In this document: positions 1 to 64,000 of the stretch, piece after piece
How the letters are laid out: every line of letters begins with the position of its first letter
How positions within the stretch are numbered: position 1 is the first letter of the stretch
From: Candidatus Latescibacterota bacterium
GTDB taxonomy: Bacteria > Latescibacterota > UBA2968 > UBA8231
Length of the DNA: 64,000 nucleotides
NCBI GenBank assembly: GCA_965203175.1
Contig: OZ241867.1
Location: forward strand, 1,536,001-1,600,000
Direction of reading: 5' to 3'
The notes under the pieces: model-generated
What the model saw: only the letters and a program-made list of their open reading frames with translations
Databases searched by the model: none
What the model was told of the DNA's origin: nothing
Program-made: the position numbers and the translations under genes

Positions 1-1
1 T

Positions 2-304
2 TCAGCGCAAATCCGCCAGCGCGTCAACGCCGCCCGCCAGCGGCAACTCGACCGCTTTGCCGGTGAGCTATTCTGCAACGCCCAGATGAGCACGCGGCAC
101 ATCCGCCGCCACTGCTCGCTCGACGACGCCGGGCAAGCCCTCCTTGAAAAAGCCATGTCCCGCCTCGGCCTCTCAGCCCGCGCCTACGACCGCATCCTCA
201 AAGTCGCCCGCACCATAGCCGACTTAGCCGACGCCCCGATCCAATCGCAGCATCTAGCGGAGGCCATACAATATCGAGCACTGGATCGCAGTGGTCTTCA
301 GTAG
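2..304 (+). CDS. comM: YifB/ComM family Mg-chelatase-like AAA+ ATPase, C-terminal part (5' end outside window)
   Basis: Frame open from base 2: [19 protein letters not shown]...NAQM...[23 protein letters not shown]...HLAEAIQYR, the typical ComM/YifB C-terminus. Confidence 0.9.
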
Positions 305-418
305 CCTTAGTGGCGGCAGCGGCCAACGCGGGCCAAGGGGTCGAGGTTTGAATAAAAAATCTTGACGAATGAACGGATTCTTAACTCTATCTTATGGCAA
401 CAAATACGAGGTAGCATC

Positions 419-616
419 GTGAGTGAGTCACTGCCGCCCGAGCGGCCCTATCCATTAGACCACGAGGGACGCATCGCCCGGTTGGAAGGTATTATCGAGC
501 AAATCGATGTCCGGCTAGGCCGCGTCGAAACCAAAATCGACAGCCTTTTACGGTGGATCATTGCCCTGCAAGTGACGACCTGGGGCCTCATCGGAGCCTT
601 AAAGCTGTTCGGCTAG
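419..616 (+). CDS. small coiled-coil protein with C-terminal transmembrane helix (DUF1640/XhlA-like)
   Basis: GAGG then GTG at 419; heptad-like RIARLEGIIEQIDVRLGRVETKIDSL followed by hydrophobic WIIALQVTTWGLIGALKLFG. Confidence 0.6.
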   Translation: MSESLPPERPYPLDHEGRIARLEGIIEQIDVRLGRVETKIDSLLRWIIALQVTTWGLIGALKLFG

Positions 617-660
617 CGGGCGTGGCAGGTGGAGAACCCACGTCTGAGAAGGAACCAACC

Positions 661-1590
661 ATGGCCCCTAGTCCCGACCCGCGCATTCCCTGGTACACTC
701 CCGTCGGCGAAATAACCGTCGAAAAGCACACCCCAGACAAACCCCACCAAGGCAAGGTGCTGGCCGCCGTCCAAGCCCACGCCGACGATATTCCCCTCTT
801 CTGCGCCGGCCTCGTCGCCAAGCTCATCGCCGAAGGCTACACGGCTTATTTAATCCAGACCACCAACGACGAGAAGTGCGGGCCGGGCACGATGGGCGAG
901 ACTATCCTCCAGAACGAGCGCGAAGTCGACGTGCTCGCCGGAGAGTTGGGCTTCAAACAGGTTATCCACCTCGGCTACCGCAATCACTTTCTCGACGAAG
1001 CCGCCCCCACCGAGCTGAGAGCCCGGCTGGTCTTTCTGATCCGCGCCCTCAAAATCGACACCATCACCACGTTCAGTCCTTGGGGCCACTGGGAAGAAAA
1101 TCCCGATCACTACGTCACCGGCCAAGCCGTCGAAGCGGCGCGCTGGATGGCTGGCATGAACAAGGATTATCCCGAACAACTCGCCTGCGGCATGCAGCCT
1201 CACTCGGTCAAAGACCTCTACTACTGGACCTGCCGCCCCGGGCAGCCCTACAACACCGTCGTCGATATAGCGCCTCATCTCGACGCAAAGGTCGCCGCCA
1301 TGAGCGCCAACAAGGCCCAAGGGCCAGCGGGTGCCCACGGCCGCCGCCTCAAGGAATGGCTAGCGCGTCAGGGCAAGTACCTACCCGCCTTGGGAGACGA
1401 CGACGAGGGAGCCGACCGCCAGTACATCCGCCTCTTTGGCTTGCGTGAATACCAACGCCTCGGCGAGCCCTATGGCTTGGACTACGCCGAGGCGTTCTAC
1501 TACATGCCGCCCAGCGGAACCTTTACCGGCGCGATGAGCGCAGCGGGCATCGAGCGCTACATCGCAGAGCACGCCGAGGACTTGGGATGA
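661..1590 (+). CDS. PIG-L/LmbE family deacetylase
   Basis: AAGGA RBS before ATG 661; motifs AHADD and ENPDH. Confidence 0.85.
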   Translation: MAPSPDPRIPWYTPVGEITVEKHTPDKPHQGKVLAAVQAHADDIPLFCAGLVAKLIAEGYTAYLIQTTNDEKCGPGTMGETILQNEREVDVLAGELGFKQVIHLGYRNHFLDEAAPTELRARLVFLIRALKIDTITTFSPWGHWEENPDHYVTGQAVEAARWMAGMNKDYPEQLACGMQPHSVKDLYYWTCRPGQPYNTVVDIAPHLDAKVAAMSANKAQGPAGAHGRRLKEWLARQGKYLPALGDDDEGADRQYIRLFGLREYQRLGEPYGLDYAEAFYYMPPSGTFTGAMSAAGIERYIAEHAEDLG

Positions 1591-1701
1591 TAGGCGTCGG
1601 ATCGCGTGTTGCGGAACAGAGACTGGAAGACGCCGAGCCGTTTACAGTTTGATAGTGGTTTCTTTAAATTTGCCCGTACAACGAATTGGGGAGAAACCGC
1701 G

Positions 1702-2586
1702 ATGAAACTCACGACCGAACAGATCGCAGAATTCAACACCCGCGGCGTCATCATCGCCCGCGAGGTGCTCACCCACGACGACTTGCAGCCAGTCATCGAC
1801 GAACTGTCGGCGTGGATCGACGCCCGCGCGCGGACACTACATGACGAGGGCGAAATAGCGGACCTGCACGAGGACGCCCCGTTTGCCACGCGCTACGGCT
1901 TGCTGTTCAAACAGTGCCCTGAGATCGGGCACGGCATGGATATCATGCACTATCGGGGGCGGGCGATGTTCGAGTTTTTGCGCAACGAAAATCTGCTCGA
2001 CCTTATCGAATCCCTCTTAGGGCCCGAACTGATCTGCAACCCCATCCAGCACTTGCGAGCCAAGCCGCCGCAAGCCTACGAAAACCGCGAAGGCCCTTCT
2101 TTCCACAACGCGCCCTGGCACCAAGACGCCGGCGTGATGATGCCGGAAGCCGAAGGCTCTGACGTCGTCACCTGCTGGCTGCCTTTGGCCGAAGCCACGG
2201 TAGAGACCGGCTGCATGGAGGTCTTGCCCGGCCTCGTCGAGACCGGCTACCTCCGACATTTGGCAGCCGGCGGCACCACCATCGCCCCCGAGGCCATGCC
2301 CCACATCAAACCCCTCCCCTTGGAGTGCAAACGCGGCGACGTGGTGCTCATGAGCCGCTTTACGCCCCATCGCTCCACTCCCAATTACTCCAACCAATGC
2401 CGCTGGTCGCTGGACCTGCGCTACCAGCCCATCGGCCAGCACACCGGCCGCACCGGCCACCCCGACTTTGTCGCGCGCTCCCGCCGCGATCCGTCCATCG
2501 AGCTGACCGACTACGAGGAATGGGGCCGCTTGTGGATCGACGCCTTTGAGAATCCCCGTGGCGTTGTCGCACACCGCGGGGAATAG
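1702..2586 (+). CDS. phytanoyl-CoA dioxygenase (PhyH) family Fe(II)/2OG dioxygenase
   Basis: GGAG RBS; WHQD...TPHRS..N...RWSLDLRY. Confidence 0.9.
   Translation: MKLTTEQIAEFNTRGVIIAREVLTHDDLQPVIDELSAWIDARARTLHDEGEIADLHEDAPFATRYGLLFKQCPEIGHGMDIMHYRGRAMFEFLRNENLLDLIESLLGPELICNPIQHLRAKPPQAYENREGPSFHNAPWHQDAGVMMPEAEGSDVVTCWLPLAEATVETGCMEVLPGLVETGYLRHLAAGGTTIAPEAMPHIKPLPLECKRGDVVLMSRFTPHRSTPNYSNQCRWSLDLRYQPIGQHTGRTGHPDFVARSRRDPSIELTDYEEWGRLWIDAFENPRGVVAHRGE
2528..2586 (+). repeat. direct repeat A, copy 1 (3' end of PhyH gene)
   Basis: 59 bp, 51/59 identical to 4205-4263, first 28 bp identical. Confidence 0.95.
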
Positions 2587-2600
2587 AGCGGCGGTATACC

Positions 2601-4181
2601 ATGGCCAAACCACGCATTTTTTTCGACCACGACGGTCGGCACCCGCTGATCTACATGTACGAGCCGCCGATGCAGAAAGAAGAGCTGGAGGCGGCGGTAG
2701 ACGAGTTGGTGGGGACGCCAGTCGAGGCACTGTCGCTAACCCTAGGCGATGCGCAGAGTCTGCTCTATGATTCGCAGGTGGGCGCGTTGTGGGGACGGGA
2801 TATAAAGAAGTGGCCGCATCTGATCTGGAAGCGGGCCAACCAGAATTTCACCCAATTGATCAAAGCCGGATGCGATCCGCTCCAGGTGCTCTGCGACAAA
2901 GCCCATGCCAATGGCCTGCTGCTCTACGCGATGCTATTGCCGCAGCAGGGACCGCGGGAGTTGATGTTGAAAAGCTGGGAAAATCCGCGCTTCGCCGCAG
3001 CCGAGCAGCGCGACCCGCAGCCGTTGGAGATCGGCAGCAAGGGCGGTGTGGACGCACAGTGGCCGGGGTATCGCGCGTGGGACTACGCTTGTGATGCAGT
3101 GCGCGAGCGGAATTTGGCGATTGTCGAGGAAGTGCTCGCGCGCTATCCCGTTGACGGTTTTGAGCTACAGCTCAATTACTGCCCCTATTATTTTCACCCC
3201 GATGAGATTGCGGCGGGGACAGGGATTATGACCGAGTGGATAGGTCGGGTTTACGCGGCTGTAAAAAAGAGCGATCCGGCACGAGAGTTGGTCCTGCGCG
3301 TGCCGGCAAATCTGGATGGATGCCGGGCGGTGGGGCTGGAGCCATTGGAGTGGATGCGCCGGGGCATTGTCGACGCGATCGTGCCCGAGGCATCGGGAGC
3401 GGCGGATCCGTCGGCGGATTTCAGCGCCTTCGTCAAAGTAGCACACGGGACGGCGTGTCGGGTCTTGCCGGCGTTACAGAGTCGGATCGACAGCGACCGG
3501 GTCGGTGAGGGGACGATCGAAATGGTGCGGGCAGGGGCTTGCAACTATTGGGCGCAGGGAGTCGATGGCCTCTATATCGCGCATTGGTTTGGCTGTTGGC
3601 CGTATAAGGCCGATTTCTACCAGAAACTGCGCGAGGTGCCCTTCCCCGAGACAATGGCGGCCAAGGACAAGATTTATCGAATCCCCGGCGAGGGCAGCGC
3701 GCCGGCACCGGAGGCGATTGCACCGAATGTCGCTAATCCGCTACCCATTGAGTTGGCAAAGGGGCAGGCGCTACAGGTGGGTTTTGCGGTGAGCGATGAT
3801 CTGAAAAAATGGGACAAGGTCAATCGGGTCCACGAAGTGATCTTGCGGGTGCGAGTGCAGGAGACGACGGAGCGGGACCGCTTGCGCTTTGTTTTTAACG
3901 GCAAAGAATTACCGCAATCGCTGCTGCGCAAAATCAATCAGATGTACGTGATGGGTGCGCCGCGCTATCGGGTTTTTGGCTATTGGTATGTCTTTCGTTT
4001 GCCCGAAAAATTCAGGCCGGTGCAGGGGTGGAATGTGCTGGAGGTCGAACTGCTCAAACGGGACGGGCAGGCGCTACCGGCTGTCGTATTGCGCGATGTA
4101 GAGCTGGAAATCAAGTACTTGATGGGGAAGAATTACCACCGGGGTTTGATCGATGCAGATCTGGGACCGGGTGAATTGTAG
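2601..4181 (+). CDS. putative glycoside hydrolase-like TIM-barrel protein (GHL10-like) with C-terminal beta domain
   Basis: 526-aa ORF; WDYACDAVRERNLAIVEEVLARYPVDGFEL and QGVDGLY are typical of GHL10-like proteins. Confidence 0.6.
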   Translation: MAKPRIFFDHDGRHPLIYMYEPPMQKEELEAAVDELVGTPVEALSLTLGDAQSLLYDSQVGALWGRDIKKWPHLIWKRANQNFTQLIKAGCDPLQVLCDKAHANGLLLYAMLLPQQGPRELMLKSWENPRFAAAEQRDPQPLEIGSKGGVDAQWPGYRAWDYACDAVRERNLAIVEEVLARYPVDGFELQLNYCPYYFHPDEIAAGTGIMTEWIGRVYAAVKKSDPARELVLRVPANLDGCRAVGLEPLEWMRRGIVDAIVPEASGAADPSADFSAFVKVAHGTACRVLPALQSRIDSDRVGEGTIEMVRAGACNYWAQGVDGLYIAHWFGCWPYKADFYQKLREVPFPETMAAKDKIYRIPGEGSAPAPEAIAPNVANPLPIELAKGQALQVGFAVSDDLKKWDKVNRVHEVILRVRVQETTERDRLRFVFNGKELPQSLLRKINQMYVMGAPRYRVFGYWYVFRLPEKFRPVQGWNVLEVELLKRDGQALPAVVLRDVELEIKYLMGKNYHRGLIDADLGPGEL

Positions 4182-4204
4182 CTCTGCACGGGGGCCTAGG
4201 TAAT

Positions 4205-4263
4205 GCTTGTGGATCGACGCCTTTGAGAATCCTCGCGGCGTTGTCATGCACCGAGGCGAATAA
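4205..4263 (+). repeat. direct repeat A, copy 2 (orphan PhyH 3' end, LWIDAFENPRGVVMHRGE*)
   Basis: Matches 2528-2586; differences are mostly synonymous. Confidence 0.95.
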
Positions 4264-4722
4264 CGTGATTGTACAAGCGACTCCCTCACCATTTCGCGTG
4301 ACCAATGGGTGGAAAACCGGGCGTTCTCGGCGGCAAGCAGACGCAGATTGACGCTTTCTAAGCTGCATTACAACTTAAGAAACCCGACTATCGCCTTTTA
4401 GGATGACGATTACCGCGCCAGCAAATCCGCTATCTTGCCAATATCTTGCCAAAGAAACGGCGCGGCGGCAACGCGGGAAAAAATTCATTCGGTATTGACA
4501 TTTGGGCACATTATATTCGGGGCGGACAGCGGCAGGCTTTGCGCAGGTACCAGAGACGTATCAGCCGAGGAACTCACGGAGATTGAGGCGACAGGCGCTG
4601 GTGGGGGAAGGTAGCCCATTGTCAAAGTACTCTGAAAGGTGTTGGCACGGATGTCAAAGAAACCCACTGCTAGATATGAAGCGTCTATATAATCCATATC
4701 TATATGTGAAAGGAGCCGTTGC

Positions 4723-5169
4723 ATGACACGGGATAGAACGCGTAGCAACGGGGGAAATGAGCCGAGCATTGAGATTGTCGAGTTTTCTTTTAAGCAGGGC
4801 AGTGAAGACGCAAAGGAAGAGGACCTCGCCGACGCCTTACGCGATCTTCAAGAGATAAACGACGAGGCCGACGAAGAAGGAATGCAGCCACCTTCTGAAT
4901 TGGCTATCGCCAATGCGGATTGTCTGATACGAGAAATCTATGACATATTGCCACGTCAATATCTGGTGGAACTCCTGCCGGAAGGGGTTATTGCTATCAC
5001 CGTTCCCGGCGGATTTCGGTGTTCAGTTATGTTGTTATGCGAATCTGAGGGCGGAATACTGTGCTCTGTTAATATGAACGGCAAACATCAGCGTAAACGG
5101 TATACACATGTGGACCAACTGCCGGATAGATTTCTGAGTGACGCCTTGAGTAAACTGGGACGGGAGTAA
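4723..5169 (+). CDS. acidic hypothetical protein (possible antitoxin/immunity partner)
   Basis: AAGGAG RBS; AT-richer than flanks; directly upstream of 5184-5630. Confidence 0.65.
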   Translation: MTRDRTRSNGGNEPSIEIVEFSFKQGSEDAKEEDLADALRDLQEINDEADEEGMQPPSELAIANADCLIREIYDILPRQYLVELLPEGVIAITVPGGFRCSVMLLCESEGGILCSVNMNGKHQRKRYTHVDQLPDRFLSDALSKLGRE

Positions 5170-5183
5170 GTTAGTTGGCTCAC

Positions 5184-5630
5184 ATGAGCCTCCCTCAAAG
5201 TATACCTTCGGACGAGGCTTTGGGGCGGGGCGTATTTTCAAGCAAACAGGCACGCCAAGCTAGACGCGGGACAAAGCCCATACCCCGCCATGCATTCCTC
5301 GCACAGTGGGGGAAAGTGGAAATCTCCGTTGATCGGCTTGATTTCGCAGAGCCTGAAGAGATGGCGGAGCTTGGCGACAAAGTAGCAGTTGGTCGTAGTG
5401 TAGATCGTACGGTCACATTTTATGGCTGGGCCGTCATTGCTGCTAAAGACGCCGAAAGCAATGGGCGGCAGGTGGTTTACACTCCACAATCCGATAATCC
5501 ATACCATACAGATATTATCTTGCCAGACTCCACAGCGGAGGACCGTGACGAACAAATTAGTCACGCCCAAGAGTTGGCGGATGCATCCCTATGGCGCGAA
5601 CGTCCAGACTCCACGAAAACTGACGAATGA
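5184..5630 (+). CDS. hypothetical protein, possible ADP-ribosyltransferase-like (Tse2/RES-like) fold
   Basis: Pattern EALGR...AF...ISVDR...GWAV...TPQSDNPYHTDI; alternative TTG start at 5175. Confidence 0.5.
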   Translation: MSLPQSIPSDEALGRGVFSSKQARQARRGTKPIPRHAFLAQWGKVEISVDRLDFAEPEEMAELGDKVAVGRSVDRTVTFYGWAVIAAKDAESNGRQVVYTPQSDNPYHTDIILPDSTAEDRDEQISHAQELADASLWRERPDSTKTDE

Positions 5631-5767
5631 CTCTTCGCGGATTGGCTCAATCAAAAATAAAATCGACCTAATCGGTTCCTCGAACCACCCCGCACGAGCT
5701 TGACCAAGCAGGCGGATTGCATTAACTCACTCTAGGCCGCCAACGCAAACCGAAAGACAGGTGCAAA

Positions 5768-7708
5768 GTGGATCTAGACAAACTGCTGAGCGACGTGGAT
5801 CTAGACGAAATGCTGCGCCTCTACGACGAGGCGGCTGAGGAGCTGATGCAAGTCGCCATCAGCGATGGCCACTTTGCCGACCGCGATCCAAGCGAAATCA
5901 TCTGGCCGGTGGGCAGCGACCTCAACGCGCTTGAGCGACGCGCCGAACTGATCGGCTCCATTCACGAAGGCATTCCCCCGCTCCGCGACAAGCGCCTGCA
6001 AGAGGCATACGACCACTACGAGCGCGTCGGCCCCGCCTACCACCAAGCGAACCGCCTCTACCTAGCAACGCGCCAACTCTTCGTCGAACGCGGCCGCGGC
6101 GACGCACTCGATTTCCACGCGCTCTACCAATCGGTCTATCTACACGCCCTAGGCCGCGACAACCCCTACACCCTCGACAAAGGCGAGGCCGCCCTCGTCA
6201 AGCTGCGGGTCGCCCGCGTGCCGCTGTCCCACGCCCACGCGGTCGCCGAGAAGATACAATCCGGGACGGCGCAAAAAGAGCCCGCGACCGACTCGGCCGA
6301 CGATCCGCGCTTGGCCGAACACTACGTCTGCGAAATCGACGGGGTGCGCCACGCCGGGACGCTGCGCGACCTGCTTAGCGAGGTTGCCGAGCGCGTCGTC
6401 GATTACCTCGCCGCTGGCGAGCACCTCGCCATCCGCTTTAACACCTATAGCAACTTCATCTATCTCGGTATATCGGTGTGGAAGGCTATCACGGACGCCG
6501 ACGTGCTCTTGGCCCGCATCGAGGGGCGGGTGCGCGTCCAATGGCACCAAAAGCTGTGCAAGCTGGTCCTGCTGGGTAAGGGCATGCTACTCAAGTTCCT
6601 CCAAGCCCACTCCGAAGATCCCGCCCAAATCAAGCCGAGGGAATTTTGGTACGGCCAAGAGTACAGCTACCTGACCCGCGACATGATCGACCTGACGCGC
6701 CGCTTAGTCGGCTACGTCAACCGCCTAGCAGGCAGAGCGCGCGGAGAAGTCGATCTGGTGGTCCTTCCGCCCTTGCTCGACGGCAAGGCCAAGGGCCGCT
6801 TTCTCGAATACCAGCACGTCGGACGGCGCCAGAGCCTCGGCCCATGGAGCCGTCGGGCGCGCCTCTTTCAGTGGGCTTTTCTCTACTACCGCACCGGAAA
6901 GAAAAAAATGAGCCTCCTAGCGGCTCAACTCCCAGAAGCAGAGCGCCTCAAAGCCGCCAGCGCCCAAAGCAGCGAATGGGGGAGGAAATCGCTGGACATC
7001 TTCGGCATTGAATTGACCGTAAGCGCCGATCCGCTCTTCGCCGCCACCGCCCGCGACCTCGATCTAGCCAACAAACAGGAGAAGGTCCTGTTTCTCCCCA
7101 CGCACCGCAGCCTCTTCGACCATCCGGTGATGAGTACCCTGATCCACGACCCCCGCTTCCTCGAACTGATGGGCTGGCGCGAACTTCCCGCGCCGGTGAG
7201 CCTCGCCCGCGCGCGACTGACCGAACCCGCAACCCTGCGCATTGGCGGGCGCTCTTTTTCGCTGATTGGCTTTACTACCGAGGAAGTCGATCAGATCATG
7301 GAGAAAGTCGATGGGCACGTCATTATGACCCGCTCGGCCGACACGAAAAATCCCACGCGCCGCTTTGCCGAACTCCTCGCACAGCGGCCGGGCGTTGTCT
7401 ATGGCGAGGGCACCACGGCCGCGTTTGAGCATCAGTGCTTGCCCATGCAGCACGCGCTCTTTGCCTATCTGCCGCCCGACGTGATCATCGTGCCGCTAAC
7501 TTTTCGCGGCCTGCACTCGCTGTGGCCCAAATGTCCCCGGGGCAATCTCAATATCGGCAGCGGCCGGGTCGAAGTAATGGTTTGCCCACCCATGCTCGGC
7601 GAAACCACGCTCCTGCCGCGCAAGCGCGCCCTGCGCACGCAGCTAGAGCCAGCGACGCTCTTCCAAGCCGTACACATCGCGCGGCTTTTCAATCCAGAAC
7701 CAGCCTAA
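5768..7708 (+). CDS. lysophospholipid acyltransferase (PlsC-like) domain with long N-terminal helical extension
   Basis: C-terminal PTHRSLFD (HxxxxD), YGEGT and IVPLTFRG...LWPK; the first ~400 aa are unassigned. Confidence 0.7.
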   Translation: MDLDKLLSDVDLDEMLRLYDEAAEELMQVAISDGHFADRDPSEIIWPVGSDLNALERRAELIGSIHEGIPPLRDKRLQEAYDHYERVGPAYHQANRLYLATRQLFVERGRGDALDFHALYQSVYLHALGRDNPYTLDKGEAALVKLRVARVPLSHAHAVAEKIQSGTAQKEPATDSADDPRLAEHYVCEIDGVRHAGTLRDLLSEVAERVVDYLAAGEHLAIRFNTYSNFIYLGISVWKAITDADVLLARIEGRVRVQWHQKLCKLVLLGKGMLLKFLQAHSEDPAQIKPREFWYGQEYSYLTRDMIDLTRRLVGYVNRLAGRARGEVDLVVLPPLLDGKAKGRFLEYQHVGRRQSLGPWSRRARLFQWAFLYYRTGKKKMSLLAAQLPEAERLKAASAQSSEWGRKSLDIFGIELTVSADPLFAATARDLDLANKQEKVLFLPTHRSLFDHPVMSTLIHDPRFLELMGWRELPAPVSLARARLTEPATLRIGGRSFSLIGFTTEEVDQIMEKVDGHVIMTRSADTKNPTRRFAELLAQRPGVVYGEGTTAAFEHQCLPMQHALFAYLPPDVIIVPLTFRGLHSLWPKCPRGNLNIGSGRVEVMVCPPMLGETTLLPRKRALRTQLEPATLFQAVHIARLFNPEPA

Positions 7709-10700
7709 AAAAGCGATAGCTGCTCGGCCTCCCGCCGGCGCGGCATGGCCGCATCCTCGCGCGCGAGCAACCGAGCGGGAATCTCTTCTACAAACGGCGA
7801 CAGCGCGCACTGCACCCGCTCGCCATAGCGCTGGCGGGTGCGCGCCCGCAGCAACACCAACTCCTCTTCCGCTCGCGTCATGCCCACGTAAAAGAGCCGC
7901 CGCTCCTCGGCGAGGTCGGCGTCCCGCTCGCGGAAGGGAATGAGTCCGTCCTCCACCCCGCAGATAAATACCACTGGAAACTCCAAGCCCTTGGCCGCGT
8001 GCAAAGTCATCAGCGCGACGGCCTCCGGGCCTTGGGGGCCGCCCCGCTCTTCGTAGTCGGCCTCCGCGCCTAGGAGCACGGTCTCCAGTAGCTGCGCGAG
8101 CGTTCCGGTCCCGTCCGCAACTCGGGCCAAGTGCTCCAAGTCCTCGTCCTCCGGGTCGCCGAACTCGGCCTGCCAGCGGCGCACCCAAGCACCCGCCCCC
8201 TCCTGCTCGGCCCATCGCCTGTACTCCGCTATCCGCGCCTCTAACATCTCAACCCGGTCCTGCGCTGCGGCCGACAGTTCCCCCCGCCGAACTTGGCGCA
8301 AAATGTGCGATTCCACGCCCATGGCCTCTAGCGCCTGCCAACGGCGCACATCCTCTTGCGAAATCGAAACATAACGGGCAAACGCCAACGCGGCCCGCAC
8401 GACCGGCGCTTGCAGAAAACCCTTCTGCCCGACGAGCCGGTAGGGCAGGCCCTCCTTGTGGAAGCACTCTTCCAGCACTTGGCCCTGTCGGCCGGTGCGG
8501 AAGAGCACGGCAAAGTCGGCGAAACTGCGCGTGCCCTCTGCGCCAGCATCGGTCTGCACCATGTCGGTGCCGCCGACCATGCGGGCAATCTCCCGCACCA
8601 CCGCAATGCCCTCGGCCGTCTCGCTCTGCACCTCGATTAGGCGGATTCTTTCCTTTCCCGGACGCACGGCTGCGAGTTCAATGGCCTCGCGCCCCGGATT
8701 GTGGCCGACGACGGCAGCGGCGGCCTCGACAATATGCCCCTGCGAGCGGTAATTCGCGCCTAGATGAAAGAGTCGCGTATCCGAGAAACGGTCGCGCAAG
8801 TGAACGAAGTGGTCGGGCGAAGCTCCGCGAAAGCTGTAGATCGCCTGATCTGGGTCGCCGATGGCCATCAGGCCCGCGCCTTCACCCGCCAACTGCAGGA
8901 CCAATCTATACTGCGCGGCGTTGAGGTCTTGGAACTCGTCTATCAGCAGATAGGGAAACCGCGCCCGCACCTGTTCCCGCACGGCGGCATCCGCTTCTAA
9001 GAGGCGCAGCAAGTCCAAGATAATATCGTCGTAGTCGCAGGCTCCAGATGCGTGTAGAGCTTCCTGATAGGCGTCGTAATGCGGTCGCCACTCCTCGGCG
9101 ATCTCATCCGGCTCCTGAGCGGCGGCCTTGGCCAGCGAGATGGCTTGACTAGCGGCGGCGACCGGACCCGACAATCCAGCATCCGCCAGCGCCCCTTCCA
9201 GCAACCGGCGCGCTTCCACCTCGTCGAGCACCAGCTTTGGCTCGCAGCCCAACTCCCGCAACAGCGACAACGCCAAGCGGTGAAAGGTCCCCACCTGCAT
9301 CGCACCCAGCCCACCACCCAACAATGCGCTCAGCCGCTGTCGCATCTGTCCAGCCGCCCGCCGGGTAAAGGTAATGGCCATGATCTGCCCCGGATCCACG
9401 CCATTTGCGACCAGCCGGGCAATGCGCCGCGTCAGCACCCGGGTCTTACCCGACCCTGGCCCAGCCACGACCACTAAAGGCCCTCCTTCGGCCTCTTCGA
9501 TTTGACGCTGTGCGTCGTCGAGCGCGTCCGCGTCCTGCTCCACTTGTGTGGTGCTATCAGGCCTTGGCACCTGTACCGGTGAGACGTGAACTTCCTCAGC
9601 CGTCTTCACGACCGCCGGTCCCAAGTCGAACAGCGCACCCTGCCCTTGTAAGCGCGCCCGCTCCTCCTCGCTAAACACGCTGATTACGCCGTACTCCCCA
9701 TCGTGGCCGGGGTAAATGTCCACCTCGCCGCAGCGCATCCGGCGCACGCCCTCGGCCACCAACGGCCCGGCGCAACTTTCAATCGCTTCAAGTCCGGCGC
9801 GGCGCAATACTTCGAGTTCCGGCCCTATCTCGGCTAGGAGCCGGTCGTACACAGCGCGGACTTTCTTGGACTTCGGACCAACACCAACCGCTGCGCCGAT
9901 CACTTCGTCGAGCGGGATCAAGTACTCATAGGGCGGAGCAACCTCCGGTCGAAACCCCTCCGGACGGTCGGCTAGCTTCTCCACCCGGTGCAAAACCCCC
10001 ACCGTCAGCTTGCGTCCGCACACCGGGCAGATCCCCTCGGCGGCCAGCGTTTGCGCCGGCTTGTAGCACACCGCGCACTTGCGGTGGCCGTCGTAGTGGT
10101 ACTTGCCTTCTTCGGGGTAGAACTCCAAGGTACCCAAAAAGCGCGCTGGATCGCGGTCTTTGAGCGCAGAGTAGATGCCCGGATACGAGCACTCCGTGTC
10201 AAAGCACGTGGCCTCGCGGGCCAGCTTTTGCGGCGAGTGGGCGTCGGAATTGGATACGATCGCATAGCGGTCGAGGGCCGACAGTCGCCAGTTCATCGGC
10301 GGATCCGAGGACAAGCCGGTCTCCACGGCGAAGATGTGCGGCAACAAATCCTCGTAGCACTCCTCCAACGATTCAAAACCCGACGATGCCCCCAACGCGG
10401 CAAAGTGCGGCGTCCATATATGGGCCGGGATGAAGAGCACGCTCTCGTCGGCTTCGAGACAGATTTCTAAGAGGTCGCGGCTGTCCAACCCCAAGATGGG
10501 CCGGCCGTCGGAGTGCAAGTTGCCGATAGCTCCGAGGCGGCGGTTGAGTCGAGCTACGGATTCGAGGGAGGGCAGGATGACGACGTGGTGGATTTTGCGG
10601 GTTTTGTCGCCCTTCTTGTAGATGGTGCTGATTTCCACCGAAAGCATGAAACGCACGGCGCGACGGCAGCGCTCGGGCAACCCTTGTTCCACGGCGGCGC

Positions 10701-10911
10701 GACGACCGGGTTCGAGTTGGTACAAGCCCTCTTCAGCCGGTTCGAGTTCCTCAGATAGCTCAGCAAACCACTCTGGATGCGTGTAGTCGCCCGTGCCGAC
10801 CACGTCAACGCCCTTGAGTGCCGACCACTTGTGCAAATTAGAAGGGTTGAGCTCGCGGCTCGTCGCTCGCGCAAAGCGCGAGTGCAGATGCATGTCGATT
10901 GTGAACTGCAT
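7705..10911 (-). CDS. endonuclease Q-family PHP domain fused to UvrD/PcrA-like helicase
   Basis: DMHLHSRF, GTGDYTHP, SNSDAHS, GKYHYDGHRKC..C...CPVCG; then AGPGSGKT, LIDEFQD, IGDPDQAIYSFRGA, MTLHAAKGLEFP, EERRLFYVGMTRA. Confidence 0.92.
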   Translation of the reverse strand: MQFTIDMHLHSRFARATSRELNPSNLHKWSALKGVDVVGTGDYTHPEWFAELSEELEPAEEGLYQLEPGRRAAVEQGLPERCRRAVRFMLSVEISTIYKKGDKTRKIHHVVILPSLESVARLNRRLGAIGNLHSDGRPILGLDSRDLLEICLEADESVLFIPAHIWTPHFAALGASSGFESLEECYEDLLPHIFAVETGLSSDPPMNWRLSALDRYAIVSNSDAHSPQKLAREATCFDTECSYPGIYSALKDRDPARFLGTLEFYPEEGKYHYDGHRKCAVCYKPAQTLAAEGICPVCGRKLTVGVLHRVEKLADRPEGFRPEVAPPYEYLIPLDEVIGAAVGVGPKSKKVRAVYDRLLAEIGPELEVLRRAGLEAIESCAGPLVAEGVRRMRCGEVDIYPGHDGEYGVISVFSEEERARLQGQGALFDLGPAVVKTAEEVHVSPVQVPRPDSTTQVEQDADALDDAQRQIEEAEGGPLVVVAGPGSGKTRVLTRRIARLVANGVDPGQIMAITFTRRAAGQMRQRLSALLGGGLGAMQVGTFHRLALSLLRELGCEPKLVLDEVEARRLLEGALADAGLSGPVAAASQAISLAKAAAQEPDEIAEEWRPHYDAYQEALHASGACDYDDIILDLLRLLEADAAVREQVRARFPYLLIDEFQDLNAAQYRLVLQLAGEGAGLMAIGDPDQAIYSFRGASPDHFVHLRDRFSDTRLFHLGANYRSQGHIVEAAAAVVGHNPGREAIELAAVRPGKERIRLIEVQSETAEGIAVVREIARMVGGTDMVQTDAGAEGTRSFADFAVLFRTGRQGQVLEECFHKEGLPYRLVGQKGFLQAPVVRAALAFARYVSISQEDVRRWQALEAMGVESHILRQVRRGELSAAAQDRVEMLEARIAEYRRWAEQEGAGAWVRRWQAEFGDPEDEDLEHLARVADGTGTLAQLLETVLLGAEADYEERGGPQGPEAVALMTLHAAKGLEFPVVFICGVEDGLIPFRERDADLAEERRLFYVGMTRAEEELVLLRARTRQRYGERVQCALSPFVEEIPARLLAREDAAMPRRREAEQLSLF

Positions 10912-10941
10912 TTCGGATCCCCGTTGACTTGTAGGGTTGCC

Positions 10942-11838
10942 CTAATTCCGCTCGACCCAGTTGGCAACCACAATCCCTACAGCCACCAATCCCATGCTGG
11001 CCAGCAGATAGGGCGATATGGCCTCGTCCAAGAGCGCGGCACTCAACAGCACGCCCACCACCGGCGTAGCAAAGCCGAAGCCTCCCAATCGCCCCGGTGA
11101 GTGGTGTTGGAGCAGAAAAACTAGAATGATAAAGCACAGCCCAGCGACGACGATGCCTTGGTAGAGTACGCCGGCGATGACCGGGCCGGTTAGAACGTAC
11201 TCGGCCTCGGATTCTAAAAACGCGCTCCAAGCGGCAAACAGCGGCAGGCTTAGCACGGCCTGCCAAAACAGAACCTGATAGGGGTTAAGCCCCTGCACCA
11301 GCCGCTTAATTACCACCTGCCGCAAACCCAACAACAAACCGCTGGCGGCCACCATCGCGTCGCCGAGCAGGTACTGCGTCTCAGCCAGCGCCAGCGACTC
11401 CCAAAACAGCAACACTACGCCGGCAAACGAAATGAGCAAGCCAAACCACTGCCCTAAGCCCAAGCGGTCGCCGACGAGCAAGTGCGCGAAGAGTGCCGTG
11501 AAGAAGGGGTAGATATTGACCACCACCCCCGAGCGGCTGGCCGTGGTGTATTGAGTGCCTGCGTTCAAAAGCCATATTTGCAGCGCGAAAAGCAGTGCCA
11601 AGCCGCCCAGCCCTTTCCATTCGCTGGAGGGTATGCGCAACTGAATACCAGCAAAAAGTGCCCCGACCCATACGGTCAGGGCACCCAATGCAAAGCGCAA
11701 GCCCGCCATCGCCGCCGGCGGCACCCCATCGAGACCCACCTTGATCGCCACCGGATTGCCGCCCCACAGCACGGCGGTCACAAGGGCTAGGGTGCCGGCC
11801 TTTAGCCCGACGGCCTCATTGCGGATTTCGGTGGCCAA
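10942..11838 (-). CDS. DMT/EamA family transporter
   Basis: About 10 hydrophobic segments in two EamA-like halves (LWGGN...; P..TAL). Confidence 0.88.
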   Translation of the reverse strand: MATEIRNEAVGLKAGTLALVTAVLWGGNPVAIKVGLDGVPPAAMAGLRFALGALTVWVGALFAGIQLRIPSSEWKGLGGLALLFALQIWLLNAGTQYTTASRSGVVVNIYPFFTALFAHLLVGDRLGLGQWFGLLISFAGVVLLFWESLALAETQYLLGDAMVAASGLLLGLRQVVIKRLVQGLNPYQVLFWQAVLSLPLFAAWSAFLESEAEYVLTGPVIAGVLYQGIVVAGLCFIILVFLLQHHSPGRLGGFGFATPVVGVLLSAALLDEAISPYLLASMGLVAVGIVVANWVERN

Positions 11839-11839
11839 T

Positions 11840-12481
11840 TTACTCGATGATCTCGGCCTTGACGATATAGTCTAGGTTGGGAAAGTTTTCTTCGAGATAG
11901 GCATTGCCGTTCATGGTAATCTGACCTTGGTTTGGCTGCTGACCGTACTCGGCGTTGATCGCATCGACCACCTCCATGCCTTCTACCACCTCGCCGAAGG
12001 GCGCAAACCCCATGCCGTCGAGTTTGGAGTTGTCCCCCAAGTTGATAAAGAGCTGGGTTGTACGCGTATTGGGCTGGTTAGTTTTGGCGTACGTGATCCG
12101 TCCGCGCGTATTGACCTGCTTGACGGGGTCGTCGAGGATATTGGCCTGACGCCAGGCCATGTTCAGCTTTGGATCGCCGCTCAGGCCCCACTGCACCACA
12201 AAGCCAGGCATCACGCGGAAGAAGCGCTGCCCGTCGTAAAAACCGTTGCGAACCAAGTTGTAGAACCGGTCTGCCCCGATCGGTGCCCAATCGCGCGTCA
12301 CTTGGATGACTACCGAGCCAGCGCTAGTCTCCAAGCGCACTGAGAATTCGTCGGGTGCCTGCTCGTTCAAGGCCTCGCCTGTAGGATCCATTAAGATCTC
12401 CTTGCTTGTTTCTCCACCTTGACCGCCGGTTCCACAGCCGAAAGCCCAAAGTGCGATGATTAATAGTGCGCTCCGCTTCAT
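11840..12481 (-). CDS. cyclophilin-type peptidyl-prolyl isomerase, lipoprotein
   Basis: Lipobox AFGC; FYDGQRFFRVMPGFVVQWG, RTTQLFINL, FAPFGEVVEG. Confidence 0.92.
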   Translation of the reverse strand: MKRSALLIIALWAFGCGTGGQGGETSKEILMDPTGEALNEQAPDEFSVRLETSAGSVVIQVTRDWAPIGADRFYNLVRNGFYDGQRFFRVMPGFVVQWGLSGDPKLNMAWRQANILDDPVKQVNTRGRITYAKTNQPNTRTTQLFINLGDNSKLDGMGFAPFGEVVEGMEVVDAINAEYGQQPNQGQITMNGNAYLEENFPNLDYIVKAEIIE

Positions 12482-12521
12482 AATTTTATGCCTTTATGCT
12501 TGGTGTGTTTGTCGATTTCCG

Positions 12522-14759
12522 CTACAGCCCTTTCACGGCTGCGACGAGCGCCTCAGTCGTAATGCCGAAGTGTGCCCACGTCTCTATATGGCCTTCTGAC
12601 GGAGCCGTCGTCGGATCGGTAATGCCGATGTGCGCCGCCGGAATGCCCAAGTCGCCGGCAACGCCCGCCACCAACCCGGCGAAACCGCGCACGCCAGTAT
12701 TGGCTGCGCCGATCAGACCGTCTTCGATGGTTGCTACACCCTTGGGATAGCGACCCATCAACTCTTCTAAGGCCGCGGCAGGCAGCGGCAGCCCATTGAT
12801 TATATGCACATCCACCCCACCTTCGAGCTGCTCAGCCGCCTCGCCAGCCAGAAAAGCCGGCGCACCAAAAGCCAAAATCGCCCGCTCTGCTCCTGCGTAG
12901 GTGCGATAGGCCGTCATCGACTCCCAATCGTCGCCCGGCTCCCACAGCGGCCCCGAGCCGTCTTGCTTTTCGAGGATGGGCAGGGAATCGCGCGGGATGC
13001 CGATGATGTGCCCTCCGTAGTGCGCCGCCATATCGCAGACAGCCAAAAACGCCGCCCGCGCATCGGCTGGTCCGTAGAAGCGGTGCAAATAAGGCAAATA
13101 GCTCAGGCCAACGTTGATCCACTCCAAGCCCCAACCCGAAAAGTGATCGCGCCCCGTGCAGGCCCCCACGTGCGAGACGTGGAAGGCGACGTTGAGGCCC
13201 TCGTTGACGCCGGTGAGATTGCGTTGGTAGCGCCAGACGTCAAAGCCCTCGCGGGCAATACCCTCGTAAAAGGCGGCAAACGTCGATACCACGTTGAACT
13301 GCGGACCCGGCCCACTCATCGCCAACCCGTCGGTAATCAGACAAGCGGCTTGCTCCTCAATGCTCATCTCGAATTGGTGATCCGCGGCCAAGAACCCGCG
13401 CGCCTTCGCCAGCTTGGTCGAGGGATCTAGGTCGCAGCTAACTACGAAGACGTCGTCGGGAAAATGTTCGGCCACCGCTGCGTACGCAGCCTCAGACCCG
13501 GCGCGCGGACTTTCGCGCTCGCCAACCTCGGGCAAGCTGACCTCTTTCTTGATGCTTTCGGGCAGAACCAAATTGCGGCTACCGGGGACGGGTCTGGCTC
13601 GGGTCTCAACTTGGCGCTTCTCGCCTCGGCGCAGCGTCGCTAGGGCCTGGTCCACAACCGCTGTCTTTCGGAACATCGGATTGCTCAGCACCTGCGCGGC
13701 GTCGCGGCCCTTCATGTGGCCGTCGTGATGCCCTTCGCCGCCGGGGAGCTTGTTGACCAAAAAGAGGCACTCGAGCATCGGCACTACGTCGCGATAGCTC
13801 ATCAGCGAGCCGGGGACCCAGATGCGAGTGCTGGGATCGACGCCGTGCTCAGCGGCGAACGCTGCGACCTCGGAACCAATGCCCAGGCGCTCGCCAAAGT
13901 CGCCGAGTTGCTCGTGCGTTCCCGTGGGATAGATCAGCGTCGGCCGGCCCTGCTGCGCCAGTTTGTAGCCTTCGACATAGGTTTCGTAGAGCACCGCAGC
14001 ATCGTGCAGGGTCCCGATCTCGATGACTTCCACGCCCATCGCCGCGACAATCGGACGCGGGTCCTTGTCCATAATGCCCTCGGTCGCGCCCGAAAGCTGG
14101 ATCCCGTTGCGGTGCATGACGAAAGTGATCGGCGCTCCGTGGACGGCTGCGCCGTTGAAGCCGTTGAGCGCTTGGCCCGAAATGTAACCAGCGTCGCCAC
14201 AGTGGCAGATGACCCAGCCGCCCTCGCTGCGCTTGGCCCGCTTGCCGAGGGCTTGGCCCACAGCCACCGGAATCATCACCCCCAAGCGCCCGCCGTTGAG
14301 TTGAGTGCCGCCCGGCAACCAAGACACGTGCCCGGGAGCGTCGAGTCCGCGGCGAAAACCCTCGACGACGATCTCCTCATCGATAAAGCCCAACGCCGCT
14401 AATGCTGCGTAGTAACCCACAGAAGTATGGGCGTGTTCGATAGTGTATTCGATGCGCTCGTAGTCGGTGATCGCCAAAGTCAGCAAGAGCGACGGAATCA
14501 ACTCCAGACCGCCACCGAGGTGATCCAGTTCGCCGATTTCGGCCAGTGAGGCCAGCGAGCGGATCGCGGTCGCGGCTGCTTCGATCTGCAAGCCCTCTAG
14601 GGCGTCGATTTGCTCTTGGTACAGCGCTTGTTGGTTGCCGATATCCACGGTGAGCGGCAAGACCTCGGAATGCACTTTCTCGCCTAGATAGCGCACTCCG
14701 CCCAACAGCTCTTTGTTGCGCTGCCGCTGACCTGTTTGCGCCGCTTCGATCCCCCGCAT
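12522..14759 (-). CDS. divergent transketolase-like ThDP enzyme (full length)
   Basis: DHLGGGL, GHVS, GDAG...N ThDP motif, SCDLDPST, MSIEEQ, STFAAF, GRDHFSG. Confidence 0.75.
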   Translation of the reverse strand: MRGIEAAQTGQRQRNKELLGGVRYLGEKVHSEVLPLTVDIGNQQALYQEQIDALEGLQIEAAATAIRSLASLAEIGELDHLGGGLELIPSLLLTLAITDYERIEYTIEHAHTSVGYYAALAALGFIDEEIVVEGFRRGLDAPGHVSWLPGGTQLNGGRLGVMIPVAVGQALGKRAKRSEGGWVICHCGDAGYISGQALNGFNGAAVHGAPITFVMHRNGIQLSGATEGIMDKDPRPIVAAMGVEVIEIGTLHDAAVLYETYVEGYKLAQQGRPTLIYPTGTHEQLGDFGERLGIGSEVAAFAAEHGVDPSTRIWVPGSLMSYRDVVPMLECLFLVNKLPGGEGHHDGHMKGRDAAQVLSNPMFRKTAVVDQALATLRRGEKRQVETRARPVPGSRNLVLPESIKKEVSLPEVGERESPRAGSEAAYAAVAEHFPDDVFVVSCDLDPSTKLAKARGFLAADHQFEMSIEEQAACLITDGLAMSGPGPQFNVVSTFAAFYEGIAREGFDVWRYQRNLTGVNEGLNVAFHVSHVGACTGRDHFSGWGLEWINVGLSYLPYLHRFYGPADARAAFLAVCDMAAHYGGHIIGIPRDSLPILEKQDGSGPLWEPGDDWESMTAYRTYAGAERAILAFGAPAFLAGEAAEQLEGGVDVHIINGLPLPAAALEELMGRYPKGVATIEDGLIGAANTGVRGFAGLVAGVAGDLGIPAAHIGITDPTTAPSEGHIETWAHFGITTEALVAAVKGL

Positions 14760-14836
14760 GTAGAACTCCCTAAGTGGGTATTTTTAATTGAATGAAAGAG
14801 TCGTAAAAGTATAAACCCAGCACCGAATGCGAGCAA

Positions 14837-15847
14837 TTAACGCGGCTTGAATTGCACGGCCAATTTCTCTGCCCATGCCTTGTTCGCGTCGATCGTGCGC
14901 CCGGCATTGTGCGGTGTGTGTACCACGTTGTGCCGCCCCAGCAGCGGATCGTCTAAAGGCAGCGGCTCCTGATCCCACACGTCCGCCGCCAAGCTCAGTT
15001 CATCGGCCATCACTCGCCGCCGGATCGCGTCCGTATCGCAGATCTTCGCTCTGGTCACCAACACCACCAGACAGCCCTTGGGTAGCGCGTCAATGTGTTC
15101 AGCCGCGACCAAGCCGCGCGTCGATTCCGTCAGCGGTACCATGGGCGCGAACACTTCGGCATCGACGACTAGCTGCTCCAGATGGTACTCGCGGCGCGAC
15201 CCAGCCCGGTGAAAGCACGGCTCCGTGGCAAACGGATCCCAAGCCGCCACATCGGCTCCCAGCATCGACGCGAAGCTGGCGTAGCGGCTGGCGATATTGC
15301 CGGCCCCTACGATCCGCACCCGCTTGTCGCACAGCGTGCCACTGGCAAAGGCCGGGTCGTCGCCAAACTGGTGCCCGCGCGCCCCGGGCTGGCCCTGACC
15401 CCCAGGCGGGTCGTAGTCCCAAGGCGCTTGGCTTTGGATGATCTCGCGGTGCAACTGCGGGATTCGCCGCAGCCCGCACAGCGTCAAGGCCAAGCCAAAT
15501 TCCGCCACAGTCTGCGACCAAAACCCCTCGCTCGGATGATTGTAAACGGTGATTCCAGCCTCGGCCAGATACTCGCTACAGCCCTCGCCTAGCCGCCGGC
15601 CATAAGACCCCTGAAAGGTCGCCTCCTGCAAGGCCGTAAAAAGTCGCAGACACGTCAGACTCACCGGCACCCCTAGCGTGGCCAACCGCGTCACTTGGCT
15701 CGGGTCTTCGACCACCTCGCCCAGGGGCCGCTCGTCTCCGTGCGCTAGGCGCACAAAGCCCGCTTCGGGCCACAAGGTGCGGAAGTGGTCGGCGGCAAAG
15801 GGCCAAACTCCGTCAAAATCTGGATGAACGACGATCATATCACTCAT
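14837..15847 (-). CDS. D-isomer-specific 2-hydroxyacid dehydrogenase family protein
   Basis: VGAGNIA, PLTESTRGL, DVWDQEPL, TPHNAG; start placed at MSDMIVV. Confidence 0.85.
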   Translation of the reverse strand: MSDMIVVHPDFDGVWPFAADHFRTLWPEAGFVRLAHGDERPLGEVVEDPSQVTRLATLGVPVSLTCLRLFTALQEATFQGSYGRRLGEGCSEYLAEAGITVYNHPSEGFWSQTVAEFGLALTLCGLRRIPQLHREIIQSQAPWDYDPPGGQGQPGARGHQFGDDPAFASGTLCDKRVRIVGAGNIASRYASFASMLGADVAAWDPFATEPCFHRAGSRREYHLEQLVVDAEVFAPMVPLTESTRGLVAAEHIDALPKGCLVVLVTRAKICDTDAIRRRVMADELSLAADVWDQEPLPLDDPLLGRHNVVHTPHNAGRTIDANKAWAEKLAVQFKPR

Positions 15848-15848
15848 G

Positions 15849-16730
15849 TTATTCGCTCTCCTGACAAAAAAACGGCTGCGTCCAAGCAAACGCCTCTCCT
15901 GCGCCCCAACACTCAAAGCGCACGTATCCCGCTCGCTCCGGCACTTCCACCTCAATTTCCCGCCCATCGGCCACGGCTATCCGCTTCGCTCCAGCGCGCA
16001 AAGCCACGATCCGCGCCGCATTCTCCGTCTCAATCCAGATCCTGTTTCCCTCGACTTGGATCTGGTTGATCTCAACACCCGTCGAGGCGTAAAACCGACC
16101 GGCGCGCAGGGCCTCCAATACGCCGCTGGCGGTCTCCTCCTCTACGTAGGCCACATTCCACCCCAACCCCACATCGCCCTCGGCCGCGTGGCTGTCGTCG
16201 TTGGCAAACCCCCACAGGCGTCTTCCCGCGCTCAGCAGCATGTCCCAGCGATTCGTCGCGTAGGGGCTGCCCTCCAAGCGGCAGATCACGCCGTTGTATA
16301 TCTCCAAGCCCACGTAGCCCTCGCAGGCCTGCAAAAGCTCCTGCGGACAGTGGTTGAAATTGCCGTGCCAGTTGGGGTGGTTGAAAAGGGCAAAACCACC
16401 GCCCGATTTGTTGACCTCGTCAATTACTCGTTGCCGGTCCGCATGCGGCGCGACCCACCCTGCGTCCCCCACGTGCAAAACATGCGGGCCGTTGGCTGAG
16501 ATTTCATTGCCCGGAACTAGGATCATCCCTTGTGCATCGTATTGCCCGTAGTCTTCCAAGGACGTATAGATGTCGTGATCGCTGATCGCCAAGAAGCCGT
16601 AGCCGCGGCCCGCGTAATCGTCGATTACCGCTTGGTGATCGCGCTCGCCGTCGCTGGCGGTCGTATGCGTGTGCAGGTTGCCGACTAGCCAGCGTCCTCC
16701 GCTCAAAGTCTGATAGGGATGTTCGATCAT
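15849..16730 (-). CDS. PHP-domain metallohydrolase (CehA/McbA-like)
   Basis: NLHTHTTASDG, ISDHD, NHP, NDDSH. Confidence 0.85.
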   Translation of the reverse strand: MIEHPYQTLSGGRWLVGNLHTHTTASDGERDHQAVIDDYAGRGYGFLAISDHDIYTSLEDYGQYDAQGMILVPGNEISANGPHVLHVGDAGWVAPHADRQRVIDEVNKSGGGFALFNHPNWHGNFNHCPQELLQACEGYVGLEIYNGVICRLEGSPYATNRWDMLLSAGRRLWGFANDDSHAAEGDVGLGWNVAYVEEETASGVLEALRAGRFYASTGVEINQIQVEGNRIWIETENAARIVALRAGAKRIAVADGREIEVEVPERAGYVRFECWGAGEAFAWTQPFFCQESE

Positions 16731-16808
16731 TGGTTTCTCCTCGTTGGGAAGCGGCCTCAAAATACAGGAGCACTCTGCGGGCGACAAGGGAAGGCTCGCC
16801 GGGCAGTG

Positions 16809-16837
16809 TTGACGCGAAAAGTAAGTGGCCGTTTAAT
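16809..16837 (+). promoter_or_regulatory. putative sigma70 promoter for the 16889 operon
   Basis: TTGACG-N17-TTTAAT. Confidence 0.5.
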
Positions 16838-16888
16838 ACAGACCCGTGCAGAGATAGACTTTAAACACATGATCGAAATAGGAACCCG

Positions 16889-18043
16889 ATGAAAATCACC
16901 GACATCCACACGCTTTCGCTCTCGCGCGCCCACGAGCCTGAGCTTCAGTGGTACAGCGCCACCTTCCACGTGCCCAAGGCCGACTGCTCGATCTGCATCA
17001 TCGAAACCGACGAAGGCTTGCAGGGCATCGCCGAGCCTTGCGCGTACGGCGTGCCACCCGCAATCGCCGCTCGCATCGACGAACTCAAGCTCAGTCTCAT
17101 CGGCCGCGACCCCCGCGACGAAGATCTGACGCCGCACAACCAAGCGGAGCGCGCCAACGACATCGCCAACGCCGGCCTCAACTGCGCGCTGTGGGATTTG
17201 CGCGGCAAGATCGCTGGCAAACCCACCGCCGACCTGCTCTGCGCGCCAGGACAGAAACCCCTGCGCCGCCTCCGCCTCTACGCTTCCTCAGGCGTGCGCT
17301 ACGACTGGGACGACCACCCCGAATCTGTCGTCGAAGAGGCCATCGGCTATGCCGAAGAGGGTTTCACCGCCTACAAGATGCGCATAGGCACCCACTGGGC
17401 TTGGTCGGGCGTCACCGTCGATCGCTTCCTGAAAATAGCGCGCCGAGTCCACGAGGCCGTGGGTGCGCGCATGGACCTGGCCCTCGACGGCAATTGCCGC
17501 CTCTCGATGGAGGAGGCACTGCCCATTGCCGAGGCGCTCGACGAAATGGGTTGGGCTTGGTTTGAGGAGCCGGTCGAACGCGTGCCCGCGGACTACGCCC
17601 GGCTCAACGAGGCCGTCTCCATCCCCGTCACCGGTGGCGAGCCGTTTACCACGTGGGCGCAGTTCGAGCCATTCATGGAGGTGGGGGGCTTCGGCATCGT
17701 CCAGCCCGACGCTGGCGTCTGCGGCATCGACCTCTGCCTAGAAGTCGGCCACAAGGCCCACTTCGACTACGGCGGCATACCCCTGATTCCGCACAACTGG
17801 CACAATGGCCTGATGACCATGGCCAACGCCCACATGGTCGCGGCACTGCCCGATCCGCGTCTAGTCGAGCTAAATATGAAACAGGGGCCGCTACAGTGGG
17901 AAATTCTGCGCGAAAAGCCACTGATCGAAGACGGCCACTTGGTCCTGCCCGACTCTCCGGGCTTCGGCGTCGAGCTAGCCGACGACCTCGAAACGCGCTT
18001 CCCGTACATCGAAGGCTCCTGGGGCGATCCCGTACAGCGCTGA
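16889..18043 (+). CDS. mandelate racemase/muconate lactonizing enzyme family protein
   Basis: ALWDLRGK, YKMRIG, LDGN, WFEEP, GGE, QPD, PHNW. Confidence 0.9.
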   Translation: MKITDIHTLSLSRAHEPELQWYSATFHVPKADCSICIIETDEGLQGIAEPCAYGVPPAIAARIDELKLSLIGRDPRDEDLTPHNQAERANDIANAGLNCALWDLRGKIAGKPTADLLCAPGQKPLRRLRLYASSGVRYDWDDHPESVVEEAIGYAEEGFTAYKMRIGTHWAWSGVTVDRFLKIARRVHEAVGARMDLALDGNCRLSMEEALPIAEALDEMGWAWFEEPVERVPADYARLNEAVSIPVTGGEPFTTWAQFEPFMEVGGFGIVQPDAGVCGIDLCLEVGHKAHFDYGGIPLIPHNWHNGLMTMANAHMVAALPDPRLVELNMKQGPLQWEILREKPLIEDGHLVLPDSPGFGVELADDLETRFPYIEGSWGDPVQR

Positions 18044-18049
18044 GGACTC

Positions 18050-18883
18050 ATGGTCACCGACCTCGAAAATTATCTCTTCGACCTACGCGGCTACCTGCAC
18101 TTAGAAGAGGTGCTTACCGCCGATGAGGTCAAAGATCTCAACGATTGCCTCGACGCCATCCCGCTCCTAGATCCGGGCGACTGGTACGGGCACATCCACG
18201 CCCACACCTATGGCACGATTGACGGCCTCAACTTGCAGCAAATCTACGAGGCGGGCGAGCCTTTTGAGCGGATGATTGACCATCCCGCTTGGATCGAAAA
18301 AGTCAAGCACTTCGTCGGCGGCGAGGGCACGTTCGACTACGCACACGGGCCGCTCTTCATCGACGAAAACTTTGCCAACTTCCGCCAGCCTGGGGAGGCC
18401 ATCGGCCTGCACTCTGGCGGCTATCCGCCCATCATGCGCAACCAATTCCGCTACCACGGCGGGCGCTACATGTGCGGCCAAATCAACATCCTCGTCGCGC
18501 TCACGGACATCGGCCCGGGCGATGGCTGCACCATGCTGATCCCCGGCAGCCACAAGTCCAACTTCATGCATCCCGACTTAGACCGGCATCGCATGAGGCC
18601 CGAAGGCGCTACCGTCGAGGGCATCACCGGCGCAATCGAGTGCCACATGGCCAAGGGCGACGCTCTGCTTTTCGTCGATGGCCTCTCGCACGGCTCGGCC
18701 CGGCGCAAAAACGAGGGCACGCGCCGGATTTTCGTCTATCGCTACGGACCCTCCTGGGGCAACTTCCGCCACGGCTACCATCCCTCGGACGAGCTGTTGG
18801 CGCGCCTGACGCCCGAGCGGCGGCAGATCGTCTGGCCGCAGAGGCCCCGTCCCCAAGGACCGCAAAAAAAGGCTACCGAGTAA
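18050..18883 (+). CDS. PhyH family Fe(II)/2OG oxygenase with HxG motif
   Basis: YLFDLRGYL, LHSGG, IPGSHK, LSHGS...R. Confidence 0.85.
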   Translation: MVTDLENYLFDLRGYLHLEEVLTADEVKDLNDCLDAIPLLDPGDWYGHIHAHTYGTIDGLNLQQIYEAGEPFERMIDHPAWIEKVKHFVGGEGTFDYAHGPLFIDENFANFRQPGEAIGLHSGGYPPIMRNQFRYHGGRYMCGQINILVALTDIGPGDGCTMLIPGSHKSNFMHPDLDRHRMRPEGATVEGITGAIECHMAKGDALLFVDGLSHGSARRKNEGTRRIFVYRYGPSWGNFRHGYHPSDELLARLTPERRQIVWPQRPRPQGPQKKATE

Positions 18884-18887
18884 ATCC

Positions 18888-19769
18888 ATGAAGGGCATCA
18901 TCCTCGCCGGCGGCCAAGGCACGCGCCTTTACCCCCTGACCGTATCGGTCTCCAAGCAGATCCTGCCGATTTTTGACAAGCCGATGATCTACTACCCGCT
19001 CTCGGTGCTCATGCTGGCCGATATCCGCGAGATTCTCATCATCTCCAGCCCAGAGCACACCAATCTCTACCGCCAGCTCTTCGGCGACGGCGAGCGGCTG
19101 GGGCTGCGCATTGAATACGCAGTCCAAGACCGGCCCGAGGGCGTGGCCCACGCCTTTGTCGTGGGGGCCGATTTTGCCGGCCGCGATCCCTGTGCCTTGA
19201 TATTCGGCGACAACTTCCTCTACGGACACGGCCTGACGGCGATCCTACAGCGCGCTAGCCAGCTACGGGAGGGGGGATTGGCCTTCGCGTACTACGTAAA
19301 GGATCCTTCGAGCTACGGAGTCGTCGAATTCGACGCCGCAGGCAACGCCATCAGCATTGAAGAGAAGCCGCAAACCCCCAAGTCCAACTACGCGGTCATC
19401 GGCCTTTATTTTTACGACGGCGAGGTCGTCGACATCGTCCGCAGCCTCAAACCCTCGGCCCGCGGCGAGTTGGAGATTACCGATGTCAACAACGAGTATC
19501 TCCGCCGCAAACAGCTCAAAGTCGAGGTATTGGGGCGGGGCTTTGCCTGGTTCGACACCGGCACGCACGAGAGCCTGCTAGAGGCCAGCGACTTCGTCCA
19601 AACCATCGAGCACCGGCAGGGGCTCAAAGTGGGCTGCGTCGAGGAAATAGCGTACCGCAAGGGCTACATTGGCGAAGAACAGCTCCTCCACATCGCCAAT
19701 TACTCCGAAGACAATGCGTACTGCCTCTATCTGAAGCACCTCGTCGAACGGGCCGGGCCGACGTTCTAA
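18888..19769 (+). CDS. rfbA: glucose-1-phosphate thymidylyltransferase
   Basis: MKGIILAGGQGTRLYPLT..VSKQILPIFDKPMIYYPLS, EEKP, SARGELEITD, RGFAWFDTGT. Confidence 0.97.
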   Translation: MKGIILAGGQGTRLYPLTVSVSKQILPIFDKPMIYYPLSVLMLADIREILIISSPEHTNLYRQLFGDGERLGLRIEYAVQDRPEGVAHAFVVGADFAGRDPCALIFGDNFLYGHGLTAILQRASQLREGGLAFAYYVKDPSSYGVVEFDAAGNAISIEEKPQTPKSNYAVIGLYFYDGEVVDIVRSLKPSARGELEITDVNNEYLRRKQLKVEVLGRGFAWFDTGTHESLLEASDFVQTIEHRQGLKVGCVEEIAYRKGYIGEEQLLHIANYSEDNAYCLYLKHLVERAGPTF

Positions 19770-19775
19770 CGCCTT

Positions 19776-19803
19776 TTGACTTATCGGCCCGCTGCCATAC
19801 CTT
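19776..19803 (+). promoter_or_regulatory. possible sigma70 promoter for oad operon
   Basis: TTGACT-N16-TACCTT upstream of oadG. Confidence 0.35.
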
Positions 19804-19836
19804 AATGTTTTTCACTTTCCGCGCAGTCACTTAGAC

Positions 19837-20088
19837 ATGAAGCAACTCGCACTCGACAACCCACTCGCTCAAGGGCTCGACCTAGCCTTCGTGGGCATGA
19901 GCATCGTCTTCACCGCCCTAGTATTGGTCAGCATTTTTATCACTGTATTGCCGAGGATCCTCGCCGCGATCCACCCCTATATTCCCCCAGCTCAACTCCA
20001 CACGCAGAGTCATAGCAGAGAAACCGACGCACCCGCCATCGCCGCGGCCATCGGCTTCGCCCTGCACGCGCGCCGCCAAAACGACTAA
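19837..20088 (+). CDS. oadG: Na+-translocating decarboxylase gamma subunit
   Basis: GMSIVFTALVL transmembrane segment, AIAAAI; precedes the beta subunit. Confidence 0.88.
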   Translation: MKQLALDNPLAQGLDLAFVGMSIVFTALVLVSIFITVLPRILAAIHPYIPPAQLHTQSHSRETDAPAIAAAIGFALHARRQND

Positions 20089-20094
20089 ACGGCC

Positions 20095-21222
20095 ATGGAA
20101 ATTCTCCTCGAATTCCTCACCACCACGGCCGTGGCCAATATGTCGGGCGGCAATCTGTTGATGATCGTTATCGGCGCGATTTTCATTTCTCTAGCCGTCC
20201 GCAAGGACTACGAGCCGCTGCTGCTGTTGCCGATTGGCTTTGGCTGCATCGTGGGCAATCTCCCGTCCATCTCCAGCATGGCCATCGGCGTGTACGACAA
20301 AGGCAGTGTGCTCTACTACATCTACTTCGGCGTCAGTCAAGGGGTCTTCCCGCCACTGATCTTTCTCGGCATCGGCGCGATGACCGATTTCTCGATCATG
20401 CTCTCCAGCCCCCGGCTGGTCCTACTCGGGGCAGCAGCGCAGACGGGCATTTTCCTGACCTTGATCGGCGCGCTTTACCTGGGCTTCACTCCGGCCGAGT
20501 CCGGGGCTATCGGCATTATCGGCGGGGCCGACGGACCAACGGCGATCTTCCTCGCGGCCAAGCTAGCTCCTCACCTGCTCGGGGCCATTGCCATTGCCGC
20601 GTACTCCTACATGGCCTTGGTACCAGTAATTCAGCCGCCGGTGATGAAACTCTTGACCACCCGCAAGGAGCGGCTGATTCGCATGAAGCCCCCGAGGGAA
20701 GTGTCGCAGCGCGAAAAGATCATCTTTCCCATCGTCGCTTTCCTCATCTGCGCGCTCCTCGCCCCGGGTGCGATCGGGCTGCTCGGCATGCTGTTCTTCG
20801 GCAATCTGCTCAAGGAAAGCGGCGTCACCGAGCGCTTGGCCCAGACCGCCCGCACCTCGATGGTCGATATCGTCACCATCCTCCTCGGGTTCTCGGTCGG
20901 TTGCTCGACCCAAGCCCAGACCTTTCTCACGCCGCAATCGGTACTCATTTTCAGCCTCGGTGCCTTGTCCTTTGCAGTCGCCACGGCCAGCGGCGTGCTC
21001 TTCGCCAAGTTTTTGAACCTCTTCACCAAAGACAAAATCAACCCCCTTGTCGGCGCTGCCGGGGTCTCGGCCGTGCCCGACTCGGCCCGCGTGGTGCAGA
21101 TGATGGGCCAGCGCGAAGACCCCAATAACTACCTGCTGATGCACGCGATGGCTCCCAATGTCGCCGGAGTCATTGGCTCGGCGGTAGGTGCCGGCGTCTT
21201 GTGGTCCGTGTTGGTGGGATAG
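20095..21222 (+). CDS. oadB: Na+-translocating decarboxylase beta subunit
   Basis: EPLLLLPIGFG, FPPLIFLGIGAMTDF, IGIIGGADGPT, AYSYMALVP, GVSAVP, HAMAPN. Confidence 0.96.
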   Translation: MEILLEFLTTTAVANMSGGNLLMIVIGAIFISLAVRKDYEPLLLLPIGFGCIVGNLPSISSMAIGVYDKGSVLYYIYFGVSQGVFPPLIFLGIGAMTDFSIMLSSPRLVLLGAAAQTGIFLTLIGALYLGFTPAESGAIGIIGGADGPTAIFLAAKLAPHLLGAIAIAAYSYMALVPVIQPPVMKLLTTRKERLIRMKPPREVSQREKIIFPIVAFLICALLAPGAIGLLGMLFFGNLLKESGVTERLAQTARTSMVDIVTILLGFSVGCSTQAQTFLTPQSVLIFSLGALSFAVATASGVLFAKFLNLFTKDKINPLVGAAGVSAVPDSARVVQMMGQREDPNNYLLMHAMAPNVAGVIGSAVGAGVLWSVLVG

Positions 21223-21239
21223 ACAACGAGGATGCGACC

Positions 21240-23048
21240 GTGAATAAGAAGAAAGTTCGCTTCATGTGTACCGCCTTCCGCGACGGTTTCCAGTCGGTCT
21301 ATGGCGCGCGCGTTTTCACGTCCGATTTTCTGCCTGCCGTCGCCGCGGCCAGGGAAGCTGGCATCGACTACTTTGAGGCCGGCGGCGGGGCCTGTTTCCA
21401 ATCGTTCTACTTCTACTGCGGCGAGGACGCCTTTGCCGCGATGGACGCCTTTCGCGCCACGGTCGGCCCGGACGCCGACCTCCAGACCTTGGCGCGGGGA
21501 GTCAACGTGGTCGGCCTCGAATCGCAGCCGAGCGATATCATTAAGCTTCACGCCGATCTCTTCAAAAAGCACGGCATCACCACCATCCGCAATTTCGACG
21601 CGCTCAACGACGTCGATAACCTCATCTACTCGGGGCAGTGCATTGTAGATGCCGGGCTCAAACACCAAGTCTGTGTCACGCTGATGGAGCTGCCTCCGGG
21701 CTGCGCCGGTGCTCACGACGCGGCCTTCTACACCAAGACCTTGCGCCAGATACTAGACGCCGGCATCCCGTACGATGCGGTCTGCTTTAAGGATGCCTCG
21801 GGCACGGCCGTGCCCTCTAAAGTCTACGAAACCATCTCCGAGGCGCGGCTCATGCTGCCCGAGGATACCTTCATCCACTTCCACACCCACGAGACAGCCG
21901 GCATTGGCGTCAGTGCCAACATGGCCGCCCTCGACGCTGGGGCCGACGCCATCGACCTGTCTATGGCTCCCTGCTCCGGCGGCACCTGCCAGCCCGACAT
22001 CATCGTCATGTGGCACGCGCTGCGCGGCTCCGACTACGACCTCGACATCGACGTCGACAAGGTCCGCGACGCCGAGGAAGTCTTCAAGGAGTGCATGGCC
22101 GACTACTTCCTGCCGCCCGAAGCAGTGGCCGTGGAGCCGATGATTCCCTGGAGCCCCATGCCCGGCGGCGCGCTGACGGCCAACACCCAGATGCTGCGCG
22201 ACAACGGCATCATGGACAAGTACCCGGACATGATCAAGGCCATGCGCGAAGTCGTCGAAAAGGGCGGATTCGGCACCTCGGTGACGCCGGTCTCGCAGTT
22301 TTACTTTCAGCAGGCTTTCAACAACGTCATGTTCGGCCCTTGGGAGCGAATCGCCGCGCCCTACGGCCAGATGGTCTTGGGCTACTTCGGCAAGACGCCG
22401 GTCGCGCCCGACCCCTCGGTCGTCGAAATCGCCGCCCAACAGCTCGGGCTAGAGCCAACGACCCAAAAGCCGCTCGAACGCAACGACGCCGATCCGAACA
22501 AGGGCGTTGAACCAGCCCGCAAACAACTACAGGAAGCCGGCCTTGAAGAGACGGACGAAAACATTTTTATCGTCGCCGCCTGTCAAGACAAGGGCCTCGC
22601 CTTCCTCAAGGGAGAAGGCGAAATCGGCGTGCGCAAAGTGGAAAAAGAGCAAGAGAAGGAGGCCCCGACCGACGGTCCGGCGCACTATGCGATCACCGTC
22701 GATGGCCGTCGCTATGCCGTGGCCATTGACGGCGATACGGCCACGGTTGATGGCCGCCGCTTCCAAGTCAGTTTGGAGCAGGAGCAATCGACAGATGCGG
22801 CGGCTCCCTCCTCACCAGCACCCAAGGCCGGCGATGGCACGCCGGTGCAAGCCCAGATGCCTGGGAAAGTAATCCGCCACCTCGTCCAAATCGGCGACCA
22901 CGTAGAGGCGGGCGACGGAATCATCGTGCTCGAAGCCATGAAGATGGAAATGCCGGTAACAGCTCCCGTCGAAGGCACGGTCGCCGATATTTTGGTCCAT
23001 GCTGGGGATCAGGTGGCCGACGGACAGGTGCTGGCGCGTATAACCTAA
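21240..23048 (+). CDS. oadA: oxaloacetate decarboxylase alpha / carboxyltransferase with biotinyl domain
   Basis: FRDGFQS, FDALND, KDASG, HFHTH, MPGG, VTPVSQ; C-terminal EAMKM; GTG start after GAGG. Confidence 0.92.
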   Translation: MNKKKVRFMCTAFRDGFQSVYGARVFTSDFLPAVAAAREAGIDYFEAGGGACFQSFYFYCGEDAFAAMDAFRATVGPDADLQTLARGVNVVGLESQPSDIIKLHADLFKKHGITTIRNFDALNDVDNLIYSGQCIVDAGLKHQVCVTLMELPPGCAGAHDAAFYTKTLRQILDAGIPYDAVCFKDASGTAVPSKVYETISEARLMLPEDTFIHFHTHETAGIGVSANMAALDAGADAIDLSMAPCSGGTCQPDIIVMWHALRGSDYDLDIDVDKVRDAEEVFKECMADYFLPPEAVAVEPMIPWSPMPGGALTANTQMLRDNGIMDKYPDMIKAMREVVEKGGFGTSVTPVSQFYFQQAFNNVMFGPWERIAAPYGQMVLGYFGKTPVAPDPSVVEIAAQQLGLEPTTQKPLERNDADPNKGVEPARKQLQEAGLEETDENIFIVAACQDKGLAFLKGEGEIGVRKVEKEQEKEAPTDGPAHYAITVDGRRYAVAIDGDTATVDGRRFQVSLEQEQSTDAAAPSSPAPKAGDGTPVQAQMPGKVIRHLVQIGDHVEAGDGIIVLEAMKMEMPVTAPVEGTVADILVHAGDQVADGQVLARIT

Positions 23049-23074
23049 TCCACATCGCCGATCCACACCTCTCG
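23026..23074 (+). repeat. direct repeat B, copy 1 (oadA 3' end plus orphan birA-like 3' end)
   Basis: 49 bp, 43/49 identical to 23587-23635. Confidence 0.9.
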
Positions 23075-23104
23075 ACAGAATGCCTCGATTCGCGCCTGCG
23101 CTGG

Positions 23105-23488
23105 CTAGGCGGCTCCTTCTCCCGTCCTTTTAAGCCGTACCGCCGGGAGTCTTTTCAGTCGCTGATTGAGCGGATCCACTTCAATGCCCACCGATTCGAG
23201 GGCCGTTACCCCCAACAGCGGCTCGGCGTCATCCGCGCCGCAGATAATCGTGCCGCCGACGATTTCGCCCATGAATTCGATATCCGCGGTCGTGATGTCG
23301 AGCTTGAGTTCGGTCCCATTAGCCAACTCATACGTCCGCTGACTTTTCGGCTCAAGACCGATGGCTTCGAGGTGCTGCCTTGGGACGAGGCAATCCGTCG
23401 CCCCAGTATCGACCAGAAATAGCCCTTCCCAAGTGCGGTGTGGCGCAGCCGGGTTGCGAATGGTTACGGTGACGTGTGTGGCTCCCAT
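23105..23488 (-). CDS. clan AA (retropepsin-like) aspartic protease, AF_0612-like
   Basis: FLVDTGAT and PLLGVTALE..G. Confidence 0.88.
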   Translation of the reverse strand: MGATHVTVTIRNPAAPHRTWEGLFLVDTGATDCLVPRQHLEAIGLEPKSQRTYELANGTELKLDITTADIEFMGEIVGGTIICGADDAEPLLGVTALESVGIEVDPLNQRLKRLPAVRLKRTGEGAA

Positions 23489-23586
23489 GTCCGTTCCTTT
23501 TTTGCAAGTTTCGTGGGCTTATCTCCACTACTCGTTAGAACTTCCAAGACGACGCCTAGCACGTCAACTGCCCCTTCTTTACATGG

Positions 23587-23635
23587 AGGTGCTGGCGCGC
23601 ATAAGCTAAGCCACATCCCCGGTCCACACCTCGCG
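23587..23635 (+). repeat. direct repeat B, copy 2 (orphan oadA-like 3' end plus birA 3' end)
   Basis: VLARIS* here versus VLARIT* in oadA; opposite strand REVWTGDVA* versus REVWIGDVD*. Confidence 0.9.
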
Positions 23636-24310
23636 CCGCGTCCCATCGTCCTCGCGCAGCAACAGTTGCCCGGCTGCGCCAAAGCCCAGCACCACGCCCG
23701 TGTACTCGCCGACTGAGACGTACTGGCCCAAGTTGGCGCAGTGCGACTCCCACGCCGCGCTCAGCGCAGCAAAACCGCCTTTTTCCCAGCGCCCAACCCA
23801 CACCTGCAAATGCGCCAGCAGCTCGGCCAATGCTCTCTCGACATCGCGCTCGGTTCCCGTCTCAATCCGCAGCGAGGTCGCGGGCTGGCCGATGGCCGCC
23901 GCCTCGTCGGCATCCATGTTGACGTTGAGGCCGATACCGAGGACGACCCCATTGCAGCGCTCGGCCAAAATGCCGCAGATCTTGCGGCCACCCACTAGCA
24001 CATCGTTGGGCCACTTGGTCTGCGCCGCCAAACCTTTTTCCTCCAAATAGGCCACCACGCCCAAAGCCGCGGCCTGCGGCAGCGACAGGAACTGCAACGG
24101 CGACGCAGCGGTCTGCAGCAACGCGGAAAAGGTCAAGTTGCGGCCAGGCCGGGTGAGCCACTGCCGCTCGTAGCGGCCCCGGCCAGCGGTCTGGGAACGA
24201 GCGGCGAGCACGAAGCCGTCGGGCAGATCCCGACCCTCGCGCAGCCACTCGACCAAGGTCGTATTGGTCGAGGGCAACTCGTCGTGCCACTGGGGTTTTT
24301 GGAATTGCAT
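23606..24310 (-). CDS. birA: biotin--protein ligase (no HTH domain)
   Basis: STN, QTAGRGR..RQW, KWPNDV...RKICGIL, GIGLNVN. Confidence 0.93.
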   Translation of the reverse strand: MQFQKPQWHDELPSTNTTLVEWLREGRDLPDGFVLAARSQTAGRGRYERQWLTRPGRNLTFSALLQTAASPLQFLSLPQAAALGVVAYLEEKGLAAQTKWPNDVLVGGRKICGILAERCNGVVLGIGLNVNMDADEAAAIGQPATSLRIETGTERDVERALAELLAHLQVWVGRWEKGGFAALSAAWESHCANLGQYVSVGEYTGVVLGFGAAGQLLLREDDGTRREVWTGDVA

Positions 24311-24446
24311 CGTTTTAGTGTTAATATAGGGACGAAGGCCAAACGCCGGGAAAGCTCGCATTTGACCATGAGATGTTCCTCTTGGTATTCTCGTACAAGT
24401 CCCCTTCGAGCCGATCCCATGGCTCTTAGCCATAGGAGATAATCCC

Positions 24447-25826
24447 ATGCCCGTATCTAGACGCCAGTTCCTCAAAAGCGCCGCAGCCGTTTCCATCGGC
24501 TTTGCTGGCCTCCATCGCCATCTCGCGTGGGGCGCTCCAGCGCCCGAAAATAGCTTTGGACCACTCGTGCCCGACCCCGGAGGCATCCTCGACTTGCCCG
24601 AGGGATTTAGCTATCGGGTTCTCGCACGCGCCGGCGAACTCATGGACGATGGCCTGCGATTGCCGGGCGCAGCCGACGGGATGGCTGCCTTCCCCGGGCC
24701 AGAGGGCCGCGTCGTTTTGGTGTGCAACCAAGAGCTGAGCCCCGGGTCGAAAGAAGCCGGAGCCTTCGGCGACGACAACGAAAATCTGGACAAACTGCCC
24801 AAAGAAGATCTGTACGACTGGGGCCAAGGCCAGATGCCATCCTTGGGCGGCACCACGAACATCGTGTACAACGCGCAAACCGGCGCAGTAGAGCGGAAAT
24901 TTCTCAGCTTGGCCGGCACGGTGCGCAACTGCGCCGGCGGGCCGACCCCTTGGCACAGCTGGATTACCTGCGAAGAGACGGCCCAGCGGGTCGAAGGGCC
25001 GATCGAAAAAGACCACGGCTACAACTTCGAGGTCCCCGCCACCGCAGAAATCGGTCGCGCCGCGCCCGTGCCGCTCAAGGCCATGGGGCGCTTCGTGCAC
25101 GAGGCCGTCGCCGTAGATCCCCGCTCGGGAATCGTCTATCAAACCGAAGATACCGGCGACAGCTTGATCTACCGCTACATCCCCGACGCACCGGGCAAAC
25201 TAATAGCCGGGCGCCTGCAAGCCTTAGCCGTAATCGACCATCCCGGCTTGGACACCCGCAACTGGGACAAAGAGCTGGTGCGCCCAGGCGAGCCGCTCGC
25301 CGTGCGCTGGGTCGATATAGAAAACGTCGAATCGCCGGACAACGACTTGCGCATTCAGGGCTTTGAGGGCAAGGGCTGCGCCCGCTTTGCCCGCGGCGAG
25401 GGCATGTGGTACGGCCGCGACGCGATTTACTTTGTCTGCACCAGCGGCGGCCGCAAAAAGAAAGGCCAAATCTTCCGCTACCATCCCAGCCCGCACGAGG
25501 GCACGGCCGATGAGAGCAAGGCACCGGGGACGCTCGAACTGTTCGTCGAGCCGAACGACGGCGACCTAGTCGACAACGCCGACAACCTCACGGTCTCGCC
25601 CTTCGGCGATTTGATCGTCTGCGAAGACGGCAGCGGGGAAAACAACCTAGTCGGCGTAACGCCCGCAGGCCAGATCTACCGCTTCGGGCACAACCGCATG
25701 AACAATTCCGAATTCGCCGGCGCGACCTTCTCGCCCGACGGCCAAGTGCTCTTCGTCAATATCCAGCATCCCGGCACCACGCTGGCCATCTACGGCCCCT
25801 GGGATCAGCGGCAGTCTGACGGCTAG
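24447..25826 (+). CDS. phoX: PhoX family alkaline phosphatase (DUF839), Tat-exported
   Basis: SRRQFLK Tat motif; NCAGGPTPW..WITCEE, GRFVHEA, RGEG, DNL, CED, EFAG. Confidence 0.88.
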   Translation: MPVSRRQFLKSAAAVSIGFAGLHRHLAWGAPAPENSFGPLVPDPGGILDLPEGFSYRVLARAGELMDDGLRLPGAADGMAAFPGPEGRVVLVCNQELSPGSKEAGAFGDDNENLDKLPKEDLYDWGQGQMPSLGGTTNIVYNAQTGAVERKFLSLAGTVRNCAGGPTPWHSWITCEETAQRVEGPIEKDHGYNFEVPATAEIGRAAPVPLKAMGRFVHEAVAVDPRSGIVYQTEDTGDSLIYRYIPDAPGKLIAGRLQALAVIDHPGLDTRNWDKELVRPGEPLAVRWVDIENVESPDNDLRIQGFEGKGCARFARGEGMWYGRDAIYFVCTSGGRKKKGQIFRYHPSPHEGTADESKAPGTLELFVEPNDGDLVDNADNLTVSPFGDLIVCEDGSGENNLVGVTPAGQIYRFGHNRMNNSEFAGATFSPDGQVLFVNIQHPGTTLAIYGPWDQRQSDG

Positions 25827-25965
25827 CTCTTCAAGTCCATAGGATTCTCTGCTGGCCGCACCCGAGTCCGGCAAGCGATACAGCGCTGTGTAGTATTCTG
25901 CACAGCGCTTTTTGCATCACGCGCTTGTCTTCTCTGAAGATTGGGCTGGTACGCCGATTGCAGGG

Positions 25966-25995
25966 GTAGGGGGCGGTTTGCAAACCGCCCCCTAC
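25966..25995. repeat. perfect 30-bp GTAG-type palindrome (REP-like)
   Basis: GTAGGGGGCGGTTTG|CAAACCGCCCCCTAC in the phoX-recQ intergenic region. Confidence 0.85.
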
Positions 25996-26047
25996 TCTTA
26001 TATTTTCTGCTCCGCAAGGTGCTATCACGCCGATCCAATCCTCTCGA

Positions 26048-27982
26048 ATGACCAAGCATAAAAACGCCCTCCTTCTCAGCGACGCCTCCTCTCTCAAGCC
26101 TCCCCCAGCCGTTCTCGACGCCGCGCTGACTCGGCTCGGCTTTGAGCGCTTCCTGCCCGGCCAACGCGAAGCCATCGAAACCCTGCTCGACATCGGTCGT
26201 CTGCTTTTGGTCGCCCCCACCGGCGGCGGCAAGAGCTTGACCTATCAGCTACCCGCAGCCCTCCTGCCGGGCACGGCCTTAGTGGTCTCGCCGCTCATTG
26301 CCCTGATGCACGATCAAGTCCAAGCGCTACAGCGGCGCGGCGTCGCCGCCACGTACCTCTCCTCCACTCTCGACGGCGATGAGTTGCGCCGCCGCATGTA
26401 CGGAGTCGCCCAAGGCCAGTACAAGCTGGTCTATGCCGCGCCCGAGCGACTGACCTTTCCTGGCTTCCGCTCTATCCTGAGCCAGATCAAGTGCTCGCTT
26501 ATTGCCGTGGACGAGGCCCACTGCATCAGCGAGTGGGGCCACGACTTTCGGCCCGAGTACTTGCAGATTGGCGAGTTGGTCCGCGAGTTGCCCGACTGTC
26601 GGGTCCTCGCCTGTACCGCCACGGCCACGCCGGTGGTGCGCGACGAAATCCTCGAACGCCTCGGGCTGCCGAGCGACACCCCACAGCTAGTGCGCGGCTT
26701 TGCCCGGCCCAACCTCTCGCTGCGAGTCGCCGAAATCAACAGCGCTGCTGAGCGCCGCCAGCGGATTGATGCGCTGCTGGCCGAAGCACTCGGTGCGCCC
26801 GACCAAAGGTTAGGTACCGCCATCGTCTATGCGCCCACCCGCAAGGGCACCGAGGAAGAAGCCGCCCGCCTCCAAGGGGATGGCTGGCAGGTAGCCGCCT
26901 ATCACGCGGGCATGGCAGGGCCAGACCGCGACGCCGTTCAGCGCGCCTTTATGCAAGACCAAATCCAGATCGTGGTGGCGACCAATGCCTTTGGCATGGG
27001 CATTGACCGCGCCGATGTGCGCGCCATCGCCCATCTGGCCCCGCCTAGCTCGATTGAAGCGTACTATCAGGAAGTAGGCCGCGCCGGGCGCGACGGCCAA
27101 GACGCCTACTGCCTGCTGCTGGTCTCCCCCGGCGACATGCCACTGCGACGCCACCTAATCGAAAGCGATGCCAACGGCCGCGCTCCCGACCAAGCGGTGG
27201 TCCAGCACAAGTGGAACCTCTTTTTGGAACTGATGCGCTGGAGTGAGGGCGGGTCCTGTCGCCACGACGCGATCCTGCGCTACTTCGGCGACGAGGAGGA
27301 AACGCTCGCGGGCTGCGGACGCTGCGACGTCTGCCGTAACCTCTCCCATGCCGAGGCGGGCGACGCCACAGAAGTCACCACCACCGTGCGCAAAGCCCTG
27401 TGCGCGGTCGCCCGCCTGCACGGACGCTACGGCATCCTCATGGCGGCTAAGCTCCTGCGCGGCACCACGGACGCTCGCCTTGCACGCGACGGCTTAGATC
27501 GGACCCCGACCTTTGGCATCCTCAAGGAACATTCTGAACGGTGGCTTTTGCAGCTTCTGCGCCGGCTGGTCACGGCCGGTTGGGTCGATTTTTCCGGCGG
27601 CGAGCGGCCGGTCGTAATCCTCACGGAGGAAGGACGCCAAGTCATTCACGCCGAGCGGCCCGCGCGCCTGCTCCTGCCGCCGAAGTCAGCCCCGCTCCCA
27701 GCAGCCCGCACTGCACGCGTCCGTCCTCCCACCCCCGACCCCGGCGGGAATTTTGACGAAAAAGCTCAAGCTCTCTTCGATGCACTGCGCCATCACCGCA
27801 TGACGCTGGCCCGCGACGAAAAGGTCCCGCCCTACGTCATCGCCAGCGACCGCACGCTCCGCGATATCGTCCTGCTGCAGCCCGCCAACCTCGAAGAACT
27901 CAAGCTGGCGCACGGCATCGGTCCGGCCAAAGCCGAAAAATACGGCGACGGCCTGCTCGCCATCGTCCAACAAGCCGCCTAA
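26048..27982 (+). CDS. recQ: ATP-dependent DNA helicase RecQ (RQC and HRDC domains)
   Basis: PTGGGKS, DEAHCISEWGHDFRP, ATNAFGMGID, YYQEVGRAGRDG, CGRCDVC, VPPYVIASD. Confidence 0.95.
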   Translation: MTKHKNALLLSDASSLKPPPAVLDAALTRLGFERFLPGQREAIETLLDIGRLLLVAPTGGGKSLTYQLPAALLPGTALVVSPLIALMHDQVQALQRRGVAATYLSSTLDGDELRRRMYGVAQGQYKLVYAAPERLTFPGFRSILSQIKCSLIAVDEAHCISEWGHDFRPEYLQIGELVRELPDCRVLACTATATPVVRDEILERLGLPSDTPQLVRGFARPNLSLRVAEINSAAERRQRIDALLAEALGAPDQRLGTAIVYAPTRKGTEEEAARLQGDGWQVAAYHAGMAGPDRDAVQRAFMQDQIQIVVATNAFGMGIDRADVRAIAHLAPPSSIEAYYQEVGRAGRDGQDAYCLLLVSPGDMPLRRHLIESDANGRAPDQAVVQHKWNLFLELMRWSEGGSCRHDAILRYFGDEEETLAGCGRCDVCRNLSHAEAGDATEVTTTVRKALCAVARLHGRYGILMAAKLLRGTTDARLARDGLDRTPTFGILKEHSERWLLQLLRRLVTAGWVDFSGGERPVVILTEEGRQVIHAERPARLLLPPKSAPLPAARTARVRPPTPDPGGNFDEKAQALFDALRHHRMTLARDEKVPPYVIASDRTLRDIVLLQPANLEELKLAHGIGPAKAEKYGDGLLAIVQQAA

Positions 27983-28005
27983 CTCACTCGTCTGGAGAAC
28001 ATTTC

Positions 28006-28977
28006 ATGGCTACAATTCGCTGGGGTATCATCGGCTGCGGCGACGTCACAGAAGTAAAGAGCGGCCCAGCTCTGTACAAGACTCGCGATTCCGAACTGGT
28101 GGCAGTCATGCGCCGCGACGCAGACAAGGCCCGCGATTATGCCGCGCGCCACGGCGTGCCCAAGTGGTACGACCAAGCCAACGCACTCATCCGCGACCCA
28201 GATGTCGATGCAGTCTATATCGCGACGCCCCCGGACACCCACGCGCACTACACGGCCCAAGTCGCCCACGCCGGCAAACCTGTTTACGTCGAAAAACCAA
28301 TGGCGCGCAACCACGGCGAGTGCTTGGCAATGATCGACGCCTGCCTCCAAGCCGGAGTGCCGCTTTTCGTCGCTTACTACCGCCGCGCCCTGCCCGCTTT
28401 CCTCAAGGTCCAGTCGCTGGTCGAGGAAGGAGCCATCGGCGCGGTGCGCTTCGCCTCCATCGCCCTTTACCAACCCGCGTCAGAAGATCCCGACGACCTG
28501 CCCTGGCGCGTCGTCCCAGAAATCTCGGGCGGCGGCTATTTCTTCGACCTAGCCTCGCATCAGCTCGACTTCCTCGACTTTCTGCTCGGCCCCATCGCCC
28601 ACGCCTCGGGCCACGCCACCAACCAAGCCGGGCTCTACCGTGCCGAAGACGCCGTTACCGCCAGCTTCGCCTTCGAATCCGGCGCACTCGGCGCAGGAGT
28701 CTGGAACTTCGCTGCGGATCAGCACTGCGACCGGATCGAAATCGTCGGCGACAAGGGCCGGATCGCCTTTTCCACCTTCGCCTTCACCCCGGTCGAATTG
28801 ACTACTAATGCCGGGACCCAAACCTTCGCCATCGACCCGCCCCAACACGTCCAGCAGCCCTTGATCGAGACGATAGTCGATGCCTTGCTGGGCCGGGGCG
28901 AATGCCCTAGTACCGGAGCAAGCGCCGCCCGCACTAGCCAAGTCATGGACCAAATCGTTCACGGCCATGCCGCCTAA
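28006..28977 (+). CDS. Gfo/Idh/MocA family oxidoreductase
   Basis: WGIIGCGDV, YIATPP, EKPM, GGGYFFDLASH. Confidence 0.92.
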   Translation: MATIRWGIIGCGDVTEVKSGPALYKTRDSELVAVMRRDADKARDYAARHGVPKWYDQANALIRDPDVDAVYIATPPDTHAHYTAQVAHAGKPVYVEKPMARNHGECLAMIDACLQAGVPLFVAYYRRALPAFLKVQSLVEEGAIGAVRFASIALYQPASEDPDDLPWRVVPEISGGGYFFDLASHQLDFLDFLLGPIAHASGHATNQAGLYRAEDAVTASFAFESGALGAGVWNFAADQHCDRIEIVGDKGRIAFSTFAFTPVELTTNAGTQTFAIDPPQHVQQPLIETIVDALLGRGECPSTGASAARTSQVMDQIVHGHAA

Positions 28978-29235
28978 ACCCCATGTCTTTGAAGCATCGA
29001 TGACTTTGCCCCTAGTCAAACGCTAGCTCACACGCATCTTTAGCAGGCGATTCGCGAACTATTGCTCCACTAACGCTGCACCTTTCGCCGCAAAATTACT
29101 CCCCTTTTCCGCCATTTTTGTCGTCTTAATCTGACAACTTTGCAAACAACGCTTGGGCAAGGGCCTAAATTTTCTTATTTATATAAACTTGCTCTCGCAC
29201 GCATTCCACCTATCGCACCTAAAAGGGGGTTCGAC

Positions 29236-30528
29236 ATGCTGGTTCGCAGAAAGCGGGGCCTCCTTGCCCTGCTAGCTTTTATTTTTCTCGCCATTCCCAA
29301 TGCCACCTTCGCCCAAGACGCGCTCGACACCGGCGACACGGCCTGGATTCTGATTTCTACCGGCTTGGTTCTCTTTATGATGATCCCCGGCTTGGCCATG
29401 TTTTACGCTGGTCTGGTCCGCACCCGCAACGTGCTCTCGGTCTTTATGCACTGCTTTGGGATTGCGGCTCTGATCACGGTCTTGTGGACCATTTTCGGTT
29501 ATAGCTTGGCCTTTACGGCCAGCAACCCCTTCATCGGCAACCTGTCCAAGTCCTTTCTCAGCGGCGTCACTGTGGATAGCCTCTCGGGCACCATCCCGGA
29601 ATTGCTCTTCTTCGTCTTCCAGATGACGTTCGCCATTATCACCCCTGGGCTTTTTGTCGGTGCCTTTGCCGAGCGCATGAAGTTTTCGGCCGTGCTGTGG
29701 TTCACTGGGTTTTGGTGCGTTTTGGTTTATCTGCCCATCACGCACATGGTCTGGGGAGAAGGCGGCTACTTGGGCGCAATGGGCGTCTTTGACTTTGCCG
29801 GCGGCATCGTCGTCCACATCACCGCCGGGGCGGCCGCGTTAGTAGCCGCGATCCTCGTCGGCAAGCGCACCGGCTATCCCGAGCAGCCCATGCCCCCGCA
29901 CAACATGACCATGAACCTCGTCGGTACGGCCATGCTGTGGGTGGGGTGGTTCGGCTTTAACGGCGGCAGTGCCTTGGCGGCTAATGGGCAGGCGGCTATG
30001 GCGGTCGTGGTCACCCAAATCTCGCCCAGCGTTGCGGCGCTGACGTGGATTTTTATCGAATGGATCAAAAACGGCAAACCCAGTGCCCTCGGTTTTGCCA
30101 CCGGCGCCATAGCCGGGCTAGCGGCCATTACCCCGGCCTCGGGCACAGTGGGGCCGCTCGGCGCTTTTGCCATCGGCCTATGCTCCGGTGTCGTCGCCTA
30201 TTGGGCCGCCACCTGGCTCAAGCGCACCTGCGGGTACGACGACGCACTCGACGTAGTGGGGGTTCACGGCTTCGGCGGCTTGGTCGGGATTTTGTTGGTG
30301 TCCTTCTTCGCCTCGACCACCTTGGGCGGCACCGTCGAGGGCCTCAACATGGGCAAGCAGTTCGGCATCCAGGCCTTCGCCGGTATCGGCGCAGCCGTTT
30401 ACACCTTAATCGTCTCGTTTATCATTCTCAAGGTCATCGACTTAGTCAGCGGCCTGCGCGTAGATGAAGAGACCGAGACCAGCGGGCTCGACGTGGGCGA
30501 GCACGGCGAAGTCGGGTACGACCTGTAG
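29236..30528 (+). CDS. amtB: ammonium transporter
   Basis: FQMTFAIIT, DFAGGIVVH, PHN, LWVGWFGFNGGS, DDALDVVGVHG. Confidence 0.96.
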   Translation: MLVRRKRGLLALLAFIFLAIPNATFAQDALDTGDTAWILISTGLVLFMMIPGLAMFYAGLVRTRNVLSVFMHCFGIAALITVLWTIFGYSLAFTASNPFIGNLSKSFLSGVTVDSLSGTIPELLFFVFQMTFAIITPGLFVGAFAERMKFSAVLWFTGFWCVLVYLPITHMVWGEGGYLGAMGVFDFAGGIVVHITAGAAALVAAILVGKRTGYPEQPMPPHNMTMNLVGTAMLWVGWFGFNGGSALAANGQAAMAVVVTQISPSVAALTWIFIEWIKNGKPSALGFATGAIAGLAAITPASGTVGPLGAFAIGLCSGVVAYWAATWLKRTCGYDDALDVVGVHGFGGLVGILLVSFFASTTLGGTVEGLNMGKQFGIQAFAGIGAAVYTLIVSFIILKVIDLVSGLRVDEETETSGLDVGEHGEVGYDL

Positions 30529-30594
30529 TTCGCGGCCCAGTAGTCCGTCGCCAGAATTGGCGACGCATGGCTCGCCGCTTGGATGGGGGCTTCC

Positions 30595-31437
30595 ATGGAT
30601 GCTTCTTGCTTGCAGTACGCGTTGACCGAGGCTGAACGCCTAGAGTTTGCACAGCGCGGCTACATCGTCTTCGACGAGATGCTGCCTCCCAACGTGGTTG
30701 ACGCACTCTTGGAAGTCTCCGACCGAATTGACGCGGAGGAACGCCAAAAGCGCGGCGTCGGGCCCTACGACCGGCTGACCGTCCGCGACATGGTTTGGCG
30801 CGACGAGCGCTACCTAGACTTGGTCGATTGGCCCCGAGCACTGCCCAAAATCTGGGGAACTCTCGGCTGGAATATCCAAATCTACCACACCGTCCTCGCC
30901 TACAGCCCAGCCGCCGAGCCCGGCAACCAGCAAGTCGAGATGCAGGGCTGGCACCAAGACTCGGATCGCGTCAACCACGAGATCGAGTCCAGCCCCCGGC
31001 CGCGGATTTCGGTCAAGATGGCCTATTTCCTCAGCGACTGTTCGGCGGCAGGCCGCGCCAATTTCTGGGTCGTGCCCGGCAGCCATCTGCTGGACGCGTA
31101 TGACATCCCCGACGACGGCTCCTTGCCCCACAACGCCGTCCCCGTGCTGGTACCGCAGGGCGGTGCGGTGCTCTTTGACCGCCGGATCTGGCACTCGGCC
31201 AGTTCCAACGTCTCCGCTGTTGCCCGCAAGGTGCTCTTCTACGGGTACTCCTATCGCTGGCTCCGTCCCCGCGACGACCAGACCGTCGAACACCTTTTTG
31301 AGCGCTCAGACCCGATCCGTCGCCAGCTACTAGGGTACGCGCCCACCGGCGGCTACGGCTACACCTCGCCCACGGATGAGGACGTTCCACTGCGCGTCTT
31401 TCTGCGCCAACATCTCGGGGCCGAAGCCGCAGCCTAA
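30595..31437 (+). CDS. PhyH family dioxygenase (paralog of 59580-60428)
   Basis: WHQDS, VPGSH, FDRRIWH; start chosen from the paralog's MDA.CLQY N-terminus. Confidence 0.9.
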   Translation: MDASCLQYALTEAERLEFAQRGYIVFDEMLPPNVVDALLEVSDRIDAEERQKRGVGPYDRLTVRDMVWRDERYLDLVDWPRALPKIWGTLGWNIQIYHTVLAYSPAAEPGNQQVEMQGWHQDSDRVNHEIESSPRPRISVKMAYFLSDCSAAGRANFWVVPGSHLLDAYDIPDDGSLPHNAVPVLVPQGGAVLFDRRIWHSASSNVSAVARKVLFYGYSYRWLRPRDDQTVEHLFERSDPIRRQLLGYAPTGGYGYTSPTDEDVPLRVFLRQHLGAEAAA

Positions 31438-32450
31438 TGCGGGCGTTGGTCACCGGCGGCACCGGCTTTGTCGGCGGAGCCTTGGTCCGCGCCCTCATCG
31501 CTAGCGGCACCCAAGTCCGAGTGCTGGCGCGGCCCACTAGTCAGACCGAGGCGCTAGAGGCCCTAGGCGTCGAAATCGTCCGCGGCGACATCCTCATCCG
31601 TGCAAGCATCGAAGCCGCGCTCGCAGGTTGCGATACCTTCTTCCACGCTGCGGCGCTCTACGACTTGTGGGGACTAGACGAGGCCGAACTCCTGACCACT
31701 GAAACCGAGGGGACTCGCAATGCCATGGAGGCGGCATTGTCAGTCGGCGTCGCCAAGGTCGTCTATACCAGTACCGCCGCCTGCATTGGCGAGGCCAAAG
31801 GCCAAGTCGCCACCGAGACAACGGTTCATCGCGGCTACTTTCTCTCGCGTTATGAAAAGGCCAAATACGCAGCCGAGCAGGTGGCGTTCGCGTATGTGGA
31901 CAAAGGAGTGCCGCTCATCTGCGTCCAGCCCGCTGCTATCTACGGTCCGGGCGACCGCAAACCCTCTGGGCGCTTTATCATTAACCTGCTCAACGGTTGG
32001 GTACCCGCGCTCTTTTCTGGCTGGATGAGCTTGGTGTACATTGACGACGCGGCTCGGGGACATATTGTGGCGGCTGAAAATGGCCAGATCGGAGAGCGCT
32101 ATATACTCGCGGGCACGGTCGGCAAATTGACCGAACTCGGCCGACTGGTTTGTCGCTTGGCCGGGCGCTGGTCGCCGCCGACCATTCCCGCTCCACTGGC
32201 CGCGCCCTACGCGCTCGGCGGCGAGGCCCTGTCGCGCCTGACCCGCAGACCGCCGGTCCTGTCGTGGGAAACCTACCGCCTCGCCGCGCACGGCTTCCGC
32301 GCCGACGGCAGCCGTGCCACCGAGGAGTTGGGCCTAGCCTACGCGGACCAAAAGGAAGGATTGACGCAGACGATCAACTGGTACTGGGAACAAGGCTTGC
32401 TTAGACGCCGACCAGCCTGTTTCCGCGATTCGCAATTTGCCGACAGATGA
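31437..32450 (+). CDS. NAD-dependent epimerase/dehydratase (HpnA/DFR-like extended SDR)
   Basis: VTGGTGFVG, YEKAK (YxxxK), IYGPGD. Confidence 0.88.
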   Translation: MRALVTGGTGFVGGALVRALIASGTQVRVLARPTSQTEALEALGVEIVRGDILIRASIEAALAGCDTFFHAAALYDLWGLDEAELLTTETEGTRNAMEAALSVGVAKVVYTSTAACIGEAKGQVATETTVHRGYFLSRYEKAKYAAEQVAFAYVDKGVPLICVQPAAIYGPGDRKPSGRFIINLLNGWVPALFSGWMSLVYIDDAARGHIVAAENGQIGERYILAGTVGKLTELGRLVCRLAGRWSPPTIPAPLAAPYALGGEALSRLTRRPPVLSWETYRLAAHGFRADGSRATEELGLAYADQKEGLTQTINWYWEQGLLRRRPACFRDSQFADR

Positions 32451-33523
32451 GAGCTGAATTGCCCATACCGCTCCCGCGGATCACTTGGCGGGGTGTCGCC
32501 CTGGCCAGCGTGGGCTGGATCCTCTACTCCCTCGCCTTCGCCACGTATTATGCACAGATGGTGCAAATCTCCTTCCCGATGGCAGTTTTCCACCAACTCC
32601 ACGGCAACGCGATACTGGCCCTGCTCAGCATTCCCGTCTGGCTTTTGACGGTCCGCCGGATGGATCGGATGGGCTGGGGTTGGAAAATCGCCGTTCACGC
32701 GCTCATCGCCCCTCTTTATGCGGTATGCGGCTTTGAAGCAATTGTTTGGTGGGTCCAGCTAATGGCTGGGACGACTGGGGCTCAGCAGATGCGCAACTTC
32801 ACCCAATGGACCCTGCTGGGCTTTTTCTTTGTTTACCTTGTGCAGTTTTCCTTTTACCACACCGTGCGTTCGGCCCAGAAGCTACGCTGGCGCGAGCGAC
32901 AGGCCGCCGAATTGCTCGCTCTCACCCGCGAGCAAGAACTGGCCATTCTCAAAGCCCAACTCAATCCCCACTTTCTCTTTAATACCCTCAACGGCATCAG
33001 TGCAATGGTCTCCCGCGATCCAGAGGAGGCGCGCCGCATGATCGCCCGCCTGGCCGAACTCCTGCGCTACGCCACCGACAGCTCCGAACAACCGCTGGTC
33101 CCATTGCGCGAAGAAGTAGCGTTTACCCAAGCCTATGTGCAGTTAGAGCAGAAACGCCTAGCCGAACGGCTAAGCGTCGAACTAGACATCGACTCCGAAG
33201 CCCTCGACGCTCCCATACCGCCAATGATCCTCCAAGCTCTAGTGGAAAACGCCATCAAGCACGGCATTGCTCCCGCGCCGGAAGGGGGCAAACTGCTCGT
33301 CCAGATTCGGGCTGCTAAGGAGCTTTTGCGGATCGTCGTGCGCGATACGGGGATCGGTGTAAACGGCCGGTCGCTGGAGGAGTTGAAAGCGCTGGGAACC
33401 GGCTTGAAAAACAGCGATGAACGCCTGCTACATCTCTTTGGCGAAGAGGCTCAGCTCAGGTTACAGACGCCTGCTGACGGCGGTTTCCAAGTCGATTTTT
33501 CCCTGCCCTTGGAGCCGCAGTAA
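32447..33523 (+). CDS. LytS-like sensor histidine kinase
   Basis: N-terminal TM helices; LKAQLNPHFLFNTLN, LQALVENAIKHG, GTGLKN. Confidence 0.93.
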   Translation: MRAELPIPLPRITWRGVALASVGWILYSLAFATYYAQMVQISFPMAVFHQLHGNAILALLSIPVWLLTVRRMDRMGWGWKIAVHALIAPLYAVCGFEAIVWWVQLMAGTTGAQQMRNFTQWTLLGFFFVYLVQFSFYHTVRSAQKLRWRERQAAELLALTREQELAILKAQLNPHFLFNTLNGISAMVSRDPEEARRMIARLAELLRYATDSSEQPLVPLREEVAFTQAYVQLEQKRLAERLSVELDIDSEALDAPIPPMILQALVENAIKHGIAPAPEGGKLLVQIRAAKELLRIVVRDTGIGVNGRSLEELKALGTGLKNSDERLLHLFGEEAQLRLQTPADGGFQVDFSLPLEPQ

Positions 33524-34245
33524 TGAGAGCCCTCATCGTCGACGACGAACCCCTTGCCCGCCAGTTGATCCGCGAATATCTGGCCGATTTCCCCCAGATC
33601 CAAGTGCTGGCCGAATGCGGCGACGGAGGAAACGCGGTAAAAACCATAAACGCCGAACGGCCCGACCTAGTCTTCCTCGATGTGCAAATGCCAGGGCTCT
33701 CTGGTTTCGAAGTCCTGGGCCACCTCGACTTCATGCCCGCCATCATTTTTTCTACCGCCTATGACAAGTTTGCTCTGCGCGCCTTTGAGATCAACGCCGT
33801 CGATTACTTGCTCAAACCCTACGCACGGGAGCGCTTCGCCCAAGCCGTACGCCGAGCATTGGAGCGCAAGGGAAGCATCAACCTCGATTCCTTCCAGGGC
33901 CTGTTGCGGCAAACGACCACCCAAGACCGCTTCCTCGTTCGCGTCGGCCGCCAGATCGTTCCGGTGGCGACGGAGGATATTCTGTGGATCGAGGCCGCCG
34001 GGGACTACGCCAAGCTGCACGCCACCGACAAAAGCCACCTGTGCGGCGCGGGGCTAGGCGATTTAGAAAAAAAGCTCGATCCGCGCCGCTTCCTGCGCGT
34101 CCACCGCTCCGCCATCGTCGCCGTAAACGCGATCGCGCACCTTGAAAGCGACGGCGAAGGCGGTTATGTCGCCACGCTTAAAAACGGTGCGCAAGTGCGG
34201 GTCAGCCGATCCCGCGCCGACCAGATACGGCACCTCATCGTCTGA
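33523..34245 (+). CDS. LytTR family response regulator
   Basis: IVDDEPLAR, FLDVQMP, DYLLKP, FLRVHRS, VSRS. Confidence 0.95.
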   Translation: MRALIVDDEPLARQLIREYLADFPQIQVLAECGDGGNAVKTINAERPDLVFLDVQMPGLSGFEVLGHLDFMPAIIFSTAYDKFALRAFEINAVDYLLKPYARERFAQAVRRALERKGSINLDSFQGLLRQTTTQDRFLVRVGRQIVPVATEDILWIEAAGDYAKLHATDKSHLCGAGLGDLEKKLDPRRFLRVHRSAIVAVNAIAHLESDGEGGYVATLKNGAQVRVSRSRADQIRHLIV

Positions 34246-34273
34246 CATTTTTCTCGTCGAGCCTCGCCAAAAA

Positions 34274-36289
34274 TTAGTCAGCCAAATACACCACGCTCAG
34301 CCCATAGACGATCAAACTCGGCACCTCAAAATACACTCGTCCGGCGCGCCTGTGATGCGGCAAAACCACGGCCTCCTCTCGCTCCGGATAGAGCCATTCA
34401 ACCCGCTCCACCCTTTGCCCTTCCGGTACCGCCAGCCTCACCTGCAGCGGCCCGACGGGCTGCGGCACCTCGATATCGCTGCTCTCATCCTGGCGATAGT
34501 TGACCCAGTGCAAGACCACTGCCTCGATTCCGTCCGGTCGCCAAGCCCGCACCCGCACGAACCACGGCGCGTCCGTCTCCAGCCACGCCGCCCCGAGCAA
34601 ATCCTTCAAGCCCTTGAGGAATTGCCGTCCCAACGCGTCCCGCTGGGCCACCGGATAGACCGGAACCTCCTGCTCGGGGCGCAGCGCCACTTTTTCCGGC
34701 CCCCATGTCCGTTTGCCCAAGTACTGCACCCCTGCCGGTGCCTCGCTCCGCCAGTCGGCCAACAAGCCCGCTGCATGCGGCGTCCCGTCCACATCCAAAT
34801 CCCCAGTCGCACCGGCGAACACCACCTTGCCGCCGTCGGCCACATAGCGCCGCAAAAAAGCACCCTCGGCCGCTGTCAGACGCTCGATTCCGGGCAGCAC
34901 CAGCGCCGCGTACCCATCGCCCTTGGCCACCAATTGGGCCTCCAAGAGCATGTCGAACAACACGTGGCCATCCTCCATATAGCGCCCCAATTGCTTGAGC
35001 GGCTCCACGCAGTCCGCCTCCTGCTCCAGCTCGGCCCGGCGCGGGTACACCAAGCCCACCTGCGACCAAGGACGGGCCGGATGGATCAATTCCTGGTGAT
35101 CGGCCAAAAAACGCTGATAGCGACACACCGGCCCCATGTAATCGTCCAGGGCGTAATCGCTATTGGCGTCCTGGCCCCAGTGAAAGGCCAGTGCCGCGCT
35201 GTGGTTGGCTCCCGCCTCGGCGATGGACAGGCGCAAACGGTGGCCGTCGTACTTGTTGAGGACCATGGGCTTGCCCCCACTCATGGCGTACGCATAGCGC
35301 GCTGACAAGCCCGTATCGCCCAGGTGCCCCTGGGCCACATTGCTGAAGTTCTTGTTGCCGCCCTGGCTGTACCAGATATAATCCTCGCCCCGGGCCCAAT
35401 CCTCATCCGGCAACAGACAGCGCTCGTCCCAGGCCGACAGCTCGTATTTGTGGTACCACTGGGCCAGTAGCAAATCCGGCTTGAGGGCGCGGCCGTAGTC
35501 CACGAACAACTCGTCGAAGAATTCCTTGCGCCGCCGGTACACCAACTGAGCCAGCAAGCGCTCGATCCGCTGGCGCAAATCTCGCGGTGCCGCAGCGCGC
35601 ACGGCTATAGGGGCGCTGTATTCGGCCGTGGCCGGCGGCCCGGCTGGATCGAGCCCGCGCTGCAGTTCGTCGTCGCTGAATTCCTGGGCCAAATGCTCCA
35701 TCAAATAGTGGCGGCAATGGGCGCACTGGCAGAATTGCTCGAAGTTGTGGTGCGCATTAAAGCCGTCCATGCCCAGTTCAATGGCCTTTTTGACCATGGG
35801 CTTCAACAAAGCCAGCCAATGGGGATTGCACATACACCCGCTATAAGTCCGGTACGGCCTACCCTCTATGGGCCAGCAGCGCAGTTTTCCGCCGACTGTG
35901 CGCTGTAGGGCCGCAGCCACCTCATCGCAGGGGGGCGGTCCCAATAAATCCTCGGTCCAGATCCGCGCCCAATTGCCAAACAGCCCCTTGCCCGTCTCGT
36001 GATCGCCATAGATCCAGCCCATGCTCAACTGCCCCACCACCTTAGCTCCAGCCTCTTGGACGCGCGGGATGAGATCGCCAGCCAGGGCCAGATTCTCCTC
36101 AATGCCAATGCGGGGCATGCCCGCCCAACTGCGCTCGATCTCTGCATCGTCGGCTAGGCCGTAGAACATGGGGCCGTACGTCCCCATCTGCACCAACTGC
36201 ACCCGACCCCGCCGCACGTGCTCGACCAAATCTAGCCGCTGCGGCACCGTCCAGTGCTCGGCCATCCTGTTAAACCAGAATTCCGCCAT
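34274..36289 (-). CDS. hypothetical glycoside hydrolase-like protein with beta-galactosidase trimerisation-like C-terminal region
   Basis: CMCNPHW...GMDG...CQCAHC TIM-barrel pattern; YAALVLPG...LRRYVADGGKV; HWVNY. Confidence 0.55.
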   Translation of the reverse strand: MAEFWFNRMAEHWTVPQRLDLVEHVRRGRVQLVQMGTYGPMFYGLADDAEIERSWAGMPRIGIEENLALAGDLIPRVQEAGAKVVGQLSMGWIYGDHETGKGLFGNWARIWTEDLLGPPPCDEVAAALQRTVGGKLRCWPIEGRPYRTYSGCMCNPHWLALLKPMVKKAIELGMDGFNAHHNFEQFCQCAHCRHYLMEHLAQEFSDDELQRGLDPAGPPATAEYSAPIAVRAAAPRDLRQRIERLLAQLVYRRRKEFFDELFVDYGRALKPDLLLAQWYHKYELSAWDERCLLPDEDWARGEDYIWYSQGGNKNFSNVAQGHLGDTGLSARYAYAMSGGKPMVLNKYDGHRLRLSIAEAGANHSAALAFHWGQDANSDYALDDYMGPVCRYQRFLADHQELIHPARPWSQVGLVYPRRAELEQEADCVEPLKQLGRYMEDGHVLFDMLLEAQLVAKGDGYAALVLPGIERLTAAEGAFLRRYVADGGKVVFAGATGDLDVDGTPHAAGLLADWRSEAPAGVQYLGKRTWGPEKVALRPEQEVPVYPVAQRDALGRQFLKGLKDLLGAAWLETDAPWFVRVRAWRPDGIEAVVLHWVNYRQDESSDIEVPQPVGPLQVRLAVPEGQRVERVEWLYPEREEAVVLPHHRRAGRVYFEVPSLIVYGLSVVYLAD

Positions 36290-36340
36290 TCTATTTCCTC
36301 TGTGCCGTGCCCGGCTCGGAAGGGTGCCTCGGCATAGCGG

Positions 36341-36366
36341 CTTACCGCAGTAGCAGCATCCGTCGA
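36341..36366 (-). repeat. direct repeat C, copy 1 (3' end of the GH16-like gene)
   Basis: 23/26 identical to 42161-42186. Confidence 0.7.
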
Positions 36367-37784
36367 ACGAACGCGTTCTGGCCAACTAGGAGGCGGGCTA
36401 CGTAGACCCCGCTCGCCAGGGGCACTCCTCTGTTATTCACTCCTGACCAGCGGACCAAATGCTCTCCCGCTGATCGACCCTCGTCCAGCAGAGTCGCCAC
36501 GCGCTGTCCCGTAATGTTGTAGATGCTCAGACGAACGTGCGCTGGCGTTGGGACGCTGTAGCGCAAGGCAGTGACTGCATTGAAGGGGTTGGGGTAGTTC
36601 GCCAGCGAGATCGCTGTGGGAGTGGCATCGCGCTCGTCGGCAATCGCCGTCTCCATTGGTGCCAGTGGTTCAAAGCTGAAAGAGGTGACGACAACCTCGA
36701 CGTCGCGACCATCGGCCGGTGCCTCTCCATTCAGGAGCCACAGATTCATCCGCACTTGCTCGGCTCCGGTTTCCGGGACGCGATCTCCATGGAAAGACCA
36801 GCGCTGCTCAATGGACTCGCCGGTTCCTTGGGCGATGCTCGCGAAGTCAATGCGGCCTGGCACCCAGGTGAAGGCATGGATCGATTCGCGATCTCCGTAG
36901 CGGGCATCGAATTGGTAGCGATGCCCCGGGAGCGTGTATGGCTGAACGGCGAACTGAGCATTCGGCCCGCCGGCAACTCCCCAGTAGGACAGCTCAATGT
37001 CTATCTCGCGATAACTCTGCTGGGACGCCAAGTCGTCCCACGTGAAGAACCCGAACACTACGCGGGGATCGAACTCCTCGGCGGCAGCGCGCAGCGCAAT
37101 GCGATAGGTCCCGTAGCCAAAGGTCTTGTCGGAGATGACTTCGGTCGCCTGCCAGCCCTCTGCGCGCTGCGCCAGTGTGAGATGGAGACCCTCTCCATCG
37201 ACCCAAACAGCATCGCCTCCGTCGGTGAAGTGATTGGGGCCAGGACCCAAGGGAGCGGAACCGGTCTTTACGTGCCACTGGAGGCCAGCAAAGTCGATGC
37301 GTCGACGATAGGTGCGTACCACCTGAGCCCTGTCGAGAACAGATTGAGACAACGCGGTCGGAAACTCACTCTCACCTCGCATCAGGGGAGGAGAGTCGTC
37401 GGCAGAGATCAGAAACGCGACAATGCGGGTCGCCTCGTGGTCGAGTCCCCCGGTGGTGATATCGCACGTCCAAGTGCCGTCCGGTTCAATGACGGTTGCC
37501 GGTTCGGCGAACGTCGGCTTGGTCCACCAACCACCGCCAACGTGGATGTAGACGGCCACCCGATGGGCCGCGGGCTCGACCTCATGTACTCTTCCTCCGA
37601 GAAGGAGCTCCCTATCTCCCCAAACCGGGATCTCCGTCACCGCAATCGCCTGCCCCTGCTGAACCCTAAGAGAGGGATGCTCTGGAGGTGCTGGTGCTGC
37701 GACGCGAACCAAAGCCAGAACCAGAATGCCAACTTGAAAGACGGCAATGCGCAACAGAGGGTTGTAGGCTGTTTTGCGCTTCAT
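36342..37784 (-). CDS. secreted GH16-like glycoside hydrolase with FlgD/T9SS-type C-terminal domain
   Basis: REIDIELS (ExDxE), GYGTY, MNLWL; C-terminal NYPNPFN...IYNITGQRV...LASGVY...RRMLLLR. Confidence 0.8.
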   Translation of the reverse strand: MKRKTAYNPLLRIAVFQVGILVLALVRVAAPAPPEHPSLRVQQGQAIAVTEIPVWGDRELLLGGRVHEVEPAAHRVAVYIHVGGGWWTKPTFAEPATVIEPDGTWTCDITTGGLDHEATRIVAFLISADDSPPLMRGESEFPTALSQSVLDRAQVVRTYRRRIDFAGLQWHVKTGSAPLGPGPNHFTDGGDAVWVDGEGLHLTLAQRAEGWQATEVISDKTFGYGTYRIALRAAAEEFDPRVVFGFFTWDDLASQQSYREIDIELSYWGVAGGPNAQFAVQPYTLPGHRYQFDARYGDRESIHAFTWVPGRIDFASIAQGTGESIEQRWSFHGDRVPETGAEQVRMNLWLLNGEAPADGRDVEVVVTSFSFEPLAPMETAIADERDATPTAISLANYPNPFNAVTALRYSVPTPAHVRLSIYNITGQRVATLLDEGRSAGEHLVRWSGVNNRGVPLASGVYVARLLVGQNAFVRRMLLLR

Positions 37785-37831
37785 ATTGCACCGAGGCCGA
37801 ATTCCGTCAGAGCAGGCGTGCAAAAGCTGGC

Positions 37832-40096
37832 CTAACGGCTCCCGTCGGCACCGCGCAGTGCCTCGATGCGCCATGCGAACTCTTCCTCCAGCTGGGAGTC
37901 GCTTCTCCCTCCCAGTTTGACAAACTGGATATAGCCGTCGCCATCGACAAACCAAGTCGTGGGCCAACCCTTGATGTCGGCCGTTTGCACGTATCCGTCG
38001 TCCATTAATACGGTGAAATCGTATTCGTTCTCTACCATGTACTTATCGACCTCGTCGCGCGACTTGTCGTTGCTGATGGAAATCACTTCTACTTCGGGAT
38101 CGTCGAGATAGCGCGCGTGGAACTTCTGATACTCGGGCAGCTCTGCAACACAGGGGCCACACCAAGTCCCCCAAAAGTGAAGAACGGCAATCTTGCCCTT
38201 CAGATCGGCAGAATCGACGAGTTCTCCGTCGAGCTTGGGGAGGGCGAACGGTTCGTAGGTGCGAGCCGTATCGAGCCGTGATTCCAAAATCCGCTCGCGT
38301 CTTCGGGACCTTTCCCGCTCGCTAAACACGGCGAGATACTCGTCGAGCCCTTCGCGCGAGCCGTGCCGGCGCTCGTACAGCGCTTCTAGCGCCTCTTGGC
38401 AGGGATTTTCACCCCAACTTCTGGCCTCAAAACCGGCGATGTAGGACTCCTCAGCCTTGTCGAGCCAGTTGCGGACTGCCTCGGCTACATCCCGAGTCTC
38501 CTCCTCAGTCCTCAAAACGATGGTCTTGGAATCTCGCTCTTGAAGAGCCGCCTCGGCCTCGGTCGCCATGTGCTCGAACACTTGGCCTAAATGGTAGAGA
38601 GCACTGGCGTTTCTCTCCGAGAGCTTCAGCGCCTGCTCGATCTCGTTGCGGCCTTCCTCAATACGACCTGCCTTGTAGCTAGCCCACCCGATGGCGTCGT
38701 GGACGAGGCTCAAGTAGTAGTTAAGGCGACCCTCTTTCCACTCTTCCTCTTCGGCCCTATCCATTATGGCTTGTATGCCACTCCGAGCGAGTTCGGCCGC
38801 CTCTTCGGCGTATGGCGTGTGGTCGGCCATCGAGATAGGAGCTATGGCGTACGTTAGGTGCGGGTTGTCTCGCTCGTAGCGGACCAAGCCGCGAACCGCA
38901 TCGGCGAGCTCCTCGGCCGGAACCGGCTTCATGGCTTCGAGGGTTTCGAAGAGCGTTAGGTACGCCCGCTCGCGTAAGCTATCGTCGTAGAGGGGTTTCT
39001 CTAAGAACCGAGAGACCGCATCGCGGACGAGGCGGAGTTGGTCGCGGTACTCCTGCGAGTCCTCGCCATGCTCGCGCTCGATGCGGTCAAGCTCGGGCTG
39101 TAATCGTTGGTACTCTTGCTGGTAGACCCACGACGCCTGTCTACTCTCGGGAGCCAGCGCCAGCAGCTTCGCTTCAAACTCCGCCGCTTTCTCTTCGTCC
39201 TCTAGGAAGTCGCTATAGACCGTGGCGAGCATGGTTAGGCCGTGTACAGCCTCCGGCACGGCCTTCCGGTACTCGGCAATGCCAGCCTCAATGGCGGGGC
39301 GTCGTTCCTCGGCGGGGAGCAGATCCGTCTCATTGAGAATCTTCCAATGCCAGTAGCGCACATCGGCAGAGCCCGGGGCGAGGCGCACCGCTTCTTCGAT
39401 CATAGCGAGTGCCTCCTGTGGCTTATTGGCCCGGTATAGATATTCCGCGGCGCGCCGGTAGCCGCTGACGTGATCGGGCCAACGCTCTCGCAGCAGGGCC
39501 AAGGTAGCAAGACTCGTATCCGCATAGGCGGGATCCTCTAGTGCGTAACGTGCCCAGTACTCGAGTTCCGCGCGGGCATGGAGGACCTCGGGATGGTGGA
39601 GTGTCGCCTCATCCACTGAGTCCAGAAATGCCAGCCCCTCTTCCACGCTTTTAGACTTAAGCGCCTGAAGATGCGTCGCGGCGAACTCCGGATGGGGCAG
39701 CAGCCTCCAAGCGCGCAGGCTGGGCACAGCCGCCTCGGAATGTTTCCAGTCTGCCAGAAACGCTAGCGCCTGTGCGTAGAGTCCCCACGGGTTATCCGGC
39801 TCCCGTTCCAAGATCGCGTCGGCTTGCTCTTGGATCTCTTTATGCCCGTAGATCTGCCCGTGCAACTGACGCGCGTAGAGCGCCCGTAACTCAGCGTTCT
39901 CGGGCGCGCGGTCCAACCATTTCCGGGCGAGTATAGCTCCCGCTTCGAACGACCACAGCCGATTATGCACCCGCAGCTTCGCTTTCGCTGCTTCCAGCTC
40001 TTGGGACGAGTAGTGCCGCTCGGTTCCGCAGCTAGCACAGACGACGAGAACGACTAGGGAACCGGAGATCAAACGGATTGGGAATTGATATAACAC
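37832..40096 (-). CDS. TPR-repeat lipoprotein with C-terminal TlpA/thioredoxin domain (copy 1)
   Basis: GGGAGG then GTG; VCASC lipobox; TPR-like helices; FWGTWCGPC...PTTWFVD. Confidence 0.85.
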   Translation of the reverse strand: MLYQFPIRLISGSLVVLVVCASCGTERHYSSQELEAAKAKLRVHNRLWSFEAGAILARKWLDRAPENAELRALYARQLHGQIYGHKEIQEQADAILEREPDNPWGLYAQALAFLADWKHSEAAVPSLRAWRLLPHPEFAATHLQALKSKSVEEGLAFLDSVDEATLHHPEVLHARAELEYWARYALEDPAYADTSLATLALLRERWPDHVSGYRRAAEYLYRANKPQEALAMIEEAVRLAPGSADVRYWHWKILNETDLLPAEERRPAIEAGIAEYRKAVPEAVHGLTMLATVYSDFLEDEEKAAEFEAKLLALAPESRQASWVYQQEYQRLQPELDRIEREHGEDSQEYRDQLRLVRDAVSRFLEKPLYDDSLRERAYLTLFETLEAMKPVPAEELADAVRGLVRYERDNPHLTYAIAPISMADHTPYAEEAAELARSGIQAIMDRAEEEEWKEGRLNYYLSLVHDAIGWASYKAGRIEEGRNEIEQALKLSERNASALYHLGQVFEHMATEAEAALQERDSKTIVLRTEEETRDVAEAVRNWLDKAEESYIAGFEARSWGENPCQEALEALYERRHGSREGLDEYLAVFSERERSRRRERILESRLDTARTYEPFALPKLDGELVDSADLKGKIAVLHFWGTWCGPCVAELPEYQKFHARYLDDPEVEVISISNDKSRDEVDKYMVENEYDFTVLMDDGYVQTADIKGWPTTWFVDGDGYIQFVKLGGRSDSQLEEEFAWRIEALRGADGSR

Positions 40097-40209
40097 AGAG
40101 TCCCTCCCATTAACGGAATCATCGACCCTCCCCTTCAATCGCCTAAAAAGCGCCGCCATTCTATCATTCTATCTAGAATAAACATTCTAAATCTAGTTCC
40201 CAGCCCGCC

Positions 40210-40241
40210 GTCAATCGACCAGACCCCAGAGACGCTGCCGC
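40210..40241 (-). repeat. direct repeat D, orphan copy of the 3' end of PhyH 47424-48200
   Basis: 32 bp identical to 47423-47454 (RQRLWGLVD*); abuts the stop codon of 40242-41030. Confidence 0.95.
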
Positions 40242-41030
40242 TCATCCATCCTCCGCCGACTCCGACAGCTCGGCGGTAACCGGCTCGAACTGGCGTGCCA
40301 CCACCCAATCAGGACGGGGGTTGGCGACGCCGCTCGGTACGTTGTCGATGGCGGCGAAGGCGTAGATCAGACTGTAGCGCTGCGCGGGTGAGAAGTTGTG
40401 GTTCGAGCCGTGCACGATCCGGCAGTCGAAGAAACAGACGTCGCCAGCGTCGCCCTCGATCGGAATGATCATCGACTCATCGGTGATGTACTCGCGCAGC
40501 GCCTCCGGCGTGATGCACCACTGCTTGTAGCTGGTGGTAACCTCGTCGCTGTAGTGGTCCAGCACGCCCCAGTGATGTGAACCCTTCACCAGCGCGATAC
40601 TACCGTTGTTGCGCGTGTTCGGACCCAACATGACCAGCGCAGAGGCCAACCGATCGTCGACGCCGTCATAGCGCCAGTAGCCGTAGTCCTGGTGCCAGAG
40701 CCACACAGTGCCTTCGAATGACTCCTTGTAGTTCAGCTTGCTGTGGAAGATGTAGGCGTCGCTCCCGAAGACCTGCTTGATCGGCCCGGCGATCGGCTCC
40801 GAGCGGCACAGCTCGCGGAACGGCTGCACATTGCGGTGCATGCAGAACACCGAGCGCACCGGGCCGCTCTTCTCGCGCACCACGTGCACCTCCGGCGGGT
40901 TGTCGGCCTGCTCAGACATCATCTCGTCGGCCGCCGAGCGCAATCGCTCGATCTGATCCGGTGGGATCAGTCCGCGCTGTATCAGAAACCCCTGCTCGCG
41001 ATAGGTGGTCAATTGTCCTTTGGTCCACAT
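40242..41030 (-). CDS. PhyH family dioxygenase (ectoine/proline hydroxylase-like)
   Basis: HSKLNYK, WHQDYGYW, VHGSNHN. Confidence 0.9.
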   Translation of the reverse strand: MWTKGQLTTYREQGFLIQRGLIPPDQIERLRSAADEMMSEQADNPPEVHVVREKSGPVRSVFCMHRNVQPFRELCRSEPIAGPIKQVFGSDAYIFHSKLNYKESFEGTVWLWHQDYGYWRYDGVDDRLASALVMLGPNTRNNGSIALVKGSHHWGVLDHYSDEVTTSYKQWCITPEALREYITDESMIIPIEGDAGDVCFFDCRIVHGSNHNFSPAQRYSLIYAFAAIDNVPSGVANPRPDWVVARQFEPVTAELSESAEDG

Positions 41031-41058
41031 GGGCGTTCAGCCTCCTTCAATGGTCGAT

Positions 41059-42138
41059 CTATACCCGGTAGCGCTCGACCGCGTCCAGGTCCAGGTCCGC
41101 ACCCAAGCCGGGTTTGTTCGGAATTATCACCTGGCCATTCTCTATCTTCAGGGGCTCCTGCAGCAGCTGGTGCTCGAGCAGCAGGAAGAGGGAGACGTGG
41201 GCAAGCGTGGCGTTGGGGATGGCCGCGGCCATGTGCAGCATGAAGAGCACGGAAATCCCCGTAGCTTCGGTGCCCAACTGCATCCAGAAAGGTTTGTTCC
41301 GGGCAGCGCAGATATGGGCGTTGCGCATGGTGTTGGCAACTCTGGCACCTAAAATGAAGTAGTCGTACACGTCCGAATGCAGGGCATCGATGGGTTCGGG
41401 GTTGCCCATGTGGTGCGCCAGGGGGTAACCCAGTTTCCGCTTGAGGGTCCGGTAGCCTTCGATATCGCCCTGGGGAATGGGGGATTCCAGGCAGTGGACT
41501 TGAGGATATCTCTTCAACTCCCTGCCGACCGCGAGGGCGCGTTCGAGCGTGCCGAAGGTCTGGTTGGCATCGATGGTGAGCTCGTAGTCTTCCGGGGTTA
41601 CTTCCGCTATCGCGGCTACCTGTTCCACCACGTCGGTGTGGGCGCGGCGCTTGAACTTGTGCACCTTGAAACCCATCTCCAAGGCGATTTTCGCTTCTTG
41701 CTGCATCGTCTCGGGTGGAAAGCATTGCGACCAGTAGGCCAGAGGCGCACTCTCCCGGCTCGGGCCCAAGAGCCGGGCGATGGGCAGACCGAGAAACTGG
41801 CCCATGAGATCGTAGAAGGCCATCTGCAAGGGACCGGGGCTATCGTCCATGATGAACTCGAAAGGACTGCGGCCCACATAAGTCTGAAGCTGATCGTCCG
41901 GAAGGGCCACCCCTTCGCCCAGCCCGATCAGGCCTTCGTCGGTGTGTACCCAGTAGAGGGAGTCCTGCACCGAGGGAGGCAACGATTCCCTCCACTGCTG
42001 ATGAAACTCGTCTTTCCTTTCCTCGAATTCCTCGTCCGTGGCGCGGTTGCCCAGGTTCCAGCCTTTTCTCAGGTGCTCGCGGACCCGCTCCTTGTAGGGC
42101 AGGTCCAAGGCGACGCGTTCTATTCTGGTGATTCTCAT
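41059..42138 (-). CDS. mandelate racemase/muconate lactonizing enzyme family protein
   Basis: MAFYDLMG, HKFK, IDAN, LESP, PGLGADLD. Confidence 0.85.
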   Translation of the reverse strand: MRITRIERVALDLPYKERVREHLRKGWNLGNRATDEEFEERKDEFHQQWRESLPPSVQDSLYWVHTDEGLIGLGEGVALPDDQLQTYVGRSPFEFIMDDSPGPLQMAFYDLMGQFLGLPIARLLGPSRESAPLAYWSQCFPPETMQQEAKIALEMGFKVHKFKRRAHTDVVEQVAAIAEVTPEDYELTIDANQTFGTLERALAVGRELKRYPQVHCLESPIPQGDIEGYRTLKRKLGYPLAHHMGNPEPIDALHSDVYDYFILGARVANTMRNAHICAARNKPFWMQLGTEATGISVLFMLHMAAAIPNATLAHVSLFLLLEHQLLQEPLKIENGQVIIPNKPGLGADLDLDAVERYRV

Positions 42139-42160
42139 GGTTCCTTCCTAGCGAAACTTA

Positions 42161-42186
42161 CTTACCGCGCTAGCAGCATTCGTCGA
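42161..42186 (-). repeat. direct repeat C, copy 2 (orphan RRMLLAR* remnant)
   Basis: CTTACCGCGCTAGCAGCATTCGTCGA versus CTTACCGCAGTAGCAGCATCCGTCGA at 36341. Confidence 0.7.
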
Positions 42187-42316
42187 GGTTGTTTTTTTAG
42201 GTATTTTTGATTCCGACACGCTTTTTTTTATTTTCCTGAAATGTTAATAAAATAGCTGGCGGTATCGGAAGTATAAACGGGCATTTGAATCTTGGTCAAC
42301 CCCAATTGGGAGGAAC

Positions 42317-43978
42317 ATGCAATTGACCGGCGGTGAAGCAGTCGTCCGCACTCTCGAAGCACAGGGCGTAGACACAGTTTTCGGGATGCCGGGCGTCCAC
42401 AATCTGGCCATATACGACGCCCTTCGGGATTCGGGTATCCGGCACATCGTCGCGCGGCACGAACAGGGCGCCGCCTTCATGGCCGATGGGTACGCCCGCG
42501 CCACCGGCAGCGTCGGCGTCTGCCTCTGCACTTCCGGTCCAGCCCTGCTCAACGCCGCCACGCCGCTGGGCACCGCCTACTGCGACTCCTCGCCGGTGTT
42601 GTGCATCGCCAGTCAAATACCGTCCTACGCCATTGGCAAGGAGAAGGGGTACATCCACGAGTGCCGAGATCAATTGGGCTGCGTGCGGCCAGTGACCGCC
42701 TGGAGTGAGCGAGCGAATGCAGTGGCGTCAATTCCCGCGGTGCTGAATGAGGCGTTTGCCCGCATGAGAAACGGCCGGCCCCGGCCGGTAGTGGTTGAGA
42801 TCCCGTGCGACGTACTCGACGGGAGGGACAACGCGAAATTCCCCCCCGTGGATGCCACCCAGCCGGCTGCGGCCGACGGGTCCGCAACTCAACAGGAACA
42901 GATCGAACGGGCCGTCCGACTGTTGCGCCAGGCCCGGCGGCCCATCATCTGGGCCGGCGGCGGGGTGACTATCAGCGGTGGCAGCGACCAAGTGAGGCAG
43001 TTGGCCGAACTCCTCGGCGCGCCGGTCTTGACCACGGTCCAGGGCAAGGGTTCGATTCCAGAGGACCACCCGCTGGCCTTGGGGAGCATACCCGTACACC
43101 CGGCCGTCGTCGACTACTTGGCCAGTTGCGACGTCATGCTGGCGGTGGGCACTCGATTCACCGAAGAGGATACGCTCGAGTTCAGCATACAGGTACCGCC
43201 GACGATGATTCACGTGGATATCGACCCGGAGGAGGTCGGTCGGAATTACGCACCAACGCTGGCGGTGGTCGGCGACGCCCGCCACGTGCTCGGGCAGATG
43301 CTGTTGCACCTAGCCGACGATTCGAGCCGGTCCAGCGACCGCGCCGAGGAGGTCGCCACCTTGCGGCAACGGATTCTACGAGACTGCCGAAATTTGGCAC
43401 CGACCGGCGTTGAGTTGGTGGAGACGCTGCGGCTGGCACTGCCGCGCCAAACCGTGGTCGTCAGCGACCTAGCGATCGGTGCCTACTGGTGCCGCCGCTT
43501 GTTAGACGTGTACGAACCCCGCTCCTTCATCTATCCGTGGGGTTTTTGCACCCTCGGATTCGGTCTCCCGGCGGGTATCGGTGCCAAAGTGGCACGACCG
43601 GATCGGCCAGTGGTCGTGCTCACCGGCGACGGCGGCTTCATGTTCAACTGCCAGGAGCTGGCAGTATCCGCTCAGTTCCAGCTTCCCGTGATTGTGGTGT
43701 TGTTCAACAACCGGGGTTTCGGGGTCATGAAACCGCAGCAACAGGTCCGATACGGACGCACCCTGGCCGTCGACTTGGTGAATCCCGATTTCGATCTGCT
43801 GGCTCAGGCCTTCGGGTTTGCAGCGCGGAGGGTCTCCGAGATCTCCGAATTGGGTCCGGCGGTGGCCGCCGCGGTGGAATCGGAAACTACATGCCTGATC
43901 GAGGTGACGGCCGACCTGCCCCTGCAGGTAATGGAGCCGGCTATGCGGCGCATACACCTGGCGCTTACAGCCAATTGA
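42317..43978 (+). CDS. ThDP-binding enzyme, acetolactate synthase large-subunit family
   Basis: FGMPG, RHEQGAAFMADGYAR, SGP, GDGGFMF...FNN. Confidence 0.9.
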   Translation: MQLTGGEAVVRTLEAQGVDTVFGMPGVHNLAIYDALRDSGIRHIVARHEQGAAFMADGYARATGSVGVCLCTSGPALLNAATPLGTAYCDSSPVLCIASQIPSYAIGKEKGYIHECRDQLGCVRPVTAWSERANAVASIPAVLNEAFARMRNGRPRPVVVEIPCDVLDGRDNAKFPPVDATQPAAADGSATQQEQIERAVRLLRQARRPIIWAGGGVTISGGSDQVRQLAELLGAPVLTTVQGKGSIPEDHPLALGSIPVHPAVVDYLASCDVMLAVGTRFTEEDTLEFSIQVPPTMIHVDIDPEEVGRNYAPTLAVVGDARHVLGQMLLHLADDSSRSSDRAEEVATLRQRILRDCRNLAPTGVELVETLRLALPRQTVVVSDLAIGAYWCRRLLDVYEPRSFIYPWGFCTLGFGLPAGIGAKVARPDRPVVVLTGDGGFMFNCQELAVSAQFQLPVIVVLFNNRGFGVMKPQQQVRYGRTLAVDLVNPDFDLLAQAFGFAARRVSEISELGPAVAAAVESETTCLIEVTADLPLQVMEPAMRRIHLALTAN

Positions 43979-44020
43979 TTCTGGCTAGATTCCGTCAGAT
44001 CAAGCGTTCGCAAGCTCGCC

Positions 44021-46306
44021 CTAACGGCTCCCGTCGGCACCGCGCAGCGCCTCGACGATCCATGCGAACTCTTCCTCCAGATGGGTGTCACTCCCCCCTC
44101 CCTCTTGGACGAACTGGATATAGCCGTCGCCATCGACGAACCAAGTCGTAGGGAAAACATTGACACCGGCCTCTTGCACGTACCCGTCGTCCACCAACAC
44201 GGTAAAATCGTATTCATTCTCCGCCATGAACCTGTCGAGCACGTCGCGCGCGTTGCCTATGGAGATGTCGTTACTGATGGAGATCACCTCCACTCCGGGA
44301 TCGTCGAGATAGCGCGCGTGGAACTTCTGATACTCAGGCAACTCTGCGACGCAGGGGACACACCAGGTCCCCCAGAAATGAAGAACGGCGATCTTGCCGT
44401 CGAGACCGGCGGAATCGACGAACTCTCCGTCGAGCTCGGGGAGGACGAACGGTCCGTAGGTGCGGGCCGTATCGAGCCGTGATTCTAGAATCCGTTGACG
44501 TCTTCGGGACCTGTCCCGCTCGTAAAACGCGGCGAGATACTCGTCGAATCCTTCGCGCGAGCCGTGCCGGCGCTCGTACAGGGCTCCTAGCGCTTCTGGG
44601 AAGGGATCTTCACCCCAGCTTCGGGCCTCAAGACCGGCGATGTAGGACTCCTCGGCCTTGTCGAGCCAGGTGCGGACTGCCTCGGCTGCATCCCGAGCCT
44701 CGGTCTCAGTCTGCAAAACGACTGTCTTCGAATCTCGCATTTGCAGAGTCGCCTCGACCTCGGTCGCCATTTGTTCGAACACTTGGCCCAAATGATGGAA
44801 CGCACTGGTGTTTTCCCCCCAGAGCTCCAGCGCCCGCTCAAGCTCGTTGCGTCCTTCCTCGACGCGACCTGCTTTGTAGCTAGCCCACCCGATGGCGTGG
44901 TGGAGGAGGCTCAAGTAGTAGTTCAGCTCCTCCTCCTCCCACTCTTCCTCTTCGGCTTTAGCGATCACGGCTTGTATGCCATCCCGAGCGAGCTCGGCCG
45001 CCTCCTCGGCGTAGGGTGTGTGTTCGGCCATCGAGAGAGGAGCGGAGTATGTTATATGCGGGTTGAGTCGCTCGTAGCGGACCAATCCGCGCACCGCATC
45101 GGCGAGTTCCTCAGCCGGAATCGGGTTCATGGCTTCAAGGGATGTGAAGAGCGTTAGGTACGGCCACCCGCGGAAGCTATCGTCGTAGAGGGGCTTCTCT
45201 AAGAACCGATAGGCTGCGTCGCAAATGAGGCGAAGCTGGTCTTGGTACTCCTGCGAGTCCGCGCCATGCTCGGGCTCGATGAGATTAAGCTCGGGCTGTA
45301 ATCGTTGGTACTCCCGTTGGAACTTCTCTCGGTGGATCCACGACGCATGGCGACTCGCGGGAGCCAGTGCCATCAACTTCGCCTCAAACTCCGCCGCCTT
45401 CTCTTCGTCCTCCAGTACGTTCCGATAGGTCGTGGTGAGTAGGGCTAGGCCGCGTACGGTCTCCGGGGCCGCCTTCCGGTACTCGGCGATGCTGGCCTCG
45501 ATAGTGGTGTGTCGCTCGTCGGTAAGGAGCAGATCCTCCCTGTTGAGGATGTTCCAGTGCCAATAGCGCACTTCGGCAGAGCCCGGTGAGAGGCGAATGG
45601 CCTCTTCGATCAGCGAGAGCGCCTCCTGCGGCTTGTCGGACCGGTAGAGCTGTTCCGCAGCCCGAAAGTAGCCGCTGACGTGATCGGGCCAACGCGCTCG
45701 CAGCGTGGCCAAGGTAGCGAGGCTCGTGTCCACATAGGTGGGATCCTCCAGTGCGTACTGTGCCCAGTACTCGAGTTCCGCGCGGGCATGGAGGACCTCG
45801 GGATGCTGGCGTGTCTCCGCATCCAGGGAGTCCAGAAACGCCATCCCCTCTTCTACTTTTCTGGGGCGAAGCGCCTGAAGGTGCGTCGCGGCGAACTCCG
45901 GCTGGGGCAGCAGCTCCCAAGCGCGCAAGCTAGACTCGGCTGCCTCGGAGTACTTCCGATCCGCCAGAAACGCGAGTGCTTGGACGTAGAGCCCCCACGG
46001 GTTATCCGGCTCCTGTTCCAAGATTGCGTCGGCTTGCTCTTGGATTTCTCTGAGCCCGTACAACTGTCCGTGCAACTGACGCGCGTAGAGCGCCCGCAAC
46101 TCAGCGTCTTCAGGCGCGCGGCTCATCCATTCCTGGCCGAATATGGCTCCTGCCTGGAACGTCCACAGCCGATTGTGTGCCCTCAACTTCGCTTTCGCCG
46201 CTTCCAGCTCTTGGGGCGAGTAGCGCTGCTCGGTTCCGCAGCTAGCACAAACGACGAGAACGGCTAGAGAACCAGAGATCAAACGGATTGGGAATTGATT
46301 TTTCAC
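44021..46306 (-). CDS. TPR-repeat lipoprotein with C-terminal TlpA/thioredoxin domain (copy 2)
   Basis: Collinear paralog of 37832-40096; FWGTWCVPC; GTG start overlaps upstream TGA. Confidence 0.85.
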   Translation of the reverse strand: MKNQFPIRLISGSLAVLVVCASCGTEQRYSPQELEAAKAKLRAHNRLWTFQAGAIFGQEWMSRAPEDAELRALYARQLHGQLYGLREIQEQADAILEQEPDNPWGLYVQALAFLADRKYSEAAESSLRAWELLPQPEFAATHLQALRPRKVEEGMAFLDSLDAETRQHPEVLHARAELEYWAQYALEDPTYVDTSLATLATLRARWPDHVSGYFRAAEQLYRSDKPQEALSLIEEAIRLSPGSAEVRYWHWNILNREDLLLTDERHTTIEASIAEYRKAAPETVRGLALLTTTYRNVLEDEEKAAEFEAKLMALAPASRHASWIHREKFQREYQRLQPELNLIEPEHGADSQEYQDQLRLICDAAYRFLEKPLYDDSFRGWPYLTLFTSLEAMNPIPAEELADAVRGLVRYERLNPHITYSAPLSMAEHTPYAEEAAELARDGIQAVIAKAEEEEWEEEELNYYLSLLHHAIGWASYKAGRVEEGRNELERALELWGENTSAFHHLGQVFEQMATEVEATLQMRDSKTVVLQTETEARDAAEAVRTWLDKAEESYIAGLEARSWGEDPFPEALGALYERRHGSREGFDEYLAAFYERDRSRRRQRILESRLDTARTYGPFVLPELDGEFVDSAGLDGKIAVLHFWGTWCVPCVAELPEYQKFHARYLDDPGVEVISISNDISIGNARDVLDRFMAENEYDFTVLVDDGYVQEAGVNVFPTTWFVDGDGYIQFVQEGGGSDTHLEEEFAWIVEALRGADGSR

Positions 46307-47397
46307 GGTGCAGATCCCGTTTGCAAAAACGCATTTAAGGTATCCAAGTCCATGCCCTCAATGCCCAATTCGCGCACACTCCGCCCCGTGGCCCACCCAT
46401 CAGCCCCCATCACCACGGACCCAATATCCACCAACCCGCGCATCAAAGGCGCGTCCACGCCGTATTGCGCGCCCACATCGTGCCAAGTTGAAAGGCCGTA
46501 TGGAATATCCTCGCTGAGCCAACGGCTCTCCAGCGACCCAGGCGCTTTGAGTTGCGTGAGCATTCGGCTGCCATTAATCGTTGCCCACAAATCCCCCCTA
46601 GGGCCAAAACCCGCGCGGTAAAACGCTTCATCGGCTGCTATGAGATCGCAACCCAAAGCTGTTGCGATGGCCCTCCGCTCTGCATCCACGGCCATGATCG
46701 TCTTTGCCACCGATGGGGATACCCCTTCTTCGTAGAAATAGAACTCACCGTGCGAATATTCGATTCGTCCTGCGTTCATCAACACACCCGCAGGATGCAC
46801 GACCGGATTCATCGCGGACAAACCACAGGCCATCGCGGTGGGATAGGTCTGAATGCCCGGGAACAGCGGCGACAGACGAGCGCGCACGCGATCTGTTTCT
46901 GTTGCTGGCAACACCCCCAAGCCCAAGCCCGTCACGGTACCCCAAATCGTCGCGGTATCCGGCGCTGTTTTCCGACACACATAAGGCGCGGTATCCACCT
47001 CCGCCAGTGCGATGTCTCCTACTCCTTGGTCGCGCAATAGCGTCGCCCATTCCAATGTGCCCAATGTGCCCGGCATCAGCACGACCATGTGTTCGGGCCT
47101 GAGATGGGGGGCGCAGGCAATGGCAAATGGTTTGTGGGCATACGCCGGCACGATTAACAGAATCAAGTCAGACGCATTCAGAGCCGCTTCAATATCCGTG
47201 GTCATGCAGTGAATTTTTGCAGCCCCCACCTCTTCGACCCCCACCAAATGAATCACGCCTTGGTCGCGCACCGGATCGAGCTCGTGCCCAAATTCTGGCA
47301 ATTCGCAAAGCGTAATAGCAAAACCTTTCAGGGTCAGATTTGCAGCCGTGGCAAATGCCGTATTGCCGCCGCCGAGAATGGTAATGTGTTCAGACAT
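46303..47397 (-). CDS. NAD/NADP octopine/nopaline (opine) dehydrogenase family protein
   Basis: ILGGGNTA, VPAYAH, NPVVHP...MNAGRIE, DAERRAIA, SRWLSEDIPYGL. Confidence 0.9.
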   Translation of the reverse strand: MSEHITILGGGNTAFATAANLTLKGFAITLCELPEFGHELDPVRDQGVIHLVGVEEVGAAKIHCMTTDIEAALNASDLILLIVPAYAHKPFAIACAPHLRPEHMVVLMPGTLGTLEWATLLRDQGVGDIALAEVDTAPYVCRKTAPDTATIWGTVTGLGLGVLPATETDRVRARLSPLFPGIQTYPTAMACGLSAMNPVVHPAGVLMNAGRIEYSHGEFYFYEEGVSPSVAKTIMAVDAERRAIATALGCDLIAADEAFYRAGFGPRGDLWATINGSRMLTQLKAPGSLESRWLSEDIPYGLSTWHDVGAQYGVDAPLMRGLVDIGSVVMGADGWATGRSVRELGIEGMDLDTLNAFLQTGSAP

Positions 47398-47422
47398 GGA
47401 AGTATCCTTTTTTAGTTCCTGA

Positions 47423-47454
47423 GTCAATCGACCAGACCCCAGAGACGCTGCCGC
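47423..47454 (-). repeat. direct repeat D, copy within the PhyH 3' end
   Basis: Identical to 40210-40241. Confidence 0.95.
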
Positions 47455-48200
47455 GCCTCGGGCCAGTCCGGCCAGTCGGGATGCAGGTGCTTCAGCGCCG
47501 CCAAGTCGCGCTTGCGGCCGCCCGGCGGGAAGTAGTTCCAGCCCATAGCGCGCCGCGGACCGGCGGCCGTCTTCACCCCGGTGGCGTGCCAGCAAGAGGG
47601 CGTCCACACCAAAGTCCACCGTGGGTCGAGGACGACCTCGACTTCGCTAGGATGGCGGGCGAAGCAGTGCGTCGGCACCTCGTCGTGGGTGCCGGTGGCC
47701 AGTTCGAGTTGTAACAATTCAGCCTCTACCTCCTCGCGAGAGCGGTGCTGGCTGCCGGGCAGCACCCGCAGCGGTGCGTTGCTAACGTCGTGGCGATCGA
47801 GGGCAGTGCGGAAGGATACCTGCTTCACTTCCGGCCCACCGTCCACGTGCCAGTGGACCTGCCGCTGCGGCCGGCCATCGGCACTGACAATCTTCGAGGC
47901 GTCGCCGATGCCGCAGGCACCTACGTGTACCTCTTCGGCGTCCAAAATCCGCTGCGCCGCTTCGACCAACTCGGGGTGCTCCACCATCTGCAGCAACGGC
48001 TCGCCGATCATCAGGAACTGGCAGGCCAGTCGATTGCAGCCCTCGGGGAACTCGGTGCGCTCCCACTCCGGCTCGACCTCCTGCTGCCGGAAGTCGATCT
48101 GGCGCATGCCCTCGACGCCGAGGGGGTTGGGGATCAGGAAGAACCCGTTGCGCTCGAAGTGGGCGAGCTGTTCGTCAGTGAGGTCGAAAGATCCGTCCAT
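47424..48200 (-). CDS. PhyH family dioxygenase
   Basis: LTDEQLAHFERNGF, WHVD, LPGSQ, WHAT...RR. Confidence 0.85.
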   Translation of the reverse strand: MDGSFDLTDEQLAHFERNGFFLIPNPLGVEGMRQIDFRQQEVEPEWERTEFPEGCNRLACQFLMIGEPLLQMVEHPELVEAAQRILDAEEVHVGACGIGDASKIVSADGRPQRQVHWHVDGGPEVKQVSFRTALDRHDVSNAPLRVLPGSQHRSREEVEAELLQLELATGTHDEVPTHCFARHPSEVEVVLDPRWTLVWTPSCWHATGVKTAAGPRRAMGWNYFPPGGRKRDLAALKHLHPDWPDWPEARQRLWGLVD

Positions 48201-48346
48201 CAGGTATTCCCTAAGACGCTCGCAAGGTCTAAATCGAAGAAGCAGCGCTGCATCATCGGCGGGCCTTTGCTAAGCGTATAGCGGGCATTAGATTGTGCCG
48301 GCGCAAGGTAGTGAATCCGCTCTTGCCTTTCAAGGAGGAAAACGCC

Positions 48347-49000
48347 ATGGGATTTGAAGTGTACGATTGTCGCCGGGATATCCGCAATATTCTGGTGCGG
48401 CCGCAGATCCGCGCCCGCTTCTGCCGCTTAGAGCCAGGCACCGGCTCGCTCGACGCTTGGCACACGCACGACTTGGGCGACGAGATCTTTATCATTCTAT
48501 CGGGTCGGGTGGAGTTCAAAATCAACGGCGAGGTGAAAGAAGTTGGGCCGGGGCAAATGTGCTACGCCCTAACCGACGAGCCGCACTCGGTGCGAGTCAT
48601 CGGCGACGAGCCAGTCTATATGTACCTCTCGGTGACGCCGCACATCCAGCCGACGCATACGTTTTACGACGAAAAGGGCGAGCGCCAGCCGCCCAACTTC
48701 AGGCCGTCGAGCGATTACAATACCGAGACAGATTCGACCACGCCAGTGGCCGAGTTAATCGACGGCCACATCGATGCCGTGCGTGCCCTAGCGGCCCAAG
48801 CACAGGAGAGCGCGCGCATCCAAGAGGAGCGGGGCCAGGAACTCAAGCAGGCCCTAATGGCCGGCGATATGGAAGCGGCCGACCGCGTGCGCGAGGCCAT
48901 GTGGGAACCGCTTTTGCAGCTCTTCAAGCAGACGAGCGCCGTGGCGGATGGCTGGAATGGATTGGCACCCCGGGCGGGGTCGGTCGATGCGGTATATTGA
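48347..49000 (+). CDS. cupin domain protein with helical C-terminus
   Basis: AAGGAGG RBS; WHTHD..DEIFIILSG...PH. Confidence 0.85.
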   Translation: MGFEVYDCRRDIRNILVRPQIRARFCRLEPGTGSLDAWHTHDLGDEIFIILSGRVEFKINGEVKEVGPGQMCYALTDEPHSVRVIGDEPVYMYLSVTPHIQPTHTFYDEKGERQPPNFRPSSDYNTETDSTTPVAELIDGHIDAVRALAAQAQESARIQEERGQELKQALMAGDMEAADRVREAMWEPLLQLFKQTSAVADGWNGLAPRAGSVDAVY

Positions 49001-49054
49001 GTCGTCGCAAAACCACCGTCCTACCGCAGCGAAAACCGCTGTGTATCCGGCGGA

Positions 49055-49501
49055 CTACTCCACGCCCGTTTTCACGGTACCACAATAGAACTTGTAGTAT
49101 CTATGCTGCTGCAGTCCTAGCTCCTCGTAGAACGCGGCTGCTGGCGTCGCCTCATTGGCAATTAGGGACATGGATACTTTCGATTCCCCGATTTTGTCGA
49201 GCAGATGACGTACCAGTCTTCGTCCGTGGCCTGACCGCCTTTGATCAGGTTCGATAAAAAGCTCCTGCATGTAATAGTTGATTCGGTCTTGCCAGGGATA
49301 GCAGTATCCGAACATCGCTCCGATCACGTCATCTTTGTCGAGGGCGACGAGGCAATGCTCGGGATCGAACTTCCAGAATCGACTGAGGTAGTGATGGGCC
49401 TGGGTGACACTCCACGATTCCTCGTACGGCCATTCGGAGAAAACCTGCACGAATAGACACGCGCAATCTCGCAAGTCCTCTGATGTGATGGCCCGTATCA
49501 T
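49055..49501 (-). CDS. GNAT family N-acetyltransferase
   Basis: ELFIEPDQRRSGHGRRL, AAAFYEELG. Confidence 0.88.
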   Translation of the reverse strand: MIRAITSEDLRDCACLFVQVFSEWPYEESWSVTQAHHYLSRFWKFDPEHCLVALDKDDVIGAMFGYCYPWQDRINYYMQELFIEPDQRRSGHGRRLVRHLLDKIGESKVSMSLIANEATPAAAFYEELGLQQHRYYKFYCGTVKTGVE

Positions 49502-49567
49502 TCTACGTACTCCTCATATTCCGCCTCAAAAATCATTGTCTGGTCTTTAATTCTTGGCTAGGCCGTA

Positions 49568-49870
49568 TTAGTCCTCCGTCTCAACGAGCGACCAACGCTT
49601 GCCCATGCGCTCAAGTTCAGGAAGATGCTCAGGCCAATCATGTAAAGTGGCTGGATCAAAATCAGCCCCATTCGGCCATACCAGAGTATGGACCTCAGGA
49701 TCAATCCGAACTTGATTGAATAAGGATACATCGCGCAGTGGACCGAATAATTCACCTTTCAATATGGCTTGGAAAGCGATAGTCTGTTCCGTCTCATCGT
49801 CAAAACAAACTCGAAGTGTATAGGGTGCTTGTATTTCAAAAGAGATCACTCGGTATATGGGATGACTCAT
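49568..49870 (-). CDS. DUF2442 domain protein (putative antitoxin)
   Basis: YTLRVCFDD, FGPLRD..LF, TLVWPNGADFDP. Confidence 0.88.
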   Translation of the reverse strand: MSHPIYRVISFEIQAPYTLRVCFDDETEQTIAFQAILKGELFGPLRDVSLFNQVRIDPEVHTLVWPNGADFDPATLHDWPEHLPELERMGKRWSLVETED

Positions 49871-49881
49871 GTTGATCTCCT

Positions 49882-50151
49882 TTATTGAAGAGGGTCGATT
49901 TTGAAAGGTGCTTGACCTGATTGTAACCGTTCCCAATCTGTCAGTAATTCTTCATGGTGTAACTCCATCCAAGCCTCAACTAGGCGCTGCTGTCGCCGGG
50001 AAAGTTGTCCCGCGATCAGTTCAATGGTATCAATGGCATATACACCAACATCCTCTTGGTAATAAGCGTGAAGGTGAGGTCGGTGATGAGGTGCATGAGG
50101 CTCGGCATACATTCGTATTATGATGCCGAAAAATCGGGAAATTTCAGGCAT
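49882..50151 (-). CDS. DUF4160 domain protein (putative HicA-like toxin)
   Basis: MPEISRFFGIIIRMY...H.PHLHAYY...LVEAW..LH.EEL..DW...KIDPL. Confidence 0.9.
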   Translation of the reverse strand: MPEISRFFGIIIRMYAEPHAPHHRPHLHAYYQEDVGVYAIDTIELIAGQLSRRQQRLVEAWMELHHEELLTDWERLQSGQAPFKIDPLQ

Positions 50152-50162
50152 TTGTCTCGGGA

Positions 50163-50654
50163 TCAGGTAACTTCGTTCAGCCTTCCGGTGGCGCAGTCAT
50201 AGACGAAGCCCCGCACGTCGTCCTTATTCGGGATGAACGGGCTGGCCTGAATGCGGGCGATCGACTGCCGTACGTCCTCCTCGAGATCGCCGAACGCCTC
50301 TAGGGCAAAGGCCGGGCGGATGCCGGTATCGGCCGCGATCGCGTCCTTCACGTCGTCGTCGCGGAATGTCAGCATGCCGCAGTCCGTGTGGTGGATGAGC
50401 ATGATCGAAGTCGTGCCTAACAACCGCTGCGAGATCGTCAGCGAACGAATCGCGTCGTCGGTTATCACGCCGCCCGCATTCCGAATCACGTGCGCGTCCC
50501 CTTCTGCGATCCCCAGCAGGCTGTGCGTGTCGATGCGCGCGTCCATGCAGGCCACCACCGCTAGGTTCAGCCTTGGAGGCAGGGGAAGGTCGCCCTTATC
50601 GAAGTTTTCGACATAGCGGGCGTTATTCTCGAGAAGTTCATTGATAATGGCCAT
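50163..50654 (-). CDS. beta-class carbonic anhydrase (clade D)
   Basis: ACMDAR, IRNAGG, HHTDCGM, GFVYD..TG. Confidence 0.93.
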   Translation of the reverse strand: MAIINELLENNARYVENFDKGDLPLPPRLNLAVVACMDARIDTHSLLGIAEGDAHVIRNAGGVITDDAIRSLTISQRLLGTTSIMLIHHTDCGMLTFRDDDVKDAIAADTGIRPAFALEAFGDLEEDVRQSIARIQASPFIPNKDDVRGFVYDCATGRLNEVT

Positions 50655-50822
50655 CAGAAATTTCCTTTCGCCGTCGGTTGCGTCTGCGTCAGTCCATGTC
50701 CAGCGGGACGATGCAGACCGTGATGATATTTGTATAAGTAAAATCAAGTCGATGAACGCCTGCAATGATCGGGCAAGCTACCTGATTAGCGTTTGCGATC
50801 CTTGTTATTAAGCGGCTCGAAA

Positions 50823-51359
50823 CTATTCAGACCAGAGTCGCTCGAATCTCAATCGCCCATCACCGGCTTCTTTGAGTGCGAATACGTCTGGATTCGATAG
50901 CGATTCCCATCCAGCGTAGCCGAAATTAGGGTCCAATGAGTTCAGGATCAGACTCAAGAGATTGCCATGGGTTACCGCAATTGGGAACCGGTGATCACCG
51001 TCGAGTGGCTCGGTGATGGCGGCCCAGCCGCGGTCTAACACTTCGCGTGCCGACTCGCCTCCCGGTACCCGCAATTCCAAGTCTCCAAATGAATCGCGGA
51101 CCACCTCGCGCCAGTTGTCAATCGGACTCCCCGAGAGCGTCCGTTCAATTAGGCGGAGATCCAAGTGGACGGGCAATCCCACTGTGGCAGCAAACGGTTC
51201 AATGCTTTGCTGTGCCCGCGCGTAGGAACTGGAGACAATTATATCGATCGGATAATCGGACAAGAACCTAGCGAGTGCTTCCGCCTGTTTTCGCCCAATC
51301 TCTGTCAGCGCCGCATCCGGGTCTTGCCCTGATGACTGACAATGTCTAATCAGCAACAT
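50823..51359 (-). CDS. histidine phosphatase (phosphoglycerate mutase) family protein
   Basis: LIRHCQS, LTEIG, SSSYARAQQS, PGGES, VTHG. Confidence 0.88.
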   Translation of the reverse strand: MLLIRHCQSSGQDPDAALTEIGRKQAEALARFLSDYPIDIIVSSSYARAQQSIEPFAATVGLPVHLDLRLIERTLSGSPIDNWREVVRDSFGDLELRVPGGESAREVLDRGWAAITEPLDGDHRFPIAVTHGNLLSLILNSLDPNFGYAGWESLSNPDVFALKEAGDGRLRFERLWSE

Positions 51360-51366
51360 AGCTTGA

Positions 51367-52296
51367 TCACGACCACCTAGATTTCAGGTCCACCTCAATT
51401 TCCTGCCAAGGGACTTGCAGTTTTGCGGCTGCGGCCATTAACGCATACACGACGCCGTTGAACTCTTCTGGAATCCCCGTTTCCTGCGTAAACGCTCTCA
51501 CAAACTCAGCCGATTCCTCGCCGACCTTCTTGCAAATCGCATTGCTGTCAGCAAGGAGCTTTGACGTACTGGAGCCGGTGGGCTTTTGCGCGACTGCGGA
51601 TATTCTCCGGTACTCCTCTTCCCATGGATTGACAATTTCCCGTCCGATCAATGAGATGTCGCTGAATCGGACGACCTCGGCGACCTTGAGTCCGGTCTTG
51701 GACATTGCGCTCTCGGGCGAGCGTTCGCCGCGATACACCACCTCGACACACCAATCGTGCGTACCCTCTGCTACCGTGTTTTCCGTGTCTCCAGCATAAG
51801 CAACGATACTGATCTGCAGCTTGCTGGATTGGAAGCGCTGCGACAGATACTGGCGCGAGGAGAGGTCGTATTTCTTGTTCACGGCAATGGACACCACTGC
51901 GGACGAATCTGGAATCTGTCCTTCGCGATTCAACAGACAAAGGGCCGGCCGATAGAACTGAGCATTTGGATCGAACCAATCGTAGGTATTGAGGACTCCA
52001 AGTGGAGAATCCCCAGCGCCCAGCATGTACTCGTCGAATAGATCGTCTCCCGTGAGTCCGTACGCGACTTCTCCCCGTAGGAGGCAATCGTCAACTCGTT
52101 GGGGCACATCCTCGCCCCGCGCCGAAATTATTTCGAGGGCTCCCACGCTCTCGTCAGTTCGGATAAACTCACCTCCGTCGCTAACGCCAATCTCACTCAG
52201 GAGATTGTTCACGTACTCATGCAAACCACTGTTCTTGGGAATGTAGAGTTTGGCCTTTGGTTCAGGAACGAATAAACCGATTGCTTCGCGAAACAT
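51367..52296 (-). CDS. divergent fusion of short-form ATP phosphoribosyltransferase (HisG-like) and phosphoribosyl-ATP pyrophosphohydrolase (HisE-like)
   Basis: HisG-like: IPKNSGL, RGEDVP, GLTGDDLFDE, KKY, GDTE, VEVVYRG, GLKVAEVV..S. HisE-like: GSSTSKLL, KKVGEESAE, IEVDLKSR. Confidence 0.75.
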   Translation of the reverse strand: MFREAIGLFVPEPKAKLYIPKNSGLHEYVNNLLSEIGVSDGGEFIRTDESVGALEIISARGEDVPQRVDDCLLRGEVAYGLTGDDLFDEYMLGAGDSPLGVLNTYDWFDPNAQFYRPALCLLNREGQIPDSSAVVSIAVNKKYDLSSRQYLSQRFQSSKLQISIVAYAGDTENTVAEGTHDWCVEVVYRGERSPESAMSKTGLKVAEVVRFSDISLIGREIVNPWEEEYRRISAVAQKPTGSSTSKLLADSNAICKKVGEESAEFVRAFTQETGIPEEFNGVVYALMAAAAKLQVPWQEIEVDLKSRWS

Positions 52297-52385
52297 TTGT
52301 TACTCCTTTTGCACACGGTTAGGTCAATATCCGGTCAATCCGACCAACGTGCAATGACAGGTCTCCCTCCGGTCGGATAGAGGAA

Positions 52386-53723
52386 TCAAGGGTTTGGAAT
52401 TCGTCGGATCCACAGGCGAATTTGCGCCGGGGTGGGCCGTCGAACATTTCCAGGGAGCGCATTTATCCGGTCCTCTACTTGCGCGGCAGATGAAGCGGCC
52501 AAATCCGCCAGCGAACGAATGCCGGCTTTGACCAGCAAATTGCCGTATTCCACTCCAATGCCTTGGTGCAGGTACAGTTCGACGAGGCCACGAGTACCTT
52601 GAGTGCGTTCTCGACCCAACGCCCCTTCCATTTGCCGCCAAATTTCCGCCGACTCTCCAGCTTCCAAATCGGTCAGATAGACGATGCCCTCGTCCTGCAA
52701 AAAAGCGCGAGCAGCCGGATCCAGACTGTCCACTTTGGCCAAGCGCGGCTTCACCGAGCCGACGTTCAAGTAGATGTAGTGGTTGACCGTCAGAGCGAAA
52801 GCCGCGGCCAAAAGAACGATGACGAGCGCATTCCAGACCTTGGTTGGCCTTGGGCGCTGGTCCCGGTGCGCTCCCAATGGCGGTGCCAACCTGTACCACA
52901 CTAACAGGCGATAGACTAGAGCGCATTCCACGGCAAAGGGAGGAAAGCCCAAAAAGCCGGCCAGCGGCATTTCAAAAAGTTTAAACTCTTCAAAAAAGGG
53001 TACTGTGTAGATCCACTTAACTTGGGCCCAATAGTTGAAGAATTCCCACAGACCTCCGGCGATAAATCCGGCCAGCAACTGGCGAGTCAGTGGTGTGTAA
53101 TCGCCGCGTGCCAATTGATGCAGCAAGCTGTCGGGCAGGCGGCGATATTCGACAGGAGCTAAGAGCAGGATAAAGGCCAGCCAAGTGAGCGGGAAGAAGA
53201 AGCGCGGCCACACAAGGACCAGCGCTAGCCCGATCAGGCCGGCTATTTGCAGGAGGGGTAGACGACGAGGAGTCAGCGACCAACGACGACCCTGCCAACC
53301 GGCAACCACGCCGCGCAGACCCAAGTAGTATTCCAACCACAGCAGACCGGGGAAAACAGTGGCAAAGGAGAAGACCGCGTTCAGCGTCTGCAAAACAAGG
53401 TGGTCGAGGACGAAGATGTAATACCAGTTTTGCAGACGGAAATTGATCAACTCAAAGGCGTACCACCCCACTGCGGACCAAAAAAGAATCAGCAAAAAAG
53501 CCGGACCGCAGCGGGCGATGAGCGAGCGCCCTTCCCGCCACTGGATGAGTCGGTCTAGAGTCCAGATAATACCGTACCAGGCGAATAGGTAAAACAAGGT
53601 GGTCACAGGTTCCACCCGGCGCAGCATGAGGACAAAGGAAATCCCGATGAACAAGGGGCCTAATAGAAGCAGCAGCGCGGACTGGAAACGGCGCGAATCC
53701 AGCGGCGCGGAACAGGTGGTCAT
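52386..53723 (-). CDS. membrane protein with C-terminal DUF4332-like (HhH) domain
   Basis: Multiple TM segments, WYAFELIN, GLWEFFNYWA..KW.Y, KLFEMPL.GFLGFPPF; GIGVEYGNLLVKAGIRSLADLA. Confidence 0.7.
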   Translation of the reverse strand: MTTCSAPLDSRRFQSALLLLLGPLFIGISFVLMLRRVEPVTTLFYLFAWYGIIWTLDRLIQWREGRSLIARCGPAFLLILFWSAVGWYAFELINFRLQNWYYIFVLDHLVLQTLNAVFSFATVFPGLLWLEYYLGLRGVVAGWQGRRWSLTPRRLPLLQIAGLIGLALVLVWPRFFFPLTWLAFILLLAPVEYRRLPDSLLHQLARGDYTPLTRQLLAGFIAGGLWEFFNYWAQVKWIYTVPFFEEFKLFEMPLAGFLGFPPFAVECALVYRLLVWYRLAPPLGAHRDQRPRPTKVWNALVIVLLAAAFALTVNHYIYLNVGSVKPRLAKVDSLDPAARAFLQDEGIVYLTDLEAGESAEIWRQMEGALGRERTQGTRGLVELYLHQGIGVEYGNLLVKAGIRSLADLAASSAAQVEDRINALPGNVRRPTPAQIRLWIRRIPNP

Positions 53724-54631
53724 TGGGAAGAATCGAGTTCCAAAACTGCGGCCAAACTGTCGCCTTGGTGGACGCGGTTGAAGACCCGCAGACACAAGAT
53801 CAAACCCGCTTGGGTCGATGCCACTTCCTCGCGCCGCTGCCCCAGATGATCAACCACTGTGCCGATCACATCGCCCGGTTGCACCGGCGCTTTCAATGTA
53901 ACCCGAGGCTCAAAATAACCGGCAAAGGGCGCTGGGTAATTGACTTGTATGTGACCAGAGTTTTCGCGGTCGTCTTCCACGGTGTACTCGGTGCGCAGGG
54001 GCGGCAGAGCACGGTCGATCATGTCCACTTCGGCCAAGACGTTCAAGCAGCCCTCGAAATAAGCATCCGCGCCCTCGGGATCGCACGTGCCACCCCCCAT
54101 CCACTCGGCGTAGATGGCCGGCACCTTGGCGTCGCGGGCCACTGAGAGCGTGCGTCCGTCGAGGCGAGCCGAAGTGCCCCAGATGATGGGCATATTCAGC
54201 GCTCGGGCCATGCGCCGTTGTACATCGAGGATAGCTTTATCGGGGTGCAGGGCGTATCCCACGGTAGGATAGAATTCCATGACTATCCCGCCGCTGTGCA
54301 GGTCGATGAGATAGTCGGCCCGGCGGATTTCCTCGCTGACGGCGTGGGCCGTGCGCTCGGTGATCGAGCCGTCGGGCCGGCCCGGGCAGGTGCGAGCCAA
54401 GTCCAACTCGTCTTCAGCCGTGCGCTGGCCGCGCCAATAGGCCGCCTCGTTGACTACGGGGATGGCCGTGAGGCGACCCCGCAGGTCCGCTGGATCGAGG
54501 TAGTCCAGCAGGCGGCGAATGGCTGCCATAGACTCGAACTCGTCGCCGTGGACGCCGCCCAGGATCAGCAGGTTGGGACCTTTTTGGGCCCCTTCTATTA
54601 CTTGTTGTTGCAGGGTGATTGTCGGAGTCAT
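53720..54631 (-). CDS. succinylglutamate desuccinylase/aspartoacylase (M14) family protein
   Basis: GGVHGDE, DLARTCPG, IDLHSGG, AEWMGG. Confidence 0.9.
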   Translation of the reverse strand: MTPTITLQQQVIEGAQKGPNLLILGGVHGDEFESMAAIRRLLDYLDPADLRGRLTAIPVVNEAAYWRGQRTAEDELDLARTCPGRPDGSITERTAHAVSEEIRRADYLIDLHSGGIVMEFYPTVGYALHPDKAILDVQRRMARALNMPIIWGTSARLDGRTLSVARDAKVPAIYAEWMGGGTCDPEGADAYFEGCLNVLAEVDMIDRALPPLRTEYTVEDDRENSGHIQVNYPAPFAGYFEPRVTLKAPVQPGDVIGTVVDHLGQRREEVASTQAGLILCLRVFNRVHQGDSLAAVLELDSSQ

Positions 54632-54670
54632 AGATGGGAGACTGCCTTTCGATCCACAGTTGGCTGTCTT

Positions 54671-55627
54671 TCAACTGTCATCGCGATAAGGACCTGTATC
54701 AATGCCGGGTAGGGTATGCTCCAAAAGGTCTAGCGTTTGGCTGGTGAAGTACGGGTGTCCGGGTTCGGGCCAACCGAACAGGCCGCGCACTCTGGGTGTG
54801 GTGGCCGTGAAAAAGGGCAGCATGTGATCGCGTTCGCCGTAGATAAAGGGATTGGCGAACCGGGTCCAGCGATCATTATCGCGGCGACACATGGACAGAG
54901 TCCAAAAGGCGCGCTGCTTGCGCTTATTGGCAAAGGGTTGCGCCGCGTGTACTAGGTAAGACGAGTAGAAGAGAGCCGCCCGCCGCCGACCCGTGGCGGG
55001 GACCGGAGCGGACAGTTCGGTGGCTTGGCGCAGGTCTTTGAAGGATCCACCCGCGGCGTTGTCGTGGTCCAGCGCCCGCACAAAAGCGGGACCAGCTACT
55101 TTGTGCGAGCCGGGAATGACCAGCATGGGGGCACCGTCGTCTTCGACATCGTGCAGGTACACTCCCGAATTGACGTAGTCGAAACGGCCTATTTGGTCGT
55201 GGGGCGGCAGCAGGCAATTGGTGTAGTGGTCGATGTGGTAGCCCTCCCAAGGATTGTCGGGATGGCGCTTGTCAGTAGGCCCCGAGCGCATAAAAAGGTG
55301 GGCATTGCAGTAGCTGGCTTTTGCGTCCAAGCATTGCTCAAAAACGTCGAGATAAGTCTCGTTTTCTATCAGCCGATCCAAAGCCGGCGCGCCCACGGGA
55401 AATTGCGAGCGGCCCTCGGAGTGGTCGTGCGTGGTGGTGAAGCCGTCCGAGACTCCGGAGGCATTGCCGCGGTCGCAAGCGGCCAGCCATTGCTCGAAGG
55501 ATTGACCGTAGAAAATCTGTTCCATCGCCGCTAGAGCGGCATCCATCTCGTCGGCAGTGAATAGGTCGGGGACAATGATGTAGCCGTCGCGGTGGAATTG
55601 GTCGAGCTGGGCTGGCGTTAGGCTCAT
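54671..55627 (-). CDS. PhyH family dioxygenase
   Basis: LTPAQLDQFHRDGY, YHID, IPGSH, LVHAA...R. Confidence 0.88.
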   Translation of the reverse strand: MSLTPAQLDQFHRDGYIIVPDLFTADEMDAALAAMEQIFYGQSFEQWLAACDRGNASGVSDGFTTTHDHSEGRSQFPVGAPALDRLIENETYLDVFEQCLDAKASYCNAHLFMRSGPTDKRHPDNPWEGYHIDHYTNCLLPPHDQIGRFDYVNSGVYLHDVEDDGAPMLVIPGSHKVAGPAFVRALDHDNAAGGSFKDLRQATELSAPVPATGRRRAALFYSSYLVHAAQPFANKRKQRAFWTLSMCRRDNDRWTRFANPFIYGERDHMLPFFTATTPRVRGLFGWPEPGHPYFTSQTLDLLEHTLPGIDTGPYRDDS

Positions 55628-55759
55628 GGGGTCTCGATCTAGTAAGGTTGAGGTTGATTTTCAAGCGGTTGGTGGTAAGATACCGCACTCGACTAGCGAG
55701 TCAACTCAAGGAGGAAACCGGCCTTCAATGAGATTTCCGAACTTTTTCTCCTTCGTCTT

Positions 55760-55787
55760 TGAACCTGTACTTTCCGGGCGGCGTCTT
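55760..55787 (+). promoter_or_regulatory. putative ECF-sigma (autoregulatory) promoter
   Basis: TGAACC-N16-CGTCTT ending 18 bp before the sigma ATG; matches the AAC/CGT consensus of ECF promoters. Confidence 0.6.
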
Positions 55788-55805
55788 TATTTCCAGAGAG
55801 CCTTG

Positions 55806-56405
55806 ATGCAGATACCGGACCCACAACTCATAGCGCAAATAAAAGAACGCGATGAACGCGCATTCCAGCAGTTCTTTGAGCGCTATCGGGAGCAGATCCA
55901 CGATCACGTGCGCCGCATCGTTCGCGACGATGCGAGTGCCAACGATGTAGTGCAGGAGGTTTTCTTGCGAGTGTGGAACCGGGCCGGCCAATGGAGCGGT
56001 CGAGGGGCTGTAGCTGCTTGGCTGTTTAGCATCGCCACTCATCTCTCCCTGACTCACCTGCGCACCGTGCGAAGGCGGCGGGAACAGCGGCTGGAAATGC
56101 TGTCTGAAACCGTGGAGCAGGAGACGCAGCAAGTGCCCGAATGGATGATTGAGGCGGCGTCCGAGCGCCCCGACGCCCAAGTGGAACGGGCCGACCAGCA
56201 GCGCTGGTTGCGGCGACAAGTACAAGAACTGTCCGAGGACAAGCGCGAGGTTTTCCATCTGATCTACGACGCCCAAGTAGAAGTGCGGGACGCCGCCGAC
56301 CGCTTGGGCATTCCCGAAGGCACCGTAAAGTCGCGGCTGCACCACGGCCGCCGCCAACTCTCACAGGCTTGGCAGGCCATCCATAACCCGGAGGAGCATG
56401 AATGA
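55806..56405 (+). CDS. ECF (group 4 sigma70) RNA polymerase sigma factor
   Basis: Region 2 ANDVVQEVFLRVW...AWLFSIATH; region 4 LSEDKREVFHL...AADRLGIPEGTVKSRLHHGR; an upstream ATG at 55728 is possible. Confidence 0.93.
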   Translation: MQIPDPQLIAQIKERDERAFQQFFERYREQIHDHVRRIVRDDASANDVVQEVFLRVWNRAGQWSGRGAVAAWLFSIATHLSLTHLRTVRRRREQRLEMLSETVEQETQQVPEWMIEAASERPDAQVERADQQRWLRRQVQELSEDKREVFHLIYDAQVEVRDAADRLGIPEGTVKSRLHHGRRQLSQAWQAIHNPEEHE

Positions 56406-59400
56406 CATTGAATCTCGACGTACCTTGGCATAGGGAGTCCTTTGACCTTTTCGTCCACCAGCGACTGCCCCAGCTTTTGGGCGAGCGCTTGCCGCTGGCC
56501 GATTATCAAGTCGAACAACAGGACTCCTATACTTTTTCCATTAAACTGAGCTTGGGACTCGGCGATGCCCCGGTCGAGGTTGAGTACCGAGATTTGCCTC
56601 GGCCCGACCGCGATGGTCTTTTCCACATTGAAGGCAACTACCGGGTCGTGGTCCCCTATCCCGACCGGCGCGAACTCGCTCAAGCGCGGATTCTGTGCGT
56701 GGGCGAGCAGCTCTACGACTTTATTGACCAAAGATTGGAAGCGGCTCCTGAGCAATTGGCTTGGGATGGCGACTTAGTGCGGAGTTGGCTGCCGCTAGAC
56801 GCTTGGATGCGCGACTTCCACTTGGAGGCAACTTCCCAGTACCTCCAGGCGACCAACTGGCTTGACCGCTATACTCATCTGCGGCGGCTGACTTTGATCC
56901 CCATCGTTGACGAGCCTTTTGTCGACCAAGACGTTTTCCCCGACAGCCAATACGGCCTAGTGTGCCCCCACTGCACTCCCGAGGGACCCAATATCGGCCG
57001 AGTGCTAGAAGTAGCCCGCGGTGCCCGCATCCGCGACGGCAAGCTCGAACGGATCGACGAAGCGCCCGACAGCATCTTGGGTTTTTCGGCCTCCATGGTG
57101 CCCTTTCTCGAACACGACGATACCAATCGCGCTCTGATGGGCATCAATATGATGCGCCAGTGGACGAGCGCCGCCGATACCGCGGCACCGGTCCACGCCA
57201 CGGGTTGGTTCCGCCAGCAGCACGATCAGCGCTTGGCCTCCAAGGGCCACAAACCCGAACCAGCCCTAGTGCAGACGGGATACGAGCCGGAGGCCGCCGA
57301 CTTTTGGGGCGGGTACAATCTGCTGACCGCCTTCGTCATGTGGGATGGGGACACGTTTGAGGATGGCTTAGTCATTAGCGAGTCGGCCGCGGCGCGGATG
57401 GACTTTCCCGCCGCAGTGGGGGTGGGCGACAAACTAAGCAACCGCCACGGTGCCAAAGGAGTGGTGGCGCGCATCCTGCCCGACGCCGACATGCCGCAGT
57501 TGCCCGACGGTACGTCGGTAGAGCTCATTTTGAGTCCGACCAGTATGGTCTCGCGGCTCAACTTCGGCCAGCAGCGCGAGGCGGTCATGGGTCGCATTGC
57601 CCGAGCCGAGGGGACTCCGGCGGTGGTGCCGCCTTTCCAAGCACCCAGCGAAAAAGTGTTGAAAGCGCGTCTGGTTGAGGCGGGACTGCCCGAAGACGGC
57701 ATGGAGCAACTGACCCTCAAAGGCGCAAAGCTGCCCTATCGCAGTACCGTGGGTTGGGTGTACTGGGGTCTTCTGGCGGCCCACACTGCGGCCGAGCACT
57801 TGGAAACCGCGGTGATAGGAGTCGGCGGACCAGCGCTCGACATGATGGCCTACGGAGCTTTGAGCGAGGCCGGGGCCGTAGCCAATATCCACGCTTTGTT
57901 CAACACGGCCGCGGCTGAGCGGCCCGACGCCGATGCGCTAGGCCAGCGTTTGGCTTCTGACCCAATATCCCCGTCTCCGCCTCCGTCTCCACGCTTTGCT
58001 CTATTGCAGCAGTTGTTGGGTATGGCCGGGATACGGGCCGAGTTGGCGGGCGGGGCATTGCGCTTTGCCTTTGCCGAGCCGAAGGGATTGACCTTGGCTC
58101 GCCCCGTGTCGCACCCGTGGGCACCGGGACGCCAAGTAGGGACGGTGGGAGATCCCGGCGCTTTGCCTGCGGGGATCGAGTTCGACCCGATTCGAGGCTG
58201 CTACGAGGATTTGGTCGAAGCTAATACGCGTTTGCAGCGCATCATCGATAGCGAAGCGCCCGAGGCTCTGGTCGGGCCAGCAGTGGCACAGGTGACCCAA
58301 CGGGTGGAGGATTTTTTTATCGCGTTGTTGCGCCCGGAGCACCTCCACTTTCAAGCAAGACCGCTGTTTAGCGGCCGGGCCGCGCTTGTCTCTGGTTTTG
58401 AGTTGGAGCTCGACCAAGTGGGCCTACCCGAGGAGATGGCCTGGAATTTGTTCGGGCCTCAGGTAGAGCGGGAGATAGGTCGCGCCGAGGAAGTGGCGCA
58501 GCGTTCGCCCCGAGCGGCTAAGGTTCTGGACGCGATCATGGAGCGCTCGTGGGTGCTGCTGTACAGCGCCCAGCGGGTGCTAGTTGACGATGGCCCGGCG
58601 TCCACCGCAGTGGTGGCCTTTCGTCCGCAGCGTTTGGCCGGGGCCGCAGTGCGCGTCCATCCGCGCATTTGCCGACTGATGGAGCTAGATTTCGACGGCG
58701 ATCAGATCGAGGTGTTTTTGCCCCTCACTGAGGAAGCCCAGGCCGAAGCCGAAACTGCGCTGTCGGTGGCCGGGCACATACAGCGCGACGCGGATATATG
58801 GCGCTACGTGACCGACAACTACCACGGCATGATATGGGGCTTGGCGCAGCTTTGCCGCACGGAGGAAGGCCGCGCCGAAGTGGAACGGCTGACCGGAGTG
58901 GCCGTGGATGGCAGTCGGCTGTTCGTCAAGCACGACCTCAACCGCTTATTAGCTCAGGTGCTGCAGCGCGAGGGCCTAGAGCGAGCACTGGAGGTACTCG
59001 ACCAGCTAACGCGGCGCGGCTTTGAGGTCTGCAAGCAGTCGGGGGCCTCCTTCAATCCCTTCCTCGGTTCGAGCAAGGAGTGGCCTGAGCAACCCGAGGA
59101 AGCCGATTGGGACGAGTGGCAAATGTACAGCGACGAGTTAGTGGCAGCTTTCTACCAGCAGGCCGATTTCGACGACAACGACTTGGGGCCTTTGGCTCTG
59201 TTGTCGCTGTCGGGGGCGCGGGGCAACCAACAGCAGTTGATCCAATACGTGGGCGGCGGTCTGCTCTATCGGGAAGATGGCAGTCTATTCGCTCAGCGCG
59301 GTTGTTGGCGCGACGGCCTGTCGGTAGAGGAAACCAAGGTGCGGGCCCCGCGTGCCTTATGGTGGGGTCTGGCCGCCGCCAACCAGCGCTGGATTGAGGC

Positions 59401-59566
59401 GCAGGAAGCGGCCCAACAGCCCGTCCGTGCCGATTACCACGTTTTGGGCCGGGCCGCCAAGGCCGCGCAGCCGGGCGTAGTCTTTGCTAGAGCGGCTGAG
59501 CGCGGAGAGACCGATCCGCTGACCAGCCTATTCAGCCGGCTCTTTGCAGGGCTACCAGCGAACTAG
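56402..59566 (+). CDS. miniaturised single-chain RNA polymerase beta-beta' fusion-like protein
   Basis: RpoB blocks: [80 protein letters not shown]. RpoC blocks: LARPVSHPW, clamp helices, FSGRA, VGLP, VHP, LDFDGDQ, SGARG, RDGL, AA.RGETDPL. ATGA overlap with the sigma gene. Confidence 0.9.
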   Translation: [1054 protein letters not shown]

Positions 59567-59579
59567 GTCTCAATCAATG

Positions 59580-60428
59580 TTACTGTACCACCGCTTCGTC
59601 GCCCAAATGCTCGCGGATCCACGCTTTCAGCGGCACGTCTTCTTCTTTCGGCGAGGTGTAGCCGTGCCCGCCGCTCGGACCGGCACCTAATAGCTGCTGC
59701 CGGATCGGATCGCAGCGGTCCATCAGGTGATCCACCGTCATGTCGTCGCGTGGCCGCAACCAGCGGTAGCTATAGCCGTAAAACAGCGCCCTGCGCGCGT
59801 CGGGCGAAAAGTTGTGACCGGCTGCATGCCAGATCCGCCGATCAAAAAACACCGCGTCTCCCGCCGCCACTTGGATCGGCGTTGTGCCTACTGGATCTAA
59901 GTCTTCGTCCTCGGGCATCTCGATCTCGTTTTTCAGGTGCGAACCGGGTACTGCGTGGAAGTTGCCGCGATTGGTCTCAGTGCAGTCCGTGAGAAAGTAC
60001 GCCACCTTGAGCGAGACCCTCGGCCGGGGCTGAGTCTCCATGTCGATGTTGAGCCGCCCACTGTCTTGATGCCAACCCAGCCGCTTGCGCGCGGGCACCA
60101 CGCCGTCTAAAGGCGGAGTGACGATCAAGTGCGAGTGGTAGAGTTGAATGTGCCAGCCCAAAATCCCGAAGACCTTGGCAAACGTCTTTGGCCAGTCGAG
60201 CAACTCCAAAAAGAGTTCGTCTTTGCCGATAAAGTCGAAAAAGTTGTGCATCTGGTGCTTTTCCAGCCCCTTTTGCAGCCGGGCCTCGGCGTCGAGGCGA
60301 TCGACGACGGGGATGAGCTGGGCGACTAAATCCAAGGGCAGCACATCGCGGACGATGAAGAAGCCGTCTTCGTCAAATTGGCGGCGCTCCTCCTCGGTCA
60401 ACGTATATTGCAGGCAGGTTGCATCCAT
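59580..60428 (-). CDS. PhyH family dioxygenase (paralog of 30595-31437)
   Basis: WHQDS, VPGSH, FDRRIWH, FYGYSYRWLRPRDD. Confidence 0.9.
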   Translation of the reverse strand: MDATCLQYTLTEEERRQFDEDGFFIVRDVLPLDLVAQLIPVVDRLDAEARLQKGLEKHQMHNFFDFIGKDELFLELLDWPKTFAKVFGILGWHIQLYHSHLIVTPPLDGVVPARKRLGWHQDSGRLNIDMETQPRPRVSLKVAYFLTDCTETNRGNFHAVPGSHLKNEIEMPEDEDLDPVGTTPIQVAAGDAVFFDRRIWHAAGHNFSPDARRALFYGYSYRWLRPRDDMTVDHLMDRCDPIRQQLLGAGPSGGHGYTSPKEEDVPLKAWIREHLGDEAVVQ

Positions 60429-60502
60429 GAGAAACCTCCAAATTGTAGGCAGTTCAATAGTATTTCAATTAACGGACATTACGCACAGGCTCCTAGGTAT
60501 GG

Positions 60503-60588
60503 GATGCTTCGCTTTGCTCAGCATGACAAGTGCTGGTTTGCTGCTTCACCGAGTCATGCTGAGCGAAGCGAAGCGGAGTCGAAGCATC
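60503..60588. repeat. REP-like inverted repeat element
   Basis: GATGCTTCGCTTTGCTCAGCATGAC (60503-60527) pairs with GTCATGCTGAGCGAAGCGAAGC...GAAGCATC (60553-60588). Confidence 0.8.
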
Positions 60589-60617
60589 TATACCTCAATG
60601 CCCATGCGTAACATCAT

Positions 60618-61739
60618 TTAATAATGGCCGGGCAATCGCCGCACTGCCCCCGGTACTACCGGATCGCCACGGTGGGCACTCGCCACGGCCGCAAAACACA
60701 GCGCCAAACTCGCCAGATTAGCATGGGCACTATTGCTAGACTCGCGGCCCTCCTCGACGGCGCAGAGCAGTTCGGCCATGGTCCCGTGAAACCCCTGCTC
60801 AAACCACGTCCCCACAAGCTGCGGCCGGGCCACACCCGCTGCGGTGTACAAGATGACTTCCTGCGCCGTCAAATCCACGCCGCTAGCCCCTATTGTGCCC
60901 TCCGTGCCGACCAGATACGTGCGGTCCTGTTGTCCTTGGCGAGTGTTGCCGTTAAAGAAGATCGTCGCTTGCGCGCCCGCGCACTCAATCGCCGCTTGGG
61001 CCAAAAGCGGCGGCTTGGCATCCTGATCGGCTCCGTGCCGAGCCGAGGCGTGGACCCGTTGCGGCGTCTCATCTCCTAAAAGTACCGCCGCCATATCGAA
61101 CCAGTGCATCCCAAAATCGTAGAGCACCAGATCTTCCACCGCGTCAAAGGCGGACCCAGCGATCCAGTTGTGATCCCAATGCACGGCGAACTCGACGCTC
61201 TGCACTTGGCCGACCAAACCAGCGGTCACAGCGTGGCGCATGTAGCTAAAATGTGGTGCCCAGCGGCCATTCTGATTGACAGCTAGTTGCACGCCGCGCC
61301 GCTCGGCCCGCGCAATGAGCGCCTCGCCCACATCCAAGTCGAGCACAAAAGGCTTCTGGCTGAGGACGTGTTTGCCCGCGTCAATGGCCGCTTCAAGGAT
61401 CGGCAACCGCTCCTGCGGATGGGGCGTAACGTCCACCACCTCGATATCGTCGCGGGCGAGCAGATCCCGATAGTCGAGGTACGTATCGGCCGCTGGGTAA
61501 AACTCCCGCTGCCGCTGCTCGACGCGCTCCCGGTCGCGGCTGCACAGGGCTGCGACCTCATAGCCGGCGTTTTTATAGGCCCGCAAGTGCATCTCGGAGA
61601 TGCCGCCGCAGCCGATCAGGCCGATCTGTGGACGATAGGTCGCCGGATCGCACGGTTGGTAGGGCAAGTCCGGGGCTGCTACTTCGATCTCCGACCCGGT
61701 TTTGCCTCGGCCATAGCCGCTGTCTTGGCTTTCCGCCAT
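60618..61739 (-). CDS. Gfo/Idh/MocA family oxidoreductase
   Basis: IGLIGCGGI, KHVLSQKP, NQNGRW, DFGMHWFD. Confidence 0.9.
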   Translation of the reverse strand: MAESQDSGYGRGKTGSEIEVAAPDLPYQPCDPATYRPQIGLIGCGGISEMHLRAYKNAGYEVAALCSRDRERVEQRQREFYPAADTYLDYRDLLARDDIEVVDVTPHPQERLPILEAAIDAGKHVLSQKPFVLDLDVGEALIARAERRGVQLAVNQNGRWAPHFSYMRHAVTAGLVGQVQSVEFAVHWDHNWIAGSAFDAVEDLVLYDFGMHWFDMAAVLLGDETPQRVHASARHGADQDAKPPLLAQAAIECAGAQATIFFNGNTRQGQQDRTYLVGTEGTIGASGVDLTAQEVILYTAAGVARPQLVGTWFEQGFHGTMAELLCAVEEGRESSNSAHANLASLALCFAAVASAHRGDPVVPGAVRRLPGHY

Positions 61740-61742
61740 GAG

Positions 61743-62819
61743 CTATTGAATCAGAGACAACGTGCGCTTCTGCGCGGCGCTCTGGTAGGCCGTATCGACG
61801 ATCTGTTGACCGATGCGACACAGCTCCGGCGAGAGCGCCCCTTCAATAGGTTGGTCCTCTTCAATGCAGTGAATCACGTACTGGACGGGATTCTGAAACG
61901 GCGGTTCGAGCGCGTCCACCGGTCGTTCTTCGGTTGCTGGCTGCGCCCGCGTCTGCACGCGGATTACCTCCTCGTAGTCGTAGGAACTGATCGTGCCCTC
62001 GGTGCCGACGATGACGAAGCCGCACTTGGGCTGGGGTTGCAGGGTCCAGGGGTCGGTAAAGGTGCCCCAGCGCGTCTCGAATTTCGACAGACCCCGCTCG
62101 TAGCGCGCCACCGCAATGCAGTGTTCATCCACTTCGAGCCCTTGAGGCTGATCTACGGTGGCCGTCACCTCAATCGGTGCCCGGCCGTCCATGTACCAGG
62201 TGCCCAACGTGGTGCCGTACCCTAGGTAGTCCAGCAGCGAGCCGCCGCCCGCGGCCTTTTTGTAAAACCAACTCGTGGGTTTTTCCCGCTCGACGACATC
62301 GGCGGTGCGCTCCACTTTGTCGGCGAGGTGCCACAGCGGCCCTCGGTTGCCGTCGTAGTAGTGGACTTCGATCACCTCGCCGATCTCGCCTTCGGCAATG
62401 AGCCGCCGCGCCGTGCGGTGCGGCGGATACCAAGCCAGCGGCCAGTTGATCGCCAACAGTTTGTCCGTCCCCTCCATGGCCCGCTGCATCTGGTCCGCCT
62501 CGGCGAGGGTGGCGGCGAAGGGTTTTTCCATGATGATGTGTACGCCGAAGGGCGCGACCTTTTCGGTCCATTCCCCGTGTTCAGCGGTAGCTGGGCACAA
62601 AAGAACAATGTCCGGCTGGGTCTTCTCCAGACACGCCCGGTAGTCGCTGAAAACCCGGTCGGCCGGAATGGCGAAATCCGCACACGCCTGCTTCATGCGC
62701 TCGGGCTGCTCGTCGCAGATGCCGACGATTTCGACATCTGCGTGCTCAAAGGCCATGCGCAAATTGTCGCCCATGTGCAGATGGTCGAAGTTGATCCCGG
62801 CGATTTTCCACTTGCTCAT
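61743..62819 (-). CDS. Gfo/Idh/MocA family oxidoreductase
   Basis: MEKPFA, INWP, GGGSLLDYLGY. Confidence 0.88.
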   Translation of the reverse strand: MSKWKIAGINFDHLHMGDNLRMAFEHADVEIVGICDEQPERMKQACADFAIPADRVFSDYRACLEKTQPDIVLLCPATAEHGEWTEKVAPFGVHIIMEKPFAATLAEADQMQRAMEGTDKLLAINWPLAWYPPHRTARRLIAEGEIGEVIEVHYYDGNRGPLWHLADKVERTADVVEREKPTSWFYKKAAGGGSLLDYLGYGTTLGTWYMDGRAPIEVTATVDQPQGLEVDEHCIAVARYERGLSKFETRWGTFTDPWTLQPQPKCGFVIVGTEGTISSYDYEEVIRVQTRAQPATEERPVDALEPPFQNPVQYVIHCIEEDQPIEGALSPELCRIGQQIVDTAYQSAAQKRTLSLIQ

Positions 62820-62822
62820 GGT

Positions 62823-63659
62823 TTAGCTCGCAAGCTGTGCCCAAGCGGTTACATGGGGCGGCAGGGCAAGCGGACGTTTCGCCTTCACCACTTCTTGCCG
62901 AACCCGCTCGGCCATCGTTTCTACATCGACCTCTTCCGCCGTGGCGATCCCGAATTCTTCTATGAGCGGGAGCATGCTGCGAAAGCTGTTGGCAGCGAAT
63001 TCGTACCCGGCCCAAGACTCCGGGCCGCCGACCGGATACTCGCAATGCATGTATGGCTCGGGCAGGCCGGCCTCGACGAATGCGCGGTACAGGTTGAAGC
63101 CCATATCGATATGCGCCCCGGCCTGCTCAAACAGTCCGATAGCCCAATCGATTAGCTTGTTCGTTTGGGGTGTATCTGGATTATACATCTGTCGATAGGG
63201 GGTAAAATCAGCCTCCTGAAAAGCCACGATCCCCCCCGGGCGCAGGCGAGTCGCTAGCTGTTTCAGGGCGTCGGCGGGATCGGCCATGTACATGAGGACC
63301 AGCCGACCAGTTACGGCGTCGAAATCGTTTCCCACGTCCAAGGTCCGGGCGTCTCCCGCGACGAATTCGACGTTGGTAAACCCGGCGGCCTGTGCCCGTG
63401 CCCGCGCCGTTTCGAGAATCTCTGGATTTACATCCACGCCCACGACGGCTCCTTCTGGCCCGACCAACTCGGCGGCTGTCAGGGCCACGTCTCCGGGGCC
63501 GCTGCCAATGTCGAGTACCTTCATCCCGCTGCTGATGCCGGCCTCTCTAAAAAAGCGCCGCGTCACAGCGTCGTACAGTTGCGACTGCAGAATCAGACGC
63601 TCCTCCTCCCCTTGGGTGCGTCCCATCGTATATGTTGCATCGCTCTTCGATTCGCTCAT
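62823..63659 (-). CDS. class I SAM-dependent methyltransferase
   Basis: VLDIGSGPG, VGVD, FDAVTGRLVLMY, LRPGG. Confidence 0.92.
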   Translation of the reverse strand: MSESKSDATYTMGRTQGEEERLILQSQLYDAVTRRFFREAGISSGMKVLDIGSGPGDVALTAAELVGPEGAVVGVDVNPEILETARARAQAAGFTNVEFVAGDARTLDVGNDFDAVTGRLVLMYMADPADALKQLATRLRPGGIVAFQEADFTPYRQMYNPDTPQTNKLIDWAIGLFEQAGAHIDMGFNLYRAFVEAGLPEPYMHCEYPVGGPESWAGYEFAANSFRSMLPLIEEFGIATAEEVDVETMAERVRQEVVKAKRPLALPPHVTAWAQLAS

Positions 63660-63897
63660 GGGATTCAATCCTCCTTTTCTGAGCTAGCTTTTTTGGGTGC
63701 GACAGTTCCTAGGTGTTGGGCAACCACGCAGGCTACCCATTGTCCACAGAGCACCTAGTGCGCTGAGGTCAATCCGGTATTCAAGATATTTTCGCGCAGA
63801 AAGTCAAACGCCGCGATCCTGTAAGCTATCACTCCACCCGGCTTGTCCCCGGTAGCCAATCGGCCAATATTAGGCCCAATTAACGGGGAGTACAACT

Positions 63898-64000
63898 ATG
63901 CGCTTGGGCGTGGGATTCTGGAGCGGCGTCAACCCCGCCAACATCGACAGCACCTTGCAGCGCTTAGCTCGTATAGGCGTCAAAGGACTCGGCCACATCG
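63898..64000 (+). CDS. partial CDS, possibly a sugar phosphate isomerase/epimerase (TIM barrel)
   Basis: GGGGAG RBS, then MRLGVGFWSGVNPANIDSTLQRLARIGVKGLGHI running off the window. Confidence 0.45.
   Translation, partial: MRLGVGFWSGVNPANIDSTLQRLARIGVKGLGHI

Follow-up and report, generated by a model that had tools for sequence, protein, structure and literature searches.

The sigma/polymerase locus lies on the forward strand of the window, which is the whole stretch of 64,000 nucleotides analysed here, and consists of two genes. The first (55806..56405, + strand) encodes an ECF sigma factor of 199 aa, in which regions 2 and 4 were identified by Pfam, NCBIfam, and alignment. The second (56402..59566, + strand) encodes a single-chain mini RNA polymerase of 1054 aa, in which a trimmed beta is joined to a trimmed beta' (Pfam, NCBIfam, hhalign, AlphaFold2, and Foldseek/VIA). 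The unit is bordered upstream by a divergent PhyH gene (54671-55627, - strand) and downstream by a convergent PhyH gene (59580-60428, - strand); both matched PhyH in Pfam, in agreement with the layout described in a first-pass annotation of this DNA.

The same annotation had pointed to an overlap between the sigma stop and the polymerase start, preceded by GGAG, and reading of the sequence bore out both. The two genes share an ATGA (56402..56405, + strand), whose first three letters are the start codon of the polymerase (56402-56404) and whose last three are the stop codon of the sigma (56403-56405), and a Shine-Dalgarno sequence for the polymerase gene, GGAGGAG (56390..56396, + strand), is located inside the 3' end of the sigma gene; the junction copy of this sequence was kept in close loci. 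A predicted ECF-type operon promoter (55759..55787, + strand), with TTGAACC as the -35 element, 16 nt, and CGTCTT as the -10 element, ends 18 nt before the sigma ATG. The TGAACC-N16-CGTCTT motif reported just upstream of the sigma gene was recovered within it, at 55760-55765 and 55782-55787 for an ATG at 55806. Outside the module, a consensus scan found a sigma-70-like promoter for the divergent PhyH gene (TTGACT-16-TATCTT; 55677..55704, - strand), of which the GTAAGATACC...GAGTCAAC block was conserved in close loci. The GC content of the module is 0.61-0.62 versus 0.605 in its surroundings, and the 64-kb window gave no match in Rfam.

The sigma protein matched Sigma70_r2 (3e-15, residues 23-90) and Sigma70_r4_2 (2.4e-12, residues 133-185) in Pfam and exhibited the ECF (group 4) architecture, with regions 2 and 4 only and neither region 1.1 nor region 3. 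Its assignment to the ECF class held at the general level, with a score of 99.7 bits against the sigma70-ECF model TIGR02937 (NCBIfam cut-off 42.9), but did not extend to a named group: among the best 25 of 98 NCBIfam matches, the general model aside, the protein stayed below the cut-off of the named ECF equivalogues (RpoE, SigW, SigM, SigK, etc.), and the best specific model within these 25 was PRK12515 (127 bits versus a cut-off of 236). In a term search, the main text of the ECF reclassification (PMC7826278) gave no mention of a polymerase-linked ECF group. The nearest solved relatives were a sigma-H chain (6in7), E. coli sigma-E (1or7), and SigW. The linker carries P-E-W-M-I-E (residues 111-116), a motif specific to the family and found in 92 of 120 homologues, and the paralogues encoded in the same genome were at most 33% identical to the module sigma. 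Two marginal PADLOC matches for the sigma (E about 0.002) were ignored.

The longest ORF over the sigma gene starts at 55626 and comprises 259 aa. Both this ATG and the one at 55729 were ruled out as start codons by indels in two relatives (L012 and L013). These relatives carry a 13-nt deletion and 1-nt indels that fall between the ATGs at 55729 and 55806, showing that translation starts at 55806 and gives 199 aa.

The polymerase gene occupies the position in which an anti-sigma gene would normally be expected, and the earlier description of it as filling that slot is a fair one. The claim that no conventional anti-sigma factor is present was likewise upheld: a Pfam search of the polymerase at E <= 0.01 returned three polymerase families and no anti-sigma domain, no HxxxCxxC zinc motif was seen in its N-terminal sequence, and the unit leaves no space for a further gene.

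Anatomy of the single-chain polymerase

The three Pfam families matched by the polymerase were RNA_pol_Rpb2_6 (1.2e-31), Rpb1_2 (8.1e-12), and Rpb2_3 (8.3e-7). Its AlphaFold2 model (pLDDT 89.9, pTM 0.86) matched RNA polymerase large subunits in both Foldseek and VIA. The conserved blocks share 30-45% identity with beta and beta' and are of bacterial type; among solved chains, the best match was a bacterial beta subunit (E 2.6e-42), compared with 9e-24 for an archaeal subunit. The mass of the chain, estimated from its 1054 aa, is about 117 kDa, and its scores against the NCBIfam rpoB and rpoC models remained far below the cut-offs (TIGR02013, 160 bits versus 801; TIGR02386, 93 versus 963). Ordinary rpoB and rpoC genes are also present in the window genome, as separate frames of 1271 and 1368 aa at 3.92 Mb. 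Neither an alpha-like nor an omega-like subunit is encoded beside the polymerase gene.

The beta-like half extends from residue 1 to about residue 555 (56402..58066, + strand) and contains the blocks TFEDGLVIS (residues 318-326) and NRHGAKG (residues 347-353). With hhalign, residues 92-555 were aligned to residues 443-1342 of E. coli beta (probability 100, E 1.4e-44), and with VIA-align, model residues 1-507 matched second-largest subunits with Z values of 27.6-30.5. The N-terminal 135 residues, which phmmer found solely at the N-terminus of the mini-polymerase family, were considered as a new domain; this was rejected, as VIA-align superposes the stretch on the N-terminal part of second-largest subunits. 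In the hhalign alignment, the flap with its flap-tip helix (E. coli beta about 838-1057) has no counterpart and corresponds to a gap between polymerase residues 335 and 336.

From residue 601 onward, the polymerase aligned to beta' from residue 269 onward (hhalign). This alignment, the family alignment, and the AlphaFold2 model together delineate a clamp-helix hairpin formed by residues 595-616 and 621-642 (58184..58327, + strand), which is conserved across the family. In the canonical enzyme, the beta' clamp helices are the main docking site of sigma region 2, and the hairpin may thus be regarded as a putative dock for this region on the mini-polymerase. The rudder, which follows the clamp hairpin, is deleted.

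The catalytic DFDGD of the beta' double-psi barrel was located by hhalign at residues 763-767 (58688..58702, + strand), within ELDFDGDQ (residues 761-768). Active-site blocks were the best-conserved parts of the polymerase across the family: among 111 full-length homologues, the metal triad D[FY]DGD was found in 100, R[HY]GxKG in 99, and [FYH]ED[GSA] in 105. Eleven of the 111 were short of one catalytic Asp (e.g., NANFDGDQ).

The last recognizable elements, based on hhalign, the AlphaFold2 model, and family conservation, are a long helix (residues 975-1004) and a C-terminal block (residues 1024-1052), together covering 59324..59563 (+ strand). The hhalign alignment reaches beta' residue 789, inside the bridge helix, and the modelled 30-residue helix overlaps the region aligned to it. 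A full trigger loop is impossible, because just 50 residues follow this helix. The C-terminal block, PGVVFARAA..GE.DPL..SRLF.GLP, is strongly conserved (3.1 bits at residues 1021-1040, with FARAA in 103 of 111 homologues) and, we infer, may be equivalent to the base of the trigger loop. Greedy extensions of the hhalign alignment were discarded (confidence 0).

Overall, the polymerase has retained switch 2. Its losses comprise the flap, the rudder, the lid, the zinc finger, beta' 1-268, the greater part of the beta lobes, and, beyond the bridge helix, most of the trigger-loop/jaw region. In the canonical enzyme, sigma region 4 is held by the flap tip and by the zinc-finger/zipper region of beta', which is also missing here.

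Conservation and co-inheritance of the gene pair

The first-pass annotation had proposed the synteny of the two genes among homologues as a check, and the outcome was strongly positive: a sigma gene was located upstream of the polymerase gene, on the same strand, in 44 of the 46 distinct loci with enough upstream sequence. The linked loci came from Latescibacterota, Armatimonadota (Chthonomonadales), and Chloroflexota (Dictyobacter). In 42 of them the sigma gene lay at most 353 nt away, and in 2 a gene was inserted. The 42 junctions included 25 overlaps of 4 nt, 4 overlaps of 1 nt, and 4 gaps of 1-2 nt, i.e., 33 junctions in which the genes overlapped or were at most 2 nt apart. Three loci with too little upstream sequence (L029-L031), as well as a Paenibacillus locus assigned to another family (L033, 30% identity over parts), were left out of all these counts. 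Genomic contexts varied, and no other neighbour was shared between distant loci. In gene order, the pair is a conserved two-gene module in several phyla.

Trees of the sigma and of the polymerase contained the same clades, and their patristic distances were correlated (r = 0.91 for 32 pairs and, once close kin had been removed, r = 0.80 for 23 pairs); neither value was reached in any of 2000 permutations. When compared with nine ECF paralogues of the same genome, 25 linked sigmas formed one clade (UFBoot 100). The two genes were also lost together, as all five same-genus genomes without the polymerase had no sigma closer than 33% identity. With dN/dS values of 0.06-0.18 for the sigma and 0.15-0.19 for the polymerase, both genes are under purifying selection.

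The module was present in 66 of 168 genomes of the phylum and in 21 of 30 genomes of the genus, apart from the window's own, and one genome carried two copies. The family comprises at least 568 proteins at 90% clustering, or 180 clusters at 50%, and among the matches listed, its members were named "hypothetical protein" throughout. In one locus of the same genus (L011), a clean deletion has removed the sigma gene and the promoter, leaving an intact polymerase frame of 1047 aa with an omega of 0.15 and no sign of relaxed selection; no sigma orthologue was found elsewhere in this genome. Together with L018 and L032, this locus forms a decay series within the genus.

Contigs assembled from metatranscriptome libraries of three studies covered relatives of the module, and two of them bridged the sigma-polymerase junction. 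DNA carry-over is possible in this material, because one contig extends across the divergent intergenic region as well. Segments of the window to which no contig of the RNA runs corresponds are uninformative. Among viral contigs, no family member was found (80 loci, best E 1e-15, all distant and beta-like). Plasmid sequences yielded 68 records, none of which reached 60% identity, with rpoB/rpoC as the annotated features among the matches listed, and the polymerase had no match in PADLOC. A sigma-linked, fused mini-polymerase module was not described in the publications found by our literature searches.

The operon promoter and its genomic matches

The promoter block was kept in all 19 close loci, with AGTC in place of CGTC in two of them. 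In 22 of 25 diverse loci, GAAC-N17-[CTG]GTC occurred at most 150 nt upstream of the sigma gene, against a background of about 0.02 per such window, and the consensus of 23 promoter instances was TGAACct...gggCGGTGTC. The sigma gene is thus predicted to be preceded by its own promoter of the AAC (-35)/CGT (-10) type that is associated with ECF autoregulation, and the conservation of this promoter across phyla supports the earlier claim that it is autoregulatory.

No second target promoter was found in motif and weight-matrix scans of the window genome or among the inspected motif matches from five other genomes. TGAACC-N16-CGTCT had two matches in the whole window genome. The relaxed motif TGAAC-N17-YGTCT had 25, about the number that we estimate for chance, and 11 of these were coding 5' ends of paralogous genes for secreted proteins. 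For TGAAC-N15-GGYGTC, 8 matches were observed versus 7.7 expected from composition. In the weight-matrix scan, the sigma's own site, which was part of the training set, was the top outlier with 25.4 bits, followed by a site of 19.7 bits. The five other genomes yielded 66 motif matches; among the 30 inspected, only the sigma's own site in L173 preceded a module. The filter that classifies a match as lying inside an open frame is weak, as antisense frames also overlie true sites. Ahead of the downstream PhyH gene, a site resembling the motif (about 60457, - strand, 16.8 bits) overlaps the PhyH ATG, scores like random matches, and was rejected. Longer sigma-polymerase gaps contained no second copy of the motif. 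In these scans, no host regulon of the sigma was visible.

Possible roles of the pair and related systems

The explanation that we tentatively prefer is that the ECF sigma may serve a minimal, one-chain polymerase of bacterial type as its dedicated initiation factor, the two proteins together forming what would be a self-contained transcription module. With a little more reserve, we suggest that the two proteins could represent a second, orthogonal transcription system of some free-living and symbiotic bacteria, composed of a beta/beta' relative of about 117 kDa and its private ECF sigma, reduced from the bacterial enzyme and maintained by a self-sustaining loop. The operon would be autoregulated from its ECF-type promoter, TGAAC-N17-YGTC, with the first rounds of transcription probably performed by the sigma on the host core enzyme, because the promoter geometry is canonical. 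Translational coupling would ensure that the sigma and the polymerase are made together, region 2 of the sigma would dock on the clamp-helix hairpin kept by the mini-polymerase, and the pair would then transcribe its own promoter and possibly further targets.

The conservation of the catalytic motifs, the retention of the clamp hairpin amid so many deletions, and the purifying selection on the genes all lean towards an active partner enzyme. The linkage of the two genes, their joint inheritance and loss, and the lack of a visible host regulon for the sigma in our scans also speak for a dedicated pair. Some observations count against a dedicated sigma-polymerase pair, namely the L011 polymerase frame, which seems to be under selection without a sigma, the 11 of 111 homologues short of one catalytic Asp, and the absence of a second target promoter from our scans. 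Moreover, the canonical promoter spacing of 17 nt is hard to explain on the mini-polymerase, because both the flap tip and the zinc-finger/zipper region are absent. Translational coupling and co-inheritance would fit a sigma/anti-sigma pair equally well, and the correlation between the trees can be explained by shared descent alone.

The first-pass annotation had offered two options, a private holoenzyme or a decoy. A third one, missing from this pair and no less open, is a cascade of expression in which the two proteins never come into contact; we judge it unlikely. In such a cascade, the sigma and the host core would drive the operon, and the mini-polymerase would be its sole cargo, acting alone on a DNA or RNA template in the manner of YonO. 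This would account for the canonical promoter geometry, as it is the clamp helices and flap tip of the normal enzyme that determine the spacing, and the mini-polymerase has no flap. It would also agree with the persistence of the L011 polymerase frame without a sigma and with the nearest solved sigmas (sigma-E, SigW, and SigH) being ordinary host-core ECF sigmas. According to the accessible part of PMC5467207, YonO itself consists of one chain of about 100 kDa, is active, and has no known specificity factor. A cascade would, however, leave unexplained both the survival of the clamp hairpin, when nearly all other accessory elements have been deleted, and the widespread stop/start overlap, and the activity of the sigma would be left without any regulator. 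In addition, the L011 copy is probably silent and decaying, because its promoter has been deleted too.

We consider it quite improbable that the mini-polymerase is a core-mimicking decoy, i.e., an anti-sigma factor whose clamp helices would bind sigma region 2 and exert negative feedback on the autoregulated operon. The idea suits a gene that is located in the anti-sigma position, is translationally coupled to the sigma gene, encodes no conventional anti-sigma domain recognized by Pfam, and has kept the clamp helices; it is kept alive by the 11 of 111 homologues short of one catalytic Asp and by the missing flap. Nevertheless, a decoy of 1054 aa would be costly when a hairpin of roughly 45 residues would suffice, the catalytic blocks, which 100 of 111 homologues have kept intact, are the best conserved of all, and no regulon is visible for such a switch. 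Less likely still, an accessory backup or conflict module, serving as a spare polymerase (possibly with other sigmas) when a phage factor or an antibiotic blocks the host enzyme, or else a mobile-element remnant, would agree with the patchy distribution, the same-genus decay series, the varied contexts, the genome with two copies, and the related pairs across three phyla, but not with the viral contigs devoid of family members, the low identity of all plasmid matches, the lack of a PADLOC match for the polymerase, and a GC content resembling that of the surroundings.

To our knowledge, all known sigma factors act on a five-subunit core enzyme of roughly 400 kDa. If a one-chain enzyme is indeed programmed by the module sigma, it would be the smallest sigma-programmed polymerase of cellular type and a natural experiment in polymerase reduction, showing which polymerase parts are truly needed for promoter-specific initiation, and it would provide an orthogonal system for gene expression that needs just two genes and has a defined promoter. 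It would also raise the question of how a cell benefits from an additional polymerase whose transcription is apparently confined to its own operon. If the mini-polymerase is a decoy instead, it would represent a new class of anti-sigma factors derived from the core enzyme itself.

The module resembles the canonical bacterial core with an ECF sigma (the sigma-E, SigH, and SigL holoenzymes) in the catalytic motifs, switch 2, putative bridge-helix region, and clamp helices of its polymerase, as well as in the two regions (2 and 4) of its sigma and in a promoter of GAAC/CGTC type. It differs in that the polymerase is one chain of 1054 aa, versus about 2600 aa in two, has been stripped of the flap, the rudder, beta' 1-268, and the larger part of both the beta lobes and the trigger-loop/jaw region, and has no alpha- or omega-like gene beside it. 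Full-length beta::beta' fusions (NCBIfam PRK09603 and PRK14844), known for example from Helicobacter and Wolbachia, also contain both subunits in one polypeptide and in the same order. These fusions are complete enzymes, with profiles of about 2840-2890 positions, and the cell has no other polymerase, whereas the mini-polymerase reaches 158.9 bits where the cut-off is 5372 and coexists with normal rpoB and rpoC.

Like the genes of RseA/RsiW-type anti-sigma factors, the polymerase gene lies directly downstream of an autoregulated ECF sigma gene, to which it is translationally coupled; unlike these factors, the mini-polymerase has neither an anti-sigma domain nor a zinc motif and has kept its catalytic residues. 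It is also about five to ten times larger than they are.

Non-virion multisubunit polymerases of jumbo phages carry their own sigma-like promoter-specificity subunits. They are split into several phage polypeptides and their factor is only remotely sigma-like, whereas the module is encoded in cellular genomes and pairs one chain with a bona fide ECF sigma. As far as the accessible part of PMC7598289 describes them, these phage enzymes share with the mini-polymerase a reduced and divergent beta/beta' type.

YonO of the Bacillus prophage SP-beta belongs to the same single-chain, two-barrel class and is likewise an extra polymerase beside the host enzyme; the accessible text of PMC5467207 reports that it is active without a trigger-loop homologue. 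No YonO-like chain was found among the Foldseek/VIA matches listed, which were all cellular or viral large subunits, and the two may nevertheless be related. In contrast to the mini-polymerase, with its 30-45% identity in conserved blocks, its chromosomal location, and its sigma partner in 44 of 46 loci, YonO is described in that text as phage-borne, sharing few catalytic residues with cellular polymerases, and having no known specificity factor (PMC5467207).

Finally, Orf6 of the yeast killer plasmid pGKL2 is similar in size and also fuses the cores of the second-largest and largest subunits in the same order; according to the accessible parts of PMC2919709 and PMC6211774, it is a 982-aa Rpb2::Rpb1 fusion from which about half of each subunit has been deleted and in which the lid and the rudder are probably missing. 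It differs in its eukaryotic or viral descent and its cytoplasmic location, and in relying on the small subunit Orf7 and an upstream conserved sequence (PMC2919709, PMC6211774, same parts) rather than on a sigma factor.

The sigma gene, its junction and its predicted promoter

All elements that the first-pass annotation had described at 55760-56405 were present when the sequence was read: TGAACC (55760-55765, +) is followed after 16 nt by CGTCTT (55782-55787), the sigma ATG lies at 55806 (+), GGAGGAG (56390-56396, +) precedes the mini-polymerase start, and the sigma stop is joined to that start in an ATGA (56402-56405, +). The longest sigma frame opens at 55626; the upstream ATGs were ruled out as the start because, between them and 55806, relatives differ by a 13-nt deletion and by single-base indels. 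The sigma protein (199 aa) contains the Pfam domains Sigma70_r2 and Sigma70_r4_2. Its assignment as an ECF factor held with the general model TIGR02937 (99.7 bits versus a cut-off of 42.9) and did not extend to a named group, as none of the named ECF equivalogue models among the NCBIfam matches listed was passed. Pfam also bore out the divergent and convergent PhyH dioxygenase genes on either side of the module (54671-55627 and 59580-60428, both kept beside it in the close relatives L003 and L005), as well as the lack of a conventional anti-sigma factor: no anti-sigma domain was found at the locus, which has no space for a further gene.

The annotation's proposal of an autoregulatory AAC/CGT-type promoter gained comparative support. 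The block TTGAACCTGTrCTyTCCGGGCGGmGTCTTTA was kept in all 19 close loci, amid variable intergenic bases, with AGTC replacing CGTC in two. Among 25 diverse loci, 22 carried GAAC-N17-[CTG]GTC upstream of sigma, 44-67 nt (20 loci) or 128 nt (2 loci) from the position matching the sigma start, and one more had an N16 spacer; the background was 41 matches in 321,192 nt, the 22 true sites included. The consensus of the 23 instances is TGAACct-N-gggCGGTGTC. Comparative evidence for a predicted autoregulated ECF promoter ahead of sigma is good. Further upstream, a conserved block, GTAAGATACC...GAGTCAAC, reads on the opposite strand as a sigma-70-like TTGACT-16-TATCTT (55677-55704, -). Close relatives share it even if they differ farther upstream; this predicted promoter probably serves the divergent PhyH gene.

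Metatranscriptome contigs from three studies (runs X1-X4), in which neither transcript starts nor strands are readable, cover relatives at 90-99% identity. Two of them bridge the sigma/mini-polymerase junction (X2, 56266-56966; X4, 56074-56540). Since one X1 contig extends from the PhyH gene into sigma, DNA carry-over in the RNA libraries is possible.

Further targets, for which the first-pass annotation had suggested a genome-wide motif scan, did not emerge in the window's genome, where matches occurred at chance frequency: motif variants gave 25 matches, about our own estimate for chance, and a second variant gave 8 versus 7.7 expected. Promoters spaced otherwise, if the pair reads them, would escape these scans. 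A weight matrix ranked the sigma's own site, which was in its training set, first (25.4 bits versus 19.7 for the next). In five other genomes, 30 of the 66 motif matches were inspected superficially, and none stood out besides the sigma's own site. Eleven apparent targets in the window's genome were rejected because they fall in the 5' coding DNA of paralogous genes for secreted proteins, which mimics an ECF promoter (TGAACT-N16-CGTCT). They lie outside the window on contig C1, at 581078, 1366737-1378017 (six in tandem), 4979740, 5248493, 5249354 and 6522816, and have almost the same predicted signal-peptide start, MNYRSILIVCLATLGLAVAGWGQ. At ten of them begin genes whose products carry WSPDG-type repeats, judged by eye to be TolB/PD40-like; the site at 1378017 diverges beyond the shared start.

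Architecture of the mini-polymerase

The mini-polymerase (56402-59566; 1054 aa) matched the Pfam domains RNA_pol_Rpb2_3, Rpb2_6 and Rpb1_2 and contains the motifs NRHGAKG and DFDGDQ. In profile comparisons, residues 92-555 corresponded to E. coli beta 443-1342 (probability 100, E 1.4e-44) and residues 601-996 to beta' 269-789 (probability 99.8, E 3.3e-30). The enzyme keeps both double-psi barrels, including the motifs that bind metal and substrate, and also the fork region, switch 2 and the beta' clamp-helix hairpin. The flap (about beta 838-1057) is entirely absent, residue 335 abutting 336, as are the beta' N-terminus (residues 1-268) and the rudder; beyond the bridge-helix region, only a conserved 50-residue tail is kept. 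In the canonical enzyme, the sigma region 2-4 linker passes through the RNA exit path. That path is rebuilt in the mini-polymerase. The linker of this sigma carries a motif, P-x-W-[MFLI]-[IV]-[DE], at residues 111-116 (56136-56153), which was found in 92 of 120 sigma homologues.

A confident AlphaFold2 model built from 28 sequences (mean pLDDT 89.9, pTM 0.86) placed the two helices of the clamp hairpin at residues 595-616 and 621-642 and contained a further helix of 30 residues (975-1004). Its top Foldseek matches were bacterial and plastid beta or beta' chains (E down to 8e-22), and the viral library returned only large-subunit homologues. The N-terminal 135 residues match 180 clusters (50% identity), each time at the N-terminus. 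They were rejected as a new domain and are the trimmed start of beta, since VIA-align superposed model residues 1-507 on second-largest subunits (Z 27.6-30.5; rmsd 2.8 Å over 488 residues for the first-ranked match). Sequence comparison (E 2.6e-42 with bacterial beta, 9e-24 with the archaeal subunit) indicates a bacterial-type enzyme. Ordinary rpoB (1271 aa) and rpoC (1368 aa) frames lie at 3.92 Mb in the same genome.

Conservation is highest in the catalytic blocks, and 100 of 111 full-length homologues retain an intact DxDGD triad. The exceptions are P0084, P0108, P0114, P0119, P0058, P0060, P0071, P0054, P0057, P0064 and P0068; the variants read in the eight other than P0054, P0064 and P0068 include NANFDGDQ, EVYFDGDQ, EVSFDGDQ, DADFAGDL and EQDFDGNQ. 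In these lineages, the enzyme may be inactive.

Linkage, loss and selection

At least 568 relatives of the mini-polymerase were found at E ≤ 1e-3 (8000 candidates scored); all 120 among the matches listed bear the source name 'hypothetical protein'. The synteny that the first-pass annotation had suggested checking in homologues was kept in 44 of 46 distinct loci. Of 28 loci from species-representative genomes with a mini-polymerase start and enough upstream DNA, 26 had sigma directly upstream (in one of these, L020, it seems frameshifted), and L011 and L018 had it deleted. A second set of 20 loci from the same phylum, two duplicating the first, had sigma at most 66 nt away in 18 loci; in the other two, sigma keeps the same orientation but lies farther upstream, at 1.3 and 2.4 kb. 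The inserts are a 381-aa ORF with a marginal TPR match only (L152, 467-1612, -) and a small ORF with an ABC exporter after it (ABC_membrane and ABC_tran; L151, 4084-6262, +). Linked loci are labelled Latescibacterota, Chthonomonadales/Armatimonadia and Dictyobacter, and no further neighbour gene was common to distant loci. Across 42 loci, the sigma stop and mini-polymerase start overlapped by 4 nt in 25 (19 of them close kin of the window) and by 1 nt in 4, and were separated by 1-2 nt in 4, 11-66 nt in 6 and 106-353 nt in 3.

At least 14 sigma homologues had a longest contig equal in length to that of a mini-polymerase homologue. The trees of the two proteins share terminal clades, and patristic distances were correlated (r = 0.91 for 32 pairs; 0.80 for 23 pairs with close kin removed; 0 of 2000 permutations reached these values), a correlation that shared descent alone could produce. 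Twenty-five linked sigmas formed a single clade (UFBoot 100), apart from nine ECF paralogues of the window's genome. One 8.4-Mb genome (G071) holds two diverged modules, each with its own sigma (C1:1427408-1430581, L134; 3368600-3371734, L135/L022); one copy has a 257-nt intergenic gap and lacks the GAAC -35 element.

Within the phylum, 66 of 168 genomes had the mini-polymerase (19 of 52 among those of good quality); within the window's genus, its own genome left out, 21 of 30 did. In five of five same-genus genomes without it, no sigma above 33% identity was found, the level of the window genome's own ECF paralogues. Three loci of one genus form a decay series: L011 (6001-9141) has lost sigma and promoter and keeps a 1047-aa mini-polymerase frame, with no sigma orthologue found elsewhere in that genome; L018 (5987-8916) has lost sigma and mini-polymerase residues 16-87; and L032 (5926-6906) is a remnant joining sigma 1-60 to mini-polymerase 751-1054, with a 373-aa open frame. 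Relative to the window, dN/dS was 0.15-0.19 for the mini-polymerase and 0.06-0.18 for sigma (10 or 11 comparisons), indicating that purifying selection acts on both genes where intact.

Candidate roles and related systems

Linkage, co-loss, coupling and selection show that sigma and mini-polymerase are a functional pair. We tentatively favour a putative dedicated holoenzyme, because the catalytic blocks are the best conserved and the triad is so often intact, because the clamp helices survive while nearly all other accessory parts are stripped, and because other sigma targets are not visible. Several points speak against this reading: promoter spacing is canonical although the site where sigma region 4 normally sits has been lost; 11 of 111 homologues lack a catalytic Asp; and one genome retains the mini-polymerase without sigma. 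A cascade in which the two proteins make no contact is unlikely, and a core-mimicking decoy sequestering the sigma, the annotation's other suggestion, is more doubtful still. A mixed course is possible, with the host core initiating the loop and the mini-polymerase afterwards capturing sigma. Least probable is a backup or conflict role: no family member was found on viral contigs (80 loci matched, all distant) or plasmids (68 records, all <60% identity, the features under the listed matches being rpoB/rpoC), PADLOC gave no match to the mini-polymerase, and the module's GC equals that of its surroundings.

No description of a sigma-linked fused mini-polymerase was found in the literature searched, Iyer and Aravind 2012 lying outside it, nor, by term search, a polymerase-linked group in the body of the ECF reclassification paper (PMC7826278), whose supplements were outside the search. 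Other clusters of single proteins combining RNA_pol_Rpb2_6 and RNA_pol_Rpb1_2 (1221-1787 aa, without recorded taxa) are present in the ESM Atlas, and single-chain forms may therefore be more varied than known. Jumbo-phage polymerases have their own sigma-like subunit. The closest designs are Orf6 of yeast killer plasmids, a 982-aa Rpb2::Rpb1 fusion (PMC2919709, PMC6211774), YonO (PMC5467207), a single chain of ~100 kDa that is active, lacks a trigger loop and is not known to use a specificity factor, and the jumbo-phage enzymes (PMC7598289), together with full-length beta::beta' fusions (NCBIfam PRK09603). None of these pairs a true ECF sigma factor with a single chain that is cellular, chromosomal and of bacterial type.

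Follow-up and report, generated by a model that had tools for sequence, protein, structure and literature searches.

The window analysed here, a stretch of 64,000 nucleotides from a Candidatus Latescibacterota bacterium, contains a two-gene module in which a 199-aa dedicated ECF-type sigma factor is followed by a translationally coupled 1054-aa single-chain polymerase. The polymerase appears to consist of a bacterial RpoB and a bacterial RpoC that were fused head to tail and trimmed to the catalytic core, and the two proteins together are probably a minimal transcription module, made up of a sigma factor and a single-chain core, which is new within the two-barrel RNA polymerase (RNAP) superfamily. 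Both the polymerase activity and the status of the pair as a transcription system are conclusions that we infer from sequence, conservation and structure prediction; if they hold, the module represents an undescribed second transcription machine beside the normal RNA polymerase.

Architecture of the polymerase

The single-chain, reduced beta::beta' polymerase gene lies at 56402..59566 on the forward strand, as do all features described below, and is identified by its open reading frame, its Pfam and PDB matches and its predicted fold. The frame begins with ATG, encodes 1054 aa without internal stops, and contains a pared-down RpoB as its N-terminal half and a pared-down RpoC as its C-terminal half. 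An earlier note on this DNA had described RpoB blocks followed by RpoC blocks in one intact frame, and had suggested a Pfam scan, a structure prediction and a search for a separate canonical rpoBC. The Pfam matches reproduce the order, beta then beta', and all exceed the curated cut-offs: RNA_pol_Rpb2_3 at residues 146-210 (29.5 bits), RNA_pol_Rpb2_6 with its best stretch at residues 340-455 (110.6 bits), and RNA_pol_Rpb1_2 at residues 736-787 (46.1 bits). In a phmmer search of PDB chains, 156 distinct sequences match at E<=0.001, the top beta match being 8i23_C (E 2.6e-42) and the top beta' match 8k60_D (E 3.5e-21). Separate canonical genes are indeed present in the genome at G000:C1:3922559-3930348, with rpoB scoring 1816 bits in a 1271-aa frame and rpoC occupying a 1368-aa frame.

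Homology to these housekeeping subunits is clear. When the family profile is compared with the genome's own proteins using hhalign, residues ~88-524 align to RpoB 394-1260 of 1264 (E 3.3e-50, 434 columns, 34% identity) and residues 588-995 to RpoC 264-769 of 1364 (E 1.4e-33, 385 columns, 28% identity). The beta-like module (residues 1-530; 56402..57991) is an RpoB skeletonised from its N- to its C-terminus, in which the lobes and flap are missing and the ~250 residues that separate the FEDG-V-SE and GDK..RHG.KG motifs of RpoB have shrunk to ~10. The motifs quoted in the earlier note are found where it had placed them: QYLQATNW starts at nt 56837, the 14-residue catalytic “basic” motif of beta spans 57425..57466, and the beta' catalytic DFDGD with its Mg-binding Asp triad (residues 763-767) spans 58688..58702. 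The fusion junction, together with a remnant of the beta' N-terminus that includes an 11-residue block at 563-573, occupies residues 531-591 (57992..58174); the junction had been put near nt 58045 (residue ~549), which lies after the beta-like alignment has ended (~524) and before that block. No zinc-binding cysteine cluster is found at the junction, there being a single Cys in residues 520-600, and the blocks of the junction region are modelled with pLDDT 92-96.

Next come the clamp helices (residues 592-642; 58175..58327), a coiled coil formed by model helices H592-616 and H621-642 that aligns to the genome's own RpoC from residue 264; in canonical RNAP these helices are the docking site for sigma region 2. 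An altered nucleotide-selectivity loop, S722-A-Q-R725 (58565..58576), stands where the beta' “RxPxLH” motif universally has R-A-P-T. The RpoC alignment stops at RpoC residue 769, inside the F-loop and the beginning of the bridge helix, and a long bridge-helix-like helix is modelled at residues 975-1004 (H975-1004; 59324..59413). Only ~20 residues, in which the trigger loop is absent, lie between this helix and a C-terminal motif, A(R)AA..GE.DPL, that is conserved among 47 family members and that we take to resemble beta' region H. The losses listed in the earlier note agree with the RpoB and RpoC alignments (lobes, flap, zinc-binding domain, jaw and trigger loop are missing), but its statement that mainly the two double-psi barrels are left was too narrow: besides both barrels with DFDGD and GDK..RHG.KG, the protein retains the fork region, the switch-2 region, the clamp helices, the F-loop and the bridge-helix-like helix.

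The AF2 model of the 1054-aa protein is confident (pLDDT 93.0, pTM 0.90) and maps onto beta and beta' chains. In VIA-align the match to beta chains has Z 27-30, with 430-526 residues superposed at rmsd 2.3-3.1 A and model residues 1 to ~468-555 placed on chains B/C and covering chain residues ~20 to ~1045-1342, while beta' chains match it with a Foldseek probability of 1.00.

Conservation, selection and distribution

The protein belongs to a large and diverse family of ~950-1100 aa, whose publicly named members all carry the label “hypothetical protein”. The same fused, reduced layout, for which the earlier note had proposed a search, is common: 568 homologues match at E<=1e-3, and 110 of the best 120 are 1002-1077 aa long; at 50% identity there are 347 representatives with E<=1e-30, and about 64 of 150 among the matches listed have 945-1101 aa. 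The family occurs in several phyla. Within the window's own phylum the polymerase is present in 66 of 168 genomes, with no internal stops among the matches listed; within the genus of the window, 21 of the 30 other genomes have it. Purifying selection, which had likewise been proposed as a check against neutral decay (dN/dS near 1), is evident in all 18 pairwise comparisons of the gene (dN/dS 0.145-0.189; all 18 genes without internal stops), and it extends to the junction (residues 476-590; 0.15-0.26) and the clamp helices (0.05-0.31). These results support the interpretation, put forward in the earlier note, of a second, reduced RNAP derived from cellular RpoBC and kept by selection, and none of the contrary signs that were looked for applies.

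Residue conservation, counted over 47 diverse family members with 35-97% identity, is nearly complete at the catalytic positions of both barrels. The Asp triad lies in a family consensus NADFDGDQ, with D763 in 45/47, D765 in 45/47 and D767 in 44/47 members, so that an Asp of the triad is missing in 2-3 of the 47. In the basic motif G342, D343, R348 and G350 are invariant (47/47), K344 is found in 42 (with Arg in 4 more) and K352 in 43; R385 is kept in 46/47, and the FEDG motif has its E in 40 (plus 3 Asp) and its D in 42 (plus 3 Glu).

The selectivity loop departs from this pattern in the window's own clade. Its Arg is found in 36/47 and its Pro in 40/47 family members, while in the window clade the loop reads YSAQR(V/M), the equivalents of beta' Arg425 and Pro427 being Ser and Gln (19/19 sequences), so that two of eight “universally invariant” two-barrel residues are replaced. 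Arg425 corresponds to S722 of the window protein; the clade also has Glu (E761) in place of Asn458 and no counterpart of the trigger-loop Gln929. Makinen et al. describe Arg425, Asn458 and trigger-loop Gln929 as the universally conserved 2'-OH contacts (bioRxiv 10.1101/2020.06.30.179606). Since the equivalents of Arg425, Pro427 and Asn458 are replaced and the trigger-loop Gln is absent, the substrate of the window clade may, judging from these residues, be other than ordinary NTPs. The canonical Arg in 36/47 members means that an altered substrate cannot explain the whole family, and R725, three residues downstream, might compensate.

The sigma factor and its association with the polymerase

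The dedicated ECF-type sigma factor gene (55806..56405) encodes 199 aa from ATG 55806, the longest possible frame starting at 55626, and most orthologs have a similar length (~195-200 aa). The protein matches Pfam Sigma70_r2 and Sigma70_r4_2 and scores 98.5 bits against TIGR02937 sigma70-ECF (cut-off 42.9), and it reaches no equivalog cut-off. It is a member of a dedicated sigma subfamily: an HMM of the module sigmas gives 311 bits for the window's sigma, whereas none of the 12 other ECF-type frames in the same genome exceeds 102 bits, and it still gives 219-246 bits in the most divergent lineages. The earlier note had named the adjacent sigma only in passing; it proved to be the key feature.

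The stop codon of the sigma gene (TGA, 56403-56405) overlaps the start codon of the polymerase (ATG, 56402-56404), and the Shine-Dalgarno sequence GGAGGAG followed by this ATGA overlap (56391..56405), read directly from the sequence, indicates that the two genes form one operon and are translationally coupled. Between ATG 55728 and the sigma start at ATG 55806, some 20 nt before the latter, lies an ECF-type promoter-like motif, TGAAC-N17-CGTCT (55760..55786), which is the sole match in the window (1 found, 0.08 expected; 1 reached in 8 of 100 shuffles). By eye, TGAAC-N17-YGTCT can also be seen ahead of sigma in the distant loci L030, L031, L032 and L034, less clearly in L033 and not in L029, where an IS transposase adjoins the module; an extended GGGCGG-YGTCT is common to the window clade, L031 and L032. 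No regulon emerged from a genome-wide scan, TGAAC-N16-18-YGTCT giving 50 matches compared with 64 in the reversed-sequence control and the extended motif finding only the operon's own site.

The two genes are inherited together. In 15 of 19 loci examined the polymerase is immediately preceded, on the same strand, by a sigma ortholog; the exceptions are L038, with only 141 nt of upstream DNA, L025 and L039, with truncated polymerases, and L018 (probably genome G143), in which the sigma frame and the promoter are precisely deleted and an intact 1047-aa polymerase stays. In some g31 genomes an unrelated gene lies between the two. Among the 168 genomes, which are related and so not independent, 62 have both genes, 4 the polymerase only, 1 the sigma only and 101 neither. 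Sigma is the only gene common to 8 distant loci, and the only neighbour conserved across phyla.

A predicted complex hints that sigma may bind the polymerase. Sigma modelled with polymerase residues 476-1054 scores 0.44 (runs 0.38, 0.44, 0.45), compared with 0.00 for the best of 3 controls, in runs that were based on self-made alignments, share at least 33% of their contacts and have a partner pLDDT of at least 65. Of 80 solved complexes 58 reach the same mark, as do 2 of 110 mismatched pairs, but only 7 of the 80 have scores of 0.60 or below, a range that also takes in both mismatches that passed, and since sigma-beta' complexes have already been solved, a passing score may reflect likeness rather than binding.

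Assuming that the module works as proposed, sigma would dock on the retained clamp helices and steer the mini-core to promoters of ECF type, among them the TGAAC-N17-CGTCT of the module's operon, and the two together would form a second polymerase insulated from those housekeeping-enzyme factors that act via the missing domains. In the canonical holoenzyme the flap tip positions sigma region 4; with the beta flap deleted, recognition of the -35 element would need a different geometry.

Alternative explanations

The promoter motif could equally be read by the module sigma with the housekeeping core, and it is possible, though rather unlikely, that the protein is active as a polymerase but makes no use of the sigma. 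ECF sigmas switch on their co-transcribed genes, and here sigma with the housekeeping core would do only that, leaving the mini-polymerase to a specialised promoter-independent reaction such as primer- or RNA-templated synthesis or, in the window clade, one with relaxed ribose/deoxyribose selectivity. The missing flap, on which sigma region 4 docks in the canonical enzyme, the intact polymerase that outlasts its sigma in L018, the lack of a regulon in the genome-wide scan and a complex prediction that only hints at binding would all fit. So would the loss of the three 2'-OH contacts of Makinen et al. (bioRxiv 10.1101/2020.06.30.179606) in the window clade, together with the position of PolD's dNTP-selecting PHT motif in the same loop (PMC7708050). 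Against this account stand the purifying selection on the clamp helices and a dedicated sigma subfamily, tightly coupled to the polymerase and inherited with it across phyla. It is quite improbable that the protein serves mainly as an anti-sigma-like decoy, sequestering sigma on its clamp helices instead of transcribing. A sigma gene followed by a translationally coupled partner is the usual layout of ECF sigma/anti-sigma pairs, the polymerase holds the position usual for the anti-sigma gene, no other conserved neighbour that might play that role turned up and the clamp helices are retained, but a decoy would need neither 1000 residues nor whole-chain purifying selection nor near-invariant catalytic residues in both barrels at 35-97% identity.

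That a phage, plasmid or other selfish element left a YonO-like polymerase here by chance is highly improbable. The patchy distribution within the phylum, the occurrence in several phyla, the IS transposase in L029 and the fact that the known single-chain two-barrel RNAPs are phage- or plasmid-borne (PMC5467207, PMC2919709) speak for it. Against it, none of the 32 phage and 68 plasmid records with any match covers at least 80% of the polymerase, and the matched features in annotated records are rpoB/rpoC; PHROG matches comprise one family named “RNA polymerase beta subunit” and two unnamed families of ~1200 positions, and PADLOC gives zero matches. The earlier note had seen no ribosomal or phage genes nearby, which holds and extends to tRNAs; the neighbours are ordinary metabolic genes, syntenic in close relatives and heterogeneous in distant ones, and in GC content the module (0.617-0.625) differs little from most of the window. 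The probability that the frame is a decaying copy of rpoB and rpoC, or a chimera of them created in assembly, is negligible: nothing in favour of this reading was found apart from a few truncated relatives (frames of 373 aa in G136 and 966 aa in G146), and it is refuted by a dN/dS of ~0.16, by the confident fold and by the recurrence of the fused frame without internal stops in the listed genomes, many of them single-contig assemblies; in addition, all 30 bins of the locus are covered by contigs from two further DNA runs.

Comparison with known polymerases

Relative to the housekeeping enzyme, which in the window genome has two chains totalling ~2630 aa, the polymerase is a single chain of 1054 aa encoded by an accessory gene with a patchy distribution. 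It is of bacterial type, since bacterial models outscore archaeal ones (rpoB 160 vs 104 bits; rpoC 93 vs 22 bits) and the genome's own RpoC shares NADFDGDQ.AV with the family consensus, yet it falls far below the equivalog cut-offs (801 and 963 bits). Natural beta::beta' fusions, for which the earlier note names Helicobacter and Wolbachia as hosts, are full length and the sole RNAP of their cells. Their models NF007172 and NF011417 (2890 and 2839 positions) have the same order, beta then beta', but the window polymerase has ~36% of their length, scores 158.9 bits (cut-off 5372) and 150.2 bits (cut-off 4632), and stands beside a canonical rpoBC.

No account of this reduced fused family was found in the literature, in agreement with the earlier note's view that the architecture is undescribed, but the note had missed a plasmid-borne eukaryotic analogue, Orf6 of pGKL2, a cytoplasmic killer plasmid of yeast. 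Orf6 is the closest architectural match. It is a 982-aa Rpb2::Rpb1 fusion, the second-largest subunit preceding the largest, that has lost about half of the sequence, including the lid and rudder and any detectable trigger loop, but retains the two barrels, the bridge helix, the fork and the parts that bind the hybrid (PMC2919709). Orf6 is of eukaryotic type, belongs to a linear plasmid found in the cytoplasm of a few yeasts (PMC2919709), and is not known to have a sigma partner, whereas the window family is bacterial in type, chromosomal and sigma-linked. YonO of the B. subtilis SPbeta prophage is an active DNA-dependent RNAP of ~100 kDa, a single two-barrel chain that likewise lacks a trigger loop (PMC5467207), and so provides a precedent for transcription by a minimal chain; by analogy with it, the mini-polymerase would be predicted to transcribe without proofreading and with lower accuracy. 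According to the same paper, YonO is encoded by a prophage, has only a few catalytic residues in common with msRNAPs and has no identified factor for promoter recognition (PMC5467207), while the window polymerase aligns readily to RpoB/RpoC (E 1e-42 and 1e-21 to PDB chains), is not on phages among the 32 records with any match, and has a dedicated sigma.

Second copies of catalytic-subunit genes, Nonomuraea rpoB(R) and the Beggiatoaceae alternate beta', are by their partial descriptions alternative rpoB or beta' genes and not fused reduced chains (PMC5431353, PMC4679880). In PolD DP2, an archaeal two-barrel DNA polymerase, the Arg loop of “RxPxLH” is replaced and sugar selectivity is changed, with PHT and NxDGD (PMC7708050) where the window protein has SAQR and DFDGD; this likeness implies a relationship no closer than the superfamily. 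In operon layout the nearest counterparts are ECF sigma/anti-sigma operons, which also have the sigma gene first, a coupled partner and an upstream autoregulatory promoter of GAAC...CGTC type, but in which the partner is a membrane or soluble anti-sigma factor instead of a polymerase core.

A fused and reduced beta::beta' protein

The open reading frame at 56402-59566 on the forward strand of the window, which runs for 1054 codons from an ATG start with no internal stops, encodes a member of a protein family which is real, selected, widely distributed and unnamed, and whose members are fused and minimised beta::beta' chains of bacterial type with a conserved catalytic centre; the family and a dedicated ECF-type sigma factor are inherited together, as one unit. 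The assignment to the bacterial type is a putative one, made solely from model scores and motifs. Three Pfam families match the window protein above their curated cut-offs, RNA_pol_Rpb2_3 (residues 146-210), RNA_pol_Rpb2_6 (best stretch 340-455) and RNA_pol_Rpb1_2 (736-787), and they follow one another in the order beta, then beta', which bears out the claim of the earlier note, made from the sequence alone, that RpoB and RpoC are fused here in one reduced polypeptide; the motifs and coordinates quoted in that note were found to be correct when the sequence was re-read.

The protein scores far below the cut-offs of the housekeeping equivalog models for RpoB (TIGR02013, 160 bits against 801.15) and RpoC (TIGR02386, 93 bits against 963.5), and also below those of the models for full-length fusions (NF007172, 158.9 bits against 5372; NF011417, 150.2 against 4632). 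Full-length beta/beta' fusions have about 2800-2900 aa, whereas the window protein has 1054. The closest PDB chain sequences are a bacterial beta (8i23_C, 2.6e-42) and a beta' (8k60_D, 3.5e-21). The genome is a single 6.58-Mb contig, and at 3.92 Mb it has canonical rpoB and rpoC genes, distinct from the fusion, which do pass these equivalog cut-offs, so that the separate housekeeping genes for which the earlier note proposed a search are indeed present.

Regions kept and lost

A profile built from 47 diverse family members (A1) was aligned to the genome's own RpoB and RpoC. The beta-like half (profile residues about 88-524) aligns with residues 394-1260 of the 1264 of RpoB at 34% identity over 434 columns (E 3.3e-50), and the beta' half (residues 588-995) with residues 264-769 of the 1364 of RpoC at 28% identity over 385 columns (E 1.4e-33). 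In place of the first 390 or so residues of RpoB, which form the lobes, there are about 88, and two internal RpoB segments are deleted from the beta-like half; in the flap region, between the FEDG-V-SE and GDK..RHG.KG motifs, some 250 RpoB residues have shrunk to about 10. The N-terminal 260 or so residues of beta', including the zinc-binding cysteines, are represented by a short remnant with an LA.PV.HPW block. Since nothing of RpoC beyond the point where the bridge helix begins is left save one C-terminal motif, the trigger loop and the jaw are absent: residue 769 is the last of RpoC to be aligned, and only about 20 residues lead from the bridge-helix-like helix to the C-terminal motif.

Both barrels and the clamp helices are retained, as are a segment resembling switch 2 (FSGRA), the F-loop segment with SGARG and a long helix like the bridge helix; the beta-like half also keeps a segment like the fork and Rif cluster I, the CP.ETPEGPN motif and the PFLEH.D..R.LMG.NM.RQ motif. 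The names and roles of these polymerase elements (fork, clamp helices, F-loop and so forth) are taken by us to be those of the textbooks. An insertion of about 25 residues in the window protein (57176-57250, residues about 259-283) follows the ...NMMRQW motif; it lies outside the match columns of the profile, and model confidence is lower there (pLDDT 85-90).

Predicted structure

The AlphaFold2 model obtained with the A1 alignment has a mean pLDDT of 93.0 and a pTM of 0.90, with no segment below pLDDT 50. It contains two long antiparallel helices (592-616 and 621-642) which correspond to the clamp helices, and a 30-residue helix (975-1004) of diverged sequence which follows the F-loop-like SGARG where a bridge helix would be expected. 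In Foldseek comparisons with the PDB, the model matches, always with probability 1.00, beta chains from bacteria and plastids (8ras_C, 5.3e-22) as well as beta' chains (4mey_D, 1.6e-18), and viral RNA polymerase models score below these (best 8.7e-18). In VIA-align comparisons with the second-largest subunits of RNA polymerases from bacteria, archaea, eukaryotes and ASFV, residues 1 to about 468-555 of the model are superposed with Z of 27-30 and rmsd of 2.3-3.1 A over 430-526 residues, on target ranges which extend from about residue 20 through the C-terminal region; because these ranges cover nearly whole chains, the beta-like half is the skeleton of an entire subunit and not a fragment. The structure prediction called for in the earlier note thus yields a confident predicted fold whose halves match beta and beta' chains separately, in a comparison made chain by chain.

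Catalytic centre and sugar selectivity

The acidic motif of the beta'/Rpb1-type barrel, DFDGD, occupies residues 763-767, and its three aspartates are found in 45, 45 and 44 of the 47 family members. In the basic motif of the beta/Rpb2-type barrel, [12 protein letters not shown], K344 is conserved in 42 of 47 (with arginine in four more) and K352 in 43 of 47, while 42 of the 47 members have the aspartate equivalent to Rpb2 D837 (D321, in FEDG) and a further three have glutamate there. The near-invariance of these residues across the family argues for an active polymerase. Two or three of the 47 members have another residue at a triad position (D763 is G in two; D765 is S in one and G in one; D767 is N in one and Q in one), and these may be inactive paralogs or may reflect errors of alignment or sequence.

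According to a 2010 review (PMC2919709), eight residues are invariant in all two-barrel RNA polymerases, and the arginine and proline of the RxP loop (Rpb1 R446/P448, E. coli beta' R425/P427) count among them. The window protein retains six of the eight, the exceptions being precisely this arginine and proline, which are replaced by Ser722 and Gln724. The same replacement is found in all 19 sequences of the window clade; family-wide, the arginine is present in 36 of 47 members and the proline in 40 of 47. The position of the loop is set by its spacing to the aspartate triad: in the RpoC of this genome the two are 35 residues apart, as are R425 and D460 in the numbering of E. coli beta'.

According to Makinen et al. 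(bioRxiv 10.1101/2020.06.30.179606), beta' Arg425 is the chief determinant of selection against 2'-dNTPs, the substitution R425K reduces selectivity by a factor of 17 at binding and of 25 at incorporation, and the conserved contacts to the 2'-OH are Arg425, Asn458 and the trigger-loop Gln929. At the corresponding positions the window protein has Ser (S722) and Glu (E761), and the trigger loop is missing. Because all three canonical 2'-OH contacts are thus replaced, the window clade might have a relaxed or switched sugar selectivity and possibly make DNA or mixed polymers, although this is judged quite improbable; R725 may compensate for the missing arginine. In PolD, as described in PMC7708050, the loop equivalent to the RxP loop carries a dNTP-selecting PHT motif. 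The replacement of the ribose-selecting arginine in the window clade offers a naturally occurring test case for how two-barrel polymerases select the sugar, a matter that bears on the transition from RNA polymerase to PolD.

The sigma partner and its linkage to the polymerase

The gene directly 5' of the polymerase gene, in the same orientation, codes for an ECF-type sigma whose sequence has Pfam matches to Sigma70_r2 and Sigma70_r4_2, that is, to regions 2 and 4 only. It scores 98.5 bits against a cut-off of 42.9 with TIGR02937, the model for ECF (group 4) sigma-70 factors, and none of the named equivalog or subfamily cut-offs is reached (best PRK12515, 125.9 against 236). The sigma stop codon TGA overlaps the polymerase start codon as ATGA, with GGAGGAG 4 nt upstream; since the sigma orthologs mostly have about 195-200 aa, the true start of the sigma gene is probably the ATG at 55806.

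A sigma ortholog is found directly upstream of the polymerase at 13 of the 14 loci in a first set, the exception (L038) having only 141 nt of upstream DNA, and at both of two divergent loci, L122 and L124. The searches for loci of divergent members gave only these two, a fragment without flanks (L121) and L123, which is the contig of L038; 80 canonical rpoBC loci that were retrieved by motifs common to housekeeping rpoB are excluded from the counts. The sigma is absent upstream at three more loci, of which one (L018) has a clean deletion and two (L025 and L039) have truncated polymerases. Across eight distant loci, the sigma is the only neighbour in common: no third conserved gene was found there, the remaining neighbours being ordinary genes unrelated to one another.

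A hidden Markov model built from 51 module sigmas (A2) gives 311 bits with the module sigma in the window's genome and at most 102 bits with the 12 other ECF-type reading frames there, and even the most divergent lineages reach 219 and 246 bits; these scores indicate that the module sigmas form a dedicated subfamily. When the 168 genomes of the phylum set were searched with A2 (E<=1e-45), 63 were positive, and cross-tabulation with the polymerase gives 62 genomes with both genes, 4 with the polymerase only, 1 with the sigma only and 101 with neither. Among the four polymerase-only genomes, two (G136 and G146) have truncated polymerases, G149 has, close to the end of a contig, a match to a C-terminal part, and only G143 has an intact gene; in the sigma-only genome (G156) the contig ends 380 nt from the sigma. 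Related genomes are not independent in these counts, but the pattern recurs in about 16 genera.

In L018, a close relative on a 4.56-Mb chromosome (probably G143), a precise deletion (window 55730-56371 missing) has removed the sigma reading frame together with its promoter, so that at L018:7911-8010 (compare window 55653-56402) the old leader precedes an intact 1047-aa polymerase; this is either a natural sigma-less variant or the first step in loss of the module. In some genomes of the genus g31 (G077, G087 and G080) a same-strand gene stands between sigma and polymerase (L125:1153-2946, L127:3333-5126 and L126:3467-4612), which is a 597-aa ABC exporter at two loci and an unrelated 381-aa protein without a Pfam family at one. 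The exporter was rejected as a conserved partner: the Armatimonadia locus L038 also has an exporter, 3' of the polymerase, but it shares only 32% identity with that of g31, which amounts to generic similarity.

Promoter motif and predicted sigma binding

The motif TGAAC-N17-CGTCT occurs at 55760-55786, about 20 nt before the ATG at 55806, and is the sole match in the window (0.08 expected). The same type of TGAAC/CGTCT arrangement lies 5' of the sigma gene in L030, L031, L032 and L034; it is less clear in L033 and absent in L029, and GGGCGG-YGTCT is common to the window clade, L031 and L032. Such a layout is the classic ECF autoregulatory one, and it does not distinguish which core reads the motif. 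A search for a regulon with TGAAC-N16-18-YGTCT over the 6.58-Mb genome gave 50 matches against 64 in a reversed-sequence control and identified no targets, and among these matches only the operon's own site has the extended GGGCGG motif. A scan for generic sigma-70 promoters and terminators over 55400-59900 gave nothing above chance.

In canonical holoenzymes, sigma region 2 binds the clamp helices of beta' and region 4 docks on the flap tip of beta. The window protein retains the clamp helices; the flap-tip site is missing, the flap region being deleted. A predicted complex of the sigma with residues 476-1054 scores 0.44 (0.38, 0.44 and 0.45 in separate runs) against 0.00 for the best of three controls, a result classed as weak support for an interaction: the mark is reached by 58 of 80 solved complexes and by 2 of 110 mismatched pairs, and scores of 0.60 or below belong to only 7 of these 80 and to both mismatched pairs that pass. 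At least 33% of contacts are common to the runs, partner pLDDT is at least 65, and the input was the alignments of the present analysis. Because complexes of sigma with beta' have already been solved, the score may show likeness only.

Distribution and selection

A word-indexed search gave 568 proteins at E<=1e-3, and 110 of the best 120 have 1002-1077 aa, 43-97% identity and 99-100% coverage, so that homologs with the same fused and reduced layout, on which the proposal of the earlier note depended, are numerous. An exhaustive HMMER search over 1.84 billion representatives gave 8749 matches at E<=1e-3, housekeeping subunits included, and 347 at E<=1e-30; of the 150 listed, about 64 by manual count have 945-1101 aa and 33-53% identity, and the remainder are mostly fragments. 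Two clusters of the same architecture are present in the ESM Atlas, of 1026 aa (73 members) and 1006 aa (135 members). Every member with a source name is called a hypothetical protein. The named records are mostly from Latescibacterota, with others from sponge MAGs labelled Gemmatimonadota, Poribacteria, Hydrogenedentes, Armatimonadota/Chthonomonadales, one Dictyobacter MAG (which we take to be Chloroflexota) and MAGs labelled Bacilli or Clostridia.

Within the window's phylum the polymerase is found in 66 of 168 genomes (E<=1e-60). Among these are 21 of the 30 further genomes that belong to the window's genus and 19 of the 52 high-quality genomes. There are no internal stops among the matches listed from the 168-genome search, and one genome (G071) has the gene at two separate full-length places; the patchy presence without internal stops indicates an accessory yet maintained gene. 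Values of dN/dS (Nei-Gojobori) between the window gene and 18 relatives of 87-94% identity are 0.145-0.189, and regional values in six comparisons are 0.15-0.26 at the junction and 0.05-0.31 in the clamp helices, far from the neutral decay which the earlier note had named as a possible refutation.

Other uncharacterised fused proteins with both Rpb2_6 and Rpb1_2 are found at 2241-2309 aa (P0261, P0263 and P0266, three of the 150 listed, with 36-37% identity to the window protein over the matched stretches) and in ESM Atlas clusters of 1221-1787 aa. Since fused proteins of intermediate size exist, the 1000-aa family may be the shortest in a graded range of reduced fused polymerases.

Chromosomal setting and sequencing runs

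The window is ordinary chromosome. None of the 32 phage records and none of the 68 plasmid records with a match cover at least 80% of the window protein; PHROGs has one family named RNA polymerase beta subunit and two unnamed families of about 1200 positions, and no PADLOC anti-phage defence family matches the polymerase or the sigma. On these records a phage, plasmid or defence origin was rejected.

The locus is present in runs labelled as sponge, coral or marine metagenome (20 rows from 11 studies), and the sample that matches best is possibly the one from which the genome came. In two DNA runs, contigs cover 30 of 30 bins of the locus, and contigs from the metatranscriptome libraries of two RNA runs cover 27 of 30 and 21 of 30; the latter are compatible with expression without proving it, and bins without RNA cover are uninformative. 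One RNA-library contig (X17 record 18, 56266-56966) runs from the 3' end of the sigma gene into the polymerase gene. The contigs of these four runs are short and, among the pieces listed, none spans the full stretch; the junction region lies in X1 record 5 (58021-58350), with only 24 letters to the left of nt 58045. A contig of X3 that skips 1615 nt (57193 to 58809) has a side of only 21 letters and was taken as a chance or foreign join.

Discussion

Full-text searches of the literature brought up no bacterial fused beta::beta' protein of about 1000 aa and no sigma-linked single-chain core; an earlier mention may exist in the Iyer/Aravind surveys or in the supplements to PMC2919709. The nearest described proteins include pGKL2 Orf6, a 982-aa Rpb2::Rpb1 fusion without a trigger loop, and the 2169-aa NCgl1702 of C. 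glutamicum (both PMC2919709), YonO (PMC5467207), and full-length subunit paralogs (PMC5431353, PMC4679880). The YonO-like polymerases are set apart by their description, which gives them a prophage or phage context and a homology to multisubunit polymerases confined to a few catalytic residues; the window protein, in contrast, has strong homology to RpoB and RpoC and is covered to 80% or more by no phage record.

The sigma and the single-chain core would together form a minimal holoenzyme, a reading for which the chances are roughly balanced. The broader proposal, that many bacteria of several phyla have a second, orthogonal transcription apparatus of two proteins, an ECF-like sigma and a core of about 115 kDa derived from RpoB and RpoC, is judged to be not quite an even bet. 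The main rival, which is rather unlikely, is an active polymerase that makes no use of the sigma, the latter only regulating the operon. The missing flap, the deletion of the sigma in L018 with the polymerase kept, and the altered selectivity loop together make this rival credible; the retained clamp helices, the dedicated sigma subfamily and the predicted complex are what the holoenzyme reading would draw upon.

Three other readings are each unlikely. A polymerase that serves as a decoy would have to be reconciled with the conserved catalytic residues; a mobile element, with the phage and plasmid records, none of which covers at least 80% of the protein; and an artefact, with the dN/dS values, the many homologs of the same length and the full DNA cover of the locus.

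Bacteria are taught as having a single RNA polymerase core. If the holoenzyme reading is true, this mini-core, which is chromosomal, widespread and under selection, would with a sigma of its own make up a second bacterial transcription machine and the smallest sigma-dependent RNA polymerase known, and it would give a natural answer to the question of how little of beta and beta' suffices for promoter-directed transcription. The roles of the flap, the trigger loop, the lobes and the alpha scaffold would become directly testable in a natural protein, the mini-core would be blind to factors, and perhaps to inhibitors, that act through the missing domains, and the pair would offer synthetic biology a compact and possibly orthogonal sigma and core.

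Other features of the window

The module is flanked by two genes for PhyH-family dioxygenases on the reverse strand, one divergent from it (54671-55627) and one convergent with it (59580-60428), beside which are an AstE/AspA-like gene, two genes for GFO/IDH/MocA oxidoreductases and one for a methyltransferase; only relatives of at least 87% identity share this neighbourhood. A domain search showed two paralogous-looking reverse-strand genes, of 775 and 761 aa (37832-40159 and 44021-46306), which combine TPR repeats with a C-terminal AhpC/TSA-redoxin domain. A UvrD-like helicase of 1068 aa (7705-10911, reverse strand) has its helicase domains from residue 465 or so, after a long N-terminal region without assignment. 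Long reading frames without a Pfam family (E<=1e-5) lie at 2601-4181 and 5768-7708 on the forward strand (526 and 646 aa) and at 12522-14759 and 34274-36385 on the reverse strand (745 and 703 aa), the last of which overlaps other long reading frames and may not be a gene. GC content is 0.53 at 4001-6000 and 0.55-0.56 at 48001-54000, against about 0.60-0.65 elsewhere; the module is ordinary at 0.617-0.625, and the low-GC stretch at 48001-54000 lies just upstream of its neighbourhood.

Follow-up and report, generated by a model that had tools for sequence, protein, structure and literature searches.

A two-gene cassette pairing an ECF sigma factor with a single-chain mini RNA polymerase in a Candidatus Latescibacterota chromosome

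The chromosome of a Candidatus Latescibacterota bacterium carries a two-gene cassette in which an ECF sigma factor gene is followed by the gene of a single-chain mini RNA polymerase about a third of the normal size. The locus is a self-contained transcription module in which the polymerase is translationally coupled to the sigma factor, and the polymerase amounts to a bacterial beta-beta' core reduced to the two-barrel catalytic centre. It still has the fork, the two barrels with the aspartate triad and the lysines of beta, the F-loop/bridge-helix region and the clamp-helix hairpin. Neither the lobe nor the flap is present, most of the clamp is gone, as are the zinc-ribbon cysteines and an insert of rudder length, and nothing of what normally follows the bridge helix is left, the trigger loop included. 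Our preferred reading of this arrangement, to which we would assign a probability of about 45%, is that the sigma factor may dock on the retained hairpin to form a minimal holoenzyme, with the host polymerase, carrying the same sigma factor, starting transcription of the operon. The cassette lies on the forward strand of the window, by which we mean the whole 64-kb stretch of DNA that was analysed:

55760..55785, + strand: ECF-type promoter, with a -35 element TGAACC (55760-55765), a 16-nt spacer and a -10 element CGTC (55782-55785)
55806..56405, + strand: ECF sigma gene, whose TGA stop overlaps the ATG of the polymerase gene (ATGA)
56402..59566, + strand: single-chain mini RNA polymerase gene (1054 aa), with an RpoB-like half (residues ~1-550) and an RpoC-like half (~550-1054)

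The sigma factor, its pairing with the polymerase and the genomic setting

As judged from its sequence, the upstream gene encodes an ECF (group 4) sigma factor consisting of regions 2 and 4 only, its score lying above the cut-off of the family (98.5 bits against 42.9 for the NCBIfam sigma70-ECF model TIGR02937). The long open reading frame spans 55626-56405, and Pfam places Sigma70_r2 at residues 83-150 and r4_2 at residues 193-245 of its translation. Alignments with distant homologs begin no earlier than about residue 54-65, and the promoter falls inside the long frame, which makes M61 the likely start. Of the 25 NCBIfam families listed, 24 are named ECF subfamily or equivalog models, and this protein stays under the cut-off of each of them. 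Region 2.2 (D-x-x-Q-E-V-F-x-R-V-W) is nearly invariant among the homologs and looks like that of an ordinary ECF factor, the region 4.2 motif P-x-G-T-V-K-S-R-L is invariant, and so is a Trp carried by the linker. Regions 2 and 4 of ECF factors are described as using the same polymerase sites as those of primary sigma factors (PMC6372665).

The association of the two genes extends well beyond this chromosome. In 75 of 79 related loci, drawn from at least six phyla, the polymerase gene has a homolog of the sigma gene upstream of it on its own strand; the distance between the two is at most 363 nt in 65 of these 75 loci and 1.3-2.1 kb in the other 10, where an ABC transporter gene lies in between. 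The ATGA overlap of sigma stop and polymerase start is found in the clade of the window cassette. The clusters of the sigma factor and the polymerase were the only ones common to different clades, the former being present in 67 and the latter in 76 of 80 sources, any other cluster occurring in 24 at most. Two loci, L014 and L068, carry an intact polymerase gene with no sigma gene next to it, and in the Poribacteria loci a conserved spacer of 64-73 nt with a [CT]T[AT]TAAT motif precedes the polymerase gene, the motif taking the form TTTATAAT in 6 of 10 short spacers.

The neighbours of the operon are metabolic genes (PhyH, Gfo/Idh/MocA, methyltransferase, AstE/AspA), and none of the 11 neighbouring open reading frames scanned gave an integrase or transposase match in Pfam. 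No recognisable anti-sigma domain was found in the operon, the second gene giving no Pfam matches other than polymerase domains. Rfam yielded no family at the gathering score anywhere in the 64 kb, and a scan for intrinsic terminators 3' of the polymerase gene returned 6 sites against 3.9 +/- 1.8 in shuffled sequences, which is no excess. We also considered whether the pair might be a defence system and dismissed this reading, PADLOC returning no family for the polymerase and two weak, chance-level matches for the sigma factor. A second open reading frame of similar size (1068 aa, 7705-10911), considered as another mini polymerase, turned out to encode a UvrD-type helicase.

The polymerase family comprises 347 clusters at E <= 1e-30 in a representative library, and the source names shown for them read 'hypothetical protein'. 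Full-text literature searches returned no description of it. The main text of the ECF reclassification paper (PMC7826278) contains no occurrence of the polymerase terms, and one of its supplementary text files mentions neither Rpb2 nor PF00562, Poribacteria or Latescibacteria. The family thus seems to be undescribed.

Architecture of the mini polymerase

Both halves of the protein are clearly homologous in sequence to the two large subunits of bacterial RNA polymerase. Pfam recognises Rpb2_3, Rpb2_6 (E = 1.2e-31) and Rpb1_2 (E = 8.1e-12), and PHROGs matches are to beta- and beta'-like families. Family-profile searches of PDB chains gave whole-protein E-values of 3.4e-77 for beta and 9.5e-54 for beta', the profile used against beta' being built from 22 sequences. 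The NCBIfam rpoB and rpoC models match with E-values of 6e-47 and 1.1e-26, respectively, at scores far below every rpoB/rpoC cut-off. The AlphaFold2 model of the whole protein (pLDDT 91.6, pTM 0.88) has beta and beta' chains as its best Foldseek matches (E = 1e-21 to 1e-18). At the level of sequence motifs, a beta'-type barrel with its DxDGD triad, a beta-type barrel with its lysines and acidic residue, and a bridge helix are all present. The elements discussed below are the following:

56402..56791, + strand: N-terminal domain (residues 1-130), aligning weakly but collinearly with the earliest conserved blocks of beta
56831..56887, + strand: fork block TSQYLQATNWLDRYTHLRR (residues 144-162), which we take to be rifampicin-cluster-like, aligned to beta 474-560 of 8i23_C
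57356..57385, + strand: FEDGLVISES (residues 319-328), beta barrel strand with the E-D acidic pair
57386..57424, + strand: 13-residue linker AAARMDFPAAVGV in place of the beta flap, between FEDGLVISES and GDK
57425..57460, + strand: GDKLSNRHGAKG (residues 342-353), beta active-site lysine motif, with GDK starting at residue 342
58094..58120, + strand: LARPVSHPW (residues 565-573), matching the beta' N-terminal 'LAxPVxHxW' block
58175..58327, + strand: clamp-helix-like hairpin, with helix 592-616, turn SEAP 617-620 and helix 621-642 (AlphaFold2 model and profile match)
58328..58381, + strand: shortened connector, presumably with no room for a rudder loop, and a stretch that we assume to be switch-2-like, ending in LFSGRA (655-660)
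58562..58576, + strand: YSAQR (residues 721-725), standing where beta' has its 'NRAP' motif
58682..58702, + strand: ELDFDGD (residues 761-767), catalytic aspartate triad, with E761 where 44 of 73 relatives have N
59210..59413, + strand: SGARGN block (937-942, profile match) and bridge-helix-like helix (975-1004, AlphaFold2 model)

The N-terminal domain matches beta in two collinear segments (profile positions 12-37 to beta 32-57 and 54-106 to beta 103-157), neither of which is significant alone. The next match joins profile position 126 to beta 468, about 310 beta residues, including the lobe, being replaced by about 20. At the front of the beta'-like half, the LARPVSHPW region gives a weak collinear match to Streptomyces coelicolor beta' (profile 14-54 to residues 67-108, 0.7 bits); H571, P572 and W573 are invariant, and the zinc-ribbon cysteines are absent in front of the block. 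From W573 to residue 600 there are 13-29 residues in 57 homologs and 13-41 in 73 locus proteins, compared with about 230 in beta'. Behind the hairpin match, the interval up to the main beta' match measures 10 profile positions against 35 residues in S. coelicolor beta', and F656, S657 and G658 are kept in 95-96% of the homologs. The bridge-helix region aligns with beta' 770-867 (profile 365-464, 43 bits); the profile search found no match beyond beta' residue 867, where the trigger loop and the C-terminal domains would follow, and the chain ends 50 residues after the bridge-helix-like helix (47-67 across the family).

Among the missing parts is the beta flap domain, which occupies some 135-240 residues between the ED strand and GDK of beta. 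That the flap is gone follows from the mere 20 residues that part ED from GDK in all 73 full-length relatives; among 57 aligned homologs the distance is the same in 56 and 31 residues in one. In the profile comparison with 8i23_C, positions 261-298 and 307-478 match beta 757-794 and 931-1116 and flank an unmatched gap (beta 795-930), so that about 9 residues stand in for about 137 of beta; in E. coli beta (10ma_I), residue 1057 corresponds to profile position 306. A preliminary description of this DNA had proposed the loss of the flap that contacts sigma region 4, and these comparisons confirm both the loss and its placement, with 13 residues between FEDGLVISES (57356-57385) and the GDK that begins at 57425.

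The same description had aligned a 45-residue segment, corresponding to residues 595-639 (58184-58318), with the beta' clamp helices, the docking site of sigma region 2. This assignment is upheld. Searched alone, the window protein gives a collinear but sub-threshold phmmer match, in which residues 597-637 align with 340-380 of S. coelicolor beta' at 3.0 bits; with the 22-sequence profile the hairpin reaches 12.9 bits, with a conditional E of 1.6e-6, an independent E of 0.29 and an alignment accuracy of 0.91, and is collinear with the main beta' match. In a model of a 271-residue fragment the segment folds as a helical hairpin with a pLDDT of 95-97, and in the structural search with this fragment beta' chains alone are found among the 50 PDB matches listed (227-264 of 271 columns, E ~1e-16), at an rmsd of 12.5-14 A, so that modelling this fragment by itself leaves the hairpin's orientation poorly constrained. 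The length of segment 600-660 is the same (61 residues) in 55 of 57 homologs. Although the overall conservation of the hairpin is ordinary (38th percentile of 42-residue windows), single positions stand out in the 57 homologs: P620 (100%), L623 (98%), N608 (96%), R610 (89%), R634 (88%) and R613 (84%). The hairpin keeps the N-x-R-L-x-R core that it shares with beta'.

At other positions the earlier claim that basic residues have become acidic or neutral is accurate for the window protein, which has E602, D603, A607, Q612, G625, V628 and A629 where the alignment with S. coelicolor and B. subtilis beta' has Arg or Lys; these positions are, however, simply variable across the family. The proposal built on them, a specificity retuned for the cognate sigma factor, gains no support: the N-x-R-L-x-R core is intact, the charge-lost positions vary in the family and region 2.2 is nearly invariant. 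When sigma regions 2.1-2.2 were inspected beside the hairpin for 17 paired loci, no covariation was seen, the sigma side hardly varying at all. Taken together, the retained hairpin and the deleted flap are as had been suggested and extend to the whole family, and the functional interpretation attached to them is borne out in part only.

The catalytic motifs are mostly conserved. Across phyla, little or no variation is seen in the fork, PFLEH-NR-LMG-NM-RQ, GDK-NRHG-KG, DFDGD and SGARG blocks, an indication that the sites for nucleic acid and NTP are under selection. Among the 73 full-length relatives, the last two Asp of the triad are kept in all and the first in 70, the Glu and Asp of the beta ED pair in 66 and 67, respectively, and a Lys or Arg occupies position 344 in 73 and position 352 in 71. 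The window protein has the whole triad, the ED pair and both beta lysines. Its YSAQR block departs from the family, with S722 in a column where 51 of 73 relatives have Arg and Q724 where 48 have Pro; the loop has the lowest pLDDT of the model (66) and is aligned differently by MAFFT and phmmer, making its alignment uncertain. The Asn that precedes DFDGD in multisubunit enzymes contacts the NTP sugar. Serine for Arg is combined with Glu for this Asn in 20 of 73 relatives (the window protein, 18 close relatives and L020), and the window clade has no equivalents of beta' Arg425 and Asn458, which makes a sigma-independent or non-productive role possible. Of the eight residues described as invariant in two-barrel polymerases (three Asp, one beta Asp, two beta Lys, one beta' Arg and one beta' Pro; PMC2919709), all are kept in 38 of the 73 relatives and six in the window protein, with the reservation that the Arg and Pro columns fall in the uncertain loop. 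Losses are spread over several separate lineages: the Asp of the ED pair is replaced by Tyr in 6 Chloroflexota loci, the enzyme of this type having A-Y for the pair, the first triad Asp by Asn in L041 and L049 and by Tyr in L020, the second beta Lys by Met in L062 and by Ala in L066, and the beta' Arg is lost in L054/L055 as well as in the window clade. The window polymerase is under purifying selection (dN/dS 0.15-0.18 against 8 clade members).

The promoter and possible modes of action

The ECF-type promoter precedes the start codon of the sigma gene by about 20 nt. Of 76 upstream regions taken from related loci, 72 contain GAAC-N18-GTC and one more has the N17 spacing (73 of 76, across phyla), and in L068, where there is no adjacent sigma gene, the site is directly upstream of the polymerase gene. 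GTC is given as an ECF -10 consensus in PMC7598289. A promoter weight matrix applied to the 64-kb window found the operon site alone at 9 bits or more (38.9 bits, against a maximum of 15.2 in 20 shuffles), and over 1.10 Mb of related loci it found exactly one site in each of 75 of 79 loci; neither search revealed a second site or a regulon. In general, ECF promoters depend on their -35 box, and a flapless E. coli enzyme reportedly fails where the -35 box is required. The conserved -35 box therefore makes the host polymerase a better fit to this promoter than a flapless enzyme. The preliminary description had further envisaged recognition independent of the -35 element. This is contradicted at the one promoter found, where the intact -35 box (TGAAC in 73 of 76 upstream regions) and an intact sigma region 4, with its invariant 4.2 motif, argue against such a mode.

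In the mechanism that we favour, the first transcripts from TGAACC-N16-CGTC would be made by the host RNA polymerase with the same sigma factor; host polymerase acting with this factor on the promoter of its own operon would therefore constitute a positive loop. Region 2 of the newly made sigma factor would then dock on the retained hairpin through its conserved N-x-R-L-x-R face, and the resulting minimal holoenzyme of sigma factor and mini polymerase would initiate at ECF-type promoters. The flap being absent, the positioning of sigma region 4 would have to come from the DNA, from the sigma linker or from a different surface of the small polymerase. This mechanism is favoured by a hairpin of fixed length at the clamp-helix position, a near-universal pairing with the sigma gene, a conserved promoter and purifying selection. 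Against it, a sigma factor of such ordinary appearance could work with the host core alone. The fit of the -35 box to the host polymerase, the ordinary overall conservation of the hairpin, the absence of visible covariation with region 2.2, the lack of a second promoter site in the sequence scanned, the scattered losses of invariant active-site residues and the polymerase genes of L014 and L068 with no sigma gene beside them also count against it. No natural fusion of sigma factor and polymerase was found among the 120 matches listed at 579-1845 aa (the longest, of 1077 aa, has no sigma Pfam domain), among the 150 representatives listed or among 81 matches of 1846-5000 aa. We propose with more reserve a bolder form of this mechanism, in which the cassette would be a natural, chromosomal, two-protein orthogonal system whose ECF factor drives a core devoid of alpha, omega, flap, lid, zinc ribbon and trigger loop at a full -35/-10 promoter, sigma region 4 being positioned by means other than a flap.

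The ordinary ECF features of the sigma factor, with its intact region 4.2 and strong -35 box, facing an enzyme devoid of the flap that positions region 4, also suit a different division of labour, in which the sigma factor would work only with the host core and the mini enzyme would act independently of it, in the manner of YonO, the hairpin being structural or serving some other partner such as a NusG-like factor. Consistent with this, L014 and L068 have polymerases with no adjacent sigma gene, that of L014 evolving under purifying selection (dN/dS 0.15), and the conserved Poribacteria spacer with its TAAT-containing motif precedes the polymerase gene. YonO itself transcribes as a single chain, and passages on it in PMC5467207 name no sigma requirement. 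However, R610, R613, R634 and the fixed length of the hairpin would then be conserved with no other known role, the translational coupling and the pairing with one sigma lineage exceed the needs of simple regulation, and a limited search found no other type of promoter. We regard this division of labour as unlikely.

A non-productive complex, also raised in the preliminary description, appears rather improbable. The mini enzyme would here be a core mimic that acts as a sigma sink, an anti-sigma-like brake limiting the positive loop through its hairpin, with catalysis secondary or decaying. It does hold the operon slot usual for an anti-sigma gene, in an operon where no anti-sigma domain is recognisable and whose second gene carries a known docking element for sigma region 2; active-site residues have been lost repeatedly and independently in genes that are still full length, and no regulon was detectable locally, in the window or the related loci. 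Yet 1054 residues far exceed what a sink needs, and neither the near-invariant fork, GDK, DFDGD and SGARG blocks across phyla nor the triad, ED pair and both lysines of the window protein would be expected of one. Finally, an altered substrate or product in the window clade (relaxed dNTP discrimination, short RNAs), brought about by the two changed sugar-contacting residues shared by 20 of 73 relatives, the clade being under purifying selection, is improbable, for although the Arg is described as the main determinant against 2'-dNTPs in E. coli RNA polymerase (10.1101/2020.06.30.179606), the loop is remodelled, poorly modelled and inconsistently aligned, and R725, three residues on, might substitute for it.

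Significance and comparison with known transcription systems

Should the sigma factor drive the mini enzyme, this natural deletion would show which parts of the core are needed for sigma-dependent promoter opening. The enzyme would then be the smallest known sigma-dependent RNA polymerase, defining the minimum that a sigma factor requires from a core; the flap would prove dispensable for a -35-dependent sigma factor, contrary to the textbook view; and the gap between full multisubunit polymerases and minimal enzymes of the YonO type would be filled. In that case the cassette could also serve synthetic biology as a compact expression system made of two genes and probably independent of the host. 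Even as a sigma sink or a sigma-independent enzyme, the polymerase would represent a widespread family with no name for its function, in which the repeated loss of invariant residues calls for an explanation.

With a bacterial core and its ECF sigma factor the cassette shares the beta/beta' homology of both halves, the position of the hairpin, the DFDGD, ED and GDK motifs and a -35/-10 promoter. It differs in its single chain of 1054 aa, the bacterial core having two chains that total about 2700 aa, with alpha2 and omega in addition. Neither flap nor lobe is present, nor are most of the clamp, the zinc cysteines, the rudder-length insert, the trigger loop or the jaw. A laboratory mutant of E. 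coli RNA polymerase from which the flap was deleted reportedly fails on -35-dependent promoters. Like this mutant, the mini polymerase has clamp helices and no flap, which would leave sigma region 4 undocked; in contrast to it, the flapless enzyme described here is natural and is paired with a sigma factor whose promoter keeps a strongly conserved -35 box. Natural full-length beta-beta' fusions (NCBIfam PRK09603/PRK14844) have the same beta-then-beta' order and are among the best NCBIfam matches of the mini polymerase, but these models span 2839-2890 positions with all domains, and the 150-159 bits scored against them compare with cut-offs of 4632-5372.

Two phage-related systems come close in other respects. 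The jumbo phage AR9/phiKZ non-virion RNA polymerases are likewise alpha-less beta/beta' homologs that require one additional specificity protein to use promoters, but are described as made of four polypeptides with a sigma-like fifth subunit, for specificity, that is devoid of sigma sequence similarity (PMC7598289), whereas the cassette consists of one chain and a true ECF sigma factor; viral structures in BFVD match the model less well than bacterial ones (best E = 1.5e-17 vs 2.7e-21). YonO of the Bacillus prophage SPbeta is, according to PMC5467207, a single chain of about 100 kDa with no trigger-loop homology and no accessory domains, as is the mini polymerase. By that same description the active centre of YonO, except for a few residues, shows no homology in sequence to multisubunit enzymes, and this is what sets the two apart, the mini polymerase aligning with beta and beta' over hundreds of residues. 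YonO is, moreover, borne by a prophage, whereas the mini polymerase is chromosomal, lies among metabolic genes and is paired with a sigma factor.

Architecture of the single-chain polymerase

The clamp-helix-like and flap-related features lie in one ORF of the window:
56402-59566, + strand: single-chain mini RNA polymerase, 1054 aa
residues 319-328 of this protein: FEDGLVISES, containing the acidic pair (ED) of beta
from residue 342: GDK, the beta lysine motif

The protein carries Pfam Rpb2 domain 3 (146-210), Rpb2 domain 6 (340-455) and Rpb1 domain 2 (736-787); among NCBIfam models, those for rpoB, rpoC and beta/beta' fusions hit it (E 6e-47 to 1e-26), yet with scores far under their cut-offs, and in PDB searches residues 131-469 match beta and 653-826 match beta'. 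Together, these matches therefore describe one chain in which a shortened RpoB-like half precedes a likewise shortened RpoC-like half. The AlphaFold2 model, which draws on 57 homologs, is confident (mean pLDDT 91.6, pTM 0.88) and has beta and beta' chains as its best Foldseek matches (E 2.7e-21 to about 1e-18). A profile made from 18 sequences of the beta-like half, searched against PDB chains, matches the beta chain 8i23_C in blocks (126-206 to 468-559, 205-269 to 625-689, 261-298 to 757-794, 307-478 to 931-1116), and the lobe region, ~310 beta residues from the second conserved block to the fork, is shrunk to ~20. The block TSQYLQATNWLDRYTHLRR (window 56831-56887), aligned with the fork and with what we take to be the rifampicin cluster of beta, differs at several positions from the beta sequences in the HMMER alignments.

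In the RpoC-like half, the beta' profile matches a weak 'LAxPVxHxW' block at 565-573, devoid of zinc cysteines and separated from the clamp-helix-like hairpin (592-642) by 13-29 residues in the 57 homologs and 13-41 in 73 related-locus proteins, against ~230 in beta'. From the hairpin to the main beta' match there are 10 profile positions versus 35 residues in beta', and the stretch from the barrel to the SGARG/bridge-helix block is reduced. The profile finds no match past beta' 867 and just 47-67 residues remain across the family after the bridge-helix-like helix (975-1004), from which we conclude that there is no trigger loop.

The preliminary description held that the enzyme keeps the sigma region 2-docking coiled coil of the beta' clamp and has lost the flap that serves sigma region 4; this is right, and valid for the whole family. 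Residues 597-637 align weakly (3.0 bits) and collinearly with S. coelicolor beta' 340-380 in single-sequence HMMER comparisons, the same stretch also aligning with B. subtilis beta' 254-284, and with a profile of the beta'-like half (22 sequences; whole-protein E 9.5e-54) the hairpin match reaches 12.9 bits (conditional E 1.6e-6, independent E 0.29, accuracy 0.91). The AlphaFold2 model has helices at 592-616 and 621-642 with the turn S-E-A-P between them, and fragment 560-830 (271 residues, 28 sequences), folded separately, yields the same hairpin at pLDDT 95-97. The 50 matches listed for this fragment are beta' chains only (227-264 of 271 columns, 23-29% identity), at an rmsd of 12.5-14 A, so that the orientation of the hairpin in the isolated fragment is unreliable. 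Segment 600-660 is 61 residues long in 55 of the 57 homologs, among which Y601 (81%), N608 (96%), R610 (89%), R613 (84%), P620 (100%), L623 (98%), L631 (88%) and R634 (88%) are conserved; an N-x-R-L-x-R motif and the A-P turn are common to the hairpin and beta' in the printed alignments. The loss of basic surface residues, also proposed earlier, is correct for the window protein, in which E602, D603, A607, Q612, G625, V628 and A629 stand opposite Arg/Lys of beta'; these seven columns are variable across the family.

As to the flap, ED and GDK stand 20 residues apart in all 73 full-length related-locus proteins, as they do in 56 of the 57 homologs that were aligned. Beta 795-930 of 8i23_C, the flap region, is unmatched by the beta-half profile, whose blocks pass from 298 to 307 opposite beta 794 to 931; the region is therefore without counterpart. 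On E. coli beta, the matching block picks up again at residue 1057.

The sigma gene, its promoter and related loci

Directly upstream of the polymerase gene lie:
55626-56405, + strand: long ORF of an ECF sigma gene (regions 2 and 4; TIGR02937 above cut-off)
55760-55765 (TGAACC), 16 nt, 55782-55785 (CGTC), + strand: ECF-type promoter, ~20 nt 5' of the ATG

The likely sigma start is M61 of the long ORF, at 55806, and the sigma stop overlaps the polymerase start codon. The region 4.2 motif and the linker Trp are invariant in the sigma family alignment (45 sequences). A search of 185,579 species, each represented by a single genome, gave 177 stretches coding for relatives; 79 loci (cited here by L numbers) were retained, labelled Latescibacterota, Poribacteria, Chloroflexota/Anaerolineae, Planctomycetota, Armatimonadota, Hydrogenedentota and Gemmatimonadota. 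A same-strand sigma homolog (38-97% identity) lies upstream of the polymerase in 75 of the 79; the homolog is fragmented or partial in L018 and L048, the sequence of L043 stops 52 nt upstream, and in this comparison no sigma gene was found beside the polymerase gene in L014 and L068. L014 (5735-9144) has an intact polymerase gene and has lost both sigma gene and promoter; in L023 (5770-8916) a sigma remnant is joined to a truncated polymerase gene without its first 88 codons, suggestive of a deletion. In L076 (4898-7990, Armatimonadetes) the polymerase appears as one ORF of 410 aa and another of 610 aa, through a frameshift or assembly error or because it is truly split.

When all locus ORFs were clustered, only sigma (67 sources) and polymerase (76 sources) were common across clades. 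A FastTree tree of the 73 full-length proteins mostly tracks phyla and places the window within a Latescibacterota clade. An ABC exporter gene (ABC_membrane + ABC_tran, ~598 aa) separates sigma from polymerase in ten Latescibacterota loci (L040, L048, L050, L051, L053, L056, L057, L059, L061, L077). One Latescibacterota subclade carries a 343-aa DksA/TraR zinc-finger protein and an unknown 315-aa protein upstream (e.g. L050:1402-3367), and a BlaI-like repressor and a BlaR1-M56/TonB_C protein downstream (L050:9308-12138). The window neighbours are metabolic genes on the opposite strand. At 37832-40159 and 44021-46306 (-) are two ~770-aa paralogs with TPR repeats and a C-terminal AhpC/TSA-thioredoxin domain.

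GAAC-N17/18-GTC occurs in 73 of 76 regions 5' of the sigma start (N18 in 72); two misses (L021, L032) reflect sites lost to the offset of the extracted region, and in L072 the -35 is degenerate at the expected position. A PWM built from 56 distinct sites finds a single site in the 64-kb window (score 38.9; maximum of 20 shuffles 15.2) and, over 1,103,498 bases, exactly one site in 75 of the 79 loci. In L068 the site is immediately 5' of the polymerase gene; in L072 (1284-5233) it is followed by two genes of the ABC exporter type and then sigma. GTC is described in excerpts of PMC7598289 as a known ECF -10 core. Poribacteria loci (L026, L031-L035, L037, L038) share a conserved 64-73-nt spacer 5' of the polymerase with a [CT]T[AT]TAAT motif, in the form TTTATAAT in 6 of 10 short spacers; this motif could be a promoter in its own right, of the housekeeping type. 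Additional inserts lengthen the spacer to 190-263 nt in L028, L029, L036 and L042.

Active site and possible modes of action

The simplest mechanism would be docking of sigma on the retained hairpin to form a minimal holoenzyme, a reading that we hold tentatively (probability roughly 0.45). The host polymerase would have to read the conserved ECF promoter first, and sigma must therefore fit the host core too, with which its ordinary ECF appearance is consistent. The -35-independent recognition suggested earlier is argued against, at the module's promoter, by conservation of the -35 box and of region 4, which does not tell which core uses this promoter. Flapless E. coli enzyme reportedly fails on -35-dependent promoters. 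The mini enzyme either places region 4 in another way or does not use the module's promoter.

The fork, PFLEH..NR.LMG.NM.RQ, GDK.NRHG.KG, DFDGD and SGARG blocks are fully or almost fully conserved, and comparison with eight clade members gives a dN/dS of 0.15-0.18 over the whole gene (0.03-0.62, noisy, for the short hairpin). Excerpts of PMC2919709 list eight residues as shared without exception by two-barrel polymerases. These residues, presumably well placed on beta/beta' columns by our alignments and the usual numbering, are all kept in only 38 of 73 relatives. In six Chloroflexota loci (L071, L072, L073, L075, L078, L079) A-Y replaces the E-D pair of beta; at the first Asp of the triad, L041 and L049 have N and L020 has Y, and the second beta Lys is replaced by M (L062) or A (L066). 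These scattered losses keep alive the unlikely reading that the enzyme is sigma-independent and merely regulated by sigma and, at appreciably longer odds, that it is a core mimic titrating sigma.

The window clade (20 of 73 full-length proteins) has YSAQR (721-725; 58562-58576) in place of the beta' 'NRAP' seen in most relatives, with S in the Arg column, Q in the Pro column and a loop inserted, and E761 for Asn before DFDGD (ELDFDGD, 58682-58702, versus NADFDGD in most relatives). We take the Arg and Asn columns to be sugar-contacting, the Asn link being our assumption; both positions are therefore altered together, with dN/dS still low. In excerpts of a preprint (10.1101/2020.06.30.179606) the Arg is named as the residue chiefly responsible for discriminating against 2'-dNTPs. 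That the clade's enzyme has an altered chemistry is nevertheless the least probable reading, and a quite improbable one: at the YSAQR loop MAFFT and phmmer alignments disagree and model confidence is lowest (pLDDT 66).

Comparison with known polymerases

We found no description of the family in full-text searches of the literature or in the ECF reclassification paper; subscription journals or supplements could hold one. Source names of relatives, among those shown, are 'hypothetical protein', and one cluster of a language-model atlas bears the automatic name 'DNA-directed RNA polymerase family protein'. A representative library contains 347 clusters at E <= 1e-30; of the 150 listed, ~80 have full length (979-1101 aa). 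Protein collections also contain other single-chain beta-beta' fusions of intermediate size (P0274, P0277-P0285; atlas clusters of 1221-1787 aa), some adding alpha-subunit domains (1917-2414 aa); the name of P0283 refers to a Poribacteria bin, and several entries of the list that includes the P-numbered proteins carry inteins or a phage label.

By function, YonO and the jumbo-phage enzymes that lack alpha are the closest characterised relatives. YonO consists of one chain without trigger loop, for which excerpts of its paper report no homology beyond a few catalytic residues, and the jumbo-phage enzymes use a specificity subunit described, in excerpts of PMC7598289, as non-homologous to sigma. 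Unlike these, the mini enzyme clearly derives from bacterial beta and beta', is chromosomal and single-chain, and comes with a true ECF sigma.
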